64,000 nt of DNA, taken from contig JBMSEL010000001.1 of NCBI GenBank assembly GCA_049412325.1, positions 15,742 to 79,741 on the forward strand. Reading direction: 5' to 3'. This DNA comes from Poseidonia sp. (GTDB lineage Archaea > Thermoplasmatota > Poseidoniia > Poseidoniales > Poseidoniaceae). Each line of letters begins with the position of its first letter. Within the stretch, counting starts at the first letter, position 1. Both the position numbers and the translations under genes were made by a program. The notes below the pieces were generated by a model that was given only the letters and a program-made list of their open reading frames with translations, was not told the origin of the DNA and did not search any database. Shown here one piece after another: positions 1-64,000 of this stretch.

Positions 1-2
1 AG

Positions 3-506
3 GCTGGGTTTTACATCGTTGAGGTCAAGGTCGTTGACACCTATGGTGAACAGGCTACGGCTTCCATGGACTTCGAATACACGCTGCTCGATACCGACAA
101 CGACTGGTCAACTTCGTGCTCATCAACGACTTGGTTTGACCCCAACACCGGAAAATCCTGCGGTCCGAACATCTACGATGAAGACGATGACAACGACGGC
201 TTCAGCGATGCAAAGGACGCGTTCCCGCTCGATCCATGTGCCCAAATTGACACCGATGGCGATACCCAACCCGATGACCTGGACTGTCCGGAAGGCTTCT
301 CCAGCTGGTTGACTGAGGACATGGACGATGACGGTGATGGAACACCTGACGTGTTGGAAGGGGTCGAAACTTCCGACGCGGATGTAAACCTCAACGCCCT
401 TTTGTTGGTGGCTGCCATCTTCGTGGTGGTTTTCCTGCTCTTCATTGCTCGACTGCGCCGAGGAGGCCCTGGCGACCTGACCTCCCTTGACCAGCGACAT
501 TTGTGA
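3..506 (+). CDS. C-terminal end of a large cell-surface protein whose 5' end lies upstream of the window; PKD-like strand, thrombospondin-type-3-like Asp-rich Ca-binding repeats, C-terminal TM anchor
   Basis: The frame is open from base 3 (AGFYIVEVKVVDTYGEQATAS, a PKD-type GxYxVxVxVxD strand). Repeats DEDDDNDGFSDAKDAFPLDP, DTDGDTQPDDLDCP and DMDDDGDGTPD follow. The hydrophobic LLLVAAIFVVVFLLFIA is followed by RLRR. Confidence 0.7.
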   Translation, partial: AGFYIVEVKVVDTYGEQATASMDFEYTLLDTDNDWSTSCSSTTWFDPNTGKSCGPNIYDEDDDNDGFSDAKDAFPLDPCAQIDTDGDTQPDDLDCPEGFSSWLTEDMDDDGDGTPDVLEGVETSDADVNLNALLLVAAIFVVVFLLFIARLRRGGPGDLTSLDQRHL

Positions 507-515
507 GGGAGGAAC

Positions 516-1070
516 ATGGTGGACCTCCCCTCGGCTGAGCATGTGGCCCTCGTGGCGGTGTGCGTGCTGGCCGGTATTGTCGCATGGGACGCATATTGGC
601 TAACAAAGCAACGGCGCGACGTCCCGGAACTTGGTTCGCTACCCGGCGGGGGCTTTGCGTGGTCGAGCGAGGGGGTTCACGAGATGATTCGACAGTGGGG
701 AAACCTCGGGTCCATGGCTGCCATGATGGTGCTTCCTTGGGCGCTTCTTGAGGCCAGCAACACCCCGCTCATCTACGCCATTCTTTGGGACGTGTTTCTC
801 GGGCTACACTTGATTTCACTGCTGGTTCCAAAACGCTACGCCATCACTTCCACGCATTTGTTTGCCGACGGACAGCGCTACCCGTGGGAGCGTCTTCGGC
901 TGGCCAAACGCCAACCAAAGCGGCGCATCATGCTCTTGCGCAATGGATGGGGGCCGTTCGGGCCGCTTCCGCTCGGCGGAGACCCTCCGTCGCTCGGTGT
1001 GGCCCGTGAATACATCAAGGCCATGGAGCAGGCTCGACAACCCCTCCCTTCTGAGAACGAAGCCGAATGA
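516..1070 (+). CDS. hypothetical membrane protein (about 3 TM helices plus a basic soluble C-terminal part)
   Basis: 184-aa ORF starting 10 nt after the upstream stop. Hydrophobic segments are VALVAVCVLAGIVAW, MAAMMVLPWALL and IYAILWDVFLGLHLISLLV. No family recognised. Confidence 0.5.
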   Translation: MVDLPSAEHVALVAVCVLAGIVAWDAYWLTKQRRDVPELGSLPGGGFAWSSEGVHEMIRQWGNLGSMAAMMVLPWALLEASNTPLIYAILWDVFLGLHLISLLVPKRYAITSTHLFADGQRYPWERLRLAKRQPKRRIMLLRNGWGPFGPLPLGGDPPSLGVAREYIKAMEQARQPLPSENEAE

Positions 1071-1107
1071 ACGGCAGCCTCTTGAGCCACCGTACCGACC
1101 CGTTGGC

Positions 1108-1536
1108 ATGGAGTGGACGCAGAGCGGCGATGACGTGTTCGTCAGGCTGGACCCCGGAGAAGAAATTCACGCTTCGTTGCAATCGCTGGCCGACACGATT
1201 GGCTTCAACGCAGCCGCCATCACCAGTGGCATCGGTCGGACCAGAAACAGCGTGTACGGCTACATGGACGACGACCACGTCTACCACCGTGTGACGCTGG
1301 AAGGCGGGACCGAACTCGTCACGTTGCAAGGCAACCTCGCACGTCGAGAAAACGGGGACGCGTTCACCCATCTCCATGCCACGTTCTCCGACGACGATTT
1401 GAAGCCCCACGCCGGCCACATGTTCTCCGCTGAGGTCCACGTGGTGGCCGAAATTCATCTTCGTATTCTGAGCCAAGCCGTGATGACACGATGCCCGCTC
1501 GAGAACAGTGAATTCGTCGCCCTTTCCTTCAAGTGA
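1108..1536 (+). CDS. PPC (DUF296) domain protein
   Basis: VFVRLDPGEEIHASLQSLA..ITSGIG..LVTLQGNL..HLHATFSD..GHM..AEVHVVAEI matches the PPC/DUF296 pattern. I trimmed the 224-aa ORF to ATG 1108 because its upstream part overlaps the preceding CDS. Confidence 0.6.
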   Translation: MEWTQSGDDVFVRLDPGEEIHASLQSLADTIGFNAAAITSGIGRTRNSVYGYMDDDHVYHRVTLEGGTELVTLQGNLARRENGDAFTHLHATFSDDDLKPHAGHMFSAEVHVVAEIHLRILSQAVMTRCPLENSEFVALSFK

Positions 1537-3813
<2,277 letters not shown>

Positions 3814-3820
3814 TCGAGGT

Positions 3821-4624
3821 TCAGCCGTACAGCATGGCGTTGGACGACGGACTGGGCTTTGTTGCACCACCGGCCGATTCCATCAGCGCTTGGAGTTGGG
3901 CTTCGAGCATCTCAGCTTCAGCTAGCAGCGGTTCTTGGGGCAGGTCGATGGCGGGCAGCAGCGTGTTGAGCTTCTCGATGAGAGCCGCAGCAGCACGAGC
4001 GTCCGGGAAACGAGGGTCGGCTTCAACCATGATGGACATGGTGCCCAGCCCGCGCCGGGTGGCTTCACTGAGGATGCCGGCGTTCATGCCGCGGATGACA
4101 CCGGTCTCGAGCAAGGGGATGTCCATTTCTTTGAGCATGGCTCGAACCGTTTCGTTGCAGCCGATGCCAACCACGTCAATTTCTTCGGTGTCCTCGTATT
4201 CCACGACGGGGTCAACGCCGTCCATCCCGCTCTTCATGCCACCTTTGGCGAAAGCGTCAACAACGACGCCGGCGAGAACTTGGTGTTCCTTTGACCACTC
4301 AAAGAGCGCCCAGACGATCTTGTGGACCAAGGATTCTGGAACGACCATCTCGCTCATCAGCAAGATGACTTGGTCGCATCCTTCGATGCTGCACTTGGGT
4401 TTCCCTGCATAGGCTCGGATGGGTGGCAGGGGAACGCCCTGGTTGATCATGGCGAGGGCCGGGAGCCGGTCGTCAACCAGCCCACCAACGAATTCCAAAT
4501 CAAGGTGGTCGATGAGGTAGTGGGCCACGATGCTGGAGACCATGCCGACGCTTGGGAAGCAGGCGATGACCATCGCATTCTCGTGTTCAATGGTGGTGTT
4601 GATTCGGAGACTGGGGGTATCCAT
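3821..4624 (-). CDS. PAC2-family proteasome assembly chaperone (PbaA/PbaB-like), C-terminal HbYX motif
   Basis: AMVIACFPSVGMVSSIVAHYLIDHL is the PAC2 N-terminal signature. The C-terminus is ..NAMLYG (Leu-Tyr-Gly = HbYX). I chose ATG 4624 (MDTPSLRINTT..) because the longest ORF start at 4684 would overlap the divergent gene start. Confidence 0.75.
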   Translation of the reverse strand: MDTPSLRINTTIEHENAMVIACFPSVGMVSSIVAHYLIDHLDLEFVGGLVDDRLPALAMINQGVPLPPIRAYAGKPKCSIEGCDQVILLMSEMVVPESLVHKIVWALFEWSKEHQVLAGVVVDAFAKGGMKSGMDGVDPVVEYEDTEEIDVVGIGCNETVRAMLKEMDIPLLETGVIRGMNAGILSEATRRGLGTMSIMVEADPRFPDARAAAALIEKLNTLLPAIDLPQEPLLAEAEMLEAQLQALMESAGGATKPSPSSNAMLYG

Positions 4625-4682
4625 GTGCGCCGGTGGGGCCGCGTGCCCTTCAACACTTTCCCCGTTCTGACACCAAACCTTC

Positions 4683-5894
4683 ATGATGAACGCCGCTCAC
4701 CTTTCCCCTATGGAGCAAAGTAACCCTCAACCTCGGAGGACACACCAACTTTCTCCATCAGCATGGAATCGATACGAGACCTGCCCCCGCATGTACTGGT
4801 TGAGCCGCCAGCGCCTCCCTCGAAAGGCCGGCATGGCTGCTTCCCTTGGAACGGCCGTCCACGCTTCCATCGAAGATTTGCTCAACATGGACCTTGAAGG
4901 CCGAGAGGGCGGTGAAACCGGTTGGCTGCCGTTGACCGCTGAGGGCTTCCTCAAAACGCGATGGGACGAAGAGAAGGAGGCCTTCATGGCGACCCCTCGA
5001 CGACCGGATTGGAAGGATGCGAAATGGAGCGAGGCCAAGAAGCAACAGAAGGGCGGCATTGTCCTGTTACTCGACCACATTGGGGCGAAGCACCTGGGTC
5101 ATGAGCAAGTAACCGTGGCCCTTTGGCGCCATTTGCAATCGTTGACCATCGCGGTCGAGGGTGAACTGGTGACCAGCGATAGCCGATTGATGGGGCGACT
5201 GGATTTGCTGTTCGCCGACGTGGACGACCAGGGGCAATTGGAAGGCTGGCTGGTCGCTGATTTGAAAACTGGAAACGCGCCGACAGAGGCACTGAAGCCC
5301 GAAGTCAACCGCCAACTTCGTATGTACCGAGACATTCTCCTCGCCAACAATCCCGCTGCACCACCGGTCCGGACCGAAGGCTGGTACACGAAAACTGCCA
5401 CCAAGTGGGCGGCCGAGGGCGAGAGCGTTCTCGAGCAAGCGTACGCAGCGTGGGAGGCCACCCAACCGACCACGATGCCGATGGACCCAACCCCGGGCCC
5501 CAACAGTTGCGGTGGATTTTGCGATTGGAAGGCGTGGTGCCCCCACTGGTGGACATGGCGTCAGTCTTCGGGTACCCTTCATCAAGGCGACTTCTGCGAT
5601 GCCGTGGTGCTCATCCATCGTTACGAGGCCACCTCCGGCGCAGCCGTGTTGGAACTCTGTGAGCCGCTGGACGAGTCTGGGCGCGCCATCCCCACCGGCC
5701 AACACGTCTCCGCTCGGTTTGACGGGCGAGGAAAGGACGTTCTCGATGCGTTGCGAGAGACCGGTCATCAGGGCCCGATGTTCCTTGGTTCGGTCATGAC
5801 GGGGCGCGGCACATGGCGTATCGGCCCGTGGTGCGATGTCCTCCCTTGGACGCCGTTGCCCGACGGCGTACCCTACGAGCGAGAGGAATCATGA
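4683..5894 (+). CDS. Cas4/RecB-like PD-(D/E)XK exonuclease with a 4-Cys (Fe-S type) signature and a C-terminal extension of about 110 aa
   Basis: N-terminal Cys in YETCPRMYWL; nuclease core GRLDLLFAD..WLVADLKTGN and QLRMYRDIL (QxxxY); C-terminal CGGFCDWKAWC. Start uncertain (ATG 4683/4686 or 4710). Confidence 0.75.
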   Translation: MMNAAHLSPMEQSNPQPRRTHQLSPSAWNRYETCPRMYWLSRQRLPRKAGMAASLGTAVHASIEDLLNMDLEGREGGETGWLPLTAEGFLKTRWDEEKEAFMATPRRPDWKDAKWSEAKKQQKGGIVLLLDHIGAKHLGHEQVTVALWRHLQSLTIAVEGELVTSDSRLMGRLDLLFADVDDQGQLEGWLVADLKTGNAPTEALKPEVNRQLRMYRDILLANNPAAPPVRTEGWYTKTATKWAAEGESVLEQAYAAWEATQPTTMPMDPTPGPNSCGGFCDWKAWCPHWWTWRQSSGTLHQGDFCDAVVLIHRYEATSGAAVLELCEPLDESGRAIPTGQHVSARFDGRGKDVLDALRETGHQGPMFLGSVMTGRGTWRIGPWCDVLPWTPLPDGVPYEREES

Positions 5895-6707
5895 GCGAAG
5901 ATGCGCTTTGATGCGCTCTTGAGTTTCGGCGCAATCGATGCCTTTCGGGGACAGCAACCAACCGATGTAGGACGGGTCGTTCGCTTCCACCTCCCGCAGG
6001 TAGCGTCCACGGTGGCGGCCAAAGGCGAGCACGAGCTCCTCACCGTCTTCTCTCACTTTGCCCATGCTGTCGACGGGGGGTAAATCATCCAGACCCCGTC
6101 CCAGTTCAGAAGCGTCCTTGGCGCTGTCGCCGTGCACGATCCATCGCTCAAGTTCAGGAATTGATTTTCGGAAAGAGTTTGCATGCTCCACGCTCAACCG
6201 CCAAAACAGCAACATGGTCGCCGCAGCATCAGCCCCCGCCGTGTGAGCTGCTTCCAAGCGAATACCGTGTCGCTGACACAAGGCACCGAGGTTATGCGGC
6301 CGAGGTAATCGAAGCCTGCGGACCAACTCGAGCGTGTCCATGATGGCTTTGGGTTGGGGGGCGAGTCGGCCCATGCGAAGAAATTCGGTCTTGAGCATGG
6401 CATAATCGAACTTGCGAACATTATGCCCCACCAAGATGGCGCCGTCGATGAGTTCGGCTAATTCATCAGCGACCTCGGAAAGCGGTGGTTGATCTCGAAC
6501 GTCTTCGTTGTAAATACCGTGGATGTTGCTGGCGTCGTAGGGGATACGAACCGGGGGCTTGACCAACTGTTCAACATTCACGGGGGTGCCATCACCAAGG
6601 GTGCCGATGAGGGCGTATTGGACGATGCGGTCGTTGTTGGTTGAGACACCGGTGGTTTCCAAATCAAAGGCCAAGACCTTCTCACCTTGGAAAAGGTCCT
6701 GTGCCAT
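5889..6707 (-). CDS. DnaQ/epsilon-type 3'-5' exonuclease with an extra C-terminal domain
   Basis: ExoI VLAFDLETTG, ExoII VGHNVRKFDYAML, ExoIII HTAGADAAAT (Hx4D). The C-terminal LAFGRHRGRYLREV..DPSYIGWLL resembles the small domain found on exonuclease X-like proteins. ATG 6707 preferred over 6749. Confidence 0.85.
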   Translation of the reverse strand: MAQDLFQGEKVLAFDLETTGVSTNNDRIVQYALIGTLGDGTPVNVEQLVKPPVRIPYDASNIHGIYNEDVRDQPPLSEVADELAELIDGAILVGHNVRKFDYAMLKTEFLRMGRLAPQPKAIMDTLELVRRLRLPRPHNLGALCQRHGIRLEAAHTAGADAAATMLLFWRLSVEHANSFRKSIPELERWIVHGDSAKDASELGRGLDDLPPVDSMGKVREDGEELVLAFGRHRGRYLREVEANDPSYIGWLLSPKGIDCAETQERIKAHLRS

Positions 6708-6773
6708 GAAGACCCATCGCAGGGCACCCCCTTTGAACATCACTCTCAAACGGCATGACCTGTTGCCTCCACC

Positions 6774-7151
6774 ATGGGGTTGCGAGATTGGTTCACCTCG
6801 TCCTCAAACAAGGCGAACTCGGAGGAAGAGGAGACGGAGGAGACGATGCCGAACCAGGACGAAGAAGCCTTTGCTGCGCTTCAGGATATGAAGACGGCAG
6901 AAGCACTTTCCTTGTTTGAGGAAGACGAGCCGCAAGAGGTCCCTGCCAATGTTCTGGAGGCGCCCTACGACGCCAGTGATGCCAGTGTAGATGATTTACT
7001 CGAAGAACGTGAAGAGAGCTTTACCCATCACGACGAAGTGTCCATCGCCGATGTTAACGAACTCGAGGATCCATACCTCGCCGCTCGAATTGAGGGTGAT
7101 GTGCCCGAAGCCGTTGTCTTTGAAGACGATGGAAATTCGCCCGTTGTTTAA
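6774..7151 (+). CDS. hypothetical, extremely acidic, probably disordered protein
   Basis: 125-aa ORF rich in E/D (SEEEETEE, FEEDEPQE, DDLLEEREE). No family recognised. Coding status rests only on ORF length and position. Confidence 0.4.
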   Translation: MGLRDWFTSSSNKANSEEEETEETMPNQDEEAFAALQDMKTAEALSLFEEDEPQEVPANVLEAPYDASDASVDDLLEEREESFTHHDEVSIADVNELEDPYLAARIEGDVPEAVVFEDDGNSPVV

Positions 7152-7197
7152 TCCACGCTCCCGAACCATTAGAAAGGACAAGCGTCGGCTTTTGGTC

Positions 7198-8385
7198 ATG
7201 GTGGGCCTGCGTTCCGAACGAGCAATGGCCTTCGTTATGGTCCACGTGATGCTTCTTGGCATGGCGGCCGGTTGCTTGGGGGCACTTGACACCACGGTTG
7301 ACCCGCGGGCAACGCTGGAGGCCTACCCCACGCTCATCCAAGAAGGAGAAATGGTCACCCTCGATGCTCGTGATTCTTCTCCAGTTGAAGGTGTGATCAC
7401 CAAATACGAATGGGACTTCGGCGATGGAACCACCGCTGAAACCGTGATCGGCTTCACATCGCACACCTACCTGGCCTACGGCCAATACACGATCCGCATT
7501 ACGGTCACCAACGACCAGGGTGGAACCGACGACGCCCTTGCCACCATCGTGGTCAACGGTGCACCCGTGGTCAACATCTCCATGCCAGCCACCGTGCGCG
7601 CAGGCGATGCTGCCCTCTTGGACGCCTCAGCATCCTATGATCCAGAGGGCGACCCACTGACCTTTGCTTGGGACTTAAACACCCTCGAGGACAGCGATGG
7701 CGATGGCGATTACAGCAACGATGCCGACGCTACCACCGAAACCGTCCTCCTCGATACTTCAATTTCCGGGCTCATTTACGGTTCTCTTCGAGTGGACGAC
7801 GGTGCCGGGGCATATGCTGTTGAATCGTTTGAGGTGAACGTCACCACCCGTACGTTCCAGGTCACCTGGATCACCGAGACCTACGAGGTGTCGTGGGATG
7901 AATACCTCGACCAGGGTGATTCGTGGTCTGGGAACATGACGCCAGGGGACATTGGACGCGTTCTCTCGTTCAACGCGATCCTTGAACTGGACCAAGACGT
8001 CGCTCCTCCACATGACAATTTTACCCTCGGGCTGAACATCGTGGAGGACAATTACAACCGCCGCGTCGCCACTGAACCAGGCAATTATTCAACCAACGAA
8101 CCCGCTCGCGCCGAAATGGCCGAGGATGGAATGAATGAGCGAGGCGAAGACGGCATGTACACCTCCGATTCGGCCGAGGCCTTGCTTCGGCTTCTCCTCA
8201 ATTCAAGGGACAGTGGAAACGGTCAAGGGACATGGGTCTGGACGGTCGTCGCTCAGCAATCCGACCCCGATGCTTTCATCGGTGAAATTGACCCTGACCC
8301 GGGCAACGACTGGACGCTCACCGTCGAGGTGATCGTCATGCGCCCATCGTTGACCGAGGTGGCGTTAGGAAACGCCAGCGAGTGA
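7198..8385 (+). CDS. secreted/lipid-anchored protein with two PKD domains
   Basis: N-terminal hydrophobic FVMVHVMLLGMAAGC (signal peptide, lipobox-like AAGC). PKD signature YEWDFGDGTTAE..HTYLAYGQYTIRITVTNDQGG, then a second degenerate PKD (DPEGDPLTFAWDL). The start was trimmed to ATG 7198 because the longer ORF overlaps the previous CDS. Confidence 0.75.
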   Translation: MVGLRSERAMAFVMVHVMLLGMAAGCLGALDTTVDPRATLEAYPTLIQEGEMVTLDARDSSPVEGVITKYEWDFGDGTTAETVIGFTSHTYLAYGQYTIRITVTNDQGGTDDALATIVVNGAPVVNISMPATVRAGDAALLDASASYDPEGDPLTFAWDLNTLEDSDGDGDYSNDADATTETVLLDTSISGLIYGSLRVDDGAGAYAVESFEVNVTTRTFQVTWITETYEVSWDEYLDQGDSWSGNMTPGDIGRVLSFNAILELDQDVAPPHDNFTLGLNIVEDNYNRRVATEPGNYSTNEPARAEMAEDGMNERGEDGMYTSDSAEALLRLLLNSRDSGNGQGTWVWTVVAQQSDPDAFIGEIDPDPGNDWTLTVEVIVMRPSLTEVALGNASE

Positions 8386-8423
8386 TAGCGAAAGGGGTAT
8401 GAAGCGGGGCCGTTTGGCAGGGA

Positions 8424-8786
8424 TTGGTTACGATGGTGGACACGGTAGAAATCGGGCGCGTTACCCTTCGAGACACGTTGTCGTTGGACCTCTCAGTGTG
8501 GATGAATCACCCAGACGATTGGGATTTCCGCCCTGTGTTGAGCTATGCCGGCTCCACGCTGACCATCACCTGTGCCAACCAGGGCACGGAATTGGCCACC
8601 GTTGACTTGGACGACGAGCAAGACGAGGCACTTCAGCGAGACCGCGTGGCAGAACTCCGCGTCAAGTTCCAAGTTCACGGCATGCACGGGCGCCTCAACG
8701 ACATTCACCCCATCATCGCTGACGGTAAGGCGAAAAAACTCGCCACGGCGAACTGGAAAACGACCCAGCCGGTCCGATTCAACTGA
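8424..8786 (+). CDS. hypothetical protein
   Basis: 120-aa ORF with no recognisable motif. It fits the gap between neighbouring genes. Confidence 0.4.
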   Translation: MVTMVDTVEIGRVTLRDTLSLDLSVWMNHPDDWDFRPVLSYAGSTLTITCANQGTELATVDLDDEQDEALQRDRVAELRVKFQVHGMHGRLNDIHPIIADGKAKKLATANWKTTQPVRFN

Positions 8787-8832
8787 ACCCCCAACGAATC
8801 TTTGATAACGGTTCAAGCCGATTTGTCGGTTC

Positions 8833-9111
8833 ATGTCTCATGGACAAGGAAAGGGGAGTCAAAAACGAGCACGATTCGAACGATTGGTCAGCGAGGTTCG
8901 CAAGTTTGTTTGCGCCAACCCAGGTTGCTCCGCCCAAGCCATCGTGGCCAATTTGAATCACGATCAAAAGATGCGAAATCACGGACTAACTCCACGAAAA
9001 GTCGGGTTCTTCATCACGCGAAATCTTCGCGACTCACTGACATGGTGGCAAGATCATCGAGCAGGGCGCCGGGTGTACGGCCCTTCCCATGACAAGGGTC
9101 ACGATTTGTGA
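8833..9111 (+). CDS. small basic protein, possible winged-helix DNA binder
   Basis: 92-aa ORF. RFERLVSEVRKFVCANPGCSAQAIVANL..GLTPRKVGFFI looks like helix-turn-helix plus wing. GC looks lower than in neighbours, by eye. Confidence 0.4.
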   Translation: MSHGQGKGSQKRARFERLVSEVRKFVCANPGCSAQAIVANLNHDQKMRNHGLTPRKVGFFITRNLRDSLTWWQDHRAGRRVYGPSHDKGHDL

Positions 9112-9167
9112 ACCTCGCTCAACCACCGAGCGGTTCGCTCATGTAGGTTCGGTTCGGTCGCTCCCTC

Positions 9168-9833
9168 ATGGGGAGCAGCGTCGCGGCGTACTTCGACCTC
9201 GATGGCACCCTGCTCAACGCTTCGAGCGAGAAGACGTTGACCGCCCATCTTGCTCGACGACGCCCTTGGCGAATTCCGTGGGGAACGGTAGCATGGACCG
9301 CCGGCTTCCTCTCGAACCTTCTTCGAGGTCGGGCCGTCTACGATGCGGCTCGAAACAGAGGGCACCTCTCCCTGGCTTCGTGGGACGTGCTTGAACGCTA
9401 TTCTGCGCATCTCGCTCAGGAACGGCTCAGGGCCTGCATTCCCCCACAGGCATGGGAGAAACTTGCATGGCATCGGGAACAGGGCCACCGCCTCGTGCTC
9501 GTCACCGCCACGGTCGCGCCCATGGCTGAAGCCATGGCCGATGTCTTGGGCATGGATGCCGTCTACGGCTGCGGACCTGCCGAGCGGAAGGGCATCCTCT
9601 CTGGGTCTGAACGAGGATGGAGCGTTCCTCGGCGCAAGGGGAAGGTCCCCGTCGTGCAAGCCGACGCAGCCACCAACGGCCACGACCTTTCGCAATGCTA
9701 TGGCTACGGAAACACCCTTGCGGACTCCTGGTTCATGTCGCTGTGTGGTCACGCCATCGCTGTCAGTCCCGAAGCCCCACTTCGACGCCATGCCGAGGAG
9801 AAAGGTTGGGATATCGTGGACTGGCGTTCCTAA
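9168..9833 (+). CDS. HAD-superfamily hydrolase, subfamily IB (SerB-like fold)
   Basis: Motif I AAYFDLDGTLL; later LVLVTAT (motif II region) and GYGNTLADSWF (motif IV-like). The antisense 230-aa ORF has no motifs. Confidence 0.75.
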   Translation: MGSSVAAYFDLDGTLLNASSEKTLTAHLARRRPWRIPWGTVAWTAGFLSNLLRGRAVYDAARNRGHLSLASWDVLERYSAHLAQERLRACIPPQAWEKLAWHREQGHRLVLVTATVAPMAEAMADVLGMDAVYGCGPAERKGILSGSERGWSVPRRKGKVPVVQADAATNGHDLSQCYGYGNTLADSWFMSLCGHAIAVSPEAPLRRHAEEKGWDIVDWRS

Positions 9834-9854
9834 GTTTAAGTAGGCTCAAAGCCC

Positions 9855-10841
9855 ATGGCTCTCATGGAAGATTTTCATTTGGGGATGCTGTTCGGGGATG
9901 AGATGAAAGAAGGCACGCTGCAGGAAATCCTCCGCAGGGATATGTACGATAACATGCTCAATGTCGCTCGGTCAGCGCGCCGAGCCGCTCATCTTGTGAT
10001 GGACATCATCGAAGAAAACGAAGGCCGTATTCAACTTGAGAATGCCAAGAGCCTCCTCATCATTGGCCGTCTTGCCATCTACCGTGTCGACATTGGTTCC
10101 TTTATGGCCAAGTTTGTCAACCCCTTTGACTACAACTCCTTTGATGTGGTCGAGGTCCATCCCAAGGGCGGCCTCGTCAAAGAGCCAAAGACAGCTTGCG
10201 TTCAGGTTCAGCCGCAAAAGGACATGCCTGCATACGACTTGTTGGCTGGCTACATTCTCGGCCTTCTGAACGACGAAGTCACCTGGCTTCAACCAAACTT
10301 GAGTCCGTTGCGAAATACCCTGTTCCAAATTTACGGTTTGGCTCGCTCCCCGCTGACAGAAAGCCTAGAGGGCCATTTCGCCGACAAGGTTGAGGGTGAA
10401 TTCGATTACAGCAACGACACGTTCACCTTCGAGGGAACCAACGGTTGGTCGTGGCGCCTTCACTTCGGTCAACCGCTGACGGAAGGCTACAAACTCGAGT
10501 ATCAGAAACCTCGACAAACGTGGTGGAACACCCTGTTTGAAGACCATGAGAAGGACTCCACAGGCCACTACACCCTCTCAAATTTCTTTGACATGGTCGA
10601 GCATCTCTCAGCCTGCCCAGGGCGCCTCAAGACGGCCACGGATTGGAACACGGACCCAATTTTCCTTCGAAAGGTGGCCAGCGATTACCCGCCGGTGGCG
10701 AAGGCGATGGCGGGTCGTCTGACGGATGACGACTACAGCGCGGATGAGATTTACTCGTTCTATGATGAGCCCATTTCCGAAGACCAGGCCGAGACAGTTC
10801 GTCACCTCGACCAGTTGATTTTGCAACGAGCTTCCGCATGA
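9855..10841 (+). CDS. hypothetical protein (328 aa)
   Basis: Long ORF with no family recognised. It lies immediately 3' of the tRNA-Arg gene end, and GC looks lower than the window average, by eye. Confidence 0.5.
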   Translation: MALMEDFHLGMLFGDEMKEGTLQEILRRDMYDNMLNVARSARRAAHLVMDIIEENEGRIQLENAKSLLIIGRLAIYRVDIGSFMAKFVNPFDYNSFDVVEVHPKGGLVKEPKTACVQVQPQKDMPAYDLLAGYILGLLNDEVTWLQPNLSPLRNTLFQIYGLARSPLTESLEGHFADKVEGEFDYSNDTFTFEGTNGWSWRLHFGQPLTEGYKLEYQKPRQTWWNTLFEDHEKDSTGHYTLSNFFDMVEHLSACPGRLKTATDWNTDPIFLRKVASDYPPVAKAMAGRLTDDDYSADEIYSFYDEPISEDQAETVRHLDQLILQRASA

Positions 10842-10921
10842 GAAAGGGAAAGGGTCACTCCACCGCAATCTAAATTCCAAACGGAATGAGGAGGCGTGGG
10901 CTTACAGGTAAGCGGTTTGAG

Positions 10922-10995
10922 CGGCCCCACCGCGATTCGAACACGGGTTCGAGGCTCCGCAAGCCTCTGTGATATCCAAGCTACACTATAGGGCC
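10922..10995 (-). tRNA. tRNA-Arg (anticodon GCG), no intron, CCA not encoded
   Basis: I folded it by hand. Acceptor GGCCCUA/UGGGGCC; D arm GUG..CAC; anticodon stem GAGGC/GCCUC with loop UUGCGGA; 4-nt variable loop; T arm CCGUG-UUCGAAU-CGCGG; discriminator G. Confidence 0.9.
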
Positions 10996-11017
10996 ACTCC
11001 GGCCCACCGGCCACCCC

Positions 11018-11025
11018 AATATAAG
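11018..11025 (-). promoter_or_regulatory. TATA box of the tRNA-Arg promoter (CTTATATT on the minus strand)
   Basis: Centred about 26 nt upstream of the tRNA 5' end (10995), which is the canonical archaeal TATA-to-TSS spacing. Confidence 0.55.
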
Positions 11026-11088
11026 CGCGAGGGTGAGCCTCCAGCGGGTGAAGCAAGGGTTCATTGGCGGCGACGCTGTGCTCGCAGC

Positions 11089-11511
11089 ATGGCGGTCGAG
11101 ATTCAACGCACGGTTGAGTTCTCCATGATCGACATGGCCAATGTGGCCTACTATCCACGAATTTTTGATTTGGCTCACAAGGTGTTCGAGCAAGCATGGG
11201 AAGCCATGTGCGATGTGTCCTACCCCTCATTGGTGAACGAGCGAAGAGTAGGGTTTCCAGTGGTGTCCCTTTCCTCAACATTCCATGCACCGCTTCGCTA
11301 CGGGGACATCATCACGGCTTCAGTGGCGATCACATCGATCGGAACGACCTCTGTTGGTTGGTCCTACACGTTCGTCAATCAGCACGATGAAACCGTTTGG
11401 ACGTCGCAGCAAGCCACGGTTTGTGTTGACATGGACACGATGGAAAAACAGCCGATTCCCGACGACTTGCGACCGGGTTTGAATCAGCACCTCGAGGAGG
11501 CGACTTCGTGA
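11089..11511 (+). CDS. hotdog-fold acyl-CoA thioesterase (YbgC / 4-hydroxybenzoyl-CoA thioesterase-like)
   Basis: TVEFSMIDMANVAYYPRIFDLAH..GFPVVSLSSTFHAPLRYGDII..TSVGWSYTF matches the 4HBT pattern. The ORF was trimmed to ATG 11089 because the longer version overlaps the tRNA. Confidence 0.75.
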   Translation: MAVEIQRTVEFSMIDMANVAYYPRIFDLAHKVFEQAWEAMCDVSYPSLVNERRVGFPVVSLSSTFHAPLRYGDIITASVAITSIGTTSVGWSYTFVNQHDETVWTSQQATVCVDMDTMEKQPIPDDLRPGLNQHLEEATS

Positions 11512-12080
11512 GCCCGACAGATTTGGAGGTTCGGCCTGATGAAAAGGGCCCGAAGAACCTCGCCGTCATTCTACTTCTCAGTTCAATCATCGTTGCTGTC
11601 ATGGGTTGGCAGGACTGGCAACTCCACAATGAGGGGTTGACCGATGAACAAATTGAGACGTTCTTGGCCACACCCAACAGCCAACCCGGCGAGCCGACCA
11701 CCCTCGACCAGTACCGGGATTTCGAGACCGATGTCAGGGACAACAACGGCTACCTGGTGCGTGGGATTTCGCTGTTGATTTCATCGCTGTGTTTGCTGGT
11801 TGGTGCGCCCATGCTTTTTCGCTTGCAACGCAACGGGGCGCGACTGTGCTCCATCGGTGCTCTGATCGGCTTGGTGGGAGGTTTGCTGGGTAGCATGACC
11901 ATCAACGATGCTGCGCAGACCCACCTCGGAGACGCCATGAAACTCACGTACGAAATCTGGGTCTACCTCTGCGGTACCACGATGGGCTTGTGTCTTGCCG
12001 TGGCAGCGCTTCCCCTTCTCAACGTGCGGGCCCGCTTGGCGTTGCATCCAAGGGTGGAACTGCATCACGAAGAAGAGTGA
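11508..12080 (+). CDS. hypothetical membrane protein (4 predicted TM helices)
   Basis: The GTG start overlaps the upstream stop (GTGA). SD GAGGAGG lies 7 nt upstream. Hydrophobic segments LAVILLLSSIIVAVMGW, ISLLISSLCLLVGAPMLF, IGALIGLVGGLLG, VYLCGTTMGLCLAVAALPLL. Confidence 0.55.
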   Translation: MSPTDLEVRPDEKGPKNLAVILLLSSIIVAVMGWQDWQLHNEGLTDEQIETFLATPNSQPGEPTTLDQYRDFETDVRDNNGYLVRGISLLISSLCLLVGAPMLFRLQRNGARLCSIGALIGLVGGLLGSMTINDAAQTHLGDAMKLTYEIWVYLCGTTMGLCLAVAALPLLNVRARLALHPRVELHHEEE

Positions 12081-12556
12081 TCGGTCGGCTTTGGCCATTT
12101 TTTGGCCAGCGCCTTTCTCAAATCATCGTCCATGACAGCATTCCACCAATCGCTGCCCTGCCATATGGCGTATTTCCCTCGAATACCGCGCAGGTCAGCC
12201 CCTTCAAACTGACAGTTTCTGAAGTTGGAAAGGTTGAGGCGGGCCTTGCGCAAATCAGCCCCACGAAAGTCCGAACCGTCAAAAGCGGACTTCATCAGGT
12301 CGGCCTCCACCATGGAAGCCCTTCTGAAATCGCAATGCGTAAAATCGCCTTCCGTTAAGTCGGCTCGGTCGAAGATGGTCCGACGAAAGTTGGACCCGGC
12401 ATGCCGCCCTTTTCTGAGGAGTGCTTCGGCATGGTTTTGGAAGGAGTAATCGACCACAACGGCTTGTTCTGCCGTTGAATCATCGTCCCGTGGGTCGCCT
12501 TGTCCACCGCCCGACATCACCATGTAGTCCACCTCAAGCGTTGGATCGCTTGTCAA
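12065..12556 (-). CDS. pentapeptide-repeat protein
   Basis: Tandem A(D/N)LxX pentapeptides: ADLTEGDFTHCDFRRASMVEADLMKSAFDGSDFRGADLRKARLNLSNFRNCQFEGADLRG. Confidence 0.8.
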   Translation of the reverse strand: MTSDPTLEVDYMVMSGGGQGDPRDDDSTAEQAVVVDYSFQNHAEALLRKGRHAGSNFRRTIFDRADLTEGDFTHCDFRRASMVEADLMKSAFDGSDFRGADLRKARLNLSNFRNCQFEGADLRGIRGKYAIWQGSDWWNAVMDDDLRKALAKKWPKPTDHSSS

Positions 12557-13037
12557 GGTGGGCTTGGCCTTCAGGTGTAAGGATTGCGAACCGGTTCTTG
12601 TCGTCTTTCCCGGTTGGAACCATGAGGAAGTTTCGCTCCTTCAAGCGGTTCAGGTAAAGAGAGAGATTCCCGGGCGGGTCAATGCCCGCATCGGTAAACA
12701 AATCATTGACCACACGAGGTGGGCTGTCCTTGATGCCTTCGACGTCTCGCAAGTAATGAATCGCTCCGAGGACCTGATCGGGTTTTCGGGTTAATGCGCA
12801 ATTCTCGAGCAGGGCTCGGAAGGCCGATCCGCGCTCGGGAAGTCCAGCGTCTCTTGCTGCACTCACGGCGGCTTCAAGCGCCGCTTCTCTTGCTTCTCGG
12901 ATGCGTTCGAGCAGCACCGTCCAGGTGTGCTCTGTTTTGGTTTGGAGCAATTGCTCATCAATTTGAATGGCTGCGCCCCCCAGGTCGATCTCAACATCGC
13001 CTGCTTGAATCGTGAGTCTCAATATCCACGCCCTCAA
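12534..13037 (-). CDS. hypothetical protein with a possible C-terminal winged-helix domain; non-ATG (TTG) start
   Basis: 167-aa ORF overlapping the downstream pentapeptide gene by 23 nt. C-terminal LSLYLNRLKERNFLMVPTGKDDKNRFAILTPEGQAHL resembles a MarR/PadR-type wing. The only in-frame start candidates are TTG 13037 or ATT 13046. Confidence 0.45.
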   Translation of the reverse strand: MRAWILRLTIQAGDVEIDLGGAAIQIDEQLLQTKTEHTWTVLLERIREAREAALEAAVSAARDAGLPERGSAFRALLENCALTRKPDQVLGAIHYLRDVEGIKDSPPRVVNDLFTDAGIDPPGNLSLYLNRLKERNFLMVPTGKDDKNRFAILTPEGQAHLDKRSNA

Positions 13038-13167
13038 GGAAAGAATGCATTGTGGTCATTGATAACCTTATGTTGAGAAAAAAAATACATTTTTGTGATG
13101 AAAACAGGGTTCAACAAGGCAAAACCAACTTAAGAGGGGGGGCAACACATCGGGTCGAGGCCTTTCC

Positions 13168-16100
13168 ATGATTCGACGCCAGTTCCTTGGTTTGCTGTTC
13201 GTGTTCTTGTTCCTTGCACCGGCTTGGTCGGTCATGTTTGCACAAGCACAGGGCGGCAACATCACCACCTTTTCTACGGGAAGCGCTAGCGAAACTGTCA
13301 CCGTCACCTCGGGACAACATTCAGCCATTGGATTTCAGTTGAACCGAAACACGACCGTGACCTCTGCTTCCTTCTTCGTCGCACCCTCCATCTCGGGCTC
13401 ATCGGTGGGAACATTGGAACTTCACGCCAACAACGACGGCGCCCCAGAATGGGCGTTCAACGACACGGGCTACGGCCATTTTGGACATCAAAATGTCTTT
13501 GCGTCCGGCAACGCCACGGAGACGCTCTTCATCGACCCGAACGTTGGTGCAATCGCTAACCCCGATGCTCCGTCGTTTTACCTCCCCACTGCGGCCACCG
13601 TTTCCAGCTCAGGATACGATGTCGGCTTTTCGCCCACGTTAACGGGCGGGTATTTCCCGACCGGCTACATTCACGCCGTCGACAAGGGCGACATCAACAA
13701 CGACAACAACACGGACTTCGCCTTGCTCTCCCGAACAGCCAATGTTTCGGTGGGCAACATCACGGCACCTGCCTACACGACGGCAGCCGCCTTCAAGGTC
13801 AGCACCTACGACAACACCACCGGCATCACCTTCTCCTCATGGGAACGCACATGCACCAACGCGACCCGGATTATGGTGGCCGATGTGAACGGCGACACTT
13901 ACGATGATGTGGTCGGTTATGCACCGGCCGACGACCAATTATGCATTCACTTCACGAATTCGACCTCGGGCGGCTTTGAACCCGTTGTTAACGTGACACA
14001 CGCCACCAGCATCATCGACCTTGCCTTCGGAGACTTCACGGGAAACGGTCTGGACGAGATGGTCTCGATTCGCACCAGCGGTGTCGTTCAAGTTGACGCA
14101 TTTAGCAACCGAACCAACACCTTCTCAACCCGAGACTCTGCGACCGTGCAAATCACGGGCACCACCAATCCTGCTACCCTCACCCACATGCTGTTCGCAT
14201 ATTTTGACGGGCCCCAGAACAACCCCAAACTCCTCGCTGCTCAGTCTAACGGCGATGCGAACGAAGTGTTCTGGTCTTCCAGCACGAGTTCCATCGCCAT
14301 CGGAACCAGCACCATCGATGGGGTTGCCTCAGGTTCGGTCGTGGGTGATTTTGACGGCGATCAAGATTTGGACATCGTAGCCCCACGCCCTACCGGCCAT
14401 CGTTCCATTGAAAATCAAGGTAGTCAAGGCTGGGACGGCGACAACCATAATCGCTTGCTCACTTTGACCAACGCCACCATTTTGGATTACGACATGGACC
14501 TCGAGGCTCACCTCCTCGTTCCCAATCAAGGGTCTCCGGATGGAAACCCTGCCACCATCACGGGCAATGTCACCGCCTACGGCTTTACCAGTTCATGGAA
14601 TTCTGCTAACCGAGTGAGTGGCACGGCTTCTGCGGTGTTTGAACCCGGTACGTCCCCGAGGGCCGTCCACTTCGGCGACATGGACGGTGACGGCTCCAGT
14701 GAACACCTCATCCTTGTCGGTGAAGGTTCGCAACACGGCGTGTTCATCTCTGCCTATCACAAGGTCGGGTACGACATGGATCAGGACGGCTTTGCCGATG
14801 TAGAGGCAGAAGGTTATGCTGGAAACGGGAGCAACGGGTTGTCCATGCTGATGATTCAGGACACCACAGGAAATCTCACCACGACGCTCAATGTCCTCAG
14901 CCCGGGTCTGCCCTACACCTCTGACGACTACGGCATCCAGATGGGTTGGGTAAACTTCTCCATGCATTCCCTCACAAAGGGCGATTTCACCTTTAGCGGT
15001 CTGGACATTCGCTACACAGCCGACTTCCTGGTCAACACCAACCCCAGCCTGAGTGGGAACTTGAGCAACGCCCTCAACCAACAGATGACCGCAGGTACGG
15101 GGTCCCTCACCATCCCGATGCAATTCACCACCTCGGCCAACGGAAGTTTCGAGATCCAGAACCCAACGATCGCCTACGTTGACGGTGCGCCCAACATCGC
15201 TCTCCCACCAACTCCCGTGCTCCAACTCTCGGATAGCCAGCCCGACCGCGTGGTCATTGACTGGCAACCCATCACCGAGTTCGGGGACGATTTGCTGGAC
15301 TTCGTGGTGTATCGGTCACCTGCTGGACAAGCCGTTGACCTGCAAAACTCCTACACGACGACACTGGCGAACAACACCATCGATGTCGCTGTTCAACCCG
15401 GTCAATCCTGGACGTATTGGGTGCAGAGCATCCATCGGTTTGGTGTCAGCAGCAATCTTTCGGCGCCGCTCAGCGTCACGGTCCCCTACCCAACGCCCAA
15501 GTCCTACATCCCCAACTTGTCGGCCATCGACGTGGCAGAGGATGACGGCGGTGCCATGGCCATCTCTTGGAGTTCAGGTGATGCATCCATCGTCGAACAT
15601 CTCGTGTATGTCCTCCCGAACGACTTCACGGACGTCGCAGGGCTGGACACCGTCCTCATGGCGAACGCAACGACCACCACTTTGCTGACAGAAGAGGACA
15701 GTACGGGCGCCTCCCTTGTTGATGGATTGGGTTATTACGTGGCCGCTATCGGCGTCGATGTTTACGGCAACGCATCCACCAATGTCACGACCATCGGGCC
15801 GGTCTACACCCGAAACGACACGGCGCTCCCAACCACCCTCGAGGTCGTTTATACGGACTTCTCGGAAAACACCCTTGACGGACTTGTCCTGCTTGCTCGA
15901 TCACAGCCGCTGAACGGGGTAGCACATCTGCACCAAAACGGAACCGGCATCGCTGATGAAACACTGTTGCTGAAGGTCAACGGTCTTGATGAATCGTACA
16001 CGATTGAACTAACCACGAACGAGACCGGCCATGCCGTACTTTCCCTCAACACCCTCTCAGAACTCGGGCCCATCGACGCCGTTGGCCCGATGCACCTCAA

Positions 16101-17523
16101 CATGACGTGGGAAGGCGATGTAGGAAACGCCACCGTCCAACCCCTTGCACCCACGGAGGCCTCAGCCGAAGCCTTCGGAACCGTGGTGGTGTCGCTGGCA
16201 GCAGATCCTTCCTTGGCCGTTGATGATGCTGGGGCGTTTTCCGCCGTCATCGATGTTGTCGCCGAAGAAAGCACGCAAAGCATGTATCTCGCGAACATGG
16301 CGGTGTCTTGGTTCGCCACCGACGTAACCGGAGCAGAGACCGATAACGGTACGGCCGAGGTTCGTGGAAACGAACTTGCCATCGAGGGCACCGGCGCCTA
16401 CGACGGACATTTGGTGGTCAAGCTCGGTACCAGTCCTCCAACCTTCTACCTCCCTGAATTTTCCACATCGTTTGCGTTCGAATCAGCACCCGATGCAGGC
16501 GAAAACGAAACCAACACCACCAACGAAACCAACGGGACCACCGGCCCGACCTTCCCCGATGTCACACTTCGTGCAACCGTGGACTGTGGGACGGCGACCT
16601 TTGAGTGGGACAGCAATGCCACGGACGTTGGCATCACCTGCACGGTCACCAACCCGAACCCCTTCGACGTGATGGTTGGGTTCGCATGGAAGGTCGTCCC
16701 GGGCACGCCACCCGCCATTGAACTGGTCCACAACGAGGCAGATGGCGACACACCATCGCTCACTGCAGAGGCTAACGGTACAGTTGACCTTACGTTCTCA
16801 TTGGTCCGAAACGGCCCTACCGAGGGCATGTTCCCGGGGCTCCAGGGCGAGGGTTACATCGTCTACCTCACCTGTCTTGACCTCGGCGATAACGTCTGCG
16901 ATTCCATGACCGAGGACACGGCATCCACCGAGGGAGAAATTGTCTGGACGCTCGGTGAGATGCCCGAGCAGGTCGTTGACGACGGCCCCATTGAAGACGA
17001 GGCTGAAGGGGCGATGACGCCCGTTTTGGTCGGCATTGGCTTGTTCATCGCCATCGCCGTTGGCGTCGGTGGCGTCCTCTATCTCCGAAGTCGTGGTGAC
17101 TTGGACTTTGACGACGATGAAGAGGATGATGAAGATTACTTCGAGCAAGCCTTGGCTGCTCCCGAGCCATCGACTCGAACCAAGAGCGTTGACCTTGGCA
17201 CCTCCAAATCCCTGGACGAACTCAAAGGTTCAGGCAAATCGCTCCATACCGATGCGCCTGAAGGACTGGCGGCCTCTCCCTCGCTTGGAAGCAGCGCTGA
17301 TGCCTTTGAATTCGGTGCTACCGCAGAAGATGCAATCTCAACCGAAGAGGCAGAGGGTACGGAAGAGGTCCACGACGAAGAGGAAACGTGGGAAGAAGAA
17401 GCCACCGAAGACGACGACGGCATCTCGGTCGACGAGAATGGCACGGAGTGGTGGGAAGACGAGGAAGGCACCTGGTGGTACCGTGAAGAAGGTTGGGAAG
17501 ACTGGGCTGTTTGGGAAGAATGA
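13168..17523 (+). CDS. giant cell-surface protein: signal peptide, FG-GAP/VCBS (integrin-alpha-like) repeats, Fn3/Ig-like modules, C-terminal TM anchor, acidic Trp-rich cytoplasmic tail
   Basis: Signal peptide MIRRQFLGLLFVFLFLAPAWSVMFAQA. FG-GAP-like loops GDINNDNNTDFAL, ADVNGDTYDDVVG, GDFTGNGLDEMV, GDFDGDQDLDIV, GDMDGDGSSEHL. More than 30 NxS/T sequons by eye. TM VLVGIGLFIAIAVGVGGVLYL. Tail ends EWWEDEEGTWWYREEGWEDWAVWEE. Confidence 0.85.
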   Translation: MIRRQFLGLLFVFLFLAPAWSVMFAQAQGGNITTFSTGSASETVTVTSGQHSAIGFQLNRNTTVTSASFFVAPSISGSSVGTLELHANNDGAPEWAFNDTGYGHFGHQNVFASGNATETLFIDPNVGAIANPDAPSFYLPTAATVSSSGYDVGFSPTLTGGYFPTGYIHAVDKGDINNDNNTDFALLSRTANVSVGNITAPAYTTAAAFKVSTYDNTTGITFSSWERTCTNATRIMVADVNGDTYDDVVGYAPADDQLCIHFTNSTSGGFEPVVNVTHATSIIDLAFGDFTGNGLDEMVSIRTSGVVQVDAFSNRTNTFSTRDSATVQITGTTNPATLTHMLFAYFDGPQNNPKLLAAQSNGDANEVFWSSSTSSIAIGTSTIDGVASGSVVGDFDGDQDLDIVAPRPTGHRSIENQGSQGWDGDNHNRLLTLTNATILDYDMDLEAHLLVPNQGSPDGNPATITGNVTAYGFTSSWNSANRVSGTASAVFEPGTSPRAVHFGDMDGDGSSEHLILVGEGSQHGVFISAYHKVGYDMDQDGFADVEAEGYAGNGSNGLSMLMIQDTTGNLTTTLNVLSPGLPYTSDDYGIQMGWVNFSMHSLTKGDFTFSGLDIRYTADFLVNTNPSLSGNLSNALNQQMTAGTGSLTIPMQFTTSANGSFEIQNPTIAYVDGAPNIALPPTPVLQLSDSQPDRVVIDWQPITEFGDDLLDFVVYRSPAGQAVDLQNSYTTTLANNTIDVAVQPGQSWTYWVQSIHRFGVSSNLSAPLSVTVPYPTPKSYIPNLSAIDVAEDDGGAMAISWSSGDASIVEHLVYVLPNDFTDVAGLDTVLMANATTTTLLTEEDSTGASLVDGLGYYVAAIGVDVYGNASTNVTTIGPVYTRNDTALPTTLEVVYTDFSENTLDGLVLLARSQPLNGVAHLHQNGTGIADETLLLKVNGLDESYTIELTTNETGHAVLSLNTLSELGPIDAVGPMHLNMTWEGDVGNATVQPLAPTEASAEAFGTVVVSLAADPSLAVDDAGAFSAVIDVVAEESTQSMYLANMAVSWFATDVTGAETDNGTAEVRGNELAIEGTGAYDGHLVVKLGTSPPTFYLPEFSTSFAFESAPDAGENETNTTNETNGTTGPTFPDVTLRATVDCGTATFEWDSNATDVGITCTVTNPNPFDVMVGFAWKVVPGTPPAIELVHNEADGDTPSLTAEANGTVDLTFSLVRNGPTEGMFPGLQGEGYIVYLTCLDLGDNVCDSMTEDTASTEGEIVWTLGEMPEQVVDDGPIEDEAEGAMTPVLVGIGLFIAIAVGVGGVLYLRSRGDLDFDDDEEDDEDYFEQALAAPEPSTRTKSVDLGTSKSLDELKGSGKSLHTDAPEGLAASPSLGSSADAFEFGATAEDAISTEEAEGTEEVHDEEETWEEEATEDDDGISVDENGTEWWEDEEGTWWYREEGWEDWAVWEE

Positions 17524-17537
17524 GCCACCCGTGAGCC

Positions 17538-17542
17538 TTTTT
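17538..17542 (+). terminator. oligo-T tract downstream of the giant surface-protein gene
   Basis: A T5 run 15 nt after the stop codon. Archaeal terminators are typically oligo-T. Weak evidence. Confidence 0.3.
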
Positions 17543-17558
17543 ACAGGACCCAGATTGG

Positions 17559-18338
17559 ATGAAAACCGGAGCGAGTGATATGGATGCGAATTTGCAATCC
17601 TATGCCTTGGTTCTCCACCAAGATGCCGACCCCCGGACGGGAGGTGTGGCCGTATGCGGCTTCACCACCGCTGGCATGGTGGGCGTCATCTCCACCTCGC
17701 ACATCATCAAAACCCTGGGGCTTCGCCAACTTGGCACGGTCATGCACAAGGATTTCCCGGCTGTAGCACTGATTCATGACGAGGTGCCCAAGCATCCTGT
17801 TCGCGTCTATCAGGGCGACGATATCGGTGTGTTCACTTCTGAAATTCAATTCGGTAACGAAACGGACATCCCCTTCGCAACCACGGTGCTCGAGTGGTTT
17901 ACCAAGGGTGGATTTGAACGGTTGATCATCATTGACGGCCTCACCCGCCCCGACAAAGAACTCAGCACCGGCGAATTGTTCGGCGTGGGTTCCATCCCTG
18001 CCGCACGAGAGCGCCTCAAGCGCCTTGACATCGAACCCATTCAACAGGGCATTGTCTCCGGCATCACCGGTTTCCTCCTTGGCGAGGGCGACCGTCTCGG
18101 CATTGACATCACGGCGCTGCTGTCCGAAGCCAGCCCGATGTACCCCGATGCAAGAGCAGCCGCTCTGGCCGTTGAGGCTGTCAGCGATTTGACCGGGCTT
18201 GAAATTCCTCTCACGGAATTGATCGAAAACGCCCGTTCCATCGAGGACAGTGTCCGGGACATCATCGAAAACGCTTCTCAAATGCTCCCGGCTCCCACCG
18301 AAGACAACATCACGGACATTGACCCGTCCTTTGGTTGA
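17559..18338 (+). CDS. PAC2-family proteasome assembly chaperone paralog
   Basis: VAVCGFTTAGMVGVISTSHIIKTLGL..AVALIHDEVPKHPVRVY parallels the gene at 3821-4624. C-terminus ..DPSFG (Phe instead of Tyr at the HbYX position). The start could also be ATG 17580. Confidence 0.75.
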   Translation: MKTGASDMDANLQSYALVLHQDADPRTGGVAVCGFTTAGMVGVISTSHIIKTLGLRQLGTVMHKDFPAVALIHDEVPKHPVRVYQGDDIGVFTSEIQFGNETDIPFATTVLEWFTKGGFERLIIIDGLTRPDKELSTGELFGVGSIPAARERLKRLDIEPIQQGIVSGITGFLLGEGDRLGIDITALLSEASPMYPDARAAALAVEAVSDLTGLEIPLTELIENARSIEDSVRDIIENASQMLPAPTEDNITDIDPSFG

Positions 18339-18342
18339 TCTC

Positions 18343-19737
18343 TCAATCAGCGAGCAGCGCCCGCACCGTTGTCATCACGACATGGTGAGGAGCATCGGTT
18401 ACGAAAAACGGGTCTACATCAGGAATTCTTGCGGCTGAAAATCCTTCAGCTTGGATGGTGGTAAACAACGCCTCCATCTTTGGAGCCTGGCCGGTACCGG
18501 CCATGTTGGGCAAATCGTCCATGTGGTAGAGGGTGTGTTCACGGCTCATCAAATCGGCAGCGTCGGCGATGTAGCGAACGCTTCGTCGAAGCTCCCTTTG
18601 CGCATACTCTGAATCATCCTCGTTCCAAACCAGCCCCTGTTCGCAATGAGCAGCGAGTTCCTCTTGCGATGGAAAACAGGTCTGTATGGCCCGCTCTTCT
18701 GTCATTCGGCCCGCGATGGAGGCGTCCCAAAGCTCACCTGTCCACATGGGGCCGCTGGCCTTGGCCACCTCTTCAGGAGCGGGGTGTTGCACAAATCGAT
18801 AGGTTCCGTCATCGTTTCGGACCCGCCATCCCATGGATTGGAGGACATCAGAAGCCTCTTCACGGCTGCGACGAACTTTCACGCTCACGCGGACGTGATG
18901 GCCGTCAAAGAGCGCCAAGACGGGCTCAATGCACCTGTCGTGTCGAGCAGCGGTGGTTGCAATCAGGCCGAGAAGCACCCGAACGGCATCATCGTGAGCA
19001 TAACTGTCAACGATGCCTTTGGCACCATAGCGACGTTGCTGAGAGGATGCACTCGATCCGGTCAAGGCCGCTGTGTCAGTGGCGGTCACCTCGAGGAACG
19101 CCATGCGTGAGAGGCCTTGTACAGCGGCATCTAGGAAGTTGACGGGTGAACCGAACGGGTCGAGGTCGACCCACTGGTAGGCTGATTCCATCAAGGCGAT
19201 TCGGGCGTCGCTGTTCATCACAAACAACCCGTTGTGCATGTTGCCGCCCGGCGGGCGCTCGTAGCGGTCGTCTTCCAACGCATGGTCAACATTGGTGGTC
19301 GGAGGGTACCTTTCATGCGCAGCGATGAGCCGGTTGAGGGCCACGCCATCGAGGTCGTTGGCTGCGATTCTCAGCCGTTGTTGGTACTCAGCAGGAACTT
19401 CGTTTCGCCACCGGCGAACGCGAACACCCGTCGCACACAACGCATCCAAAGCCCGAAGGTCATGGCCGGGTTTGACCAACCAGTCATGCTCCAGTGCATC
19501 TGCAAGCAGGAGCACTGACCGGGTTCGAGCGGGTGCCATGGCGGGGTTGAGAAAACCCGGACCCGTGCGTTTGGCAGGGCCACGCGGCATGTGGGTGGGT
19601 CGTTCTTGGTCGGCGTTCAATTGGACCAGTGTCTTTCCTTCCATCCACAGGTGACCGTCGCGCTCGGCTGGAGCAGAACCGTCGGCCATGCCCTTGCCAG
19701 CGCTCTCTCCCTCATGACCACACCGATGCGAACGCAC
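18343..19737 (-). CDS. trm1: tRNA (guanine26-N2)-dimethyltransferase Trm1
   Basis: GFLNPAMAPARTRSV (FYNP..RD-type motif) and DLDPFGSPVNFLDAAV (Trm1 signature). The true start may be ATG 19689 or 19644 (MEGKTLVQL), as the longest ORF abuts the purM stop. Confidence 0.85.
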   Translation of the reverse strand: MRSHRCGHEGESAGKGMADGSAPAERDGHLWMEGKTLVQLNADQERPTHMPRGPAKRTGPGFLNPAMAPARTRSVLLLADALEHDWLVKPGHDLRALDALCATGVRVRRWRNEVPAEYQQRLRIAANDLDGVALNRLIAAHERYPPTTNVDHALEDDRYERPPGGNMHNGLFVMNSDARIALMESAYQWVDLDPFGSPVNFLDAAVQGLSRMAFLEVTATDTAALTGSSASSQQRRYGAKGIVDSYAHDDAVRVLLGLIATTAARHDRCIEPVLALFDGHHVRVSVKVRRSREEASDVLQSMGWRVRNDDGTYRFVQHPAPEEVAKASGPMWTGELWDASIAGRMTEERAIQTCFPSQEELAAHCEQGLVWNEDDSEYAQRELRRSVRYIADAADLMSREHTLYHMDDLPNMAGTGQAPKMEALFTTIQAEGFSAARIPDVDPFFVTDAPHHVVMTTVRALLAD

Positions 19738-19738
19738 C

Positions 19739-20851
19739 TCAGTAGTGTGAGAATTCTACGCCTTCGATGGCGTGCGTTACACGATGGCCGTGGTCCTTGA
19801 CGTGGCCAACGATGGCAACGCCTTCCATGCGCTCCTGTAACCAAGCGAGAACAGAGGAAGCATGGGCTGCATCAACCGCCACCACCATGCCCATGCCCAT
19901 GTTGAAGGTGCGGTACATTTCGCGTGTTTCAACGCCACCAGCGGACTGGAGCCATGTAAACTCAGGCAGCACCGGGAGCGGAGAATGGATGTCCCATCCC
20001 AACGAAGGGTGGAGTCGGAGCAAGTTGGACAACCCTCCGCCCGTGATGTGGCAAATCCCTCGCACGTGCTGAATGTTGAACGGAGCATCACCGCGAGCAG
20101 CGTTGAGCAGGTCAACCACAGGGTCGCAGTAAATGCGGGTGGGGTTGAGAACCACTTCGCCCAAAGTTGGTTTTCCTTCGGTCCACCGCATCAGTGTCCT
20201 GCCATCATGTGCAGCATCAAACGGCGCTTGGTCGGTGTAGGTCAAGCCGGCATGGTCGACGATCTTGCGAACCAAGGAATAGCCGTTGGAATGAATGCCG
20301 GAAGCGGGCAGGCCGATGAGGACATCACCGTCCTGGAGGTGTTCTCCGGTGATGGCTTGGCCCTTTGGTAACCATCCAAGGGCCGTCCCAGACAGGTCGA
20401 GTTCGGTGACGATGCCGGGCAGCGAAGCGGTTTCTCCGCCTGCGAGGGTGACTCGGGCCAAACGGCACGCTTCAGCCAACGAGGCGCCGAGCGCAGCGTG
20501 GATGGTCGGGTCAGGTCTTGGAACGGCGACATAGTCAACGAACGCGATGGGTTCTGCACCCACGCACAGCAAATCATTGACGTTCATGGCCATGCAGTCA
20601 ATGCCAACGCCGCCCCACTGTCCAAGCATCGTAGCAATCTGGAGTTTGCTGCCCACCCCGTCGGTGGCCATGGCAAGCAGATTGTCGCCAAATTCGATCA
20701 GTCCGCCAAATCCTCCCGGCAGGTCCACCGGTGCACCTGGTGTACCGGGTTGTCGGACACTCTTTGACAGCGCACCGATGAGCGAGGCGACGGCCGACCC
20801 TTCGAGATCGATGTCAACCCCTGCACTGGCGTAGTCCATGGGCTCACTCAT
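19739..20851 (-). CDS. purM: phosphoribosylformylglycinamidine cyclo-ligase (AIR synthase)
   Basis: MSEPMDYASAGVDIDLEG, GGFGGLIEF, MATDGVGSKL, GIDCMAMNVNDLL and the AIR-synthase C-terminal domain. Trimmed to ATG 20851. Confidence 0.92.
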   Translation of the reverse strand: MSEPMDYASAGVDIDLEGSAVASLIGALSKSVRQPGTPGAPVDLPGGFGGLIEFGDNLLAMATDGVGSKLQIATMLGQWGGVGIDCMAMNVNDLLCVGAEPIAFVDYVAVPRPDPTIHAALGASLAEACRLARVTLAGGETASLPGIVTELDLSGTALGWLPKGQAITGEHLQDGDVLIGLPASGIHSNGYSLVRKIVDHAGLTYTDQAPFDAAHDGRTLMRWTEGKPTLGEVVLNPTRIYCDPVVDLLNAARGDAPFNIQHVRGICHITGGGLSNLLRLHPSLGWDIHSPLPVLPEFTWLQSAGGVETREMYRTFNMGMGMVVAVDAAHASSVLAWLQERMEGVAIVGHVKDHGHRVTHAIEGVEFSHY

Positions 20852-20895
20852 GGTGCGTCCATCGGTTGGCGTTTCATGAAGGAATCGCTTGACTT

Positions 20896-21504
20896 TCACG
20901 CGTCAAGAACTTGGCGGGTTAGGGAAATCAGTTCGCCTAAACTCTCGTGAAGGCGATGGCCGTCGTCCACCACATGAAGCGTGACATGACCGAGGTCACC
21001 TTTGGCCAGTTCACTGTTGGCCAGCGGCACGACATCATCGCCGGCTCCGTGAAGAATGGCCGTTGGGTGCTGAAGGGTGGGCCATGAGTGTGTTCGCGCG
21101 ACCTCGACGAAGGACCAGGGCATCACGACCGGCTCGTCCCATCCGGGGGGGTGGAAGGTGTGCGTGCCGGCATCCTCCCATGCTTCCATGGCTTCCTGGC
21201 CGAGGGTAGAAGCGACCAATTCATCGTAGCCGAAAGCGGGCGCCAACAGCACCAGGCGGAGGTCGGCTTCAGGGCGCTGAGCCGCCGCGTTGGCCGTGGC
21301 CAGGCCGCCGAAGGAGGATCCGATCAATACGTCAAATGGACCCATGTCGTCAATGGCTTCCACGACCACACGCGTTTGACAGGCTTGGTCCCACCCGTAT
21401 TTCCGCATATCCAATGTGGTCACATCCCAACCCTGGGCTCGCATCCACGCTGCTTTGCTGCTCTCGGTGCTGGACCACAAGCCGTGGGCGAACGTGACCT
21501 TCAT
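20896..21504 (-). CDS. alpha/beta-fold esterase (YqiA/UPF0227-like)
   Basis: MKVTFAHGLWSS.., nucleophile elbow GSSFGG, late ..DDGHRL (His). Trimmed to ATG 21504. Confidence 0.65.
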   Translation of the reverse strand: MKVTFAHGLWSSTESSKAAWMRAQGWDVTTLDMRKYGWDQACQTRVVVEAIDDMGPFDVLIGSSFGGLATANAAAQRPEADLRLVLLAPAFGYDELVASTLGQEAMEAWEDAGTHTFHPPGWDEPVVMPWSFVEVARTHSWPTLQHPTAILHGAGDDVVPLANSELAKGDLGHVTLHVVDDGHRLHESLGELISLTRQVLDA

Positions 21505-21644
21505 GGTCAAAGGTACGGTTGAGGCTACATGGATTCTTCGCCACCGGCGGTTCTCCACACGACGCGGTTCGGAGGGGAAAAAAGGGGTAGGGGCGGCACA
21601 GAATCTCCAGTGGAAACAAAGGGGTGCTCTCTCGCGCCGAGAAC

Positions 21645-21654
21645 GGTTATAATC
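21645..21654 (+). promoter_or_regulatory. candidate TATA box for mcm (GGTTATAATC)
   Basis: About 39 nt upstream of ATG 21689. SD GGAGGTGA lies at 21679-21686, between the predicted TSS and the ATG. Confidence 0.4.
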
Positions 21655-21688
21655 CGTTGCCTCCGATGGCGAGTGCCCGGAGGTGAAG

Positions 21689-23821
21689 ATGGTGTCTGCG
21701 ATTCAAGAATTTGACCTCCCCGCTCGCTGGACCTCCCTCCTCCAAGACAAGTATTCCGAAGCCATCCACAACCTCGCTAAGATGTGGCCTGACGAAGGCT
21801 CCCTTGAGGTATCGTTCCGTGAAGTTGAGGGCTATGACCACGAATTTGCCCAGGACATCCTCGCCAACCCCGATCATCATTTCCGTGCGGCCAATCAAGC
21901 GCTGCGCCAATTTCTACTGGACGCCGGTGAAGGCAACTTGATGCCGTTTGTTCGTATCGTTCACCTCCCCAGCGATCAGGTTCGGACGGTGTCCCAACTC
22001 CGTGCCGATGACATCGGACGCATGATCGCCATCGATGCAGTGACCACCAAGATCACGGGGGTTCGCCCGCGGCTGTATTCGGCCGTGTTTGAATGCGTGG
22101 CGTGCGGCCACAACATGGAAATCAACCAGCCGAATGAACAAGAGCTCATTGAACCCCTCGAATGCTCCCAAATCGACGGGGGTTGCGGTCGACCCAAGCG
22201 TCAAACTCGGTTCTTGCTCCAGCAACAAGCCTCCCATCTCATCAACTCGCAATTCATTGAACTTCAGGAACTGCCCGAGCAGATGAAGGGCGGCATCCAG
22301 CCTGAACGCATCCTGTGCATTGGCGAGCAGGACCTTGCCGGCCGACTTAACCCGGGCGATCGTGTCAAGGCCAACGGCGTGCTTTTCATCCGCTCGCAAC
22401 GAAAGGGAGGCAAGGATACACCAGTTTTTGACATCTTTTTGCGCATCCATTCCCTTGAGCGACAAAACATTCCGTTGGAGGAGATCATCATCTCCGAGGA
22501 AGAAGAGACTGAAATCAAAGAAATTGCTCGTTCAGAGGGTGTCTACGATTTGCTCACACGCAGTATTGCCCCCTCCATTTTCGGTATGGAGAAAATCAAG
22601 GAATCCCTCATGCTCCAACTTTTTGGCGGGGAAGCACAAGTCAACGAAGACGGGACCCGGAACCGGGGTGACATCCACATCTTGTTGATGGGTGACCCCG
22701 GTGTGGCCAAGTCGCAGCTTCTGCACTACATGTCCACCATCTCGCCCCGTGGGCGGTTCGCCTCGGGTCAATCCGCCTCAGCTGCGGGGCTGACCGCTGC
22801 GGCCGTGCAGGATGCGGCGGCTGACGGACGTTGGACCCTCGAGGCCGGCGCTTTGGTGCTGGCCGACCTTGGGTTGGCGGCCATTGACGAATTCGATAAA
22901 ATGAATACGGCCGATCGTTCGAGCATGCACGAAGCGATGGAACAGCAGAGCATCTCCATTTCCAAGGCTGGCATCAACGCCAGCCTCCGTACCCGTTGCG
23001 CTGTACTCGCGGCCGCCAACCCCACCAGCGGACGTTTCCAACCGGTCAGCGACGTACCGTTCACGTCACAAATCAACCTCGCGCCTCCGCTCATTTCTCG
23101 CTTTGATATCATTTGGTTGTTGACCGATACACCGAACGCCTCTCATGACGAAAAAATTGCATCTCACATCATCTCGAACAGGTTGAAAGGAAGCAGCGAA
23201 CTGCTCGTCAAGGAAGGAACCATACCTGACCCTACCCGCTCAACGGCCCAGCGAAAAGATGCCAAGAAGGCCGACGGCACGTATGAGGTGCTTCCTCGGG
23301 AATTGCTCAGAAAATACGTGGCTTACTCCAAGCGCATGTACCACCCCAGACTCAACGATGATGCGCGAAAGATGATCGTCGCCTACTACGTAGAAACGAG
23401 GAAAGCAGGCGGGGAATCCGAAGACAGCGTGGCCATCACCGCCCGCTCTCTCGAAGCCCTCTCTCGTCTTGCGGAAGCCAGTGCTCGCATCCGCCTCTCA
23501 GAAACCGCCACCGCTGAGGACGCCGAGCGCGCCATTCGTCTCACCAAGACTTGGCGACACGAACTCATGGGCGAGAACTTTGATGTGACGACCATCGAAT
23601 CGGGCAAGAAGGGCAAGGTTCGCAACCAAGAAAAAGCCATCATTGACATCGTTTCCGTGCTCCAAAACGATTCGGGCACGGCCGCTAATTTGCTTGATGT
23701 CTTAACCGAGGCAGAACGTCGAGACATTCCTCGCAGCAAGGCGGAGGACATCATCGACAAGTTATGCCGAGACGGGCGCATGATGCGACCTTCTGGCTAC
23801 GATACCCTCCAAATTGTTTGA
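21689..23821 (+). CDS. mcm: MCM replicative helicase
   Basis: N-terminal Zn motif CVACGH..CSQIDGGCG; Walker A GDPGVAKSQLL; Walker B AAIDEFDKM; arginine finger SRFDIIWLL; C-terminal winged helix. No intein. Confidence 0.95.
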   Translation: MVSAIQEFDLPARWTSLLQDKYSEAIHNLAKMWPDEGSLEVSFREVEGYDHEFAQDILANPDHHFRAANQALRQFLLDAGEGNLMPFVRIVHLPSDQVRTVSQLRADDIGRMIAIDAVTTKITGVRPRLYSAVFECVACGHNMEINQPNEQELIEPLECSQIDGGCGRPKRQTRFLLQQQASHLINSQFIELQELPEQMKGGIQPERILCIGEQDLAGRLNPGDRVKANGVLFIRSQRKGGKDTPVFDIFLRIHSLERQNIPLEEIIISEEEETEIKEIARSEGVYDLLTRSIAPSIFGMEKIKESLMLQLFGGEAQVNEDGTRNRGDIHILLMGDPGVAKSQLLHYMSTISPRGRFASGQSASAAGLTAAAVQDAAADGRWTLEAGALVLADLGLAAIDEFDKMNTADRSSMHEAMEQQSISISKAGINASLRTRCAVLAAANPTSGRFQPVSDVPFTSQINLAPPLISRFDIIWLLTDTPNASHDEKIASHIISNRLKGSSELLVKEGTIPDPTRSTAQRKDAKKADGTYEVLPRELLRKYVAYSKRMYHPRLNDDARKMIVAYYVETRKAGGESEDSVAITARSLEALSRLAEASARIRLSETATAEDAERAIRLTKTWRHELMGENFDVTTIESGKKGKVRNQEKAIIDIVSVLQNDSGTAANLLDVLTEAERRDIPRSKAEDIIDKLCRDGRMMRPSGYDTLQIV

Positions 23822-23869
23822 GTTTCAACCAAGGGTTGTGCTCATGAAGGGTGAGCGCTTGGCAAGCAC

Positions 23870-25888
23870 ATGGCCGATGAACCCGTGGGCGATGTCCACC
23901 GACCCTCGGAGTTGGACCCCGAACAACTGGGGTTCATGTGCGGCCTCGAGGTCCACCAACAACTCGCCACTGGAAAATTACACTCACGGGAGAGCGGCGA
24001 ACTTTACGACATCACCATCGACACCCTCCCAGACGACTGGCCGACCTATGAGCGTCGTTTGAGAGCCAGCCGTGGCGAAGGAGGAGTGGTCGATGTAGCA
24101 GCCCGCTTCGAGTCCAAGCGAAATCGCAGTTTTGTCTACGCCCAATCGCCCAACGCTGGGCTTATCGAACTCGATGAACAACCGCCATTGGCGTTGGATG
24201 AAGACGCCCTCGACATCACGCTGACCGTGTCGGCTCTGCTTGATGCGAAGCCCGTTTCTTTGATTCAGACCATGCGAAAAACGGTGGTGGACGGTTCCAA
24301 CACCAGCGGCTTCCAACGCACCTCGCTGATCGCCACAGATGGCGTCCTCGCCACCTCCGAAGGGCCTGTGGGCGTGGACGTGGTGTGCCTTGAGGAAGAC
24401 AGTGCACGAAAATTGGACACGGTTGACCTCGGTCATGGCCAGCAAGTCATCTACAACCTTGACCGCTTGGGATTGCCGCTGATTGAAATCGCCACGTCGC
24501 CTGATGTGCGTTCGCCCGACCACGCCAAGACCACCGCCATGGCATTGGGCCGCGTCCTGCGTCGAACTCGCCGCGTTCGTCGGGGGTTGGGCAGCATCCG
24601 ACAAGACCTCAACGTCTCCATTGCCGCTGGCGACCGCGTGGAGATCAAAGGCTGTCAGGACCTCAATTGGATTCCAACCATCATCCGTCTTGAAATGGCC
24701 CGCCAGCTGCACTTCTATCGGTTGGCCAACGACCTCCGAGCCGATCTTGAACTCCCGCCATTGCCCGCGCACCGCGACGATGACGACGCCGATGTGGAAG
24801 AGCAGGTTGCTCGTTCCGTGGCAGAGTGCCTTCCACTTGACTTGCATGATGTCTCATCGTTATTTTCCTCAACCCAGTCGGGGATGATCGCTGACGGCCT
24901 GAACAACGGCGCCCTCATGATGGCCCTCCCCCTCAAGGGCTTGCTGGGTCGTCTCGGGACGAAGACGAAGGACGACGATGGCGCGCAACTGCCTCGCCTG
25001 GGCCGTGAACTGGCTGGAGCAGCAAAGTTGGCCGGCGTCAAGGGCATTTTCCACGCTGATGAACTGCCTGCCTACGGCATCAGCGCTGACGAGGTCAGCG
25101 CCGTGCGTTCCAATCTCAACTTGACCGACAACGACGCCTTCGTCTTGTGTTGCGCTCCAGCGTGGCAGGCCCGCCTGGCCCTCGAAGCCGTCCTCAATCG
25201 GGCTCGTCTTGCATGGCATCGCCTTCCCCAAGAAGTTCGAAACGTTGTGGTGAAGAAAGGTGCACCCGAAGACGGTACCACCTCGCCCATGCGCCCGCTC
25301 CCGGGGCGTTCCCGAATGTACCCTGAGACGGATGTCCCGCCCCGCGTGCTCGATGCAACCGATTGGGCGGCGGTCATGGCATCGCTTCCAATGTCGGATG
25401 AAGAACGCATCCACCGCCTCTCCTCATTCGAAATGTCAACCGATCAGTCGGAGCAGTTACTGGCGCGGGAACTCGACGATGTCTTTTGCGAGCACGCTTC
25501 CTCGTTGCCGGCCAAGGCTTGGGCGGCTTTGCTGCTCAACCACGATTCAGAACACCCTCAAACGTTGGCGAACATCCTTGCGCTTCGAGAGGAAGGAGCG
25601 CTGGCTCGCGACCACGTTGACCGGGTGGTTGAGGCACACACGGGCCGCCTTGTTTCCACGGATGAACTTCGAGCTTACTGTTCTGCTCACCAGTTGGCAC
25701 CGGCTGACATCGGTGGGCTCGAAGATGTGATTCGGGGGATTGTCGCCGAACGCTTGGACTTCGTGAAAGAACGCGGCATGGGTGCGATGGGCCCGTTGAT
25801 GGGCGTGGTCATGCAAGCAGCCGGTGGCGCAGATGGAAAGGAAGTCAGTGCGCTTCTACGTGCTGCGATTCAAGCCGTGTTGGAGTGA
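23870..25888 (+). CDS. gatE: Glu-tRNA(Gln) amidotransferase subunit E (archaeal GatE)
   Basis: GFMCGLEVHQQL, the AspRS-like insertion domain, the GatB-like core (ETDVPP) and the YqeY-like tail. 672 aa. Confidence 0.9.
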   Translation: MADEPVGDVHRPSELDPEQLGFMCGLEVHQQLATGKLHSRESGELYDITIDTLPDDWPTYERRLRASRGEGGVVDVAARFESKRNRSFVYAQSPNAGLIELDEQPPLALDEDALDITLTVSALLDAKPVSLIQTMRKTVVDGSNTSGFQRTSLIATDGVLATSEGPVGVDVVCLEEDSARKLDTVDLGHGQQVIYNLDRLGLPLIEIATSPDVRSPDHAKTTAMALGRVLRRTRRVRRGLGSIRQDLNVSIAAGDRVEIKGCQDLNWIPTIIRLEMARQLHFYRLANDLRADLELPPLPAHRDDDDADVEEQVARSVAECLPLDLHDVSSLFSSTQSGMIADGLNNGALMMALPLKGLLGRLGTKTKDDDGAQLPRLGRELAGAAKLAGVKGIFHADELPAYGISADEVSAVRSNLNLTDNDAFVLCCAPAWQARLALEAVLNRARLAWHRLPQEVRNVVVKKGAPEDGTTSPMRPLPGRSRMYPETDVPPRVLDATDWAAVMASLPMSDEERIHRLSSFEMSTDQSEQLLARELDDVFCEHASSLPAKAWAALLLNHDSEHPQTLANILALREEGALARDHVDRVVEAHTGRLVSTDELRAYCSAHQLAPADIGGLEDVIRGIVAERLDFVKERGMGAMGPLMGVVMQAAGGADGKEVSALLRAAIQAVLE

Positions 25889-25895
25889 ACGGCCG

Positions 25896-27551
25896 ATGAA
25901 ACGAGCGCCATTCTTGGTCGCTGCGTTGGCCCTCCTGCTGCTCGCCCCGCTGTCAGTTGCGCAACCGTGGACGCCGGCATGGGAAGCCAACCTTGGCCCG
26001 GGTTACATCACCACTTCACCGGTGGTGGATGAGGACCACGTGTATGTGCGGACCTCTGGGTTCTGGACGGGTGAAGAACGACCGGAAGTGATGGCGTTTT
26101 CCCACGACGGCGAGCAGCGCTGGACGTACCGCAGCGAGACCACCACGCAGCATGACATGGCTCCACTGGTCAAGGTGGAGGCTGGTTCAGGCCTCTGTGG
26201 AGCGTGGCCCAACCTGCTCTTGGTTGGATGGGCGGACGGTCGCTTCACGGCGCTTCATTCCTCCAACGGGACCTTGCAGTGGCAGGTGAATTCAACGGTG
26301 GACGGATGGGGCATTACGGGAGCCCCACTCATCGATGGCGACCGCGTGGTGGTACCAACACGAACCGGCCTGATGCGTCTGTGCCTCGCCGACGGCGCTA
26401 TCGACTTCCAAACGGATCTCGGGAAAGGATGGCGCAACGGCGTCACCCTCCACGGCGGCGCCTATTGGTTGGGTGATGAAGCAGGTCAGTTGTGGGCCGT
26501 GGAGGCCGACGGGACAGTCCGTGAGACGCACGACCTTTCCGCTTCCTTGCGACACGCCCCGGTCAGCATCGGTGATGGCCTGCTGCTCCACGTTCAAGAG
26601 GAGACCCTCAGCCGACTGCTCCTGTTCAACAGCACGTCGAGCACCCTGGCAGAACTTGCTGTACTCGGCCGTTCACCCGCCATCCCGCTGGTGATGGGTA
26701 CGACCGTTGTGTTGGGCCATAGCGATGGATTGACCACCGTCCAATGCAACCCCGAATGCCTCCTTGTCGACACCTATTCCACGAAGGTGAATGGCGAGAT
26801 GCGATGGCGTTCCTCAGACCAATTCTTTGCCCCAGTGAACACCCAAGAGGGCGGATGGTTGAGTGTCATGGTTGGGGACGATGGAACGATGCGTGAAGTG
26901 AGTCGCTTCACGACACCTCATGATGGCTTCAGCACCTCAGCACCGGCATGGACCGCCACCCAGATGTACTTGGGCAACGATGCAGGCGTGCTGATGGCGT
27001 ACGAGGTTGAACGCACGGCCACCAGCGATGATGCGACATTGACGTCCACCCCACTGATTGGCCTGACAGCAATTTCGCTCGGTTTGATCGCAGCAGCATG
27101 GTTGTCAAATCGCGGACGGACCACGGACGCGTGGCGGCTGTTGACATTGGGAGCCGTGGCTGTAGCCTTGTTGATGCTTCCCGACCTCGCTGCTTCATGG
27201 AACGCCTGGCTGGTGGAGGAAAAGGCGACCCCCGAGGAGGTGCCCTGGGACCCATCGTGGCCAGACGAATGGCTGGGCACCCAAATCGTGGTGTTTGAGT
27301 TGCCGGATGAAACCCTGGTGGTTGGCGGCTTACTCGCTCACGAGACGGTTTGGGAATTGACGGTCGCCGCAGCGGAAGAACGCCATCTCTCCATCAACAC
27401 CGAGACCACGGGAATCGGTCTCTACCTCACCGCTATTGATGGCGTGGAAGCGACGGGGTGGGAGTACACCGTCAATGACCAGCGCGGCGTGCTCGCCATC
27501 GACGAGGCGGAGATTGAGACGACCCTTGTCTTGCGCTGGCATCTTGCTTGA
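25896..27551 (+). CDS. secreted PQQ/BamB-like beta-propeller protein with two TM helices and a C-terminal DUF4430-like (transcobalamin-beta-like) domain
   Basis: Signal peptide MKRAPFLVAALALLLLAPLSVAQP. Repeated ..DG..W.. propeller blades (GEQRWTY, GTLQWQV, GQLWAVE). TM pair IGLTAISLGLIAAAWL / LLTLGAVAVALLML. C-terminal GIGLYLTAIDGVEATGWEYTVNDQRGVLAIDEAEI fits the DUF4430 pattern. Confidence 0.7.
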   Translation: MKRAPFLVAALALLLLAPLSVAQPWTPAWEANLGPGYITTSPVVDEDHVYVRTSGFWTGEERPEVMAFSHDGEQRWTYRSETTTQHDMAPLVKVEAGSGLCGAWPNLLLVGWADGRFTALHSSNGTLQWQVNSTVDGWGITGAPLIDGDRVVVPTRTGLMRLCLADGAIDFQTDLGKGWRNGVTLHGGAYWLGDEAGQLWAVEADGTVRETHDLSASLRHAPVSIGDGLLLHVQEETLSRLLLFNSTSSTLAELAVLGRSPAIPLVMGTTVVLGHSDGLTTVQCNPECLLVDTYSTKVNGEMRWRSSDQFFAPVNTQEGGWLSVMVGDDGTMREVSRFTTPHDGFSTSAPAWTATQMYLGNDAGVLMAYEVERTATSDDATLTSTPLIGLTAISLGLIAAAWLSNRGRTTDAWRLLTLGAVAVALLMLPDLAASWNAWLVEEKATPEEVPWDPSWPDEWLGTQIVVFELPDETLVVGGLLAHETVWELTVAAAEERHLSINTETTGIGLYLTAIDGVEATGWEYTVNDQRGVLAIDEAEIETTLVLRWHLA

Positions 27552-28252
27552 GGGTGGCAACCCTCAAGGCTGGCCGCCTTCTCGGACGGTTCATGTTCCA
27601 AGCGCTGGGGGTTCACGGGCCGGAATTGTCCCCCGCTGGTGCTGCTCTCCTCGATGTCGTCTTGGTTGGAACAGCGTTTGCGTTTTTGTTCTCAGCGCCA
27701 CGAGCCAACCGTATGACAGCGGCCATGCTGGCCACGATGGTCGTCGCCATGGCGGCCCTCCGGGTCGTCATGCAACCGCTCCCAAACATTCAGCCCGTGA
27801 CGGTGGCTGCCTTGCTCGTAGGGGCTCATTTGGGCGCTAAGCGAGGTGTGGCGTTCGCCATTCTTGTGACCCTCTTGTCCAACCTTCTCATCAGTCATGG
27901 ATGGTGGACCCTCTTCCAGGCCTTGGGCTGGTCGGTTGTTGCGGTGGTCGGTGCCAGAGCGAACCTCATCGCCGACGGGCGCCTCAACCATGCTCGCTTG
28001 TATGTTGCTGCAGCCTTGGTGGCTCCTCTCTTTGGTCTGATTTCGACCCTTTCGTTGGTCTCCGGCAGCATGACGGTCGGTCAATTTGCGCTGTTGATCG
28101 GCCAAGGGCTGCCCTTTGACGCCGTCCACGCCCTCGGAAATGTCGCCTTTGCCGTTTGGACGGGCTCGATGCTCCATCGCTTCCTCAGCGGTTTGACCGC
28201 TCTGGAGAATGACGTGTTGGCGACGGGTGAACTGCATGGCCTCGATGCATGA
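27548..28252 (+). CDS. polytopic membrane protein, possibly an ECF-transporter S-component-like protein
   Basis: About 6 hydrophobic helices. PLPNIQPVTVAALLVGAHLGAKRG..LLSNLLISHGWWT resembles S-component motifs (low confidence). The start overlaps the upstream stop (TTG 27548); ATG 27593 is an alternative. Confidence 0.5.
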   Translation: MRVATLKAGRLLGRFMFQALGVHGPELSPAGAALLDVVLVGTAFAFLFSAPRANRMTAAMLATMVVAMAALRVVMQPLPNIQPVTVAALLVGAHLGAKRGVAFAILVTLLSNLLISHGWWTLFQALGWSVVAVVGARANLIADGRLNHARLYVAAALVAPLFGLISTLSLVSGSMTVGQFALLIGQGLPFDAVHALGNVAFAVWTGSMLHRFLSGLTALENDVLATGELHGLDA

Positions 28253-28592
28253 CGCACCCACCATGGCCCTCATCGTGCGTCAAGATTTGGCGTTGAGCAC
28301 CGGTAAACTGGCGGCGCAGTGCGCCCACGCTGCCGTCGACGTCGTTCGGGCGGCACGCCGGTCAAGGTTACTCGAACGTTGGCGGGCAGGCGGCGCGAGA
28401 AAAATTGTGCTCGGTGTGGACGACCTCGAAGCCATGCATGCGCTTCACGCCTCGATTCCCAGCGGATGTTACGCTGCATTGGTGACCGATGCAGGCCGCA
28501 CTGAAATTCCAGCAGGAACGGTGACCGTGCTCGGCATCATGGGTCCACGACGAGCGATGGATACCCTGCTTCGCCACCTGGACGCGTTATGA
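28245..28592 (+). CDS. Pth2-family peptidyl-tRNA hydrolase paralog (divergent copy)
   Basis: MALIVRQDLALSTGKLAAQCAHAAV..KIVLGV..LVTDAGRTEIPAGTVTVLGI is the Pth2 fold pattern. The start overlaps the upstream gene by 8 nt; ATG 28263 is an alternative. Confidence 0.75.
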   Translation: MHDAPTMALIVRQDLALSTGKLAAQCAHAAVDVVRAARRSRLLERWRAGGARKIVLGVDDLEAMHALHASIPSGCYAALVTDAGRTEIPAGTVTVLGIMGPRRAMDTLLRHLDAL

Positions 28593-28670
28593 GGTGATGA
28601 ATTGGGTCTTCGTTCGTTTCTTCATCGAATCACGGCGCCCACGCCAACCAGCATGCCGGTGGAAGGTTCG

Positions 28671-29018
28671 ATGAAACTGGTGTGCGTCGTGAATCAATCG
28701 TTGAAAATGGGCAAGGGGAAAATCGCAGCCCAAGTCGGGCACGCCTCCATTCAGGCTTTTCTCGGCGCTGGGGTGAGCCATCCACAACATGTTGAGGCGT
28801 GGTTGGCCGAAGGGCAGAAGAAAATCTGCCTGAAAATTCCGGAAGCCTCGGCGTTTGATGACCTCACTCGCCTTGCTCGACAGCACAACATCCCCGTTCA
28901 TCTCGTTCGGGATGCGGGTCATACGCAGATTCCGAAAGGTTCTGCCACAGTGCTGGCTTTAGGTCCGTTTAACGAAACGGCGCTTGACGAGTTGACCGGC
29001 CACCTGAAATTACTCTAA
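28671..29018 (+). CDS. pth2: archaeal-type peptidyl-tRNA hydrolase Pth2
   Basis: MKLVCVVNQSLKMGKGKIAAQVGHAS..KICLKI..LVRDAGHTQIPKGSATVLALGP..HLKLL. ATG 28671 gives 115 aa. Alternative starts are ATG 28653 or TTG 28602 behind SD GAGGTGA. Confidence 0.85.
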   Translation: MKLVCVVNQSLKMGKGKIAAQVGHASIQAFLGAGVSHPQHVEAWLAEGQKKICLKIPEASAFDDLTRLARQHNIPVHLVRDAGHTQIPKGSATVLALGPFNETALDELTGHLKLL

Positions 29019-29055
29019 TCACCGCATTGATGAAGGAGGGCGTTGAGCCTATCCC

Positions 29056-30102
29056 ATGCGGGAACACCCCTCCTCCCGAATCGACTTCCGTTCGGACACG
29101 GTCACCCAACCCACGACCGTCATGCGTCAGGCCATGCATGAAGCATCGGTGGGTGACGATGTGCTTGGAGATGATCCGACTGTGATCGAATTACAAGACC
29201 GCGTCGCCGCCATGTTTGGCAAAGAAGCCGGTTTGTTCGTCGCCTCGGGGACGATGTCAAACGCCATTGCCCTTCGAACCCACACCGTACCAGGCGACGA
29301 GATTGTGTGCGACAAAACCGCTCACATTTACCGCTACGAAGGCGGTGGTTATGCTGCGCTCTGCGGCGCTTCCATCGCTCTTGTTGACGGGGAGGGGGGC
29401 TTGATGACGCCCGAGCAGGTCCGTTCGGCTGTTCGAAAGGCAGAGGGCTCCGGCAGTCACTACCCAAACGGTTCGCTGGTGTGTGTTGAAAACACCTCGA
29501 ACCTCGGTGGCGGCTCGTGTTACGACCAAGCCACGCTTGATGAAATCGCAACGGTCGCTGCTTCCTTGGGGTGCGCCACGCACATTGACGGTGCTCGAAT
29601 TTTCAACGCTGCCATCGCCACCGGCGTCGACGTTGCACGCATGTGTCAACACTACGATTCGGTCTCCATTTGCTTCTCCAAAGGGCTCGGTGCACCGGTC
29701 GGTTCGGTGTTGGTCGGTTCTTCGGCCTTCATCGCCAAGGCCCATCGCTGGCGAAAATTGTTTGGCGGCGGCTGGCGACAAGCAGGGTTGCTGGCTTCAG
29801 CTTGCCTTCATGCCCTTGACCATCACGTTGACCGACTGCAAGACGATCATGTTCGTGCTCAGCGCATTGCTGCTATGCTCAACGAGTTACCTGAATTCAC
29901 CGTTGACCTCGAGACCGTGCAAACCAACATGGTCTACGCCAAGACGAAGCGGCCTGCAGCCGAGGTGGTTGAGCAGTATGCAGCCAACGGCATTGACATG
30001 TTTGACCTGAGCGACAACCGGATTCGCGTGGTGGTTCACCTCCACATCACGGATGAAGATGTGGACCGATTCACCAGCATTTCTCAACGGTTGTTCGGTT
30101 GA
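29056..30102 (+). CDS. ltaE: low-specificity L-threonine aldolase
   Basis: IDFRSDTVTQPT, VGDDVLGDDPTV, SGTMSNAIAL, ICFSKGLGAPVGS (PLP lysine region). 348 aa. Confidence 0.88.
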   Translation: MREHPSSRIDFRSDTVTQPTTVMRQAMHEASVGDDVLGDDPTVIELQDRVAAMFGKEAGLFVASGTMSNAIALRTHTVPGDEIVCDKTAHIYRYEGGGYAALCGASIALVDGEGGLMTPEQVRSAVRKAEGSGSHYPNGSLVCVENTSNLGGGSCYDQATLDEIATVAASLGCATHIDGARIFNAAIATGVDVARMCQHYDSVSICFSKGLGAPVGSVLVGSSAFIAKAHRWRKLFGGGWRQAGLLASACLHALDHHVDRLQDDHVRAQRIAAMLNELPEFTVDLETVQTNMVYAKTKRPAAEVVEQYAANGIDMFDLSDNRIRVVVHLHITDEDVDRFTSISQRLFG

Positions 30103-30134
30103 GCCTTCAAAAAGAGTCAGGGAATATATCCCTC

Positions 30135-32498
30135 ATGACGACGAGCGTACGCGAAACGCTGTGTGTTCACAACGCAGCCACCCCCGACACCAACCACGTC
30201 TGCGATTGGTGTCAATCCATGATCGATTTTCAGCCGCAACAGGGCTGGAACGCCCCTCTGCATCCGGAGGAACATGAACGTGCGATGGCCTTGTTTGGCG
30301 GACCCGGCGGAATCTCTTCACGAAAGTGGAAAACGTTGCTGGCGAATACCAAGGACCTCCATCACGTTCAATGGGCTCGTTTGGACAGTGATGAAGACCC
30401 CATCTCGAACCCTCCAGAATCGTGGGGCGCCTTTGATGAACTTACACAGGCAGTCTTGCGGGGCGACCACCTCAGTCAACGTCAAGAAGCCATGCTCAGA
30501 GAAGGCATTGGGTTCCACGACGGGTCCGTTTTGCGCTACCTCGACGGGGCATGGAACCTCAACGGTTGTGTTCTTCACGGGCTGAGTTTGTTCGTCGTGT
30601 TTTCCTTGATGGAGAACGCGTCCAAGCGAAAAGGATGGGACATTCCCGCTCTCCTGGTGTGTGCCACGTCGGTCAATCCAGAACTTCGTCACTCCTCTCG
30701 GATGATGCAATACATTCACCGAGGCCGCCGAGAATTGCGACCTTCGTACCGCCCTCTGGCTTCGATGCTGACGTGGCTGTCCACCCGGTTGAAGATCGAT
30801 CGTACCTTGAACATGGAAGCCCGTGAATATGTACCGATGATGGCGTGGTCCCACGACATACAATCACGCATGTTTGACCAGCAACCCCCCAACATGGAAG
30901 GCATGTTCCAAAAGGCGCTTGCTCACCACCCACCTGGATTGTTTCACGCGTACAACACACCATGGATGCAGGCTTGGCGGGAACTTGAGTCGACACACGA
31001 GCAGGCTGAAACGCAAAAATGGGCGATGGATCTCAATCCAAAGGCGCTCCGATTTCGGACGCGTACGGCCTCCGGCTCTCTGCGTTTGATTCGAGTGCCA
31101 AGCGAGCCGGCGCTCTGGGCCTTCTTGTCCTCGCTGGTGCTTTCTCCACTGAACTCGGAGGCAGGGAAAATTCTGCTGGGCTTGCAACACAACTGGTCAG
31201 TGGGCTACGTTGAACGGAACCTTCCTTCAGCGCCGCTGGTCCGGTCGTTGGAATTCTGCCATAGCATCATGAACGGCTTGGAAGGCAAGGTCTTCCTCCA
31301 GCGTGCCCGTGCTTTGGTCATTGGTCAATTTGGCCATGTCTACGAGGTGGCCGTTGAACACGGTCAACATGGCGCACCCTACACCATCCAACACGTCACC
31401 GATATCACGCCCAACGTCAAGCGTTCCATTTGCATCCACAGTGGGCAATTTGCCAACACATTGCCGCTTGGTGACACGATGGGCAGCGTCATCCTCTCCA
31501 TGGTGAACGACATCAAAGCGTCCGGTGAAATCGCCAGCCTTGAGGAGTTGTTGTTTCACCACCCTCCGTTTGGCTTCCCCCGACACGACATCCCCGCAGC
31601 CTGGCTCAACCGCATCATGGACGAGGCCGCTCAAGCCGTCAATCTACCCCGGTACTTCCTGCACCAACTTCGATGGTACCACCGCGAACCAGTTGATGAA
31701 TTGGAACCACGTCCAGGTGGAGGCTTCCACGAGCTCTTTCTTCGAAACCGCCACCATGGTCGTCGCCGCCCACGCTTCTCGGAACGCTGGGCTGCGCGAT
31801 TTCACACGGTGTTTGACCGTGAAGGGCGCTTCCCGCTTGAGGAAGCGGTGGCTGAGTGGCGAGAAACCGTGCCTCCCTATGTGCAAGGACGAACGGAGGT
31901 TCATGGCTTTGGAGATTACTTTGGGCGCATTCAGGAGGGCTTCTTCCACCGACGATACCACCACTTGATGCCTCATCGCCGTGGAGATGATCTCCACGAG
32001 GAAGGCGATGTGCGAGACGGTGAGCGTCGTTGGTGTGAGGTCTTTGCACGGGTGTGGGAGGTGCTGGTCCACCAACCGTTGGGGGCTCACTTCCGACTCC
32101 CTCTTGACGACGGTGGAACTCTGGCGCTCCAACATGCCGACCTCCAAGTGTCGGTCCGGTCAGAATTGGAACGCAACTTCTTCACGCGCGCTGCGAAAAT
32201 GCTTGGCTACGTCAAGGACGAGGAGGATCCGACCCACACCGTCCTCATTCGCCGAGATCACCCACGTCCAAACGCTCGTTTGCAACTGACGGACTTGCTT
32301 CGTGACATGCAGGACCGACAGCGGGTTCGCGGTGCTCCGCCACGCTGGTGGAATTACGTCGACGTGGTGGCTCCGCCCCGTGAGGTGCCTCACTTTCGAT
32401 GGCAACTTCACCTTGACCACCGGGACACGCAGCGCGTCATCGAATTTGACGACCCGGCCGAACGTGAATTCAACGGTCTCGGCGAGTTCGTTGAGTGA
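30135..32498 (+). CDS. large orphan cytoplasmic protein (787 aa), His/Arg/Trp-rich, no recognisable domain
   Basis: Uninterrupted ORF with no TM segments. N-terminal CVHNAATPDTNHVCDWC is a possible Zn site. No Walker, helicase or nuclease motifs found by eye. A TTG at 30099 overlapping the ltaE stop is an alternative start. Confidence 0.6.
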   Translation: MTTSVRETLCVHNAATPDTNHVCDWCQSMIDFQPQQGWNAPLHPEEHERAMALFGGPGGISSRKWKTLLANTKDLHHVQWARLDSDEDPISNPPESWGAFDELTQAVLRGDHLSQRQEAMLREGIGFHDGSVLRYLDGAWNLNGCVLHGLSLFVVFSLMENASKRKGWDIPALLVCATSVNPELRHSSRMMQYIHRGRRELRPSYRPLASMLTWLSTRLKIDRTLNMEAREYVPMMAWSHDIQSRMFDQQPPNMEGMFQKALAHHPPGLFHAYNTPWMQAWRELESTHEQAETQKWAMDLNPKALRFRTRTASGSLRLIRVPSEPALWAFLSSLVLSPLNSEAGKILLGLQHNWSVGYVERNLPSAPLVRSLEFCHSIMNGLEGKVFLQRARALVIGQFGHVYEVAVEHGQHGAPYTIQHVTDITPNVKRSICIHSGQFANTLPLGDTMGSVILSMVNDIKASGEIASLEELLFHHPPFGFPRHDIPAAWLNRIMDEAAQAVNLPRYFLHQLRWYHREPVDELEPRPGGGFHELFLRNRHHGRRRPRFSERWAARFHTVFDREGRFPLEEAVAEWRETVPPYVQGRTEVHGFGDYFGRIQEGFFHRRYHHLMPHRRGDDLHEEGDVRDGERRWCEVFARVWEVLVHQPLGAHFRLPLDDGGTLALQHADLQVSVRSELERNFFTRAAKMLGYVKDEEDPTHTVLIRRDHPRPNARLQLTDLLRDMQDRQRVRGAPPRWWNYVDVVAPPREVPHFRWQLHLDHRDTQRVIEFDDPAEREFNGLGEFVE

Positions 32499-33369
32499 AG
32501 GCCAGCGCTAAACCCACGACCATCATCGTGGACACGGCGGACAAGGCAGGGGTGTCTTCACTGGGTTCTGACGGGGCGGGTTCTTCCACGACTTCAGGTG
32601 GGTTGGGCATGATTTCATAGAGAAGATGAATTTCCAAATCCTCGCCGTCGTGGGGCGTCGGTAGCGTCACCATCATGGTCCCTTGCACGTCATTCCCAAC
32701 CTCGATCATGTCACGAACGATGTGAGGGTAGGTCCCGAGGCCATTCGTTCCTTCTTCATAATCGGCGGCGGTTTCAACGATGTAGGCGTACACGGTGAGG
32801 CTGGCGTTATCGAGGTGCGCCTCGTTGATGTCAAGGTTCCACGTCATGGTGCCGCAGGCGAAGACGTCCACGCAACTTCCGGGCGTCCAGGAAAACGACG
32901 TGGTGCCTTGACCAAGCCCCAAGTCTTGCTTGGCAAGGTTGGTGAATTCGTTCTGCAGCGTGCCGTCGTCGGCCACGCTGCCGACCTTCTTCATGGTCCC
33001 GTTGAACACCACGCCGGGTGGGGAGTTGGGCTCGTACTTGTCCCGCCATCGCTGTTCAAGCTCGGCCACACCAAACGGGTCGCTAAGGGTGGAATGGAAG
33101 TGGTACTGGATCAGGTGACCTTCAGCCTTGACGTCCTCAAGAGCGTGTTCGACGTCCACACAATTGTCGCACCAGGTGGCGGTGTAGACTTCCGTGACGG
33201 CTTTCAGATCGCTGAAGTTGGCCGTCTCAACCGCTGTTGTGTTGGCCGGTGTCCATTGCCCACCGAACAGCATGCCGTTGTTGACTTCGGTGGCTGGTAG
33301 GGCAGCAGCCGGACTCATGGTTCCGATGAGAAATGCGAGCGCAAGGCACAGGGCGAAGGATGAACGCAT
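32470..33369 (-). CDS. secreted thioredoxin-fold protein (DUF1223-like) with a CxxC motif and a C-terminal membrane anchor
   Basis: Signal peptide MRSSFALCLALAFLIGTMSPAAA. EVYTATWCDNCVDVE..YHFHSTLSDPFG..PPGVVFNG resembles DUF1223. C-terminus TPALSAVSTMMVVGLALAFTQRTRRDR. Confidence 0.6.
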   Translation of the reverse strand: MRSSFALCLALAFLIGTMSPAAALPATEVNNGMLFGGQWTPANTTAVETANFSDLKAVTEVYTATWCDNCVDVEHALEDVKAEGHLIQYHFHSTLSDPFGVAELEQRWRDKYEPNSPPGVVFNGTMKKVGSVADDGTLQNEFTNLAKQDLGLGQGTTSFSWTPGSCVDVFACGTMTWNLDINEAHLDNASLTVYAYIVETAADYEEGTNGLGTYPHIVRDMIEVGNDVQGTMMVTLPTPHDGEDLEIHLLYEIMPNPPEVVEEPAPSEPSEDTPALSAVSTMMVVGLALAFTQRTRRDR

Positions 33370-33414
33370 GTTTCGGGGAGCGGCCAGTGGGATATGAAAC
33401 CCACTTCATTTGGT

Positions 33415-34572
33415 TCACTCGTCAGCGGTTTCTTCATCAGCGTTTGCGTCGCTCTCTACGGCATCGTCAACCGTCTCGGAGAAGAGTTCGGCCCCTGCTG
33501 GGAAATCACCGCTTTCGTAGCGCTCTTGCAACTCTTCGAGGCGACTCTTGATGCCGGCTCCGGAGCGCTGAACGGCTTTGGCTACAGCGCTGAGGTTGCC
33601 GTTTTGAAGGCCCAGTTGACGGAGCAGATTGTACATGACGCAACCTGCGACCATGGAGATTGGAACGTTGGCCGTCGGGGCGTCCACGCTGGGTTCACCG
33701 AGGTTCGACATGGCATCGAAAAACGCATTCATGATAGCGCTGAGTTCTTCATCACAGAAGCGTTGACCGAGGGCGTCGTTCAGGTTCTCAGCGACCTTGT
33801 CCAACTCGTCTTCACGAGCAGCGGCTGCGCTGAGTTGTTGTGGTGGCGCTGCCCAACCTTGACGAACACGCTCTTGGTAGTGCTGCATGATGGCCTTCTT
33901 GGCGTTCTTGAGCTGCTTGGCTGTGATGCCGTAGGTGTCCATCAACTGCTTTTCGTTGACTCGTACGGTACGAAACCATCGAGCGGCGATGGAAGCGATG
34001 GCCAGGGCCATGATCTGGAGGTTGTCCTGGTCGGTCTCGCCTCGAAGTTCAGGGTGCTCTTTGCCACCGGCGCGGCAGATGGACGTCTTCGGGCACTTCA
34101 GACGGCGACGCTCGCCCGGTGTCAGTGTCTTGCGAGTGGCCTCTTGCGAACGGGTGAGTTTGCGAGCAGCAGCGCGTGCCAGCGGCTCAACAGCTCGAGC
34201 CATGTCTGGCCCGAACATGTTGCGAAGCGTGGCCAAGAGTTGAGCGTACATCGGGTCGGTGTCTCGCTGGGAACTTCGGTCCAACTTCGCGATGCGAGCA
34301 GCAAAGCGCTTTTGCTTTGCCGTCAGTCGGTTACCACGGCCGTCGAACTTGTCGCCGAAGGGGTTCATCTTGGCTCCCATCTTGGCGGCACCATGGCCTG
34401 CTTCCATGTTGACGGCTTCGTTGTGACGGCCTTCGCCCAGCGAGCTGCCGCTGTTCGTGTCGGCATCGTCGTGAAGGATGGTGTGCACCAAGGAGCAATC
34501 ATCGCAGATGCCCTCTGCTCGGGTCAGGTCAATCGTCAGGTTTCCGCCGCATTCGTCGCATTTTGTCATCAT
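33415..34572 (-). CDS. tfb: divergent transcription factor B (TFIIB-like) with an inserted basic segment and an acidic C-terminal tail
   Basis: Zn ribbon MMTKCDECGGNLTIDLTRAEGICDDCSLV at the N-terminus. The linker GNRLTAKQKRFAARIAKL has a cyclin-like helical repeat after it. The start was set at ATG 34572 because a TATA box lies inside the longer ORF. Confidence 0.75.
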   Translation of the reverse strand: MMTKCDECGGNLTIDLTRAEGICDDCSLVHTILHDDADTNSGSSLGEGRHNEAVNMEAGHGAAKMGAKMNPFGDKFDGRGNRLTAKQKRFAARIAKLDRSSQRDTDPMYAQLLATLRNMFGPDMARAVEPLARAAARKLTRSQEATRKTLTPGERRRLKCPKTSICRAGGKEHPELRGETDQDNLQIMALAIASIAARWFRTVRVNEKQLMDTYGITAKQLKNAKKAIMQHYQERVRQGWAAPPQQLSAAAAREDELDKVAENLNDALGQRFCDEELSAIMNAFFDAMSNLGEPSVDAPTANVPISMVAGCVMYNLLRQLGLQNGNLSAVAKAVQRSGAGIKSRLEELQERYESGDFPAGAELFSETVDDAVESDANADEETADE

Positions 34573-34607
34573 TTTTCTCAACTCCAAGGTATCTGTCCCG
34601 TCACTCC

Positions 34608-34614
34608 ATATAAA
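34608..34614 (-). promoter_or_regulatory. TATA box (TTTATAT on the minus strand) for the tfb-like gene
   Basis: Centre about 39 nt upstream of ATG 34572. GGAG sits 10-13 nt before the ATG, which fits a short leader. Confidence 0.5.
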
Positions 34615-34708
34615 GGATTCAATTTCAGCATCAACGCCTCTTAAAGTCTCCTGATGAGCCGGAAAACCAGTTCCCAACTCCCGTGGCTTGACAAGACAAA
34701 TTCATATT

Positions 34709-34727
34709 GGGGTATACCCTATTTAAA
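34709..34727 (+). promoter_or_regulatory. perfect 10-bp palindrome GGGTATACCC abutting TATTTAAAA (TATA-like)
   Basis: Read directly in the 260-bp low-GC divergent intergenic region between the tfb-like gene and addB. Confidence 0.35.
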
Positions 34728-34751
34728 ACTAACCCAAAAAACCCCACACCT

Positions 34752-34772
34752 TTCCAACCACTCAGGTTGGAA
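34752..34772. repeat. perfect 8-bp inverted repeat TTCCAACC-ACTCA-GGTTGGAA (hairpin or operator)
   Basis: Read directly. It lies about 25-30 nt downstream of the TATTTAAAA element. Confidence 0.5.
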
Positions 34773-34936
34773 CGGGGTAACAAAGATCGATGCATCTTCA
34801 GTGCCCGAACGATGGCCTTGAAGATTCAGATGCCCCGGGTGCCGATTTCAATATGCGAGCCACGCATCATCTCTCATTCTTGCCGCCGCGTATGTTGAAA
34901 TAGCCTCGGTGCCGTTTTCCAAAACAGGCGGTTTAG

Positions 34937-37900
34937 ATGGAGCGAACACCGAGCATCACATCGGAACATGTCCCCTCGGGCGAGGGGCTTCCATCGTGGT
35001 TGTTTGATGCCCTCTGCAACCCCGTTGAGCATGCCCCACTGATGATCCTCCACCCTACAGAACTTCATCGTCAACGCACCCTTGAGCGATTGAATGAGGC
35101 CGGCGTGGTGGTCATGCCCCAGTACCACCTCACACTCAATCGACTGGTTCGCCTTCTCCACGTGGACCTCAGGCTACCGGTGCTGATGGACGACGAATCG
35201 AGCACCTTCATGGCCCTTCACGCTCGGTGTGCTGCGGCCGCAGAAAATGCCGAACTCCCCTTCCTCTATACGCCAGGCGTTGGAAGTTGGACCCTCACCA
35301 AAACCCGTCGACTTCAGCAACTGCACGGTGAATTGCTTCAGTTGCGGCGCCCCTTCGCCTGGGAGGGCGACCCCGGTGCAGCCGTGTTCCATCGTTTGTG
35401 CTTGGAAACCGAAGCGACGGCTGGTGCGATGCTCCCAGCTTTGGTTTCACGGCACGTGCTTGATGCGCTGCATACGAGCACAGACATTCCGTTTCATCTC
35501 AGCGAAGTCGCTGGTTTGATCGTGCTCAATGCCGCTCCAGACTTCACGGAAGTTGAGCAAGACCTCCTGACCAAGGTGTCCACCTTTACGCCCGTGCACC
35601 AGTTGCTCAACCCCGGCTCATTTCGACTTGGATACCACGGAGCCTACCTTGTGGACGAGCAACCCTGCACCACCGAAACACTGCCTGATTGGGTGCCTCC
35701 GCACGATGCATGGACTGGTGATGCCACGACGTGGCAAACCGATGTGGGGCGTGGGCGAGCAACGAAAGTGACGAGGCTGACCTTGGATGAACGGCGCCAC
35801 GGTATGCAGGCGGCCTTGACCATGATTCAAGCCTACCGAGCCCAGCATGACGGACAGATTCTGGTGGTTGACGCAGGCGTTCGAGACCGTGCAACGGCAT
35901 GGTCCAACGGGTTGGCCTCCATCGGTCTTCGATGGCACCCCGGCTCGGCCGCCATGAACCAACAACCCACCCATCATGCTGTGGTCAGAGCCGCAAGGTT
36001 GGCACAGGGCATGAGTGCTTGGTCGCTTGAATCACTGCGGGGGGTGTTCTTTTCATCGGTGGTTCCCTTTCACGAGGACTTGTTCCCCGAACTGAACCAT
36101 CCCAGCGAGGGAACATGGCGCCCTCAACCTGACGCTACGGTGTTGGACGACATCTCGCGCCAGTTTCACGTGCTCGGTGGCCCGGGAGCCATCGCCCGTT
36201 GGCTTGGGGTTCTCGCAGGCGCTGAACCTTCCTTTGCTGAGCGACGACCTGAAGAAAAGGCAAGGGCGCTTGAACAAACACAGTGGTGGCTCGCCTGTTT
36301 GCTCCGAACCTGGGCCCCCCTCCTCTCACCAGAGGACCGGCACTTGTTGCGACGTCCCGTGGTGGGCTGCACCAGCGGTGTTGAACTGCCGATGCCCGAC
36401 CTTCCTGCCTCCGGCATGGCGTGGCTCTCGTGGTTGCTGAGTTCGATTGATGTGGCACGGTTTGAACATCGACGGGCACCCTTTGATGCCGGGCTGGGGG
36501 CCCTGCAGACCCTTGTGGAAGCCTTGAACGCGGTCAAGTCCGAACTGTTCCGCCATCAACTTCCGTTCGAGGATGATGGGGCTGCGTTTGTGGACCTCCT
36601 CGACCACATCGGATCTTCGACAGAGCTCACGCATCAAACTTCGCGAACCGACCGCATCAACGTGGTCACGCCCGACGACGCCCTGGGATGCACGGCGGAC
36701 GTCGTGCTTCTGGTAGGCATGGATGTTGACGCGTGGTCAATGCGTTCTTCCATCACCCCTTGGCTGGACGCCTCGGCTCAACTTGAACTTGGTTTGTTCC
36801 AAACCGACCGTTTGGTCCGCCGGGGGCGGCATCACCTTCGACATTTGCTGAATGCAGCCCCGACGGTGGTCGTGTTTGACTCCTCTCCCGAAGAAGGTGG
36901 AGGGCCGAGTGCCCCGTTGGCTGAATGGCTGTCAGATGTTCAGCGCTCCGGCGCATGGGACACCATGCGGGCCCCCCCGTCGTTCCTTCACCCCTCGACC
37001 TACGAAGGGGAGGGAGAGCCGCGTCCCTTCCGGTGGGTGGTACGTGAAGACGGCCACGGAAGTTGGCTCACACCCGTGATGCACGCCACCGCCAACACGG
37101 GAGCCGGATTGCGCACGGTCCGTTTTGGCTTCAACGGACGAGACCGTCGTCAGCAACTCGGCCTCGATGTGCGTTCCCACCTCGCACCTAACGCACCACC
37201 CAATCATGCCGCCGCCTTGGTTCACGCTTACGAAGGCGATGTTCAGGCTGACCGGAGGCGGCGGCAACCGTTGGCCAAACACCTCGACGAACACACCAGT
37301 TTTGGTTGGTCAAACCGAGAACATCTGGCCAGTGTCGATGCCGTCACGCTCCGCCCAACCCGTGCCTCACTCAAGGTCAACGGTGTTGCCGCCGCCGAGT
37401 TCCCACATTTGGGCCACCGTGAAGAGAAATCCGTGTCGGTCAGTGTTGACCCGAGACCGCTTCCGCCCTATGTTCCTGCAGAAACCGTCCTCTCGCAACG
37501 GTTTGGTGTCCTCGGTTTACCACTCGAGCGCGAGGTGTGGTCGCCCAGTCGCCTGGAAGCTTGGCTCAAATGCCCACGCCAAGCGTGGTTGAAGCAGTAC
37601 CTTCGGGCCGACGATGATGAGGACATGAGCACCGAGGACATCGACGTTCGCATCCGAGGTCAAGTGGTGCATGAAACCGAAGCTGCCATCCTGCAAGGAC
37701 ACGGCATTCCAATGGGAGAAGAAGCCACGACTCCACCCCAACCACTCCACCTTGGCCCCATGGGCGAAGGCCGTGCGGGGTGGGACGCTGTGCTGGATTT
37801 CCTTCAGCGTGATGTTCACTGGTTGGGGCGGCACAACGCTGTTTCAGTCCATCGGACCAAAGATTTGATCGACGCCACACCCGAGTCTTGGCAGGCTCAT

Positions 37901-38674
37901 CAAGACGGTGAAATCGAACTCCCTCCTCGAGGCCGGCTTGCTCGGTTATTGGAAGCCGATCTTGCGTTGGAGCATGCGGCCCCCGTGGCGATGGAATGGT
38001 CTCCGCGACGTGAAACGGACCGGTCCGTCATGCTCGATCCCGATGGTGAGGATGAAGCGGCAGGTTTCCGCCTGTTCGGTTACGCCGACCGCGTGGACGT
38101 TGTGGTCCTGCCCGACACCCTCCGTTCGATGCTTGAGGAACAAGGTGTGCTGGGTGATGCCGACCACGACACGCCGTTCCCGCTCCATGATGCACCACGA
38201 GCGGCCCAACGCTTGGTTGTCATTCGTGATTTGAAGACCGTGCGAGGTCCCGACGCAGACTCTGCAGGCTTGCGGCACATGCGCTGCCTGTTTGAAGACC
38301 TCCAGTTGGCCCTCTATGCTCGTGCTTGGGAATTGCTTCACCCCAACGACCGCGTCATCGGCGTTGGCGCCAGCGAAGTGGGCGAGTACACCACGCATTA
38401 TGTTGAACTCGACAGCGACATCGCCTCCTTGCGCGACCATCTGTCCATCGGCGAGTTAACCGAAGTCTTCTCACAACACTTCCCTGCATCCACGCAAACC
38501 GGTGCGGCCACGACGCCCTTCCGACGTTGGATGGCCGAACGCCTTACCGTCGCTCAGCGGGCGGTGGACACCGCTCAACAGGGCCACGTCCACCCCACGC
38601 CGGGTTCGCACTGCAGTTATTGTGCCGTGGCCCATTCCTGTGATGTGTCTGAGTACAGCGGAGGTGATTTCTGA
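34937..38674 (+). CDS. addB: AddB-like subunit of a helicase-nuclease (degenerate helicase part, C-terminal Fe-S PD-(D/E)XK nuclease)
   Basis: No Walker A seen. C-terminal nuclease has WLKCPRQAWL (Cys1), ADRVDVVV..VVIRDLKT, QLALYARAW and CSYCAVAHSC (Cx2Cx5C). The stop overlaps the addA start (TGATG). Confidence 0.8.
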   Translation: MERTPSITSEHVPSGEGLPSWLFDALCNPVEHAPLMILHPTELHRQRTLERLNEAGVVVMPQYHLTLNRLVRLLHVDLRLPVLMDDESSTFMALHARCAAAAENAELPFLYTPGVGSWTLTKTRRLQQLHGELLQLRRPFAWEGDPGAAVFHRLCLETEATAGAMLPALVSRHVLDALHTSTDIPFHLSEVAGLIVLNAAPDFTEVEQDLLTKVSTFTPVHQLLNPGSFRLGYHGAYLVDEQPCTTETLPDWVPPHDAWTGDATTWQTDVGRGRATKVTRLTLDERRHGMQAALTMIQAYRAQHDGQILVVDAGVRDRATAWSNGLASIGLRWHPGSAAMNQQPTHHAVVRAARLAQGMSAWSLESLRGVFFSSVVPFHEDLFPELNHPSEGTWRPQPDATVLDDISRQFHVLGGPGAIARWLGVLAGAEPSFAERRPEEKARALEQTQWWLACLLRTWAPLLSPEDRHLLRRPVVGCTSGVELPMPDLPASGMAWLSWLLSSIDVARFEHRRAPFDAGLGALQTLVEALNAVKSELFRHQLPFEDDGAAFVDLLDHIGSSTELTHQTSRTDRINVVTPDDALGCTADVVLLVGMDVDAWSMRSSITPWLDASAQLELGLFQTDRLVRRGRHHLRHLLNAAPTVVVFDSSPEEGGGPSAPLAEWLSDVQRSGAWDTMRAPPSFLHPSTYEGEGEPRPFRWVVREDGHGSWLTPVMHATANTGAGLRTVRFGFNGRDRRQQLGLDVRSHLAPNAPPNHAAALVHAYEGDVQADRRRRQPLAKHLDEHTSFGWSNREHLASVDAVTLRPTRASLKVNGVAAAEFPHLGHREEKSVSVSVDPRPLPPYVPAETVLSQRFGVLGLPLEREVWSPSRLEAWLKCPRQAWLKQYLRADDDEDMSTEDIDVRIRGQVVHETEAAILQGHGIPMGEEATTPPQPLHLGPMGEGRAGWDAVLDFLQRDVHWLGRHNAVSVHRTKDLIDATPESWQAHQDGEIELPPRGRLARLLEADLALEHAAPVAMEWSPRRETDRSVMLDPDGEDEAAGFRLFGYADRVDVVVLPDTLRSMLEEQGVLGDADHDTPFPLHDAPRAAQRLVVIRDLKTVRGPDADSAGLRHMRCLFEDLQLALYARAWELLHPNDRVIGVGASEVGEYTTHYVELDSDIASLRDHLSIGELTEVFSQHFPASTQTGAATTPFRRWMAERLTVAQRAVDTAQQGHVHPTPGSHCSYCAVAHSCDVSEYSGGDF

Positions 38675-41600
38675 TGATTCAATTCAACAACAGCCAGCGG
38701 CTTGGGTTGGATTTGGACCGACACATCGCCCTTGATGCGGGTGCGGGCACGGGAAAGACGACGGTGATGGCTGAGCGCTATGTTCAGCACCTGTTTGCCG
38801 ATGATCAACGAGCCACGCATGTCACGCCATTGGGGCCGCGAACGCCCCTGTCGGGCCACGGAGCCCTCCGTGCACCCAAACGTGAACGGACGGCACTGCA
38901 AGCATGGCCAGGATTGCTTCCCTCGGAAGTCGTGGCCATCACCTTCACTCGAAAGTCAGCCGCCGAACTCAAAGCCCGTATTCGACATCGCCTCGCTCAA
39001 GCTCGGGCACACGCGCCCTCAACTGAAGACCACGACGGCGTCTTTGACCCCAGGCTTCGAAACGACGGCGATGTGGAAATGCTCCTCTCTGGTTTGGATG
39101 AGGCCCCCATTTCCACCATTGACGCCTTCCTCAGCCAACTGGTCCAACCCTATGTTGACTTGGTGGCCCTCTATCCATCCAACCAGCAGGTGTCAGAGGA
39201 GCGAAAACCGCTGATGGTACAGGACACCCTCCATGCAGTTTGGCGCATTCGTTCCGTCGATGATGCCCGAGAAGCGGGTGTATTGAATCATCATCAAGCG
39301 TTCCTCGACGCTCGCAACCGCCTCGTAACCCGGCTGGGTGGACAGGACCAAGCGGAGATTGTCCTCGGCGGGCTGCTCGGTCGTTCCCTGTTTGTTGAAC
39401 AATCTCATCGGTCCATGATTCAGCGGGCTGAGGACATGGGCTTGGCTTGGAACGGACGAGGACCTGCCCCCGTGAGCGTGCTGCTCAACACCATTGCCGA
39501 GCCGGTGGTCGATCTCCTTCCTGATTTCATTGAGGAATTGCAACGGCGGTTGTGCGATTGGGTACAGACATTCTTGCCCTATCATGCCAATTGCATTGCA
39601 CCGGCCGAGGGCATCACGACGTTGACTCGATTCAACCATCTTGTACGGGTCACCTCTCAACCTCTCCCAACCGAGGCTGGTGAGCAACTCTCGTGGGTTT
39701 GGAAGGCCTTACTCGGGATTGCCACCGCCTCTGGCTTGGTCAAACCGTCATGCACGTTCTTTCCCAGAGATGCCCTTCCCAACGGAAACGGCTGGCCATC
39801 GGGTATGACCTCAAAAACAGGGTCTACCGGCCTCACCAAGGACGAGAAGAACACCCTTTACGAGGCCGGAAAGGCGCATCTTCCAGGCCTACGTACCCTC
39901 CTGAACTCCGCCAACGGGACGCTCATTCGCTTGCTGGCTCGATCCGCCTTCTTGCTCAACCCGATGGACGGCTTTGACGGCATGCCGCTGGACAGCCCCC
40001 TTCGATTGGACCCCTTGGTGGATCCGCTGCCCAGCGAAGCAGGTGATCGAGGCACCTATGTTTCCGCCGACCTCCAGGTCCAAGTGCTCAGCGACCTCCA
40101 CGTCATTCACGCTGCGTGCAATCAAATCCTCGCTCGAAGAAAATCGCTCGATAACATGCATGATTTCGATGACATGCAGCGTTTTGCTGCCGATTTGTTG
40201 CTCGCCCGGTGCCCCGACATCTGCCGGCATCGTTACCCGCCGGCTGTCATCGATGCGTTGGACGGGCTCGGCGATGAGCCGTGGACCGATGCCCACATCG
40301 CCCGCGCGCTGACATTGCTCAACGACCGCCCGAAATTGCTCGAGGACCTGCAACGTCGCGTGGCTATTCTGGGCGAACTCCGTCGCCAGTACCGTGCGTT
40401 CATCATCGATGAATATCAGGACACCAACCCATCCCACTACCGTTTGCTCGCCCGTTTGTGGGGTCGCCGCCGACGTCATCCGGATGACCCTGCGGGCCCA
40501 CTGGGTGCTTGGGACCCAACCGTGTGCATTGTCGGGGACATGAAACAGAGCATCTACCGTTTCCGTCAAGCCGAAGTGTCCGTGATGCGACGGACGGTGG
40601 AAGCCATTCGTCAGTTCAACATCGACGAGGAGGGCGAAACACGGCTCAATCATTTACGCGAGGCAGGTTGCGGGCGTGATCCGCGTCCTGTCGGCAGTGG
40701 AGGTGAAACCGGGTCGTTTTCCAACGAACACAGCGGTGAGGTATCAGCCCCGCATACCTTTGTTCGCTTTGACGAGGAAGACCAAGCGGGTCAACCTTCC
40801 ATCGTCGGCCACCGCTTGCTGCGCCGATCCGAAGGTCATGTTGATTTGACCTCCAACCATCGAACCCGCCACGATTTGATGGAGACCATGAACGACATGT
40901 TCGACGAGGTCTTTGACCCTCGCTACCACGACCTCCCAGGCGATTGGCACGCTGAAGCCCAACGGCTTCGGCCCGCTCGAGCCACCGAGCAGCCCGGTGT
41001 GTTGGAATGGCTCCTTCCAATCCCGGGGGCCATCACCGAAGTCCCCCTCGACTTGGACGTGGCCGTGAACACCTTCGCCGACCCGAATGCTTCGCAGGTT
41101 CATCTTGAACACGAATTGCTCGCTGACCGCCTCCATGCCCTGCTGAACGGCGCCTCCACAAGGGTGTGGGACAGTCATAACGCGTCGTGGACCGAGGTCA
41201 CCGAAACGGGCGCGCCGGTTCGGCCACAAGACATCATGATCCTGATCAATTCACGCAAGCATCTTCCAGATTTGGTCGACCGCCTTCGTGCTCGAAACAT
41301 TCCGGTCATGGCCGACCGACAGGGGCTGTTGTCCATGCAACCCGTCGTTCAGCCGTTGATGGCGATGTTGGCCTTGATGGCCCGACCGACCATGCGAAAA
41401 GCGGGTGTTGAACTCGCCAGGTCAGCCGTGGTCGGTCTATCGGAACGTCAAGTTCACGATGCCATGGTCTCGCTTGAGGACGGTGCCGAGGTTTTACCTC
41501 ATTTGATCGACCATGCACCATCCGAAGCGGTCCGGTCTCTCTTGACCCATCTACACGAACTCATGGGCTGGGGTGCCCTGTACGACGTGTTCGACGCTGT

Positions 41601-43608
41601 TCTCGACCATTCCGATTTGCTGGTGGCCTACCCTGATGACGCCCAACGGCAATTTGCCGAAGCATGGGTGGGCATCGTCCAATCCATCGGCAACGACACC
41701 GGCCATGATGCAGCTGCCATGTACCGTCGCATGGTCGAGGTTCGAGCGTTGGGCCGACAAGGCCCTCAAGCCATCACTCAACCTGATTCATCGGCCGTTC
41801 AGATCATGACCATTCACGGTTCCAAAGGATTGCAAGCGCCGGTGGTGGTGGTTTCGGGATTGTTTGCAGCAGGCAAGGCCGATGCCAGCATGTCAGTGCA
41901 GGACAACATTCTCGTCACCCCGCAGGTACTGGCCGGACGGATTCAACCTTGGCGGGCGAAGGACCGCCCAGAGGACGGTTTGTGGGCGTTTGCGGCCGAG
42001 ATGAACAAGGCTCAGGACAAGGCAGAACTCCGACGGAAATTCTATGTCGCGCTGACCAGGGTCAAAGACCGCCTTATCATCACGGGAAGCCCGGGCAACC
42101 GTTCGACCTTTGACGAAGAGAACGGAACGCTCTCGGTTCGGTTTGCTCCTGACCCTCGAACGATGGGTCGGATGTTCATCGAAGGACTGCGAAGGGCAAC
42201 ATGGTGCGCTGGTGGTGATGCCCCGTGGGTGTCTGAGGCTGAACTTGAGGCAACCGCGCTCCCACCTTTCTCCTCACATCAGCATCAAACAGCCCTCGAT
42301 CCGAGCGCCATGTTGAACGGTTCACAGCTCGGACAGAACGGGTTGTGCGGTTTGCGTTTGTATCATCATCCGTTGTGTTTTGACACCGTGGACACCCCTT
42401 CACCTCAACAGCGTGCTCGGGCGTTGGCCTCCCATCTTGAGACCATGGAGGCCACCGGTTTCACAACGGCCCCCCCGCTTCGCCTTCAAGAGAACATCAA
42501 GGGCGCTGCGCATCACCTCGATGCCACCTTTGCCTGCCCTCGCCGGTATTGGTTGGAACATGTACGGGGGTGGTCAACCGAACCCTTCCTTCTCCCGCAG
42601 GCTTCGACAGCACCACCTCCACAGCGAGCATGGCCCGAGCCCACCACGTTTGGTCTGATGATGCACCGGGTGTTGGAAATCGGTCTGCGAAATCCCCGCG
42701 CAAAGGATGAGAACACGCCGTTGTTGGATGCCTCATGGCTGCATGAGGCCGATGAGGACCTCGCTTCGGACGAGACCGTAGGGCGCGTCATGAACGAATT
42801 TGGATTTGGGCCTGAACAACACCCCTCCACCCCAGAAGCATCGTGGCGGGACCGGTTGATGCATCTGAGTTCGCTCATTGATCGTGGCCTGCTCGGTCAG
42901 TGGGTGCAGGGGTCAGCAGTGCAAGGCTGGACGGTTGAAGCCGTGAGGACTGAACTTCCGTTCTTCCACCGTGAGCGTCTCCACCGCGAGACTCCGTCGG
43001 GTGAACCCGAACAGGATGAGCAGCAAAGGCCCTCGGTGGTTGAGCATGTGAACATGGATTTCAGCGGTCGTGCCGATTTGGTGTTGGCGTTGGTCGACGA
43101 ACACGGGCAAGGGGCCCTGAAGGTGGTGGACCTCAAAACGCGAGGTTGTTTGGGGGCCTTCAACGCTGAAGAACCATCCAAAGGCCATCCGCTCCAAAGG
43201 GTGGGTCCCGAGGAAACCAACCCCGTTCCTCAAAGCGATGAGGAAGCATCAATCCTCCATGAACATCGCTTGCAACTCACCTTGTATTCGGTGGCCTTGG
43301 AAGCGATTGAAGCTCGAAAACCAGCGGGTGAGCGCCGACGCATCCTTCCTCCCGCGCTGCTTTTGGGTGCCAACGGCCGAATGGTGGAATTGTCCGAGGG
43401 CGCCTTTGACCAGGCCAAAGCGGATTTGATGGCGCATTTGGACTGGCGTGCATCGGTTCACCTCGAGGCACATCACGACGAACCCAAGCGCCTCTCGCCG
43501 GGGTCGATGGCGTGCCAGCAGTGTGCGTTTTATCGTGGAGATTTACGCCGCTGCGCCCCCGAAGGCGAACCGTTGGGATTTGTCAGTCGTCTTGGCGATG
43601 AGCCGTGA
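38674..43608 (+). CDS. addA: AddA/UvrD-family ATP-dependent helicase-nuclease (1644 aa)
   Basis: Walker A DAGAGTGKTTV; motif II FIIDEYQDTNPSHY; VGDMKQSIYRFRQA; SNHRT; MTIHGSKGLQAPVVVV; YVALTRVKDRLII. C-terminal RecB-type nuclease GRADLVLA..LKVVDLKT and QLTLYSVAL, plus Cys in FACPRRYW and CQQCAFYRGDLRRC. Confidence 0.9.
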   Translation: MIQFNNSQRLGLDLDRHIALDAGAGTGKTTVMAERYVQHLFADDQRATHVTPLGPRTPLSGHGALRAPKRERTALQAWPGLLPSEVVAITFTRKSAAELKARIRHRLAQARAHAPSTEDHDGVFDPRLRNDGDVEMLLSGLDEAPISTIDAFLSQLVQPYVDLVALYPSNQQVSEERKPLMVQDTLHAVWRIRSVDDAREAGVLNHHQAFLDARNRLVTRLGGQDQAEIVLGGLLGRSLFVEQSHRSMIQRAEDMGLAWNGRGPAPVSVLLNTIAEPVVDLLPDFIEELQRRLCDWVQTFLPYHANCIAPAEGITTLTRFNHLVRVTSQPLPTEAGEQLSWVWKALLGIATASGLVKPSCTFFPRDALPNGNGWPSGMTSKTGSTGLTKDEKNTLYEAGKAHLPGLRTLLNSANGTLIRLLARSAFLLNPMDGFDGMPLDSPLRLDPLVDPLPSEAGDRGTYVSADLQVQVLSDLHVIHAACNQILARRKSLDNMHDFDDMQRFAADLLLARCPDICRHRYPPAVIDALDGLGDEPWTDAHIARALTLLNDRPKLLEDLQRRVAILGELRRQYRAFIIDEYQDTNPSHYRLLARLWGRRRRHPDDPAGPLGAWDPTVCIVGDMKQSIYRFRQAEVSVMRRTVEAIRQFNIDEEGETRLNHLREAGCGRDPRPVGSGGETGSFSNEHSGEVSAPHTFVRFDEEDQAGQPSIVGHRLLRRSEGHVDLTSNHRTRHDLMETMNDMFDEVFDPRYHDLPGDWHAEAQRLRPARATEQPGVLEWLLPIPGAITEVPLDLDVAVNTFADPNASQVHLEHELLADRLHALLNGASTRVWDSHNASWTEVTETGAPVRPQDIMILINSRKHLPDLVDRLRARNIPVMADRQGLLSMQPVVQPLMAMLALMARPTMRKAGVELARSAVVGLSERQVHDAMVSLEDGAEVLPHLIDHAPSEAVRSLLTHLHELMGWGALYDVFDAVLDHSDLLVAYPDDAQRQFAEAWVGIVQSIGNDTGHDAAAMYRRMVEVRALGRQGPQAITQPDSSAVQIMTIHGSKGLQAPVVVVSGLFAAGKADASMSVQDNILVTPQVLAGRIQPWRAKDRPEDGLWAFAAEMNKAQDKAELRRKFYVALTRVKDRLIITGSPGNRSTFDEENGTLSVRFAPDPRTMGRMFIEGLRRATWCAGGDAPWVSEAELEATALPPFSSHQHQTALDPSAMLNGSQLGQNGLCGLRLYHHPLCFDTVDTPSPQQRARALASHLETMEATGFTTAPPLRLQENIKGAAHHLDATFACPRRYWLEHVRGWSTEPFLLPQASTAPPPQRAWPEPTTFGLMMHRVLEIGLRNPRAKDENTPLLDASWLHEADEDLASDETVGRVMNEFGFGPEQHPSTPEASWRDRLMHLSSLIDRGLLGQWVQGSAVQGWTVEAVRTELPFFHRERLHRETPSGEPEQDEQQRPSVVEHVNMDFSGRADLVLALVDEHGQGALKVVDLKTRGCLGAFNAEEPSKGHPLQRVGPEETNPVPQSDEEASILHEHRLQLTLYSVALEAIEARKPAGERRRILPPALLLGANGRMVELSEGAFDQAKADLMAHLDWRASVHLEAHHDEPKRLSPGSMACQQCAFYRGDLRRCAPEGEPLGFVSRLGDEP

Positions 43609-44263
43609 GAACCAGCGTTCCCGCCCAACCTTCCTTTGCACCCACCTGTTCTGCTTTGATGTCGGTGAAGCCCGCTTCCTGAAGCCCGCTGGTCCATGAT
43701 TCCATGCTCAAGAGCGCCATGTGAACGTTGAGTGAAGGCCCCCAGTCGTGGCTGGACGGGTTTTCCGTGTAGTGGTCGACCCCAATGACCAGGCGGCCGC
43801 CAGGCTTCATCCACTCATCGTGCATGGTCTTGAGAAAACTCAGCGGGTCATCGAGGTAATACAGGCACTCCATGGTGTGAATCAAATCAACGGGTTCGGC
43901 CGGCTTCCAAGCCGGTAGCATGGCTTCCACGTAATCACCTTCCGGGTCAACCGCCCGTGCCTTGGCGATCATCGATGGTGCCCCGTCCACACCGCTGGCA
44001 TGGCGGCACAACTCGTGGGCGGCGAGGCGCCGGACGACCCAACCGTTTCCACAACCGATGTCCACCGCCGTGAACGGACGACTCCATCCGTCAAGCAAAC
44101 GTTCCAGCATCACCTCAACGCTGGCGCTATGACCGCGTTCCATGCCTTCGTCGCGACCGACATCGGCCCATTCGCTGAACAAATCCGTCGCTGGGCGCAG
44201 GCTCATGCAAGGTGACCACCCACGGCGTCTCATGAAGGTGTTCATGGCGAAAGGAAGATGCAC
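43583..44263 (-). CDS. class I SAM-dependent methyltransferase
   Basis: Motif I VDIGCGNGWVV; post-I GVDGAPSMI; later GGRLVIGV. The start may be ATG 44206. The 3' end overlaps the addA 3' end by 26 nt (convergent). Confidence 0.75.
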   Translation of the reverse strand: MHLPFAMNTFMRRRGWSPCMSLRPATDLFSEWADVGRDEGMERGHSASVEVMLERLLDGWSRPFTAVDIGCGNGWVVRRLAAHELCRHASGVDGAPSMIAKARAVDPEGDYVEAMLPAWKPAEPVDLIHTMECLYYLDDPLSFLKTMHDEWMKPGGRLVIGVDHYTENPSSHDWGPSLNVHMALLSMESWTSGLQEAGFTDIKAEQVGAKEGWAGTLVLTAHRQDD

Positions 44264-44283
44264 GGCGTTGCTTTCGAAGGTCC

Positions 44284-45246
44284 ATGCTTGACACCACCAC
44301 GACGCTGGCCGATGTTCTCTACCCTCCCATCGAGGCGCACACCACCGGCATGCTGGCCGTATCGGCTTTGCACACCATCGCGTGGGAACAGAGTGGAAAC
44401 CCAGAAGGCATTCCTGTGGTGGTCATCCACGGCGGCCCCGGCGGTGGCGGCCAACCGTCCTATCGGCAATACTTCGATCCCGAGGCGTTCAACATCGTGC
44501 AGTTTGACCAGCGAGGCTGCGGTCAATCCACACCTTACGCCGAACTGGAAGACAACAACACCCACGCCTCGGTGAACGACTTGGAAGCCTTGCGTGAACA
44601 CCTGGGCATCGAGACATGGCACGTGTTTGGGGGCTCGTGGGGCTCCACCCTGTCACTCATCTATGCGCAGCACCATCCCGAACGGGTCAGAAGTTTGGTT
44701 CTTCGCGGCATTTTCATGTGTCGAAGGTCAGAACTTCATTGGTTCTATCAGGACGGGGCCAGCCACATCTTTCCCGATGCATTCGGCCCCTACCGGGACC
44801 ACATTCCCGAAGCAGAGCAAGGCGACCTGATTCGAGCATACTACGCCCGCCTGACCAGCGATGACGTTGAGGTCCGCCGTGCGGCCGCCAAAGAATGGAC
44901 GCGTTGGGAGATGGCCACCAGTCGACTCTTCCCCGACCCGGAATACCTTGACAAGGCCGAAGACCTTGATTTCGCTGTGGCGTTTGCCCGCATTGAGTGC
45001 CACTACTTCATCAACGCCATTTTCGTTGAGGAGGCCTACATCCTCAACCACGTCGATGCCATCCAACACATCCCCACGGTCATCGTTCAAGGTCGCTACG
45101 ACGTGGTCTGCCCTCCTCGCAGTGCATGGGAACTTCACCAAGCCATGCCGAAGAGCCAGTTGGTCATGGTCCCCGATGCGGGCCATTCCATGGGTGAGGT
45201 CAGCATTGCTCGTGAACTGGTGGCCGCAACCGACGCCCTTCGCTGA
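44284..45246 (+). CDS. pip: proline iminopeptidase
   Basis: VVIHGGPGGG, FDQRGCGQS, nucleophile GGSWGSTL, C-terminal DAGHS. 320 aa. Confidence 0.9.
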   Translation: MLDTTTTLADVLYPPIEAHTTGMLAVSALHTIAWEQSGNPEGIPVVVIHGGPGGGGQPSYRQYFDPEAFNIVQFDQRGCGQSTPYAELEDNNTHASVNDLEALREHLGIETWHVFGGSWGSTLSLIYAQHHPERVRSLVLRGIFMCRRSELHWFYQDGASHIFPDAFGPYRDHIPEAEQGDLIRAYYARLTSDDVEVRRAAAKEWTRWEMATSRLFPDPEYLDKAEDLDFAVAFARIECHYFINAIFVEEAYILNHVDAIQHIPTVIVQGRYDVVCPPRSAWELHQAMPKSQLVMVPDAGHSMGEVSIARELVAATDALR

Positions 45247-45324
45247 CCAAAAAACCGGCCAAGGCGTGCGAAATCGGTGCGCTTTCGAGCGTCGGCTTGA
45301 TAGGGAGGAGTGAACTCGGTGAAG

Positions 45325-46110
45325 ATGGAGGCTTGGCCTCCGGGTGAAGACATGACGGAAGGAACCATCACACCTGAGGTCCAAATCAAGCAACTCGAGG
45401 AAGCCTTGGCAACCGAAACCGACCGCTTGCAGAAACTCTTCGCCGCTTACGAAACGCAGGAGAAAGAACTCGTTGACGCCAAGGCCGAAATCGAGGTGCT
45501 CGAGAAGGAAATCATCGACCGTGAAATCGAGAAAGAATCGCTCGAATCCATCATCGCCGAGAAGGACGTACGGGTTCGCGAACTCGAGATGAAGGCCACG
45601 AAGAACTCCAAGCGTGTTGAGCACCTTGAGCCTGAACTCGAGAAGATGGAAGAGAAGTACTCCCGAGAAAAGGACCGGTTGGGCAAGGTCTTCGGCATTG
45701 CTGAAGAACTGGACAACGACCTCCGATTGGCCGTCACCGAAATGAAGGCCCGTGACGACTGGTATGTCGCCCACATGCAGATCTTTGAAGACTTGAACAA
45801 GGCCATCAAGGAGCGCTACGAGATGATCGAGCGCGCCGTTGAATCCGAGCGAAAATCACAGCACATGTCCCGTGCATTCACCGAGCGTGTGGAGGAAATG
45901 GTTCAGGCACGTTCCGAAGAGATGGCCGAAGAAGAAGCCGTCGTCGCCGAGGCTGAAGAAGCCACAGCGGCCGTTGAGGTCGTTGAAGAGGCGCCTGCTG
46001 AAGTCGAGGCCGAAGAGCCCGCTCAGGACGAGGCGGCAGCAGAAACTCCAGCCGAAGAAGCGGCACCTGCTTCGTGGGGCGACAGCCAAGACCCCTGGGC
46101 CTCGGAGTAG
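45325..46110 (+). CDS. coiled-coil protein with an acidic Ala/Glu-rich tail
   Basis: Heptad-like EKELVDAKAEIEVLEKEIIDREIEKESLESIIAEKDVRVRELE. The tail is EEAVVAEAEEATAAVEVVEEAPAEVEAEEPAQDE. Start ambiguous (GTG 45310/45319 or ATG 45325) behind SD GGGAGGAG. Confidence 0.55.
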   Translation: MEAWPPGEDMTEGTITPEVQIKQLEEALATETDRLQKLFAAYETQEKELVDAKAEIEVLEKEIIDREIEKESLESIIAEKDVRVRELEMKATKNSKRVEHLEPELEKMEEKYSREKDRLGKVFGIAEELDNDLRLAVTEMKARDDWYVAHMQIFEDLNKAIKERYEMIERAVESERKSQHMSRAFTERVEEMVQARSEEMAEEEAVVAEAEEATAAVEVVEEAPAEVEAEEPAQDEAAAETPAEEAAPASWGDSQDPWASE

Positions 46111-46118
46111 GTGATTCA

Positions 46119-46979
46119 ATGACCGGGTTGGCCCCCGGTGGGCACAGCCCCGTCCTCATGTTGTCCATGATGGGCGTCAGTGCCCTCATCATTGGCTCCA
46201 TCATCAACCCGCTCGCTGGCTTGGTGCCCCTGTTTGGCATGGGCTGTCTCATGGCGGCCGTGTTCATGGGCTATTTTTGGCGGGACCCTGACCGTCCAAT
46301 TCCTCGTACACCGGGCGCCTTGGTTTCCCCTGCGGACGGCCACGTCATGTTCCTGCGCAGGGAACGCGCAACGGGCCGACGGCCCAACAAAGAAGAAATG
46401 GAAAGCGGGCGTTGTGAGCACGACCCGTTGACAGGGGACTGGTTCCCTGAACCGCTGGACAACCCGCTCAGTCTGGCCACCGAGCAGCGATTTGAATCCG
46501 TACCCGCTGGTGAGGAATCAGCCACCGATGTCTGGCGTATGGCGGTGTTCATGTCACCTCTCGACGTACATGTCAACCGAGCTCCTGGCGCAGGGACCAT
46601 TGAGCGCATTGAACACCGAACAGGGAAAGGGCTGCGTCGCGGCCCTTTCCGACCTGCCTACACCAAAGAGAGCGAACATAACGAACGGGTCCGGTCCGTC
46701 CATCACTTGGAAAACGGCCTTCGAATTGAGGTCACGCAAATCTCAGGAGCGCTCGCAAGAACCGTCGTACCCTATCTCTACGACGGCGACACCGTTCGGC
46801 GCGGTCAACGCATCGGCATGATTCGTCTGGGCTCAAGAGTGGACCTTCGCGTCCCAGCAGAGGCATACATTACTTCAATCATCACCGCGGAGGACAAGCA
46901 CAAGGAGCACCCCAAAGGCATGCATGTGATGGCAGGAAGCACCGTGGTGTTCCAAGAAAAACAGGTGGAAGAAGAATGA
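46119..46979 (+). CDS. psd: phosphatidylserine (archaetidylserine) decarboxylase proenzyme
   Basis: N-terminal TM helices; FMSPLDVHVNRAP; pyruvoyl-forming cleavage site region GMIRLGSRVDL. Trimmed to ATG 46119, after the upstream stop. Confidence 0.85.
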   Translation: MTGLAPGGHSPVLMLSMMGVSALIIGSIINPLAGLVPLFGMGCLMAAVFMGYFWRDPDRPIPRTPGALVSPADGHVMFLRRERATGRRPNKEEMESGRCEHDPLTGDWFPEPLDNPLSLATEQRFESVPAGEESATDVWRMAVFMSPLDVHVNRAPGAGTIERIEHRTGKGLRRGPFRPAYTKESEHNERVRSVHHLENGLRIEVTQISGALARTVVPYLYDGDTVRRGQRIGMIRLGSRVDLRVPAEAYITSIITAEDKHKEHPKGMHVMAGSTVVFQEKQVEEE

Positions 46980-48049
46980 GCGGTTGGCGAAGAACGGTCC
47001 CTGCAGTGTTGTTGTTTCTCATCGTGAGCATGCCCGTGGTGTACTACCAGGCCGGCAACCTCGTCTACACGCAGGCTGCAGCGAGCAACCTCGAGTGCTC
47101 GGGCCATTCAGAACGAAACTCACCGGGTGAATTCAGCGTCGAGCTTTGGCACGAAGATGTGACCACCGTAACTCACCAAAAAAACGAAACTTTGGCGGCC
47201 AACCTCGAACCGTTGTTCTTTGATTCATGGGACAACATCACGGTGGACATGCCGGAAGAATCCATCACGCTCACCGGCTGGGTCATGGAACACAACGCCT
47301 CCCAGCCTTGGGTTATCGTCGTCCACGGCATCCGTTCGTGCAAAGCCAATCACGAGGTGCTCATTCCGGCTGCATGGCTCCATCAAGCCGGTTTCAACGT
47401 CGTCCTGTTTGACATGCGCGACCACGGCGATAGCACGGTTGAGGACGGCTTGGTGTCCGCAGGACAGCGCGAGTATCGCGATGTCTTGGCGGTTTGGCAG
47501 TGGATTCAGGACGAGAAAAACGTCCCACCGGAACGCATCGGTGCCGTCGGCATCTCGCTGGGTGCGGGGGCGGTCACCATCGCCTTCGAGCAAGAACCTG
47601 CCCTCCAATCCGTGTTCCTCGAATCGCCGTACTCCTCCATGGGCACGATCATCAAGGAAGAACTTGAATTTGCTGGATTCCCCGTGTTCCTGACGGACGC
47701 TGCCATCTTTGCTGGAAAAATCTCTTCTGGAGATAACCTGGTCAAATACGAGCCCATCGAGGCCATGAGTACGGTGGGCGATCGTGCGGTGTTTATCACC
47801 CAATCCCTCGAAGACGTGCGTATCAAAATCCATCATGGCAAAGCCATGTGTGAAGCCGCTCAAGCCAGCGTTTCAGAGAACGGCATCGCTGAATGTTGGT
47901 TCGAATCCTCTGCCGTGGCTCACAACGACAGCGATCAAGAAGGCATCCTTTCCCATATCACGCTGATGCTCACCCAACCGAATGAATACCGAGACCGGAT
48001 GGTGGCCTTCTTCGAAGAAAGCATCGGCCAACCTGATGCGGTGGTTTGA
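46976..48049 (+). CDS. membrane-anchored alpha/beta hydrolase
   Basis: ATGA overlap with psd. N-terminal TM VPAVLLFLIVSMPVVYY. VVVHGIRSCK, nucleophile elbow GISLGAG, late Asp/His. Confidence 0.75.
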   Translation: MSGWRRTVPAVLLFLIVSMPVVYYQAGNLVYTQAAASNLECSGHSERNSPGEFSVELWHEDVTTVTHQKNETLAANLEPLFFDSWDNITVDMPEESITLTGWVMEHNASQPWVIVVHGIRSCKANHEVLIPAAWLHQAGFNVVLFDMRDHGDSTVEDGLVSAGQREYRDVLAVWQWIQDEKNVPPERIGAVGISLGAGAVTIAFEQEPALQSVFLESPYSSMGTIIKEELEFAGFPVFLTDAAIFAGKISSGDNLVKYEPIEAMSTVGDRAVFITQSLEDVRIKIHHGKAMCEAAQASVSENGIAECWFESSAVAHNDSDQEGILSHITLMLTQPNEYRDRMVAFFEESIGQPDAVV

Positions 48050-48076
48050 AACGAGAGACGCTGAGGGCCAACTGCG

Positions 48077-49252
48077 GTGGACAGCATGACCGGACCCAAT
48101 CCTCTGCCGTTGCTTGGAAACGGGCAGAAAGGGCTCCGCATTCACGACTTGGTCAAGGCGCCTGCGAACACACCCTGGGCTAAAGCCAAACAGCAATCGT
48201 GGGATGCCAGTGAACCAGCAACGGTGTACACCACGCCCGAGGTCTTGGCTGACGGGACGCCGTGCAGTGCGGTCACCGTCATTCTGCGAACGAAGGGTTG
48301 CCACTGGTGGTGGTCGTCCGGCTGCACGTTTTGTGGTTATTTCAACGACACTCGAGATGATGTGACCAACGAGGACCTTCATGCTCAATGGGCGGCGGCG
48401 AAGACGAAATTCGATGATTTCAAAGACCAAGCCATGGTGAAAGTCTACACCTCTGGCAGCCTGCTCGAAGACAGGGAAATCCCCGTTGAATTTCAAGAAA
48501 CGGTCCTGCGCGATTGCGCTGAGATGGGCAAGGAACTCATCGTCGAGAGCCGCTGCGAGCAACTGACCGAAGAGAAGCTCGCCTGGGCGACCTCCATCAA
48601 TCCGGACTTTACCGTGGCGATTGGACTGGAGGCTTACGATGACGAAGTCCTCCGCTTCCACGTCAACAAAGGCTTCACCACCAAATCATGGGATAGGGCC
48701 GTTGAGAACCTGAAGAAATTCAATCTCCGCATCAAGACCTACCTGATGTTCAAGCCCCCGTTCATGAACGAAGCCGATGCACTGGACCACTGTGTCAAGT
48801 GGATTGAAGCGGTTGCCGAACAATCCGACGAGATTTCAGTCAACCCAATGAACATTCAACGCGGCACCGTCATTGATCGTCTTCACAGGCACAACGAGTA
48901 CCGTCCACCATGGCTGTGGTCGCTGGTCGACATGATTCGACGAGCGCACCCGCTGATTCATCCCGAGGGCGGCATCAACGGCGATGCGGACCAAGTCGCT
49001 CGTCTCATCGTTCACCCAACGGCGGGAGGGAAAATTCGTGGTTCGCACAACTGCGGCCAATGCGACCCTGAGGTCGTTGCGGCGATTGAACGCTACGCGG
49101 TCTCAGGGAGCCTGTTGGAATTCGAGGGGTTGTCCTGCGATTGTGAAGCGGTTTGGCGGTCTGAGATTCAATTGGAGCGGCAACTCCCTGTCCCCCTAGG
49201 TCTCTCCAAACCTCGCCGTGGCTCACCAGTTCATCGTCTACGCTCCCCCTAA
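48077..49252 (+). CDS. radical SAM protein of the TIGR01210 type (possibly the archaeosine-pathway enzyme RaSEA)
   Basis: Cys cluster ILRTKGCHWWWSSGCTFCGY; VESRCE; IGLEAYDDEVLRFHVNKGF; KTYLMFKPPFMNE; NPMNIQRGT..YRPPWLWS. ATG 48086 is an alternative start. Confidence 0.75.
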   Translation: MDSMTGPNPLPLLGNGQKGLRIHDLVKAPANTPWAKAKQQSWDASEPATVYTTPEVLADGTPCSAVTVILRTKGCHWWWSSGCTFCGYFNDTRDDVTNEDLHAQWAAAKTKFDDFKDQAMVKVYTSGSLLEDREIPVEFQETVLRDCAEMGKELIVESRCEQLTEEKLAWATSINPDFTVAIGLEAYDDEVLRFHVNKGFTTKSWDRAVENLKKFNLRIKTYLMFKPPFMNEADALDHCVKWIEAVAEQSDEISVNPMNIQRGTVIDRLHRHNEYRPPWLWSLVDMIRRAHPLIHPEGGINGDADQVARLIVHPTAGGKIRGSHNCGQCDPEVVAAIERYAVSGSLLEFEGLSCDCEAVWRSEIQLERQLPVPLGLSKPRRGSPVHRLRSP

Positions 49253-49323
49253 GCGATGGCCTGCCCGGCAAATTTTCGTTGTGAAAGTGGTCAATGTTTA
49301 TCACCGGATGTTTCGTCGCAGGA

Positions 49324-49342
49324 TTGACCCCTATGGGGTCAA
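49324..49342. promoter_or_regulatory. perfect 19-nt palindrome TTGACCCC-TAT-GGGGTCAA between a TATA-like element and the SD of the next operon
   Basis: Read directly. TGTTTATCA lies at 49295-49303, about 25 nt upstream. SD GAGGTGA is at 49346-49352, and the ATG is at 49358. Confidence 0.5.
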
Positions 49343-49357
49343 GTTGAGGTGAACCCT

Positions 49358-49630
49358 ATGACGAACTCCAGAGCCCTCCCCGACACGACGGTCGGGATGG
49401 GAGAACCCGCAGCCAGTCGCATTGTCCTAACCCTGTTTTTCGTTGGGATTCTCGGCCTCTATTCCTTGTTTTCAAACGTCTTCGGCTGGGACAACCTCCC
49501 GTTGCTTGGCGAAATCGTGCCCTTGGTTCAAAACTTGGGTGGAAGCGGCATCTGGTACTACCTCATCGGCTTCTTGATTGGAATCGGCGCCATTGTGGCA
49601 ACCTTGGTGGGTGAGGTTCTCGCCGAGTGA
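49358..49630 (+). CDS. small membrane protein (90 aa, 2-3 TM helices)
   Basis: SD GAGGTGA 5 nt upstream of ATG 49358. Hydrophobic IVLTLFFVGILGLYSLF and IWYYLIGFLIGIGAIVATLVG. Confidence 0.55.
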   Translation: MTNSRALPDTTVGMGEPAASRIVLTLFFVGILGLYSLFSNVFGWDNLPLLGEIVPLVQNLGGSGIWYYLIGFLIGIGAIVATLVGEVLAE

Positions 49631-49644
49631 AGGAGGTGTGATGC

Positions 49645-51630
49645 ATGGAACTCATTTTCATCGCTGGCGGCGCCCTTCTTGCGCTTCTCTTCCTGCTTGC
49701 CCAATCCCTCTCCAAAGGTGTTGGGTCCGTGGGCGGCGCCTTCAAGCAAATCGGCTTGTTCGTGCTCCAGAAGAACCCACCCGGACTCGTCGACATCTTT
49801 GACGACAAGGACGGCAGTGGCTCCCGAACGTGGATGAACTTCGGGATGCTCTGGTTTGTGTTCGCCACGCTCCTTGGCTTCCTGTTGGGCTGGCACACCT
49901 ACGACCCAACGGCGCTCGATTCCCTGGCCAGCGTGGGTTGGGATTACGACGATGGTTCTTCGCTCAAGGATGCAACGCTGAACTTCCTCTCCATCGCCCT
50001 GCTCTACGGGCTGGTGGGCAGCGGTATGGTCGCTGCAGCCCGCAACGGCAACGGCCGTCTTGCCAGTGAAGCCAACGCTTCCATGGTAGCGCTGTTGTTG
50101 TCGGTCGTGTTGCTCGCCACCTACATCTTGCCGTTCATCTTCGGCTTCCTTGACATCGACACCTCGGAAAACCCCATCCGAACCGTGCTCTACAGTTTGG
50201 AGACGCTCGCTGTTGGTCTGTTGCTGATTCCTGTGTTCATCAACATCCTCATCACGGCCGCCAACCGAGGTGAGCAGGAACTTCAGACCAGCGTATGGTT
50301 CCTGATCATGGGTATCGCAGCCTACATCCTCTCCATGCTCTACATGTTCTTTGGTGAATTGGCCGATGCAACCCAGATGGTGTGGCTGGCCGAGCGTGTG
50401 GCCTACGGCTGGGTGCCCTTGGCTCTCATGTTCTCGGTGGGCTACCACGTGATTCCCATGACCGCCAAGCAACCAATCTGGTCCGGCTCCCTTCGTGGTG
50501 CCAGCATGTTCCTGCTGTTCATCACCATCCCACCGTTCTTCATGACCGATGCGTCGGCCAGCAACTTTGTCACCAACCTCGGCGCCATTCTGTTGACGTT
50601 GGGTGTGTTGCCCATCTTTGCCGCTTCGGTCAACTTGCTGATGACCGCCAGTTCCGGGCTCAGCGCCGTTGTCAAGCAACCCGGCGCCATCGCCGCTACC
50701 ATGGCATTCATCGCCCTTCCCTTCTTTGCCATCGGTGGCTATTTCACCGCCATGGACACGTTCGTTGGTACGGGCGACCTCGGCACCATGGGCGACATCG
50801 TCAACATGAGCATGATGTTCACCGTGGGCGGTCTTCTCGTTCTTGCTGGTGTCTTCACGAACTACCCGAATGCGATCGGGAAACCACTTGCGACGCCCTC
50901 CACGGCTACGTTGGCCACCTGGCTGGTCTTCGTCGGCGGTGTGGCTTCGACCCTCACCTACCTGACGGGCGAATTCACTGCCAATGCTGTAGCCGCTTCC
51001 GAAATCGAAGACGTCGGGGCCATCAACGGTGGTTTCTACCTGACCGGTGCTGCCTTGTTCTACTTGGCTTCCATCGGTGCTATCCTGTCCACCTTGGTCG
51101 TCATCCGCACGGGCATTGCTTCAACGGGTCGTTCCATTGAAGTCAACGACGCCTCTGATGTGGCCACGTACACGCTAACGTCCGGCTCATCCACCACCAT
51201 TCGAGACCTGATTGGACGTGGTGTGGGCGTCGACACGACCCTCGTGGTCAGTGAAACCGAAATCAACGAAGGCGGCTCAACCGTCATCGCCGTCGATTCT
51301 GCGCTTCACAACGATGAGGTCAAGGAATTCCCCACCACCGCATCCACCGTGATGGTCGAGTTCGTTCAATACCTCACCAACACCAACCAGTCGGTGTTTG
51401 AGCTCTTCCGAGGAATGGACCTGGACGATTCCGGTAAGATCGACAGCCGTGAATTCTTGGCTGCGCTCGAAGCCTCGGACGTTGAGGCGTTGTCTTCTCT
51501 GGAGGCTGCTGAACTGGTCGAAAGCATGGATTTGGACGGCGACGGGGAACTCAACCTCCCCGAACTTGACATTGCAATCGCTCAAATCAAGCGAGACCAC
51601 GACATCGTGGCGGCTCAAGAAGAGGAGTGA
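49645..51630 (+). CDS. CcoN/FixN-like (heme-copper oxidase subunit I fold) polytopic membrane protein lacking the His ligands, with a C-terminal EF-hand pair
   Basis: GYHVIPMTAKQPIWSGSL..IPPFF and LPIFAASVNLLMTASSG align with the remembered FixN segments [18 protein letters not shown]..GPHH and [18 protein letters not shown]. Only 2 His occur in about 500 membrane residues. EF loops DLDDSGKIDSRE and DLDGDGELNLPE. Confidence 0.65.
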   Translation: MELIFIAGGALLALLFLLAQSLSKGVGSVGGAFKQIGLFVLQKNPPGLVDIFDDKDGSGSRTWMNFGMLWFVFATLLGFLLGWHTYDPTALDSLASVGWDYDDGSSLKDATLNFLSIALLYGLVGSGMVAAARNGNGRLASEANASMVALLLSVVLLATYILPFIFGFLDIDTSENPIRTVLYSLETLAVGLLLIPVFINILITAANRGEQELQTSVWFLIMGIAAYILSMLYMFFGELADATQMVWLAERVAYGWVPLALMFSVGYHVIPMTAKQPIWSGSLRGASMFLLFITIPPFFMTDASASNFVTNLGAILLTLGVLPIFAASVNLLMTASSGLSAVVKQPGAIAATMAFIALPFFAIGGYFTAMDTFVGTGDLGTMGDIVNMSMMFTVGGLLVLAGVFTNYPNAIGKPLATPSTATLATWLVFVGGVASTLTYLTGEFTANAVAASEIEDVGAINGGFYLTGAALFYLASIGAILSTLVVIRTGIASTGRSIEVNDASDVATYTLTSGSSTTIRDLIGRGVGVDTTLVVSETEINEGGSTVIAVDSALHNDEVKEFPTTASTVMVEFVQYLTNTNQSVFELFRGMDLDDSGKIDSREFLAALEASDVEALSSLEAAELVESMDLDGDGELNLPELDIAIAQIKRDHDIVAAQEEE

Positions 51631-51655
51631 ACCCGTTCAGAGGGGCGTGCTCAGG

Positions 51656-52936
51656 GTGCGCATCGGCCTCGTTGGGAAACCGAATGTCGGAAAATCGACG
51701 TTCTTCAGTGCGGCAACGCTGGCTCAAGTCGACATTGCCAATTACCCGTTCTGTACGATTGAACCCAACGTCGGCGTGGCGTTTGTTGAGGCACGTTTAG
51801 CGTGCCCGTGCAAAGACCTCCGAGAGAAACTGGAGGGGGAAGGGCGGCTCGCTCCCGCCACGGAGGACGACCCGCGCCACGGCAGTTTGTGTGAACCAAG
51901 AACCGGTTCCTGCGTGGGCCACCGTCGAAGCGTTCCCGTCGCGCTGGTGGATGTGGCTGGGCTGGTCCCGGGTGCGAGCGAAGGCCGCGGCCGTGGAAAT
52001 GCCTTCTTGGCGGATTTGGCCAATTGTGACGTGCTCATCCAAGTCGTCGATGCTGCCGGTTCCACGGACATTGAAGGGCAGTTCAACGGGGCTTCGAGCA
52101 CCACCGAAGCGGCGGTTGAAGCCGTTCGTGCAGAAATCGAGTTCCTTGAACACGAATTGGATGCGTGGATCGGTGGCTTGCTTGAGGACGGTTGGAACCG
52201 AGGTGTTCGCCGGGTTCAAGCCGAAGGCGAGAAAGGCCTAACATCGTTCATTCATGAGCGCCTTAGCGGTCTTGGTGCCACCTCCGTGAACGTGGCCCAA
52301 GCGATGTTTGAGTTCAACCAGTGCCACACTTCCGATGCCCAACCTTGGGATTGGGAGGCCGCCTCACTCCACCTGTTGGGCCAGTGCATGCGCAAGCAAT
52401 TGTTTCCCATCGTCTACGCCGCTAACAAGATGGACATTGCACCACCGGGCGTCCTTGAAGCGTTTTCTGACCGGACGATGGTGGCCTGCATGGCCGACAT
52501 GGAACTGGCGCTTCGAAGGGCTGCATCTTCAGGCCTCATCGACTACCACAGCGGGCAGTCGTCGTTCACCGTTCATCCCGGAGCTTCCCTCAACGAGGCG
52601 CAACAAAAGGCCCTGTCTCACATGAACCAGCGCCTCGAGCAGGCAGGGGGAACCGGACTCTCTCGCCTTATGGACGAGGTGCTGTTCGACCAACTCGAGC
52701 ACATCGTCGTCTATCCCGTGCAAGATGAATCTCACTGGGTTGACGGCGACGGTCGAGTTCTACCCGATGCATTTGTGGTTCCGGCTGGGTTGCATGCGAA
52801 AGCGCTGGCCGGCCGCGTTCACACGGACCTAGAAGCCGGGTTCATTCGTGGTGTTGACGGACGCACGCGAAGGGTGGTTGGCGCCGACCACGAATTGGGC
52901 GACGGCGACGTGCTGAAGATTCACGCCAAGTCGTGA
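51656..52936 (+). CDS. Obg-like GTPase/ATPase of the YchF-related Ygr210 type with a C-terminal TGS domain
   Basis: G1 GLVGKPNVGKSTFF; ANYPFCTIEPNVG; G3 DVAGLVPGA; Cys-containing insert CPCKDL..CEPRTGSC; TGS-like end GDGDVLKIHAKS. No in-frame ATG, so the start is GTG 51656 or GTG 51647. Confidence 0.85.
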   Translation: MRIGLVGKPNVGKSTFFSAATLAQVDIANYPFCTIEPNVGVAFVEARLACPCKDLREKLEGEGRLAPATEDDPRHGSLCEPRTGSCVGHRRSVPVALVDVAGLVPGASEGRGRGNAFLADLANCDVLIQVVDAAGSTDIEGQFNGASSTTEAAVEAVRAEIEFLEHELDAWIGGLLEDGWNRGVRRVQAEGEKGLTSFIHERLSGLGATSVNVAQAMFEFNQCHTSDAQPWDWEAASLHLLGQCMRKQLFPIVYAANKMDIAPPGVLEAFSDRTMVACMADMELALRRAASSGLIDYHSGQSSFTVHPGASLNEAQQKALSHMNQRLEQAGGTGLSRLMDEVLFDQLEHIVVYPVQDESHWVDGDGRVLPDAFVVPAGLHAKALAGRVHTDLEAGFIRGVDGRTRRVVGADHELGDGDVLKIHAKS

Positions 52937-52938
52937 GT

Positions 52939-53325
52939 TCAGTGGCCCTTGGGGCGGTCGTAGGCCGGGGTTAGACGGGCTATATCACCCGAATATTGAC
53001 CGCCTCGATAGATGAAGAGGACCGGTGCTGCGAGGGTCAGCAAAACCAGCAAAATGAGGAAAAACAAGCCCCACGGTTCAACACCGGATAGGGTGGATCC
53101 CCACAACACCCAGAGGAAGGGGAGGTAGAGGAAAATGCTGTACCGGCGTGCCACGGCGGAGAACCGAGCACTTGCGGTGTTCTTCTCAAAGAGCACAGGA
53201 ACTTCTTCCTTGCTGACCAGCCCGTGGTCAACCCCGCAACGCACGCAGACTTGCGAATTTGGTCCGTTTCCGTGAATAAAGAACTCACGAGGATAGGTGC
53301 TCCCGCAGTGGCGACAGGTTGGCAT
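52939..53325 (-). CDS. zinc-ribbon membrane protein
   Basis: MPTCRHCGS..VCVRCGV (CxxC..CxxC) followed by two hydrophobic helices (IFLYLPFLWVLWG, LFFLILLVLLTLAAPVLFIY). Confidence 0.6.
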   Translation of the reverse strand: MPTCRHCGSTYPREFFIHGNGPNSQVCVRCGVDHGLVSKEEVPVLFEKNTASARFSAVARRYSIFLYLPFLWVLWGSTLSGVEPWGLFFLILLVLLTLAAPVLFIYRGGQYSGDIARLTPAYDRPKGH

Positions 53326-53361
53326 GGTGGTCCCTCAATTGACCCAACGGCACGGGATTCT

Positions 53362-55602
53362 TCAACCATCCGCTTGACTGGAAAGAAATTGATGGATGAG
53401 ATGTTGACCGTCGCGTGAACCGATGGATTCGGGATGGAACTGCACGCCGTGGACGGGAAGCGTTGGATGTCGAAGTCCCATGATGAGACCCGAACCGGCT
53501 TCTGTGGCGTTCACCAGCAATTCATGTTCACCGTCTTCAACGGCCACCAATGAATTGTAACGGGTCAATTTCAACGATCCGGGCTGATGTGGAAAGACCC
53601 CTGTACCGTCGTGTTCAATCTCCACGGGCACGCCATGAATCGGGCCGAACGGCGAAGGGTTGACCTGTCGTCCATCAGCCAGTGCCAGCGCTTGGTGACC
53701 CAAACATACACCGAGGACTGGCATCGGCAATTGGCCGGCAAGGGCGTGGTGGGCCAGCGCCATCGTCAATCTTGCATCGTCAGGGCGACCAGGTCCTGGG
53801 CCGAGAATAAGGTGGCTCGGCTCCAGTCGTTCAAGCAGGTCATGCAGCGCCACAGGGTCCAACCAACGCTCACTTTGTGGGGCTCGCCCTTTCAGGACGA
53901 TGACGTCCCGGCCGGTTTGGGCCACAGCATCGGCGATGTTGAGAGAAAACGAATCGAGGTTATCGATGAACAACACGCCATCGGTTGGCAGATGGTTTCC
54001 TTCGAGTTCCAATTCGAAAATTCGACCGCTGTTCACAGAGGAGGGCATTTGGTTCGGAGGTTGAAGGGGGTGAATGGCAAGGGTTCCATTGGGTAACGCC
54101 GTGTGTTCCCTTCGCATCCAGCCCGCTGCAATGCGGAGCGCAGCCCCTTTCCATGCGGCTTCTTCAACCTCTTTCTTGGCTTCAGAAGCGATGGTGATGC
54201 CCCCACCGGCACCAACCGTTGCTTGCCATCGTCCACCAATGCGATGCGCCTCAAGGGTTCGGATGAGGATGTTCCAAGCACTCTGACCACCGTGAACATC
54301 AATGTATCCGATGGAACCGGTCCAGAAAGAACGTGGCCATTGCTCCAGTTCATCGATCACAGCACAAACCACGGTCCGAGGGCACCCTGTGATGGACCCG
54401 CCGGGGAAGACCGCTTCAAGCGCTTCAGCACCGCCAAGGGTTGACTGTAGGGTAGCCGTGATGTGACTCACGAGATGCTGAACGTTGGTGTAGGATTCAA
54501 CGTCAAATCGGTCCACGTTGATGCTGCCTGGTTCGGCCACTTGCGTGAGGTCGTTACGCATGAGATCCACGAGCATTCGATGCTCCGCTCGCTCCTTTTG
54601 GTCGCTGATCATCGCCTCCCTGAACTTGGAGGCTTCTTCTCGTGTGCTCCCTTGCGGGCAGGTGCCTTTGATGGGGGACGTTTGCAGCGTTCCGTCCTTG
54701 ACCACGAGCAAGGATTCCGGTGACGAACTCGCCAGCGCAAGTCCGAGGTCTTGGGCGTGAACATAGGCGGAAAACGGTGCGGGATTGTCCACCATCAGGC
54801 GCTGAAAGACAGCGTATGGGTGGTCGATTTCACCCTGCCAGTGCTTGCCGATGTTGACCTGGTAGACTTGCCCGTCGACGATGCCTTGGCGGACGGCCTC
54901 CACGTTGTCAGCATGGGTCTCATCGGTGTGCGTGACCGCTTCTCGATGGGGTGTTGGCAGAGGAACGCGAACAAGGCGCTCTTCGGTGAAATCAAGTCCG
55001 GCAGCGGCAGCACACCAAGCAGCATCGTTGCCAAATACGGTGGAGGTTTGGTTGGTATGATCGATCACCACGCCACCTTCGACGCACCACAGGACAGCGA
55101 GGATGGCTCCCTCCTCGGGCGGGTGTTGAAGTCGCAGTGGTTGAGTCCACTGAACGAGGTCATACGCTAATGCTCCCGACCAAAACGGCCGTGGGGGGAA
55201 CTCACCACCGTGTGCATGGTCAAACGGGTCCTTGGCGGTGATCTCTCCGAGTTTGTTGAACAGGTCATCAAGGCCGTTGGCACGCAAGGTCACGCTGTGG
55301 TACCACGAACCGTGCTTCCATTCTTCAACTTCAGCCCGAAGCAAGGCTCGTTCATCGACCAAGCGAACATCGCCCTCGAGTGGATGGTGGGGCTCGGCAG
55401 CCGGAAGCACAGAACGAGCGGGTTGACGCACCACGACACGCTTGGTGGCCGGTGCTGCGATGAGTGACCATCGGGCAAGATGGGACACGGGTCCACCGGA
55501 AACAAGGAACATATGGTCCGGAGCGCCAAAGCGAAGTGCAGCTTCACCCAGAAGTCCGTTCGCTTCCAAGGATTCAACGATGGCCATCACGCGTTGCGAC
55601 AT
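53362..55602 (-). CDS. pabB: fused aminodeoxychorismate synthase: component I (PabB) N-terminal, glutamine amidotransferase (PabA) C-terminal
   Basis: Chorismate-binding domain with SPIKGT (Lys typical of PabB) and FPGGSITGCPR. The C-terminal GATase has LFIDNLDSFS, GVCLGHQAL (Cys) and HGVQFHPES. Confidence 0.85.
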   Translation of the reverse strand: MSQRVMAIVESLEANGLLGEAALRFGAPDHMFLVSGGPVSHLARWSLIAAPATKRVVVRQPARSVLPAAEPHHPLEGDVRLVDERALLRAEVEEWKHGSWYHSVTLRANGLDDLFNKLGEITAKDPFDHAHGGEFPPRPFWSGALAYDLVQWTQPLRLQHPPEEGAILAVLWCVEGGVVIDHTNQTSTVFGNDAAWCAAAAGLDFTEERLVRVPLPTPHREAVTHTDETHADNVEAVRQGIVDGQVYQVNIGKHWQGEIDHPYAVFQRLMVDNPAPFSAYVHAQDLGLALASSSPESLLVVKDGTLQTSPIKGTCPQGSTREEASKFREAMISDQKERAEHRMLVDLMRNDLTQVAEPGSINVDRFDVESYTNVQHLVSHITATLQSTLGGAEALEAVFPGGSITGCPRTVVCAVIDELEQWPRSFWTGSIGYIDVHGGQSAWNILIRTLEAHRIGGRWQATVGAGGGITIASEAKKEVEEAAWKGAALRIAAGWMRREHTALPNGTLAIHPLQPPNQMPSSVNSGRIFELELEGNHLPTDGVLFIDNLDSFSLNIADAVAQTGRDVIVLKGRAPQSERWLDPVALHDLLERLEPSHLILGPGPGRPDDARLTMALAHHALAGQLPMPVLGVCLGHQALALADGRQVNPSPFGPIHGVPVEIEHDGTGVFPHQPGSLKLTRYNSLVAVEDGEHELLVNATEAGSGLIMGLRHPTLPVHGVQFHPESIGSRDGQHLIHQFLSSQADG

Positions 55603-56335
55603 CGTGCGGCCCCACAGTGGACCACGTGCCTTCGTCGGTAAAATGTTGGGACAGCAAGGCTTGACAAGCGGCTGAGAGGGCCCGAGCCTTGCCGAGCGTC
55701 ACGCCGTCGAGGCTGCTGACATGACATACGCCCATGCCGGTGCCAACCAACACCAATTCGGCACACCGAGCCACCGTACGTTCGTTCAATTTCCCCTTGA
55801 CCACGGGGAGACCGGCATCTGGGAGCCATCGTTCCAGTTGTTTGGCGACCACGCCGTCCACCCCACCGTCCTCATCGGGTGCCATCCACACGGTGCCGTC
55901 TTCATCCAGGACGAGCGGTGTGGCGCGATCACCATCGACGATGGCGTATTCATGAACGAGAAGTGCAGCGTCACAACCGGAGGCTTCTGCGGTCTGTTTG
56001 GCCAGCATGTAAGCGTCCCAATCCCCATGCTTGGTGCCGTTGGTTCGATCATTCCATCGTGGAGCAGGGACCGAAACCGCATCAACATCTTCGTTTCGAA
56101 CACCGAGTGGGCGAACCGAAACGGTCCAACCCTCACCGGTGAATCCAACCCGCGCAAGCGACAAAGGCGAGGTTGATGAGACCTTGATCTCGGGGTCTGC
56201 ATCCGGTAAGGTGAGACGGAGCCGTTGCGCATGCTCGCTCAACCGTTGCCGGTGGGCAGGCCAATCGGCCACCTCCCCATGCTCGTTGACCAGCACCGTG
56301 GTGAACACCTCGGAACGGGGGCCGCTTGATGCCAT
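55574..56335 (-). CDS. pabC: class IV aminotransferase-fold protein, probable aminodeoxychorismate lyase
   Basis: GTKHGDWDAYMLAKQTAEASGCDAALLV is the fold-type IV PLP-Lys region. It overlaps the pabB start by 29 nt. Confidence 0.7.
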   Translation of the reverse strand: MASSGPRSEVFTTVLVNEHGEVADWPAHRQRLSEHAQRLRLTLPDADPEIKVSSTSPLSLARVGFTGEGWTVSVRPLGVRNEDVDAVSVPAPRWNDRTNGTKHGDWDAYMLAKQTAEASGCDAALLVHEYAIVDGDRATPLVLDEDGTVWMAPDEDGGVDGVVAKQLERWLPDAGLPVVKGKLNERTVARCAELVLVGTGMGVCHVSSLDGVTLGKARALSAACQALLSQHFTDEGTWSTVGPHDVATRDGHR

Positions 56336-56344
56336 GGGAAGGCC

Positions 56345-59300
56345 TCACAGTAAGTCGTCGAGGAAGGAGGTGTCAATTTCGGGCATGCGGGGCGCAGCCG
56401 CAGGCTCGTCGAGCAGCCCGTCCAGCAGGGAGGGGTCAACCTGCGGCTGAAGCACCGGTTGGCTTGGTTGGTAGGCGGGCCGTCCGTAATCTTGGCTTTG
56501 GATGCGGTTCGCTGCAGCGTAGATGTCGTCAGCCTGTTGGGGCGAAATGCCCGGAGGTGGTGCGGGCGTGGCGGTGGGCGGTGCAGGTGGCGCAGCCGAT
56601 GCGGGTGTGTCCCAGCTCGTGTCTTGGATGCCCCAAGTGGCTTCTTGAAGTTCCCAGTTCTTGGAACGCCGGGTTGAATTTCCACGAGCCCGAACGACGA
56701 GCACCAAGAGCATGACAACGATGATGAACATGCCTGCTGCAATGAGGTTCGGTGTGGTGAGCAACGATTCGAGGGTCAATTGTCCGTCGTCCTTGACACC
56801 ATCCGTCGTTGCACCAGTTCCGTCAAGAGCGCTCAACTTGACCGATTCAACCGTGGACTTTGCGACCGTTTCATCGTAGGGCACGACACCGAGATAGTAG
56901 GCTGTGGCGTTGTTGAGGCCCTCGTATTCGTCGGTCGTGATCTGGAAGGAATTCGCCGAAACCGTCTGTCCAACCATGGTGGCTTCGTCGGTTGACGTGA
57001 ACATTTCTTCGCTGATGTAGATGTGGTAGCCTCGAACATTGGCGTCGACGGAATGCTCCCATTCAACGAAGATGCTTGTTTGCTCAAACCATTCTGCGCT
57101 CACCTTGGCGATATCGGGCAGGTACACGCCCGGGTCGGTGATGCCCTCGTCGGTGGCGCTGGCCGAGACCATGGTGAGCATGTCGGTGTGGGCGTTGCCC
57201 GCCGAGTCCACCACGACCACAGCCACCCAGACATTTTGACCGGTGATGACGGGTAGGTCGCCAGCGATGATGTCGATGACCAGTGGTAGACTTGGCGTCC
57301 TATCGAGCGTTGCAATCGGGTTGAGGGCCATTTGGGTGCCTTGCTGTCCAACTGAACCTTCGAAGTTGTAGGTCTCTGCGTAGACGAGGTATTCCCGGAC
57401 ATCATCTGCTTCGGAGAGGTCGAAGGAGAGCAGCAAAGCGCTGCCATCGTCGTTGGGACGGTCGGTCAGCGTCAGGTCGCTTAACCGGTCAGGGGCCGTG
57501 TTATCGTTGACGTTGTCCACGGGCGTGACGCTGACTTGTGTCAAGTCGGTCAGGTGGACGTTTCCTCGCAAGTCGTGAACGGTGACCACCACGAAGTACT
57601 CCACATCCGCTTGGATCAAACCTGGTACACCATCGGCGAGCGTTCCACCTTCTGGAACGACCAGGGCCGTTGAGAGGGTGAGTTGAATGGGGTTGGTTCG
57701 CTCGTCGATCCACTGCTTGTTGAACGAGAAGCATCCGCAGGCTTCAGGGTTGCTTCCAAAAGCCGCGTAGGCAGTGGAGAGGTCTTCAACGGGAGCATTT
57801 GAAATCCACACCGTGTACGATGCGAAATCTTCCACGGTCGATGGCTCCCACACCACATCGATGGCACTGCCGTCGTCGTCGGGGTGGTCGAAGGCCATCA
57901 GTGAGGTGATGCGAGGGGGCGTGCCGCCCTGGCCCACGATGTTTTGCAACGGTGCAGCGGCAACAAGCAACACGTCGTTGGTGTTGCCGTTCAGCCAGAC
58001 GTCGTACGCGACGACGCCCACGGTGTAGATCTGTCCGTCGATGAGCGGAACACCGTCCAGGGATGACACGATGGTCGTGTTTTCATCGCACGGGTTGATG
58101 ACTGCGGCTTGGGAGAACCCTTCCAGAACATCCACGCCGATTGCAGCATCGGTCGCTGTATGGTCGCCCTGCTTCATGTAGACCGTGTAAAATGCACAAT
58201 CCTCAGCCTCGCTGACATTCCAACTCACGACCAATCGGCCACCTTCGTCGTTGGGTACATCGCTCACCGTTGTGCCCGTGATGGGGTCTGGGGCGTCGTT
58301 GTCGTTGAGTTCACCCGTGGGGACCACAGGGCCCACCACGGTGACGTTGGACAGGTTTTCCTGACCTGCTTGGTCAACGCACGTGAATCCGATCCACACC
58401 GGGACGCCGGGGGTTTGCTGGATCACCGACTGGTTCCCCTCGTTGGGGACGTAGGAGGTGAACGGCGTTCGTCCCAATGCATCCACCATCGGCGAGGTCG
58501 AGACGTAGACGTTGGTCGACGCCAAATCCAGCGCCGTGCATCGTGCCCATTCGAGTTCGATATCACCGTCATCACCGCTGCTACCGAGCGCTCCAGCACT
58601 GGCCCAAAGGGGTGCACCTGGAATCTCATCGCTTGGAGATGCCGGACCAAACGGAGCAGAGACCTTGCCCCAGCGCCCATCGGTGTACTCAACCACGGCC
58701 ACGGCATAGTAATCGGTACCGTCCATGAGCGGTGCACCGTTGGCGGTCTCAATGTCTGCACTCAATCGGCTGTGGAGGGAGACGGCTTTGTCAGGGGTCT
58801 GTCCGAGGAGTTGGAGTTCGGTTGGCGCCGTGGTCCAAGGGCCTTCGTTGAGGAAGATGAGGTAGCGTGCGAAATCTTCGTCGTGAACGAGGGACCACGA
58901 TGCGGTGAGGACGCCACCGCCGTCGTCAGGACGGTCAATCAAGCCCTGAACTGCCACCGGCGTGTCGCTTCGAACATAATCGTAGGTCAACCTGACCTCA
59001 AGCGAGCCGTTGCTGGGCGAGAAGAGTCGCAGCGCCACGTGCCGAGTGTTGTCGTAGAGTTGGCCGGTGTCGACCGCATCTTGCAGGTTGAGCGCAAGGG
59101 CGGGGTCCTCACTGAGGTTCAGCGTGACATCGTACTGCAGGGCGACCGATTTAGCCCACACCGCAGCCCCCGTCGACGGAGACGTCATGACAACGGGGAC
59201 GTTTTGGAAGAGCAAACCGTGGATCCCAGGTGTTCCTTGCGTGGCGTCCAACGAAAAGGGCGCCGTGGGGTCAACCAGGTCGATTTGCATCCCCGGATGG

Positions 59301-62300
59301 GTCATGTCACTGATGTTCATGCCGCCACCGTTGCCCATGGCCCGAACCGTGAGCGGGAGGGCGCGTCGCATGGAGGTGGATTCAATCGAGGTGAACTGGC
59401 CGTTTCGCTCCCAGCCGAGCAATCCTTCTTCGGTGATCGCCCAAATGTGATTCGCACCCAGTGTACCGGTGACAAGGCCAACCGCCCCAAGGGATGTTGT
59501 GTATGCGTGAGCAGGTGTGCGTGCTTCACTGAGCAACAGGTTGTTCCTCGAACCGACCGACAGGAGTTCATCCCCGTCGCTGACCATGTGAACGATGGGG
59601 TACTGAAGTTGAAGCGAGGATGTGCCGTCTTCAAAGTCCCCGCTCGAGGCGTTCCAATGGGTCAATGGACCCACGTCGGTGGCCATGTGGAGGCCCCACC
59701 AGTCAGCGGTCAAGGCCGTCACTGTGTTGGACGGGAGCTGGTCAAAGCGATGTGTGGAGATGACTTGCTGGGTGGACGGGTTGACGAGGCTCACGCCGGG
59801 TCGGTCAGCGCCGCGTCCGTCGTGGCTGACGATGAGCGTCGAGGTGCCCACGGAGGAGGTTGTCAGGGCCAATCCCCACGTCGATTGTCCCATCAGGCCG
59901 TTGCTGGTGGTCATCGTTGTGCCGCTTTGCGCCGATGGATCCCACACGAAGAGTCCGGCGGGCGTGGCCATGTAGACGAGGTTGCCAAAGGCGAGCACGT
60001 CTTCGACCACGTCGGTTGGTAGGCCATTGAACGTCGTGATGGAATCCATCCAATCGTTGGTGGAATAGTTCCAACGGCCGATGCCGCCATCGGTGGCGAT
60101 GTAAAGGATGTCAGTGGTCTCGGCGAAGCCGTTCACGATGTTGGAGGGCAAGCCTGCGATGAGGCGACCGTTGCCGAATTGAGAGGTCAAGGGGTTGAAC
60201 ATTTGAACGCCCGGTGGACTTCCACCATCACCAGCGAGCCCGATGACGAGTTGATTGTTGTAGGTGTGCATCGTATCGAACTTGCCGTGGAGCGAGCCGC
60301 CCACCGCTGAAATCGTACGAGTGGTGGTGTCGAGTTTGAGCATACCACCGGGGTTGGTGGCGATGAAGAGGTCTGTGCCATGCAAGTGGAAATCGCTGGC
60401 CACCGTGTTGCCGGGGAGCGTCCAACCGTATTCCCACTCAACCGTTCCGTTGGGTGAGAACGTCCCTTGGAGCAAGCCGGTACCGGTGCCGCCAAAGTTT
60501 CCTGTGGTGGCGGATGAACCGGTTGAAACCCAGAGATGGGTGGCGTTAGCCACCATCGTGGGTACTTGGCCGCTGACGAGCCCGGGGAGGTCCACGACCG
60601 TTTGTCGTCCAGAAGACGAGAGCGTGGCGACTTCGCTGTAGCCGGATGAGCCACCTGCACGGCCGATGAGCCATTCGGACGAACCATTGAGCCATTGCAA
60701 GGAGGTAACGGGTGATCCTGCACCCTGGATTTGTGCCTGCAGAGCGGTAGCGCCGCTGGCCACCAAGGTCGAATATCCGCCGGCGATGAGGTTCGGACCT
60801 GAGTTTCCAACAGCGTGTCCGACGATGAGTTGTGTGCCCGAATGGGAGAGCGCATCGTACCACACCCGGTCGCTCGGGAGGTTGTGGCTTGCGGTGGTCA
60901 AACTGGAGATGAAGCCCGAGGTGGCGTAGCTGTAGCGGCTGATGGGCTGGTTGTCGTTGTAATAGCCGATGTAGAGGGTGTCTTGATTGTCGCAGGTTAC
61001 GGATGCGGGGGCGGTCCCGTCGAGTTGACTGCGGTCAAAGCCTGAGTTGACCGTGGCGTTCTGCAAGTCGATGCGAGCAATACCGCCGTTGTTGTTGTAC
61101 ATGGCGATGTTGAGCATGCCGCCACACATCTCCATAGAAATAGGATAGCCGTCGGGAATGTTGTTGTTGGAATCAGCGGGGTAGGATGTCCACGCACCGG
61201 CACCGTTTCGATGTGAGATGATGCCTTCTCTGAACTGGCCGAAGTTGGTGAAATCAGCACCTCCGACAACCAGGTGGGTGCCATCGGTCCACAACTCGTA
61301 GAAGATGTCCCCGGCGTTGCTTGGTAGGCCGTTCCCGGCATACCATGTGGTGTTCCATGTGTTCGTGTTTTCGTTGTAGCGCGCAACACCGCCTTCGGTG
61401 GCGAACAAGGTCTCTCCGTTGTGCTCAACGATGCCCCGGATGGGGAGTTCAAAGGTCGTCCATTCGTTCACGAGGTTTTGGTTGCTGTCGTAAAGTTCCA
61501 ATTTCAACTCGCCCCAAGAGACCCACGTGTTGCCGTTGGAAGATTCGTAGGTCGTGACGCGATCAATGGATCCGGTTGGTAGAATGTTTTCTTCCCAAGT
61601 TGAAGTGGTGGTGTTCCATCGGGCGATGCCCCCTGAACCATCGCTGTTCCACCATTGACCCGAAACGACGCTGACCATCAGCGTGTCACCGGACATTTCC
61701 ATGCTGACGATGTCGCCACCGTTTTCTCCTACTCGTGCGCCGATGTCCAGATTGCTGGGGTCGGTCAAATTGGCGACATCAAGTCGACTGACTTCATCGC
61801 TTGAGGTGCCAGCGTGGTAGTAGAGGATGTTGTTGTGAATGAGCATGTCGCGAGGCGCACCGTTGGCGTTGTAGAGGCTGCTCGAGCGTTCGATGTCGTA
61901 GGCTTCGCCGCCGGTGGTGACATTGATGAGTTGGAACCCGTCATCGCCACCGACCCAAAGGAGGTTTGGTCGGATGTCTGCCACGAGCCCGGTCACATCG
62001 TCGTTGCCACCGTCGAGCACGCCATTGTCCTCGGTGAAGGGGACAAGCCACTGGTTTGAGGTGATGTTGTAGCGGAGTACGCCAAGTCCCTCGGTGCCGA
62101 TGTAAGCGATGTCGCCCATGATCTCGACCACGGCGTTGCCCGTTTGGGTGCCTTGGCCCCAATTCTCGTCGTGTTGGAAGTTGGATTTCGTGATGAGGCC
62201 CACGCCTGAATTGGTCCCGCCGTAGACGTAGGAGGCGTCGACGCCCACGCTGTAGGTAGCCCAGTTGGGCATCCCGTCGTACACGTTTTGGCAGTCATCG

Positions 62301-64000
62301 ATGCTCAAGCTGGAGAGGTCGTACTTGCACACACCGATGTTGGTGCCGGCGTAAAAGTCGCTTCCGTCGATTTCGAAATCAAAGAATTGGCTGGGCCGGG
62401 TTTGCCAAGACGAACCACCTTGCCCGAAGGAAGTGGCGGTGGTCCCGTCCCACTTTCGAGCGCCTTGTTGGGTGCCGATGTAGAGGTTGCTTCCATCGGA
62501 TTCCAGCGCGTAAATTTGGTCTGATGGAAGGATGCCGCCACGGTTGCCGGCCGTGAGGGGTGCGAGGATTTCACCGGTGCTGAGGTCTTTTCGCACCACG
62601 CCAAAGCCTTGCAGGCCAAGGTGGAGGATGTCGCCGACCATAGCAACTGGCGCATTGTTCACGCCGTTGATGCCAGTGGACCCCCACGGCTCGAGCCAGG
62701 TGTCGTTGGTGATGTCGTAGCGCAGCACGCCTTTGTCTTCGGTGGCCATGTAAGCCGTCGTATCGACAAGAGCAACATCGCCGACGAAGGACGTTGGAAG
62801 GCCGTTGGTGGTGTCGTAGGACGTGCATGTTCCGGTTGTTCGGTCAAAGTGGACGAACACGCCGCTTTCGAGAGAGAGGACGAGATGGTCATCGTTGGCG
62901 GCGATGCTCAAAATATTAGCCGTCGAGGGGTAACAACCGCTGGTGCCGTCAAAGGTTTGAACGCTGTTTCCGCTGGTGTCCATCTCTTCGACGACGGGGT
63001 TACCTTCCATGGCGAACAACAGCGTCGTCGCTCCCTGAGAGGTCGGTGCGGCGACGATGTGCATCACGTTGTCCGTGACCGTCCACGGTGTGAGCCAGAC
63101 CGAGTTACTGATGTCGTATCGCATGACGAGCATGGAGTTGTCCGCCGAACCGATGTAGAGCACGTTGTCAACTTCGACCAAACCGGTCATTTCGTCGGTG
63201 GCTGGCGCACTGGCGAGCAACAGTTCACCTTCAACGAACGGGGATTGGTTTGGTGAGAGGTGAATCAGATTCCCGCTGCCATCATCCACCAGCAAGGCGT
63301 CGTTGGCGGGTGAAGCACCGCCAGCGGAGGGCCAGCTGACGAGCGAAGCGCCTTCGTTGGCCAACCCCAAGGTTGCGAGGTCATAGGTCGTGCTGAACAC
63401 ACCGTTGGTGGTGTTGTAGGAGTGCAAGTCCTCCCCAGCGAGGATGTACAACGTTGGACCAACGCGTTCGACCCCGGTCACGGTGTCGCTCGAAAGCCAG
63501 TTGGCCGAGGTCCAGGTTGAGAGCCAAAAGCCCGCAGCGTAGTCAAACCGGGCCAAGCCATTGTCCGAGGAGCCCAGCAGAAGTTGGTTGCCCGAGACGG
63601 TCATGTGCGTGATGCTGTCGGAGTGCAGGGTGTTGGCTGAACTCCAAGAGGAAAGGGCATTGGAGGCCGTTGTGTCGTAGCGGAGTACACCCACGCCCTC
63701 GATGGCAGCGTAGACCACGCCGGCCACTTCGATCATCGACAAGGCCTGCGTGCCGCCGTCGGTGGAGGACACCGAGGCGACGGAATTCCAGGTTGAACCG
63801 TCCCATTTCACCATGCCAAGCCCGTTGGCGGCATAGACATCGCCGTTGCTGGCCATGAGGAATTGGTCCACGTTTCCATCACCAAGGGCGGGTTGGTCGG
63901 AACTGTCGACCAGAGAGATGGCCCGGAAGGTGCCGTCGGCCAACAGAAGGTGAAGCAGACCACCTGCCGTGTCCATGACCATGTCGAGCACGCCACCTTC
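56345..64000 (-). CDS. giant cell-surface protein (over 2551 aa; N-terminus beyond the window edge): many propeller-type repeats, at least 5 Fn3/Ig-like modules, TM anchor, Pro-rich cytoplasmic tail
   Basis: The frame stays open to base 64000. Recurrent G(V/I)xR(Y/W)(D/N)xxTxxW blades (GVLRYDTTASNAL, GVLRYDITNDTWL, GIARWNTTTSTWE, GVARYNENTNTWN, GIGRWNYSTNDWM). Modules such as NDEGGRLVVSWNVSEAEDCAFYTVYM. TM LIAAGMFIIVVMLLVLVV. Confidence 0.85.
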   Translation of the reverse strand, partial: EGGVLDMVMDTAGGLLHLLLADGTFRAISLVDSSDQPALGDGNVDQFLMASNGDVYAANGLGMVKWDGSTWNSVASVSSTDGGTQALSMIEVAGVVYAAIEGVGVLRYDTTASNALSSWSSANTLHSDSITHMTVSGNQLLLGSSDNGLARFDYAAGFWLSTWTSANWLSSDTVTGVERVGPTLYILAGEDLHSYNTTNGVFSTTYDLATLGLANEGASLVSWPSAGGASPANDALLVDDGSGNLIHLSPNQSPFVEGELLLASAPATDEMTGLVEVDNVLYIGSADNSMLVMRYDISNSVWLTPWTVTDNVMHIVAAPTSQGATTLLFAMEGNPVVEEMDTSGNSVQTFDGTSGCYPSTANILSIAANDDHLVLSLESGVFVHFDRTTGTCTSYDTTNGLPTSFVGDVALVDTTAYMATEDKGVLRYDITNDTWLEPWGSTGINGVNNAPVAMVGDILHLGLQGFGVVRKDLSTGEILAPLTAGNRGGILPSDQIYALESDGSNLYIGTQQGARKWDGTTATSFGQGGSSWQTRPSQFFDFEIDGSDFYAGTNIGVCKYDLSSLSIDDCQNVYDGMPNWATYSVGVDASYVYGGTNSGVGLITKSNFQHDENWGQGTQTGNAVVEIMGDIAYIGTEGLGVLRYNITSNQWLVPFTEDNGVLDGGNDDVTGLVADIRPNLLWVGGDDGFQLINVTTGGEAYDIERSSSLYNANGAPRDMLIHNNILYYHAGTSSDEVSRLDVANLTDPSNLDIGARVGENGGDIVSMEMSGDTLMVSVVSGQWWNSDGSGGIARWNTTTSTWEENILPTGSIDRVTTYESSNGNTWVSWGELKLELYDSNQNLVNEWTTFELPIRGIVEHNGETLFATEGGVARYNENTNTWNTTWYAGNGLPSNAGDIFYELWTDGTHLVVGGADFTNFGQFREGIISHRNGAGAWTSYPADSNNNIPDGYPISMEMCGGMLNIAMYNNNGGIARIDLQNATVNSGFDRSQLDGTAPASVTCDNQDTLYIGYYNDNQPISRYSYATSGFISSLTTASHNLPSDRVWYDALSHSGTQLIVGHAVGNSGPNLIAGGYSTLVASGATALQAQIQGAGSPVTSLQWLNGSSEWLIGRAGGSSGYSEVATLSSSGRQTVVDLPGLVSGQVPTMVANATHLWVSTGSSATTGNFGGTGTGLLQGTFSPNGTVEWEYGWTLPGNTVASDFHLHGTDLFIATNPGGMLKLDTTTRTISAVGGSLHGKFDTMHTYNNQLVIGLAGDGGSPPGVQMFNPLTSQFGNGRLIAGLPSNIVNGFAETTDILYIATDGGIGRWNYSTNDWMDSITTFNGLPTDVVEDVLAFGNLVYMATPAGLFVWDPSAQSGTTMTTSNGLMGQSTWGLALTTSSVGTSTLIVSHDGRGADRPGVSLVNPSTQQVISTHRFDQLPSNTVTALTADWWGLHMATDVGPLTHWNASSGDFEDGTSSLQLQYPIVHMVSDGDELLSVGSRNNLLLSEARTPAHAYTTSLGAVGLVTGTLGANHIWAITEEGLLGWERNGQFTSIESTSMRRALPLTVRAMGNGGGMNISDMTHPGMQIDLVDPTAPFSLDATQGTPGIHGLLFQNVPVVMTSPSTGAAVWAKSVALQYDVTLNLSEDPALALNLQDAVDTGQLYDNTRHVALRLFSPSNGSLEVRLTYDYVRSDTPVAVQGLIDRPDDGGGVLTASWSLVHDEDFARYLIFLNEGPWTTAPTELQLLGQTPDKAVSLHSRLSADIETANGAPLMDGTDYYAVAVVEYTDGRWGKVSAPFGPASPSDEIPGAPLWASAGALGSSGDDGDIELEWARCTALDLASTNVYVSTSPMVDALGRTPFTSYVPNEGNQSVIQQTPGVPVWIGFTCVDQAGQENLSNVTVVGPVVPTGELNDNDAPDPITGTTVSDVPNDEGGRLVVSWNVSEAEDCAFYTVYMKQGDHTATDAAIGVDVLEGFSQAAVINPCDENTTIVSSLDGVPLIDGQIYTVGVVAYDVWLNGNTNDVLLVAAAPLQNIVGQGGTPPRITSLMAFDHPDDDGSAIDVVWEPSTVEDFASYTVWISNAPVEDLSTAYAAFGSNPEACGCFSFNKQWIDERTNPIQLTLSTALVVPEGGTLADGVPGLIQADVEYFVVVTVHDLRGNVHLTDLTQVSVTPVDNVNDNTAPDRLSDLTLTDRPNDDGSALLLSFDLSEADDVREYLVYAETYNFEGSVGQQGTQMALNPIATLDRTPSLPLVIDIIAGDLPVITGQNVWVAVVVVDSAGNAHTDMLTMVSASATDEGITDPGVYLPDIAKVSAEWFEQTSIFVEWEHSVDANVRGYHIYISEEMFTSTDEATMVGQTVSANSFQITTDEYEGLNNATAYYLGVVPYDETVAKSTVESVKLSALDGTGATTDGVKDDGQLTLESLLTTPNLIAAGMFIIVVMLLVLVVRARGNSTRRSKNWELQEATWGIQDTSWDTPASAAPPAPPTATPAPPPGISPQQADDIYAAANRIQSQDYGRPAYQPSQPVLQPQVDPSLLDGLLDEPAAAPRMPEIDTSFLDDLL

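Follow-up and report, generated by a model that had tools for sequence, protein, structure and literature searches.

A predicted cofactor-less relative of the oxidase subunit CcoN, fused to an EF-hand pair, in the archaeon Poseidonia

Gene Organisation and Distribution

The window, i.e., the whole stretch of DNA analysed, comprises 64,000 nt of Poseidonia sp. (GCA_049412325.1, JBMSEL010000001.1, positions 15,742–79,741 of the forward strand). A complete gene of 661 aa at 49645–51630 (+), present as listed in an earlier note on this DNA, encodes a CcoN-like membrane protein with a fused pair of EF-hands. The ORF was confirmed to be a genuine and conserved gene; the archaeon, a Poseidonia, belongs to Marine Group II (MGII). 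Its surroundings are organised as follows:

48077–49252, + strand: RaSEA (archaeosine radical-SAM enzyme), upstream neighbour (TIGR01210, E = 2.5e-86)
49358–49630, + strand: 90-aa protein with two predicted TM helices, candidate partner subunit, directly upstream
49631–49638, + strand: ribosome-binding site AGGAGGTG, read from the sequence, 6 nt before the ATG at 49645
51647–52936, + strand: YchF-related GTPase, downstream neighbour, starting ~16 nt past the stop codon (NF007171, E = 1.3e-123)

The Shine–Dalgarno sequence AGGAGGTG sits between the stop codon of the small ORF (49628–49630) and the ATG at 49645, a position that supports both this start codon and the co-translation of the small ORF and the CcoN-like gene. 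An antisense ORF of 373 aa inside the gene (49558–50679) was rejected as a GC-rich artefact.

The 90-aa ORF was found upstream in 80 of the 80 Poseidoniaceae loci searched with tblastn; this search covered the window's own neighbours, not cytochromes. The gap to the CcoN-like gene is 8–15 nt in 12 MGIIa and 4 divergent/MGIIb loci, the outer flanks of which differ. The arrangement is conserved, and the two genes are predicted to be co-transcribed. The small protein, for which Pfam, NCBIfam and PDB gave no match, is conserved more (67–98%) than the CcoN-like protein (49–96%). The YchF-related GTPase lies downstream in all loci inspected, at a distance of ~16–56 nt, and the four-gene block including RaSEA and this GTPase is conserved in both MGIIa and MGIIb. 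Deducing a function from the neighbours was rejected, since both RaSEA and the YchF-like GTPase have housekeeping roles and the conserved synteny suggests no mechanism. The earlier note had pointed out that no CxxCH gene of the CcoO/CcoP type is adjacent, and this holds for the window and for the called genes of the relatives' loci inspected. The only CxxCH ORF of the 64-kb window is a spurious antisense one, and the five divergent loci listed show no cytochrome c family among their called genes and recorded Pfam matches.

The collection of relatives comprises about 270 full-length sequences. A single pattern matched 220 GTDB species genomes; it was built from eight closer members, the 20-member alignment having no sufficiently conserved stretch. 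A profile search with divergent members returned the P0142 subgroup alone, owing to the word prefilter. The ORF is intact in the 220 species, at 22–96% identity and with its invariant residues, and the family is fixed across Poseidoniales. No published description of a ligand-less, EF-hand-fused CcoN-like family was found.

Homology of the Membrane Domain to CcoN

The relationship to CcoN emerges only with a family profile, not with the single sequence. Searches with the whole window protein and with aa 1–520 (Pfam, NCBIfam, PDB phmmer) matched the EF-hand alone and no COX1, and an HMM made from five CcoN sequences retrieved neither the 49645–51630 ORF nor any other ORF of the window. The COX1 family profile, named in the earlier note as a check on its oxidase assignment, gave a divided outcome: the window protein alone did not match Pfam COX1 (PF00115), and 3 of 20 diverse members did (best E = 3e-11).

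When the profile of the family's membrane domain was run against the whole PDB (hmmsearch), the sole matches were cbb3 CcoN chains (E = 2e-17 to 1e-14), followed by NorB with an E-value of 0.14. HHalign comparison of the family with the CcoN profile, in which five real CcoN sequences served as the reference for the register, gave E = 2.3e-17, a score of 138 and a probability of 98.9% over ~435 columns; the reversed, column-shuffled and MFS controls scored 16–23. Four of five subgroup profiles aligned to CcoN independently (E = 4e-7 to 1e-10), and the tail-less MGIIb subgroup alone gave a weak alignment (E = 0.0018). In Foldseek searches with two independent AF2 models (MGIIa and MGIIb, pLDDT 80.7 and 82.3), ranks 1–7 were all occupied by CcoN (TM 0.72–0.81; for the model of the window protein, TM 0.72–0.77 over the top seven), and NorB, then ba3, then aa3 followed below.

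49816–51117, + strand: 12-TM heme-copper oxidase subunit-I fold, aa 58–491, closest to cbb3 CcoN (hmmsearch, HHalign, Foldseek)

Profiles, profile–profile comparison and two predicted structures thus agree that the membrane domain is truly homologous to subunit I of heme-copper oxidases (HCO), specifically to the C-family CcoN, as had been proposed from a hand alignment. HHalign against the five CcoN sequences also reproduced the register of that alignment: YHVIP pairs with YYFVP, PIWS with PVYS, PIFAASVNLLMT with a 12-letter CcoN string and aa 105–145 with RLRPVHT...RLF.

Retained Residues and Membrane Topology

Several conserved segments of the protein lie within the CcoN core, and others are specific to the family:

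49651–49713, + strand: extra N-terminal TM helix TM0, aa 3–23, outside the CcoN core (AF2 helix, also in the MGIIb model)
49714–49815, + strand: family-specific conserved cytoplasmic segment, aa 24–57, with an amphipathic helix at 29–42
50440–50493, + strand: GYHVIPMTAKQPIWSGSL, end of helix VI and cytoplasmic loop, homologous to the CcoN segment
50608–50646, + strand: LPIFAASVNLLMT, helix VIII
51184–51237, + strand: family-specific juxtamembrane motif G514-x2-TTIRxLLxxGVGxDT, beyond the end of CcoN homology

Seventeen CcoN-invariant non-ligand residues are kept, among them R133, T204, W218, W247, P271, P277, S280, P323, N330, T334, P408, W426 and G431. In the first CcoN-like segment, P271, P277, S280 and L283 match CcoN invariants; in helix VIII, CcoN-invariant P, N and T recur, identically spaced, as P323, N330 and T334. 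S280 and N330 are invariant in the family, as are the intramembrane T204 and, in TM12, Y473, and P323 and T334 are at least 90% conserved. S280, N330 and T334 presumably correspond to residues of the KC pathway, the single cytoplasmic proton channel of cbb3 oxidases. Among the candidate residues of this channel, these three are kept, the Tyr of FYGMS is replaced by T368 and the helix VI Thr by L259. The protein carries the strings quoted in the earlier note at the places given there, with GYHVIPMTAKQPIWSGSL at aa 266–283, LPIFAASVNLLMT at aa 322–334, DLDDSGKIDSRE at aa 592–603 and DLDGDGELNLPE at aa 629–640.

The HHalign match to CcoN begins at aa ~51. In the family-specific segment of aa 24–57, G25, F39, K43, D50 and G57 are at least 90% conserved, and this loop averages 4.1 K+R, which places it inside the cell. 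Over 36 members, the predicted inner loops carry a mean of 13.0 K+R versus 0.6 on the outer ones. At the other end of the core, R520, G526, D530 and T531 of the TTIR...DT motif are at least 90% conserved in the family and invariant among the 20 diverse members, while G514 is 80–90% conserved. The low AF2 confidence of this motif (~57) suggests a docking motif. The outer half of the membrane has few conserved polar residues, so a continuous pathway is not evident.

Loss of the Cofactor Ligands

The 661-aa protein has His at residues 84, 268, 555 and 652 only, and no Cys; the residue count bears out the earlier statement that the ~500-aa membrane domain contains just two His (H84 and H268). Ligand columns are given below in R. 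etli CcoN numbering, and counts refer to the 20-member alignment unless another number of members is given. Two segments of the window protein illustrate the replacement:

50383–50397, + strand: W247-L-A-E-R251, helix VI segment aligned with CcoN WWYGH, R251 at the CuB-His column
50527–50541, + strand: IPPFF, aa 295–299, aligned in place of CcoN GPHHL (two CuB His)

The H117 column is occupied by A110, the H266 column (the CuB-ligand, Tyr-cross-linked His) by R251 and the H316/H317 columns by F298/F299; the helix X columns H404/H406 contain a gap or hydrophobic residues. The window protein therefore has none of the six His ligands (low-spin heme: helices II and X; high-spin heme: helix X; CuB: helices VI and VII ×2), in accordance with the earlier hand alignment, and the conserved His at ligand positions that could have overturned that reading was looked for and not found. 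HMMER and HHalign disagree on the alignment of helix X, where neither places a conserved His. Across the family, His occurs in 0/20 members at four ligand columns and in 2/20 at the H266 column, no column of the alignment has His in more than 10 of 20 members, and no conserved His, Cys or Met column lies at or near any ligand position. Former heme-ligand columns mostly hold hydrophobic or small residues.

A relic His is found at a single ligand column in each of two more densely sampled subgroups, a sign that the family descends from a real oxidase; no subgroup has more than one of the six ligands. The H266-equivalent column has R, K or H in 27 of 36 non-redundant members; among tail-less MGIIb members, 9 of 11 have His there. 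At this former CuB column the basic residue is not constant: R, K, H or Q may be present, and 6/36 members lack it. Such variation is as compatible with a structural charge as with a proton carrier.

Other elements of the active site are also missing. The column of the cross-linked Tyr (helix VII in the C family) contains a gap or F/I/L. R. etli E179, E182 and R114, residues of the Ca-site and periplasmic cavity, align to variable or gapped columns; the Ca2+/periplasmic-cavity residues of P. stutzeri are E122, E125 and R57 (PMC3431322). Helix VII is just 13 residues long (281–293) and is followed by a confidently non-helical stretch (AF2 DSSP); the short TM7 is present in the MGIIb AF2 model too. 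As the His ligands (all six), the Ca-site Glu and the cross-linked Tyr are gone, the protein is predicted to be unable to hold heme b, heme b3 or CuB in the ancestral positions and, hence, to reduce O2 or NO with heme/CuB there. Judged by these alignments, it is a putative cofactor-less descendant of CcoN, a 'pseudo-oxidase'.

The C-Terminal Tail

The C-terminal part of the protein carries a predicted Ca2+-binding module:

51346–51597, + strand: EF-hand pair, aa 568–651, predicted cytoplasmic (Pfam, calmodulin, AF2, Foldseek, positive-inside)
51418–51453, + strand: EF loop 1, DLDDSGKIDSRE (D1, D3, S5, D9, E12), conserved in 12/20 diverse members
51529–51564, + strand: EF loop 2, DLDGDGELNLPE (D1, D3, D5, N9, E12), in orthologs D-[LI]-[DN]-x-D-G-x-[IL]-x-L-P-E

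Pfam EF-hand_7 matches the window protein with E = 1e-6 and 29.4 bits, 0.6 below the gathering score of 30, and 12 of the 20 diverse members with a best E of 3e-11. The pair also matches calmodulin (E = 5e-6). The AF2 model shows a helix-loop-helix twice in this domain (pLDDT 85–90), and Foldseek returned calmodulin-type matches (TMt 0.8). Thus, on profile and model evidence, the EF-hand pair is genuine and its predicted location is cytoplasmic. The two canonical 12-residue loops recognised in the earlier note are retained in orthologs down to ~24% membrane-domain identity; conservation of the fusion extends to 12/20 diverse members and is not family-wide. The tail is lineage-variable, with EF and SAP, EF only, SAP only or none. 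Of the 20 diverse relatives, 11 carry a SAP domain (PF02037; best E = 1.2e-9), which neither the window protein nor its Poseidonia clade has. The earlier note had missed the SAP domain of most relatives, the two-TM partner, the relic His and the basic residue that occupies the CuB-His column.

NOX5/DUOX and the mitochondrial carriers SCaMC and Aralar are EF-hand-regulated membrane proteins. They offer an analogy, a cytoplasmic calmodulin-like EF module being fused there to a polytopic membrane domain, which is switched by Ca2+. However, their membrane folds are unrelated, and regulation is experimentally established in them, whereas for the Poseidoniales family we only infer it.

Comparison with Known Oxidase-Related Families

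The family shares the 12-TM fold, profile homology, membrane orientation and the 17 invariant residues with CcoN/FixN (PDB 3MK7, 8SMR, 6XKW). In contrast to CcoN/FixN, it lacks the ligands of heme b, heme b3 and CuB, the cross-linked Tyr, the Ca-site Glu and the partners CcoO, CcoP and CcoQ; it adds the N-terminal TM helix with the cytoplasmic segment, the TTIR motif and the EF/SAP tails, and its helix VII is broken. The family occurs in archaea (Poseidoniales), a domain in which the C family is sparsely represented (PMC11214002). NorB of cNOR and the NOR families including gNOR (Murali et al. 2024, PMC11214002) belong to the same C-family/NOR branch and gave the second-best structural matches. 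The active-site His are completely conserved in all HCO families but gNOR, which replaces one of them (PMC11214002). In gNOR this single His is changed to Asp and the protein is still proposed to be a redox enzyme, while ligand loss in the Poseidoniales family extends to six positions for the window protein and to five or more for each subgroup. Low-affinity cytochrome c oxidases serve respiration in MGII archaea, some of which additionally have cytochrome bd (PMC6336850).

The halobacterial family fam02696 (Meheust et al. 2022, PMC9258230), compared by its description, is likewise an unannotated archaeal homolog of HCO subunit I detected by HMM–HMM comparison only. It differs in being Halobacteria-specific and often co-located with HCO/NOR genes, and a search of the PMC9258230 supplements gave no entry for the Poseidoniales family.

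Proposed Function and Alternative Explanations

Most likely, the protein would serve in the membrane as a non-redox module under Ca2+ modulation, possibly as a transducer or as a conduit for ions or protons. As the best explanation overall we tentatively put forward a cofactor-less CcoN descendant that may act as an ion/proton-conducting or -sensing module switched by Ca2+. The CcoN-like and 90-aa proteins would form a membrane complex with the orientation of CcoN and the C-terminus inside the cell. The conserved machinery would be concentrated in the cytoplasmic half (the N-terminal segment, E142/N200/T204, the PIWS loop, N330/T334 and TTIR...DT), leading toward the remodelled former active site with R251 at the CuB-His column and the broken helix VII. 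A small ion, with the proton as the first candidate, might be conducted or sensed by the module along a route that would be a remnant of the oxidase's cytoplasmic proton-uptake path. In the Poseidonia lineage, Ca2+ on the cytoplasmic EF-hand pair would be the switch, and the pair possibly clamps the conserved amphipathic helix of aa 29–42. The fuller scenario, in which an oxidase subunit, probably of bacterial origin, was stripped in the Poseidoniales ancestor and became, together with the small partner, a Ca2+-gated ion/proton device on the oxidase proton path, seems doubtful when taken as a whole.

The tails differ by lineage, and the nucleic-acid-binding SAP domain would be an odd regulator for a channel. 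Both observations speak against a conduit.

A pure scaffold or tether is a somewhat unlikely alternative to a conducting or sensing module. Here, the ligand-less fold and its partner would anchor cytoplasmic modules, the EF-hands for Ca2+-dependent partner binding and SAP for DNA or RNA, with no passage of ions; for example, nucleic acid or translation factors could be held at the membrane. The modular tails (SAP in 11/20, EF in 12/20) are in line with such a role, as are the hydrophobic or small residues at most former heme-ligand columns and the constant flanking by a tRNA-modifying enzyme (RaSEA) and a YchF-related GTPase of ribosome-associated type. Conserved residues also cluster on the cytoplasmic side, where two family motifs of low AF2 confidence resemble docking elements. 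However, MGIIb members without EF or SAP keep the membrane domain, N330, S280, T204, Y473 and the partner gene, so the core must have a function of its own, and polar intramembrane residues that remain invariant at ~22% overall identity are unexpected for a mere anchor.

Pseudoenzymes often regulate active paralogs, and the family retains the surface fold of subunit I. The protein could then be an assembly factor or decoy, an apo-subunit-I mimic that binds subunit II/III-like partners, heme/copper chaperones or lipids while the MGII A-type oxidase is assembled or regulated; MGII archaea do have cytochrome c oxidases elsewhere in the genome (PMC6336850). This role is improbable, since the family derives from the C family while the MGII oxidases are reported as low-affinity (A-type), the called genes of the loci inspected include no adjoining cox, cco or cytochrome c genes and no metal-binding residues are conserved. 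It is very improbable that the protein is still an O2/NO reductase or another heme protein using unconventional ligands. The retained fold, the invariant Y473 in TM12, the single relic His in two subgroups and the gNOR precedent for one replaced active-site His (PMC11214002) can be quoted for it, but the membrane domain of the window protein contains no Cys and just two His, neither of them conserved; His, Cys and Met columns at or near the ligand positions are not conserved either, the window encodes no electron-donor subunit and no genuine CxxCH protein, and the Ca/propionate-site Glu and the Tyr cofactor are lost. That the window protein alone finds no COX1 match and the CcoN HMM misses the ORF might point to an artefact, either compositional similarity among TM proteins or a decaying pseudogene. 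This reading is hardly credible: it is refuted by the reversed, shuffled and MFS controls (16–23 against the HHalign score of 138), the PDB-wide specificity for CcoN, the agreement of two Foldseek searches and an ORF that is intact, with its invariant residues, in 220 species.

Significance for HCO Classification and Marine Group II Biology

The His ligands are treated as the defining and essentially invariant signature of the HCO superfamily (PMC11214002), and an order-wide family that retains the fold and numerous residues of the scaffold or putative channel, but no cofactor site, shows that the scaffold is repurposable. For bioenergetics, the family provides a natural cofactor-free subunit I, usable to study which parts of the proton path can stand alone. 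If the Ca2+-gated conduit is true, it would be a natural experiment separating the architecture of the HCO proton path from redox chemistry.

Marine Group II archaea are among the most abundant archaeal groups of the surface ocean. At least one database entry names a member of the family 'cbb3-type cytochrome oxidase subunit 1', and cbb3/COX1 annotation of such members could lead one to assign high-affinity microaerobic respiration to Marine Group II by mistake. Ca2+ signalling in archaea is poorly documented, and a polytopic membrane protein with a cytoplasmic EF-hand is a candidate for it. In Poseidoniales, the scaffold of an oxygen-reducing enzyme appears to do a non-redox job.

The CcoN-like gene and its protein

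The gene for the CcoN-like protein, a 661-aa ORF that ends in an EF-hand pair, lies at 49645..51630 (+), exactly as the earlier note had it. A Shine-Dalgarno sequence, AGGAGGTG, precedes its ATG by 6 nt and comes immediately after the stop of a small ORF that lies upstream. The protein features about 13 hydrophobic helices within residues 1–491, no Cys and only four His (84, 268, 555 and 652), an inventory that bears out the two membrane-domain His (H84 and H268) counted previously. A 373-aa antisense ORF (49558–50679, −), assigned wholly to the interior of this gene, was rejected as spurious and attributed to high GC content. Relatives of 93–100% identity are plentiful in marine metagenomes; sources that name them give 'EF-hand domain-containing protein' or 'hypothetical protein' and assign them to Poseidonia or Poseidoniales (Marine Group II, MGII, archaea).

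Searches with the protein alone detected only the EF-hand pair. Pfam gave EF-hand_7 (E = 1e-6, 29.4 bits, gathering score 30), the sole NCBIfam match was a Ca-binding effector on the same residues, and phmmer against the PDB found calmodulin and centrin (about 5e-6, residues 578–641). The membrane domain as a single-sequence query had no match in these searches. Exhaustive phmmer of aa 1–520 against 1.84 billion representative proteins returned only 92 matches.

Family membership and variable tails

Twenty full-length members, 22–51% identical to the window protein, were aligned. All of them keep the membrane domain and a juxtamembrane motif, G-x2-TTIRxLLxxGVGxDT, with invariant R520, G526, D530 and T531. 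Pfam recognized the EF pair in 12 of the 20 members, SAP in 11 and COX1 in three (best E = 3.2e-11). Four tail architectures occur: EF plus SAP, EF only (the clade of the window protein), SAP only and tail-less.

Both loops of the EF-bearing members retain the canonical ligand positions; therefore, the pair is not a chance match, and it is genuine in the window protein. The fusion described earlier holds for the window protein, but the EF pair, present in 12/20 members, is not a defining feature of the family. Most relatives carry a C-terminal SAP domain (best Pfam E = 1.2e-9) with the pattern L-x-K-M-K-K-x-E-L-V-x-L-A-x-x-x-G-x-x-x-x-G-T-K-x-D-L-I-x-R-I, seen in the C-terminal alignment columns of relatives P0122–P0129, P0136, P0142, P0145, P0158 and P0160; it is lost in the Poseidonia clade of the window protein. 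SAP is a nucleic-acid-binding module, here found on a membrane protein of oxidase fold.

Homology to CcoN of cbb3 oxidases

A CcoN profile was built from five annotated ccoN genes on plasmids of Rhizobium, Azospirillum, Sphingobium, Ralstonia and Ensifer. The CcoN fragment given in the earlier note is up to 98% identical to real ccoN genes. HHalign matched the family membrane domain to this profile with a probability of 98.9% (E = 2.3e-17, score 138) over about 435 columns covering all 12 core helices. The reversed profile scored 16, the best of 20 column-shuffled profiles 21.6, and an unrelated 12-TM MFS control 22 against the family and 23 against CcoN. Hmmsearch of the family profile against 177,635 distinct PDB sequences gave six matches in total, five being cbb3 CcoN chains (E = 2e-17 to 1e-14) and the sixth NorB (0.14).

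AF2 models were obtained for the window protein (pLDDT 80.7, pTM 0.72) and a tail-less MGIIb member (pLDDT 82.3, pTM 0.84). Foldseek placed CcoN at ranks 1–7 for the former (E = 2e-8 to 4e-7, TM 0.72–0.77), followed by cNOR NorB and then ba3 and aa3; the ranking was the same for the latter (E = 2e-12 to 7e-11, TM 0.77–0.81). Three independent methods therefore establish homology to C-family subunit I. Profile searches and predicted structures both put CcoN on top, and the window protein descends from CcoN with its fold retained.

Loss of cofactor ligands

Ligand columns were read in the HHalign register with R. etli CcoN numbering, and residues were counted over the 20 diverse members or 36 non-redundant ones.

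Cofactor and cavity positions of CcoN (R. etli) in the window protein and its family
H117, helix II, heme b axial ligand: A110; family T/G/A/V, His 0/20
H266, helix VI, CuB ligand, Tyr-linked: R251; family R 11, K 11, H 5, Q 3 of 36
H316, helix VII, CuB ligand: F298; family F/L/V, His 0/20
H317, helix VII, CuB ligand: F299; family G/F, His 0/20
H404 and H406, helix X: 10-column gap (HHalign) or hydrophobic columns (HMMER alignment); no conserved His in either
Cross-linked Tyr, E179/E182, R114: not retained; variable or gapped columns

E179, E182 and R114 correspond to E122, E125 and R57 of the Ca/periplasmic cavity in P. stutzeri (PMC3431322). The window protein has His at none of the six ligand columns, as had been read by eye, and its cofactor ligands are completely lost. 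Examined across the family without reference to any CcoN alignment, no column is His in more than 10/20 members, and no ligand site has a conserved Cys or Met column. H268 is aligned with the second Tyr of the CcoN motif YYF[IV]P, outside the ligand columns; the family has Y/H at this position. Single relic His persist in two subgroups: 13/13 members of the SAP-only P0142 group have one at the helix II ligand column, and 9/11 of the tail-less MGIIb group (P0172/P0313) have one at that of helix VI. A genuine oxidase decaying step by step would be expected to leave this pattern, and the relics suggest such a decay.

Retained residues and topology

At least 14/20 members keep each of 17 residues that are invariant in CcoN: W70, R133, L139, T204, W218, W247, P271, P277, S280, L283, P323, N330, T334, G375, P408, W426 and G431. 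Another set, specific to the family, is conserved at 90% or more among the 36 non-redundant members (G25, F39, K43, D50, G57, E142, N200, F472, Y473, R520, G526, D530 and T531). By the AF2 helix boundaries, conserved polar residues lie mostly in the cytoplasmic half or cytoplasmic loops. The cbb3 oxidases have a single cytoplasmic proton channel, K_C, and S280, N330 and T334 are equivalent to P. stutzeri S236, N289 and T293, which we take to lie within or border it. Their assignment as K_C channel residues is a lead.

Helix VII is short (13 residues) in both models. The stretch after it, GPHHLHY in CcoN, is confidently non-helical in the window model, with semi-conserved T294 and P297, and of low confidence in the MGIIb model. 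Predicted cytoplasmic loops carry on average 13.0 K+R over 36 members vs 0.6 on the opposite loops, in agreement with the membrane orientation of CcoN. An extra helix, TM0, is predicted to place the N-terminus outside, and a cytoplasmic position is predicted for the TTIR motif as well as for the EF and SAP tails.

Distribution and gene neighborhood

With a single degenerate pattern, relatives turned up in 220 GTDB species genomes. The best 80 of these are all Poseidoniales MAGs, including the original MG-II assembly CM001443.1, except one contig binned as Verrucomicrobiales and probably mis-binned. Near-identical gene copies at locus L030 (NZEQ01000068.1) and for relative P0281 stand on contigs labelled as Verrucomicrobiales or Marinimicrobia MAGs, most likely mis-binned Poseidoniales. 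Tail-less members carry the label Thalassarchaeaceae (MGIIb). The gene is under purifying selection across an archaeal order.

By tblastn, the neighbors of the gene recur in the majority of the 80 MGIIa loci, with identical gene order in 12/12 inspected. A four-gene block persists in divergent and MGIIb loci although the outer flanks differ.

Genes of the conserved block
48077–49252 (+): RaSEA radical-SAM enzyme (archaeosine); TIGR01210, E = 2.5e-86
49358–49630 (+): small two-TM protein, 90 aa (87–93 aa across loci)
49645–51630 (+): CcoN-like gene, starting 8–15 nt past the small ORF
51647–52936 (+): YchF-related GTPase, 16–56 nt downstream; NF007171, E = 1e-123

In all inspected loci of MGIIa and MGIIb, the two-gene module stands between RaSEA and the GTPase. 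The small protein, a conserved adjacent partner upstream of the CcoN-like gene in both lineages, is more conserved than the CcoN-like protein itself (consensus LPDxTVGxGEP...FGWDxxPxLGExVPL..LGGSGIWYYLIG); no known family or relatives were found for it. The Shine-Dalgarno sequence between the two genes supports their translational coupling, and the small protein is a probable subunit; we infer a complex of the two. The 64-kb window has no genuine CxxCH ORF, nor a second one that is oxidase-like, which extends the earlier remark that no CxxCH protein is adjacent.

Other genes in the window
1585–3813 (+): NAD-dependent DNA ligase (bacterial-type LigA) with BRCT domain; its presence in an archaeon is a further sign that this lineage has acquired bacterial genes
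13168–17523 (+): 1451-aa FG-GAP repeat protein
34937–38674 (+) and 38674–43608 (+): two neighboring genes (1245 aa and 1644 aa) with PD-(D/E)XK nuclease and UvrD helicase domains, which look like a bacterial-type AddB/AddA pair in an archaeal genome
45310–46110 (+): acidic coiled-coil protein, 266 aa, syntenic across Poseidoniaceae; no family match
52939–53325 (−): 128-aa protein with Zn-ribbon and two TM, syntenic across Poseidoniaceae; no family match
56345–63991 (−): 2548-aa ORF, probably for a giant surface protein, with C-terminal TM anchor and Pro/Ala-rich tail

Possible function

The function of the CcoN-like protein would be non-redox. We tentatively propose an ion/proton-conducting or sensing module, modulated by Ca2+ in the lineage of the window protein. 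The path would be a remnant of the cytoplasmic pathway leading toward the remodelled former active site, where a basic residue stands at 251 and helix VII is broken, and Ca2+ bound at the EF pair may modulate the module. The main rival, a pure membrane scaffold presenting EF and SAP modules, is favoured by the modular tails and by conservation centred on the cytoplasmic side. Against it, the invariant intramembrane polar residues are kept in MGIIb members that have no tail, and we consider it somewhat less likely. Residual redox activity, a role in oxidase assembly and an artefact are each unlikely.

MGII archaea use cytochrome c oxidases of low affinity for respiration, with cytochrome bd in some subclades, and no cbb3 oxidase is reported for them in the same study (Tully 2019, PMC6336850). 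Within the superfamily, gNOR is described as the first HCO family member with one active-site His replaced, these His being fully conserved in the other families (Murali et al. 2024, PMC11214002). A literature search joining EF-hand, heme-copper and archaea found PMC9258230 alone (Meheust et al. 2022), which mentions Poseidoniales-specific modules with Ca-binding domains and, separately, a family from Halobacteria that is a distant relative of HCO subunit I; it does not describe the present family. Automated annotation has reached the family: one JGI entry reads 'cbb3-type cytochrome oxidase subunit 1', and some members have precomputed COX1 matches. In a superfamily that has been studied very thoroughly, the family is a cofactor-free variant not described before, and it matters both for bioenergetics and for the annotation of marine archaeal genomes.
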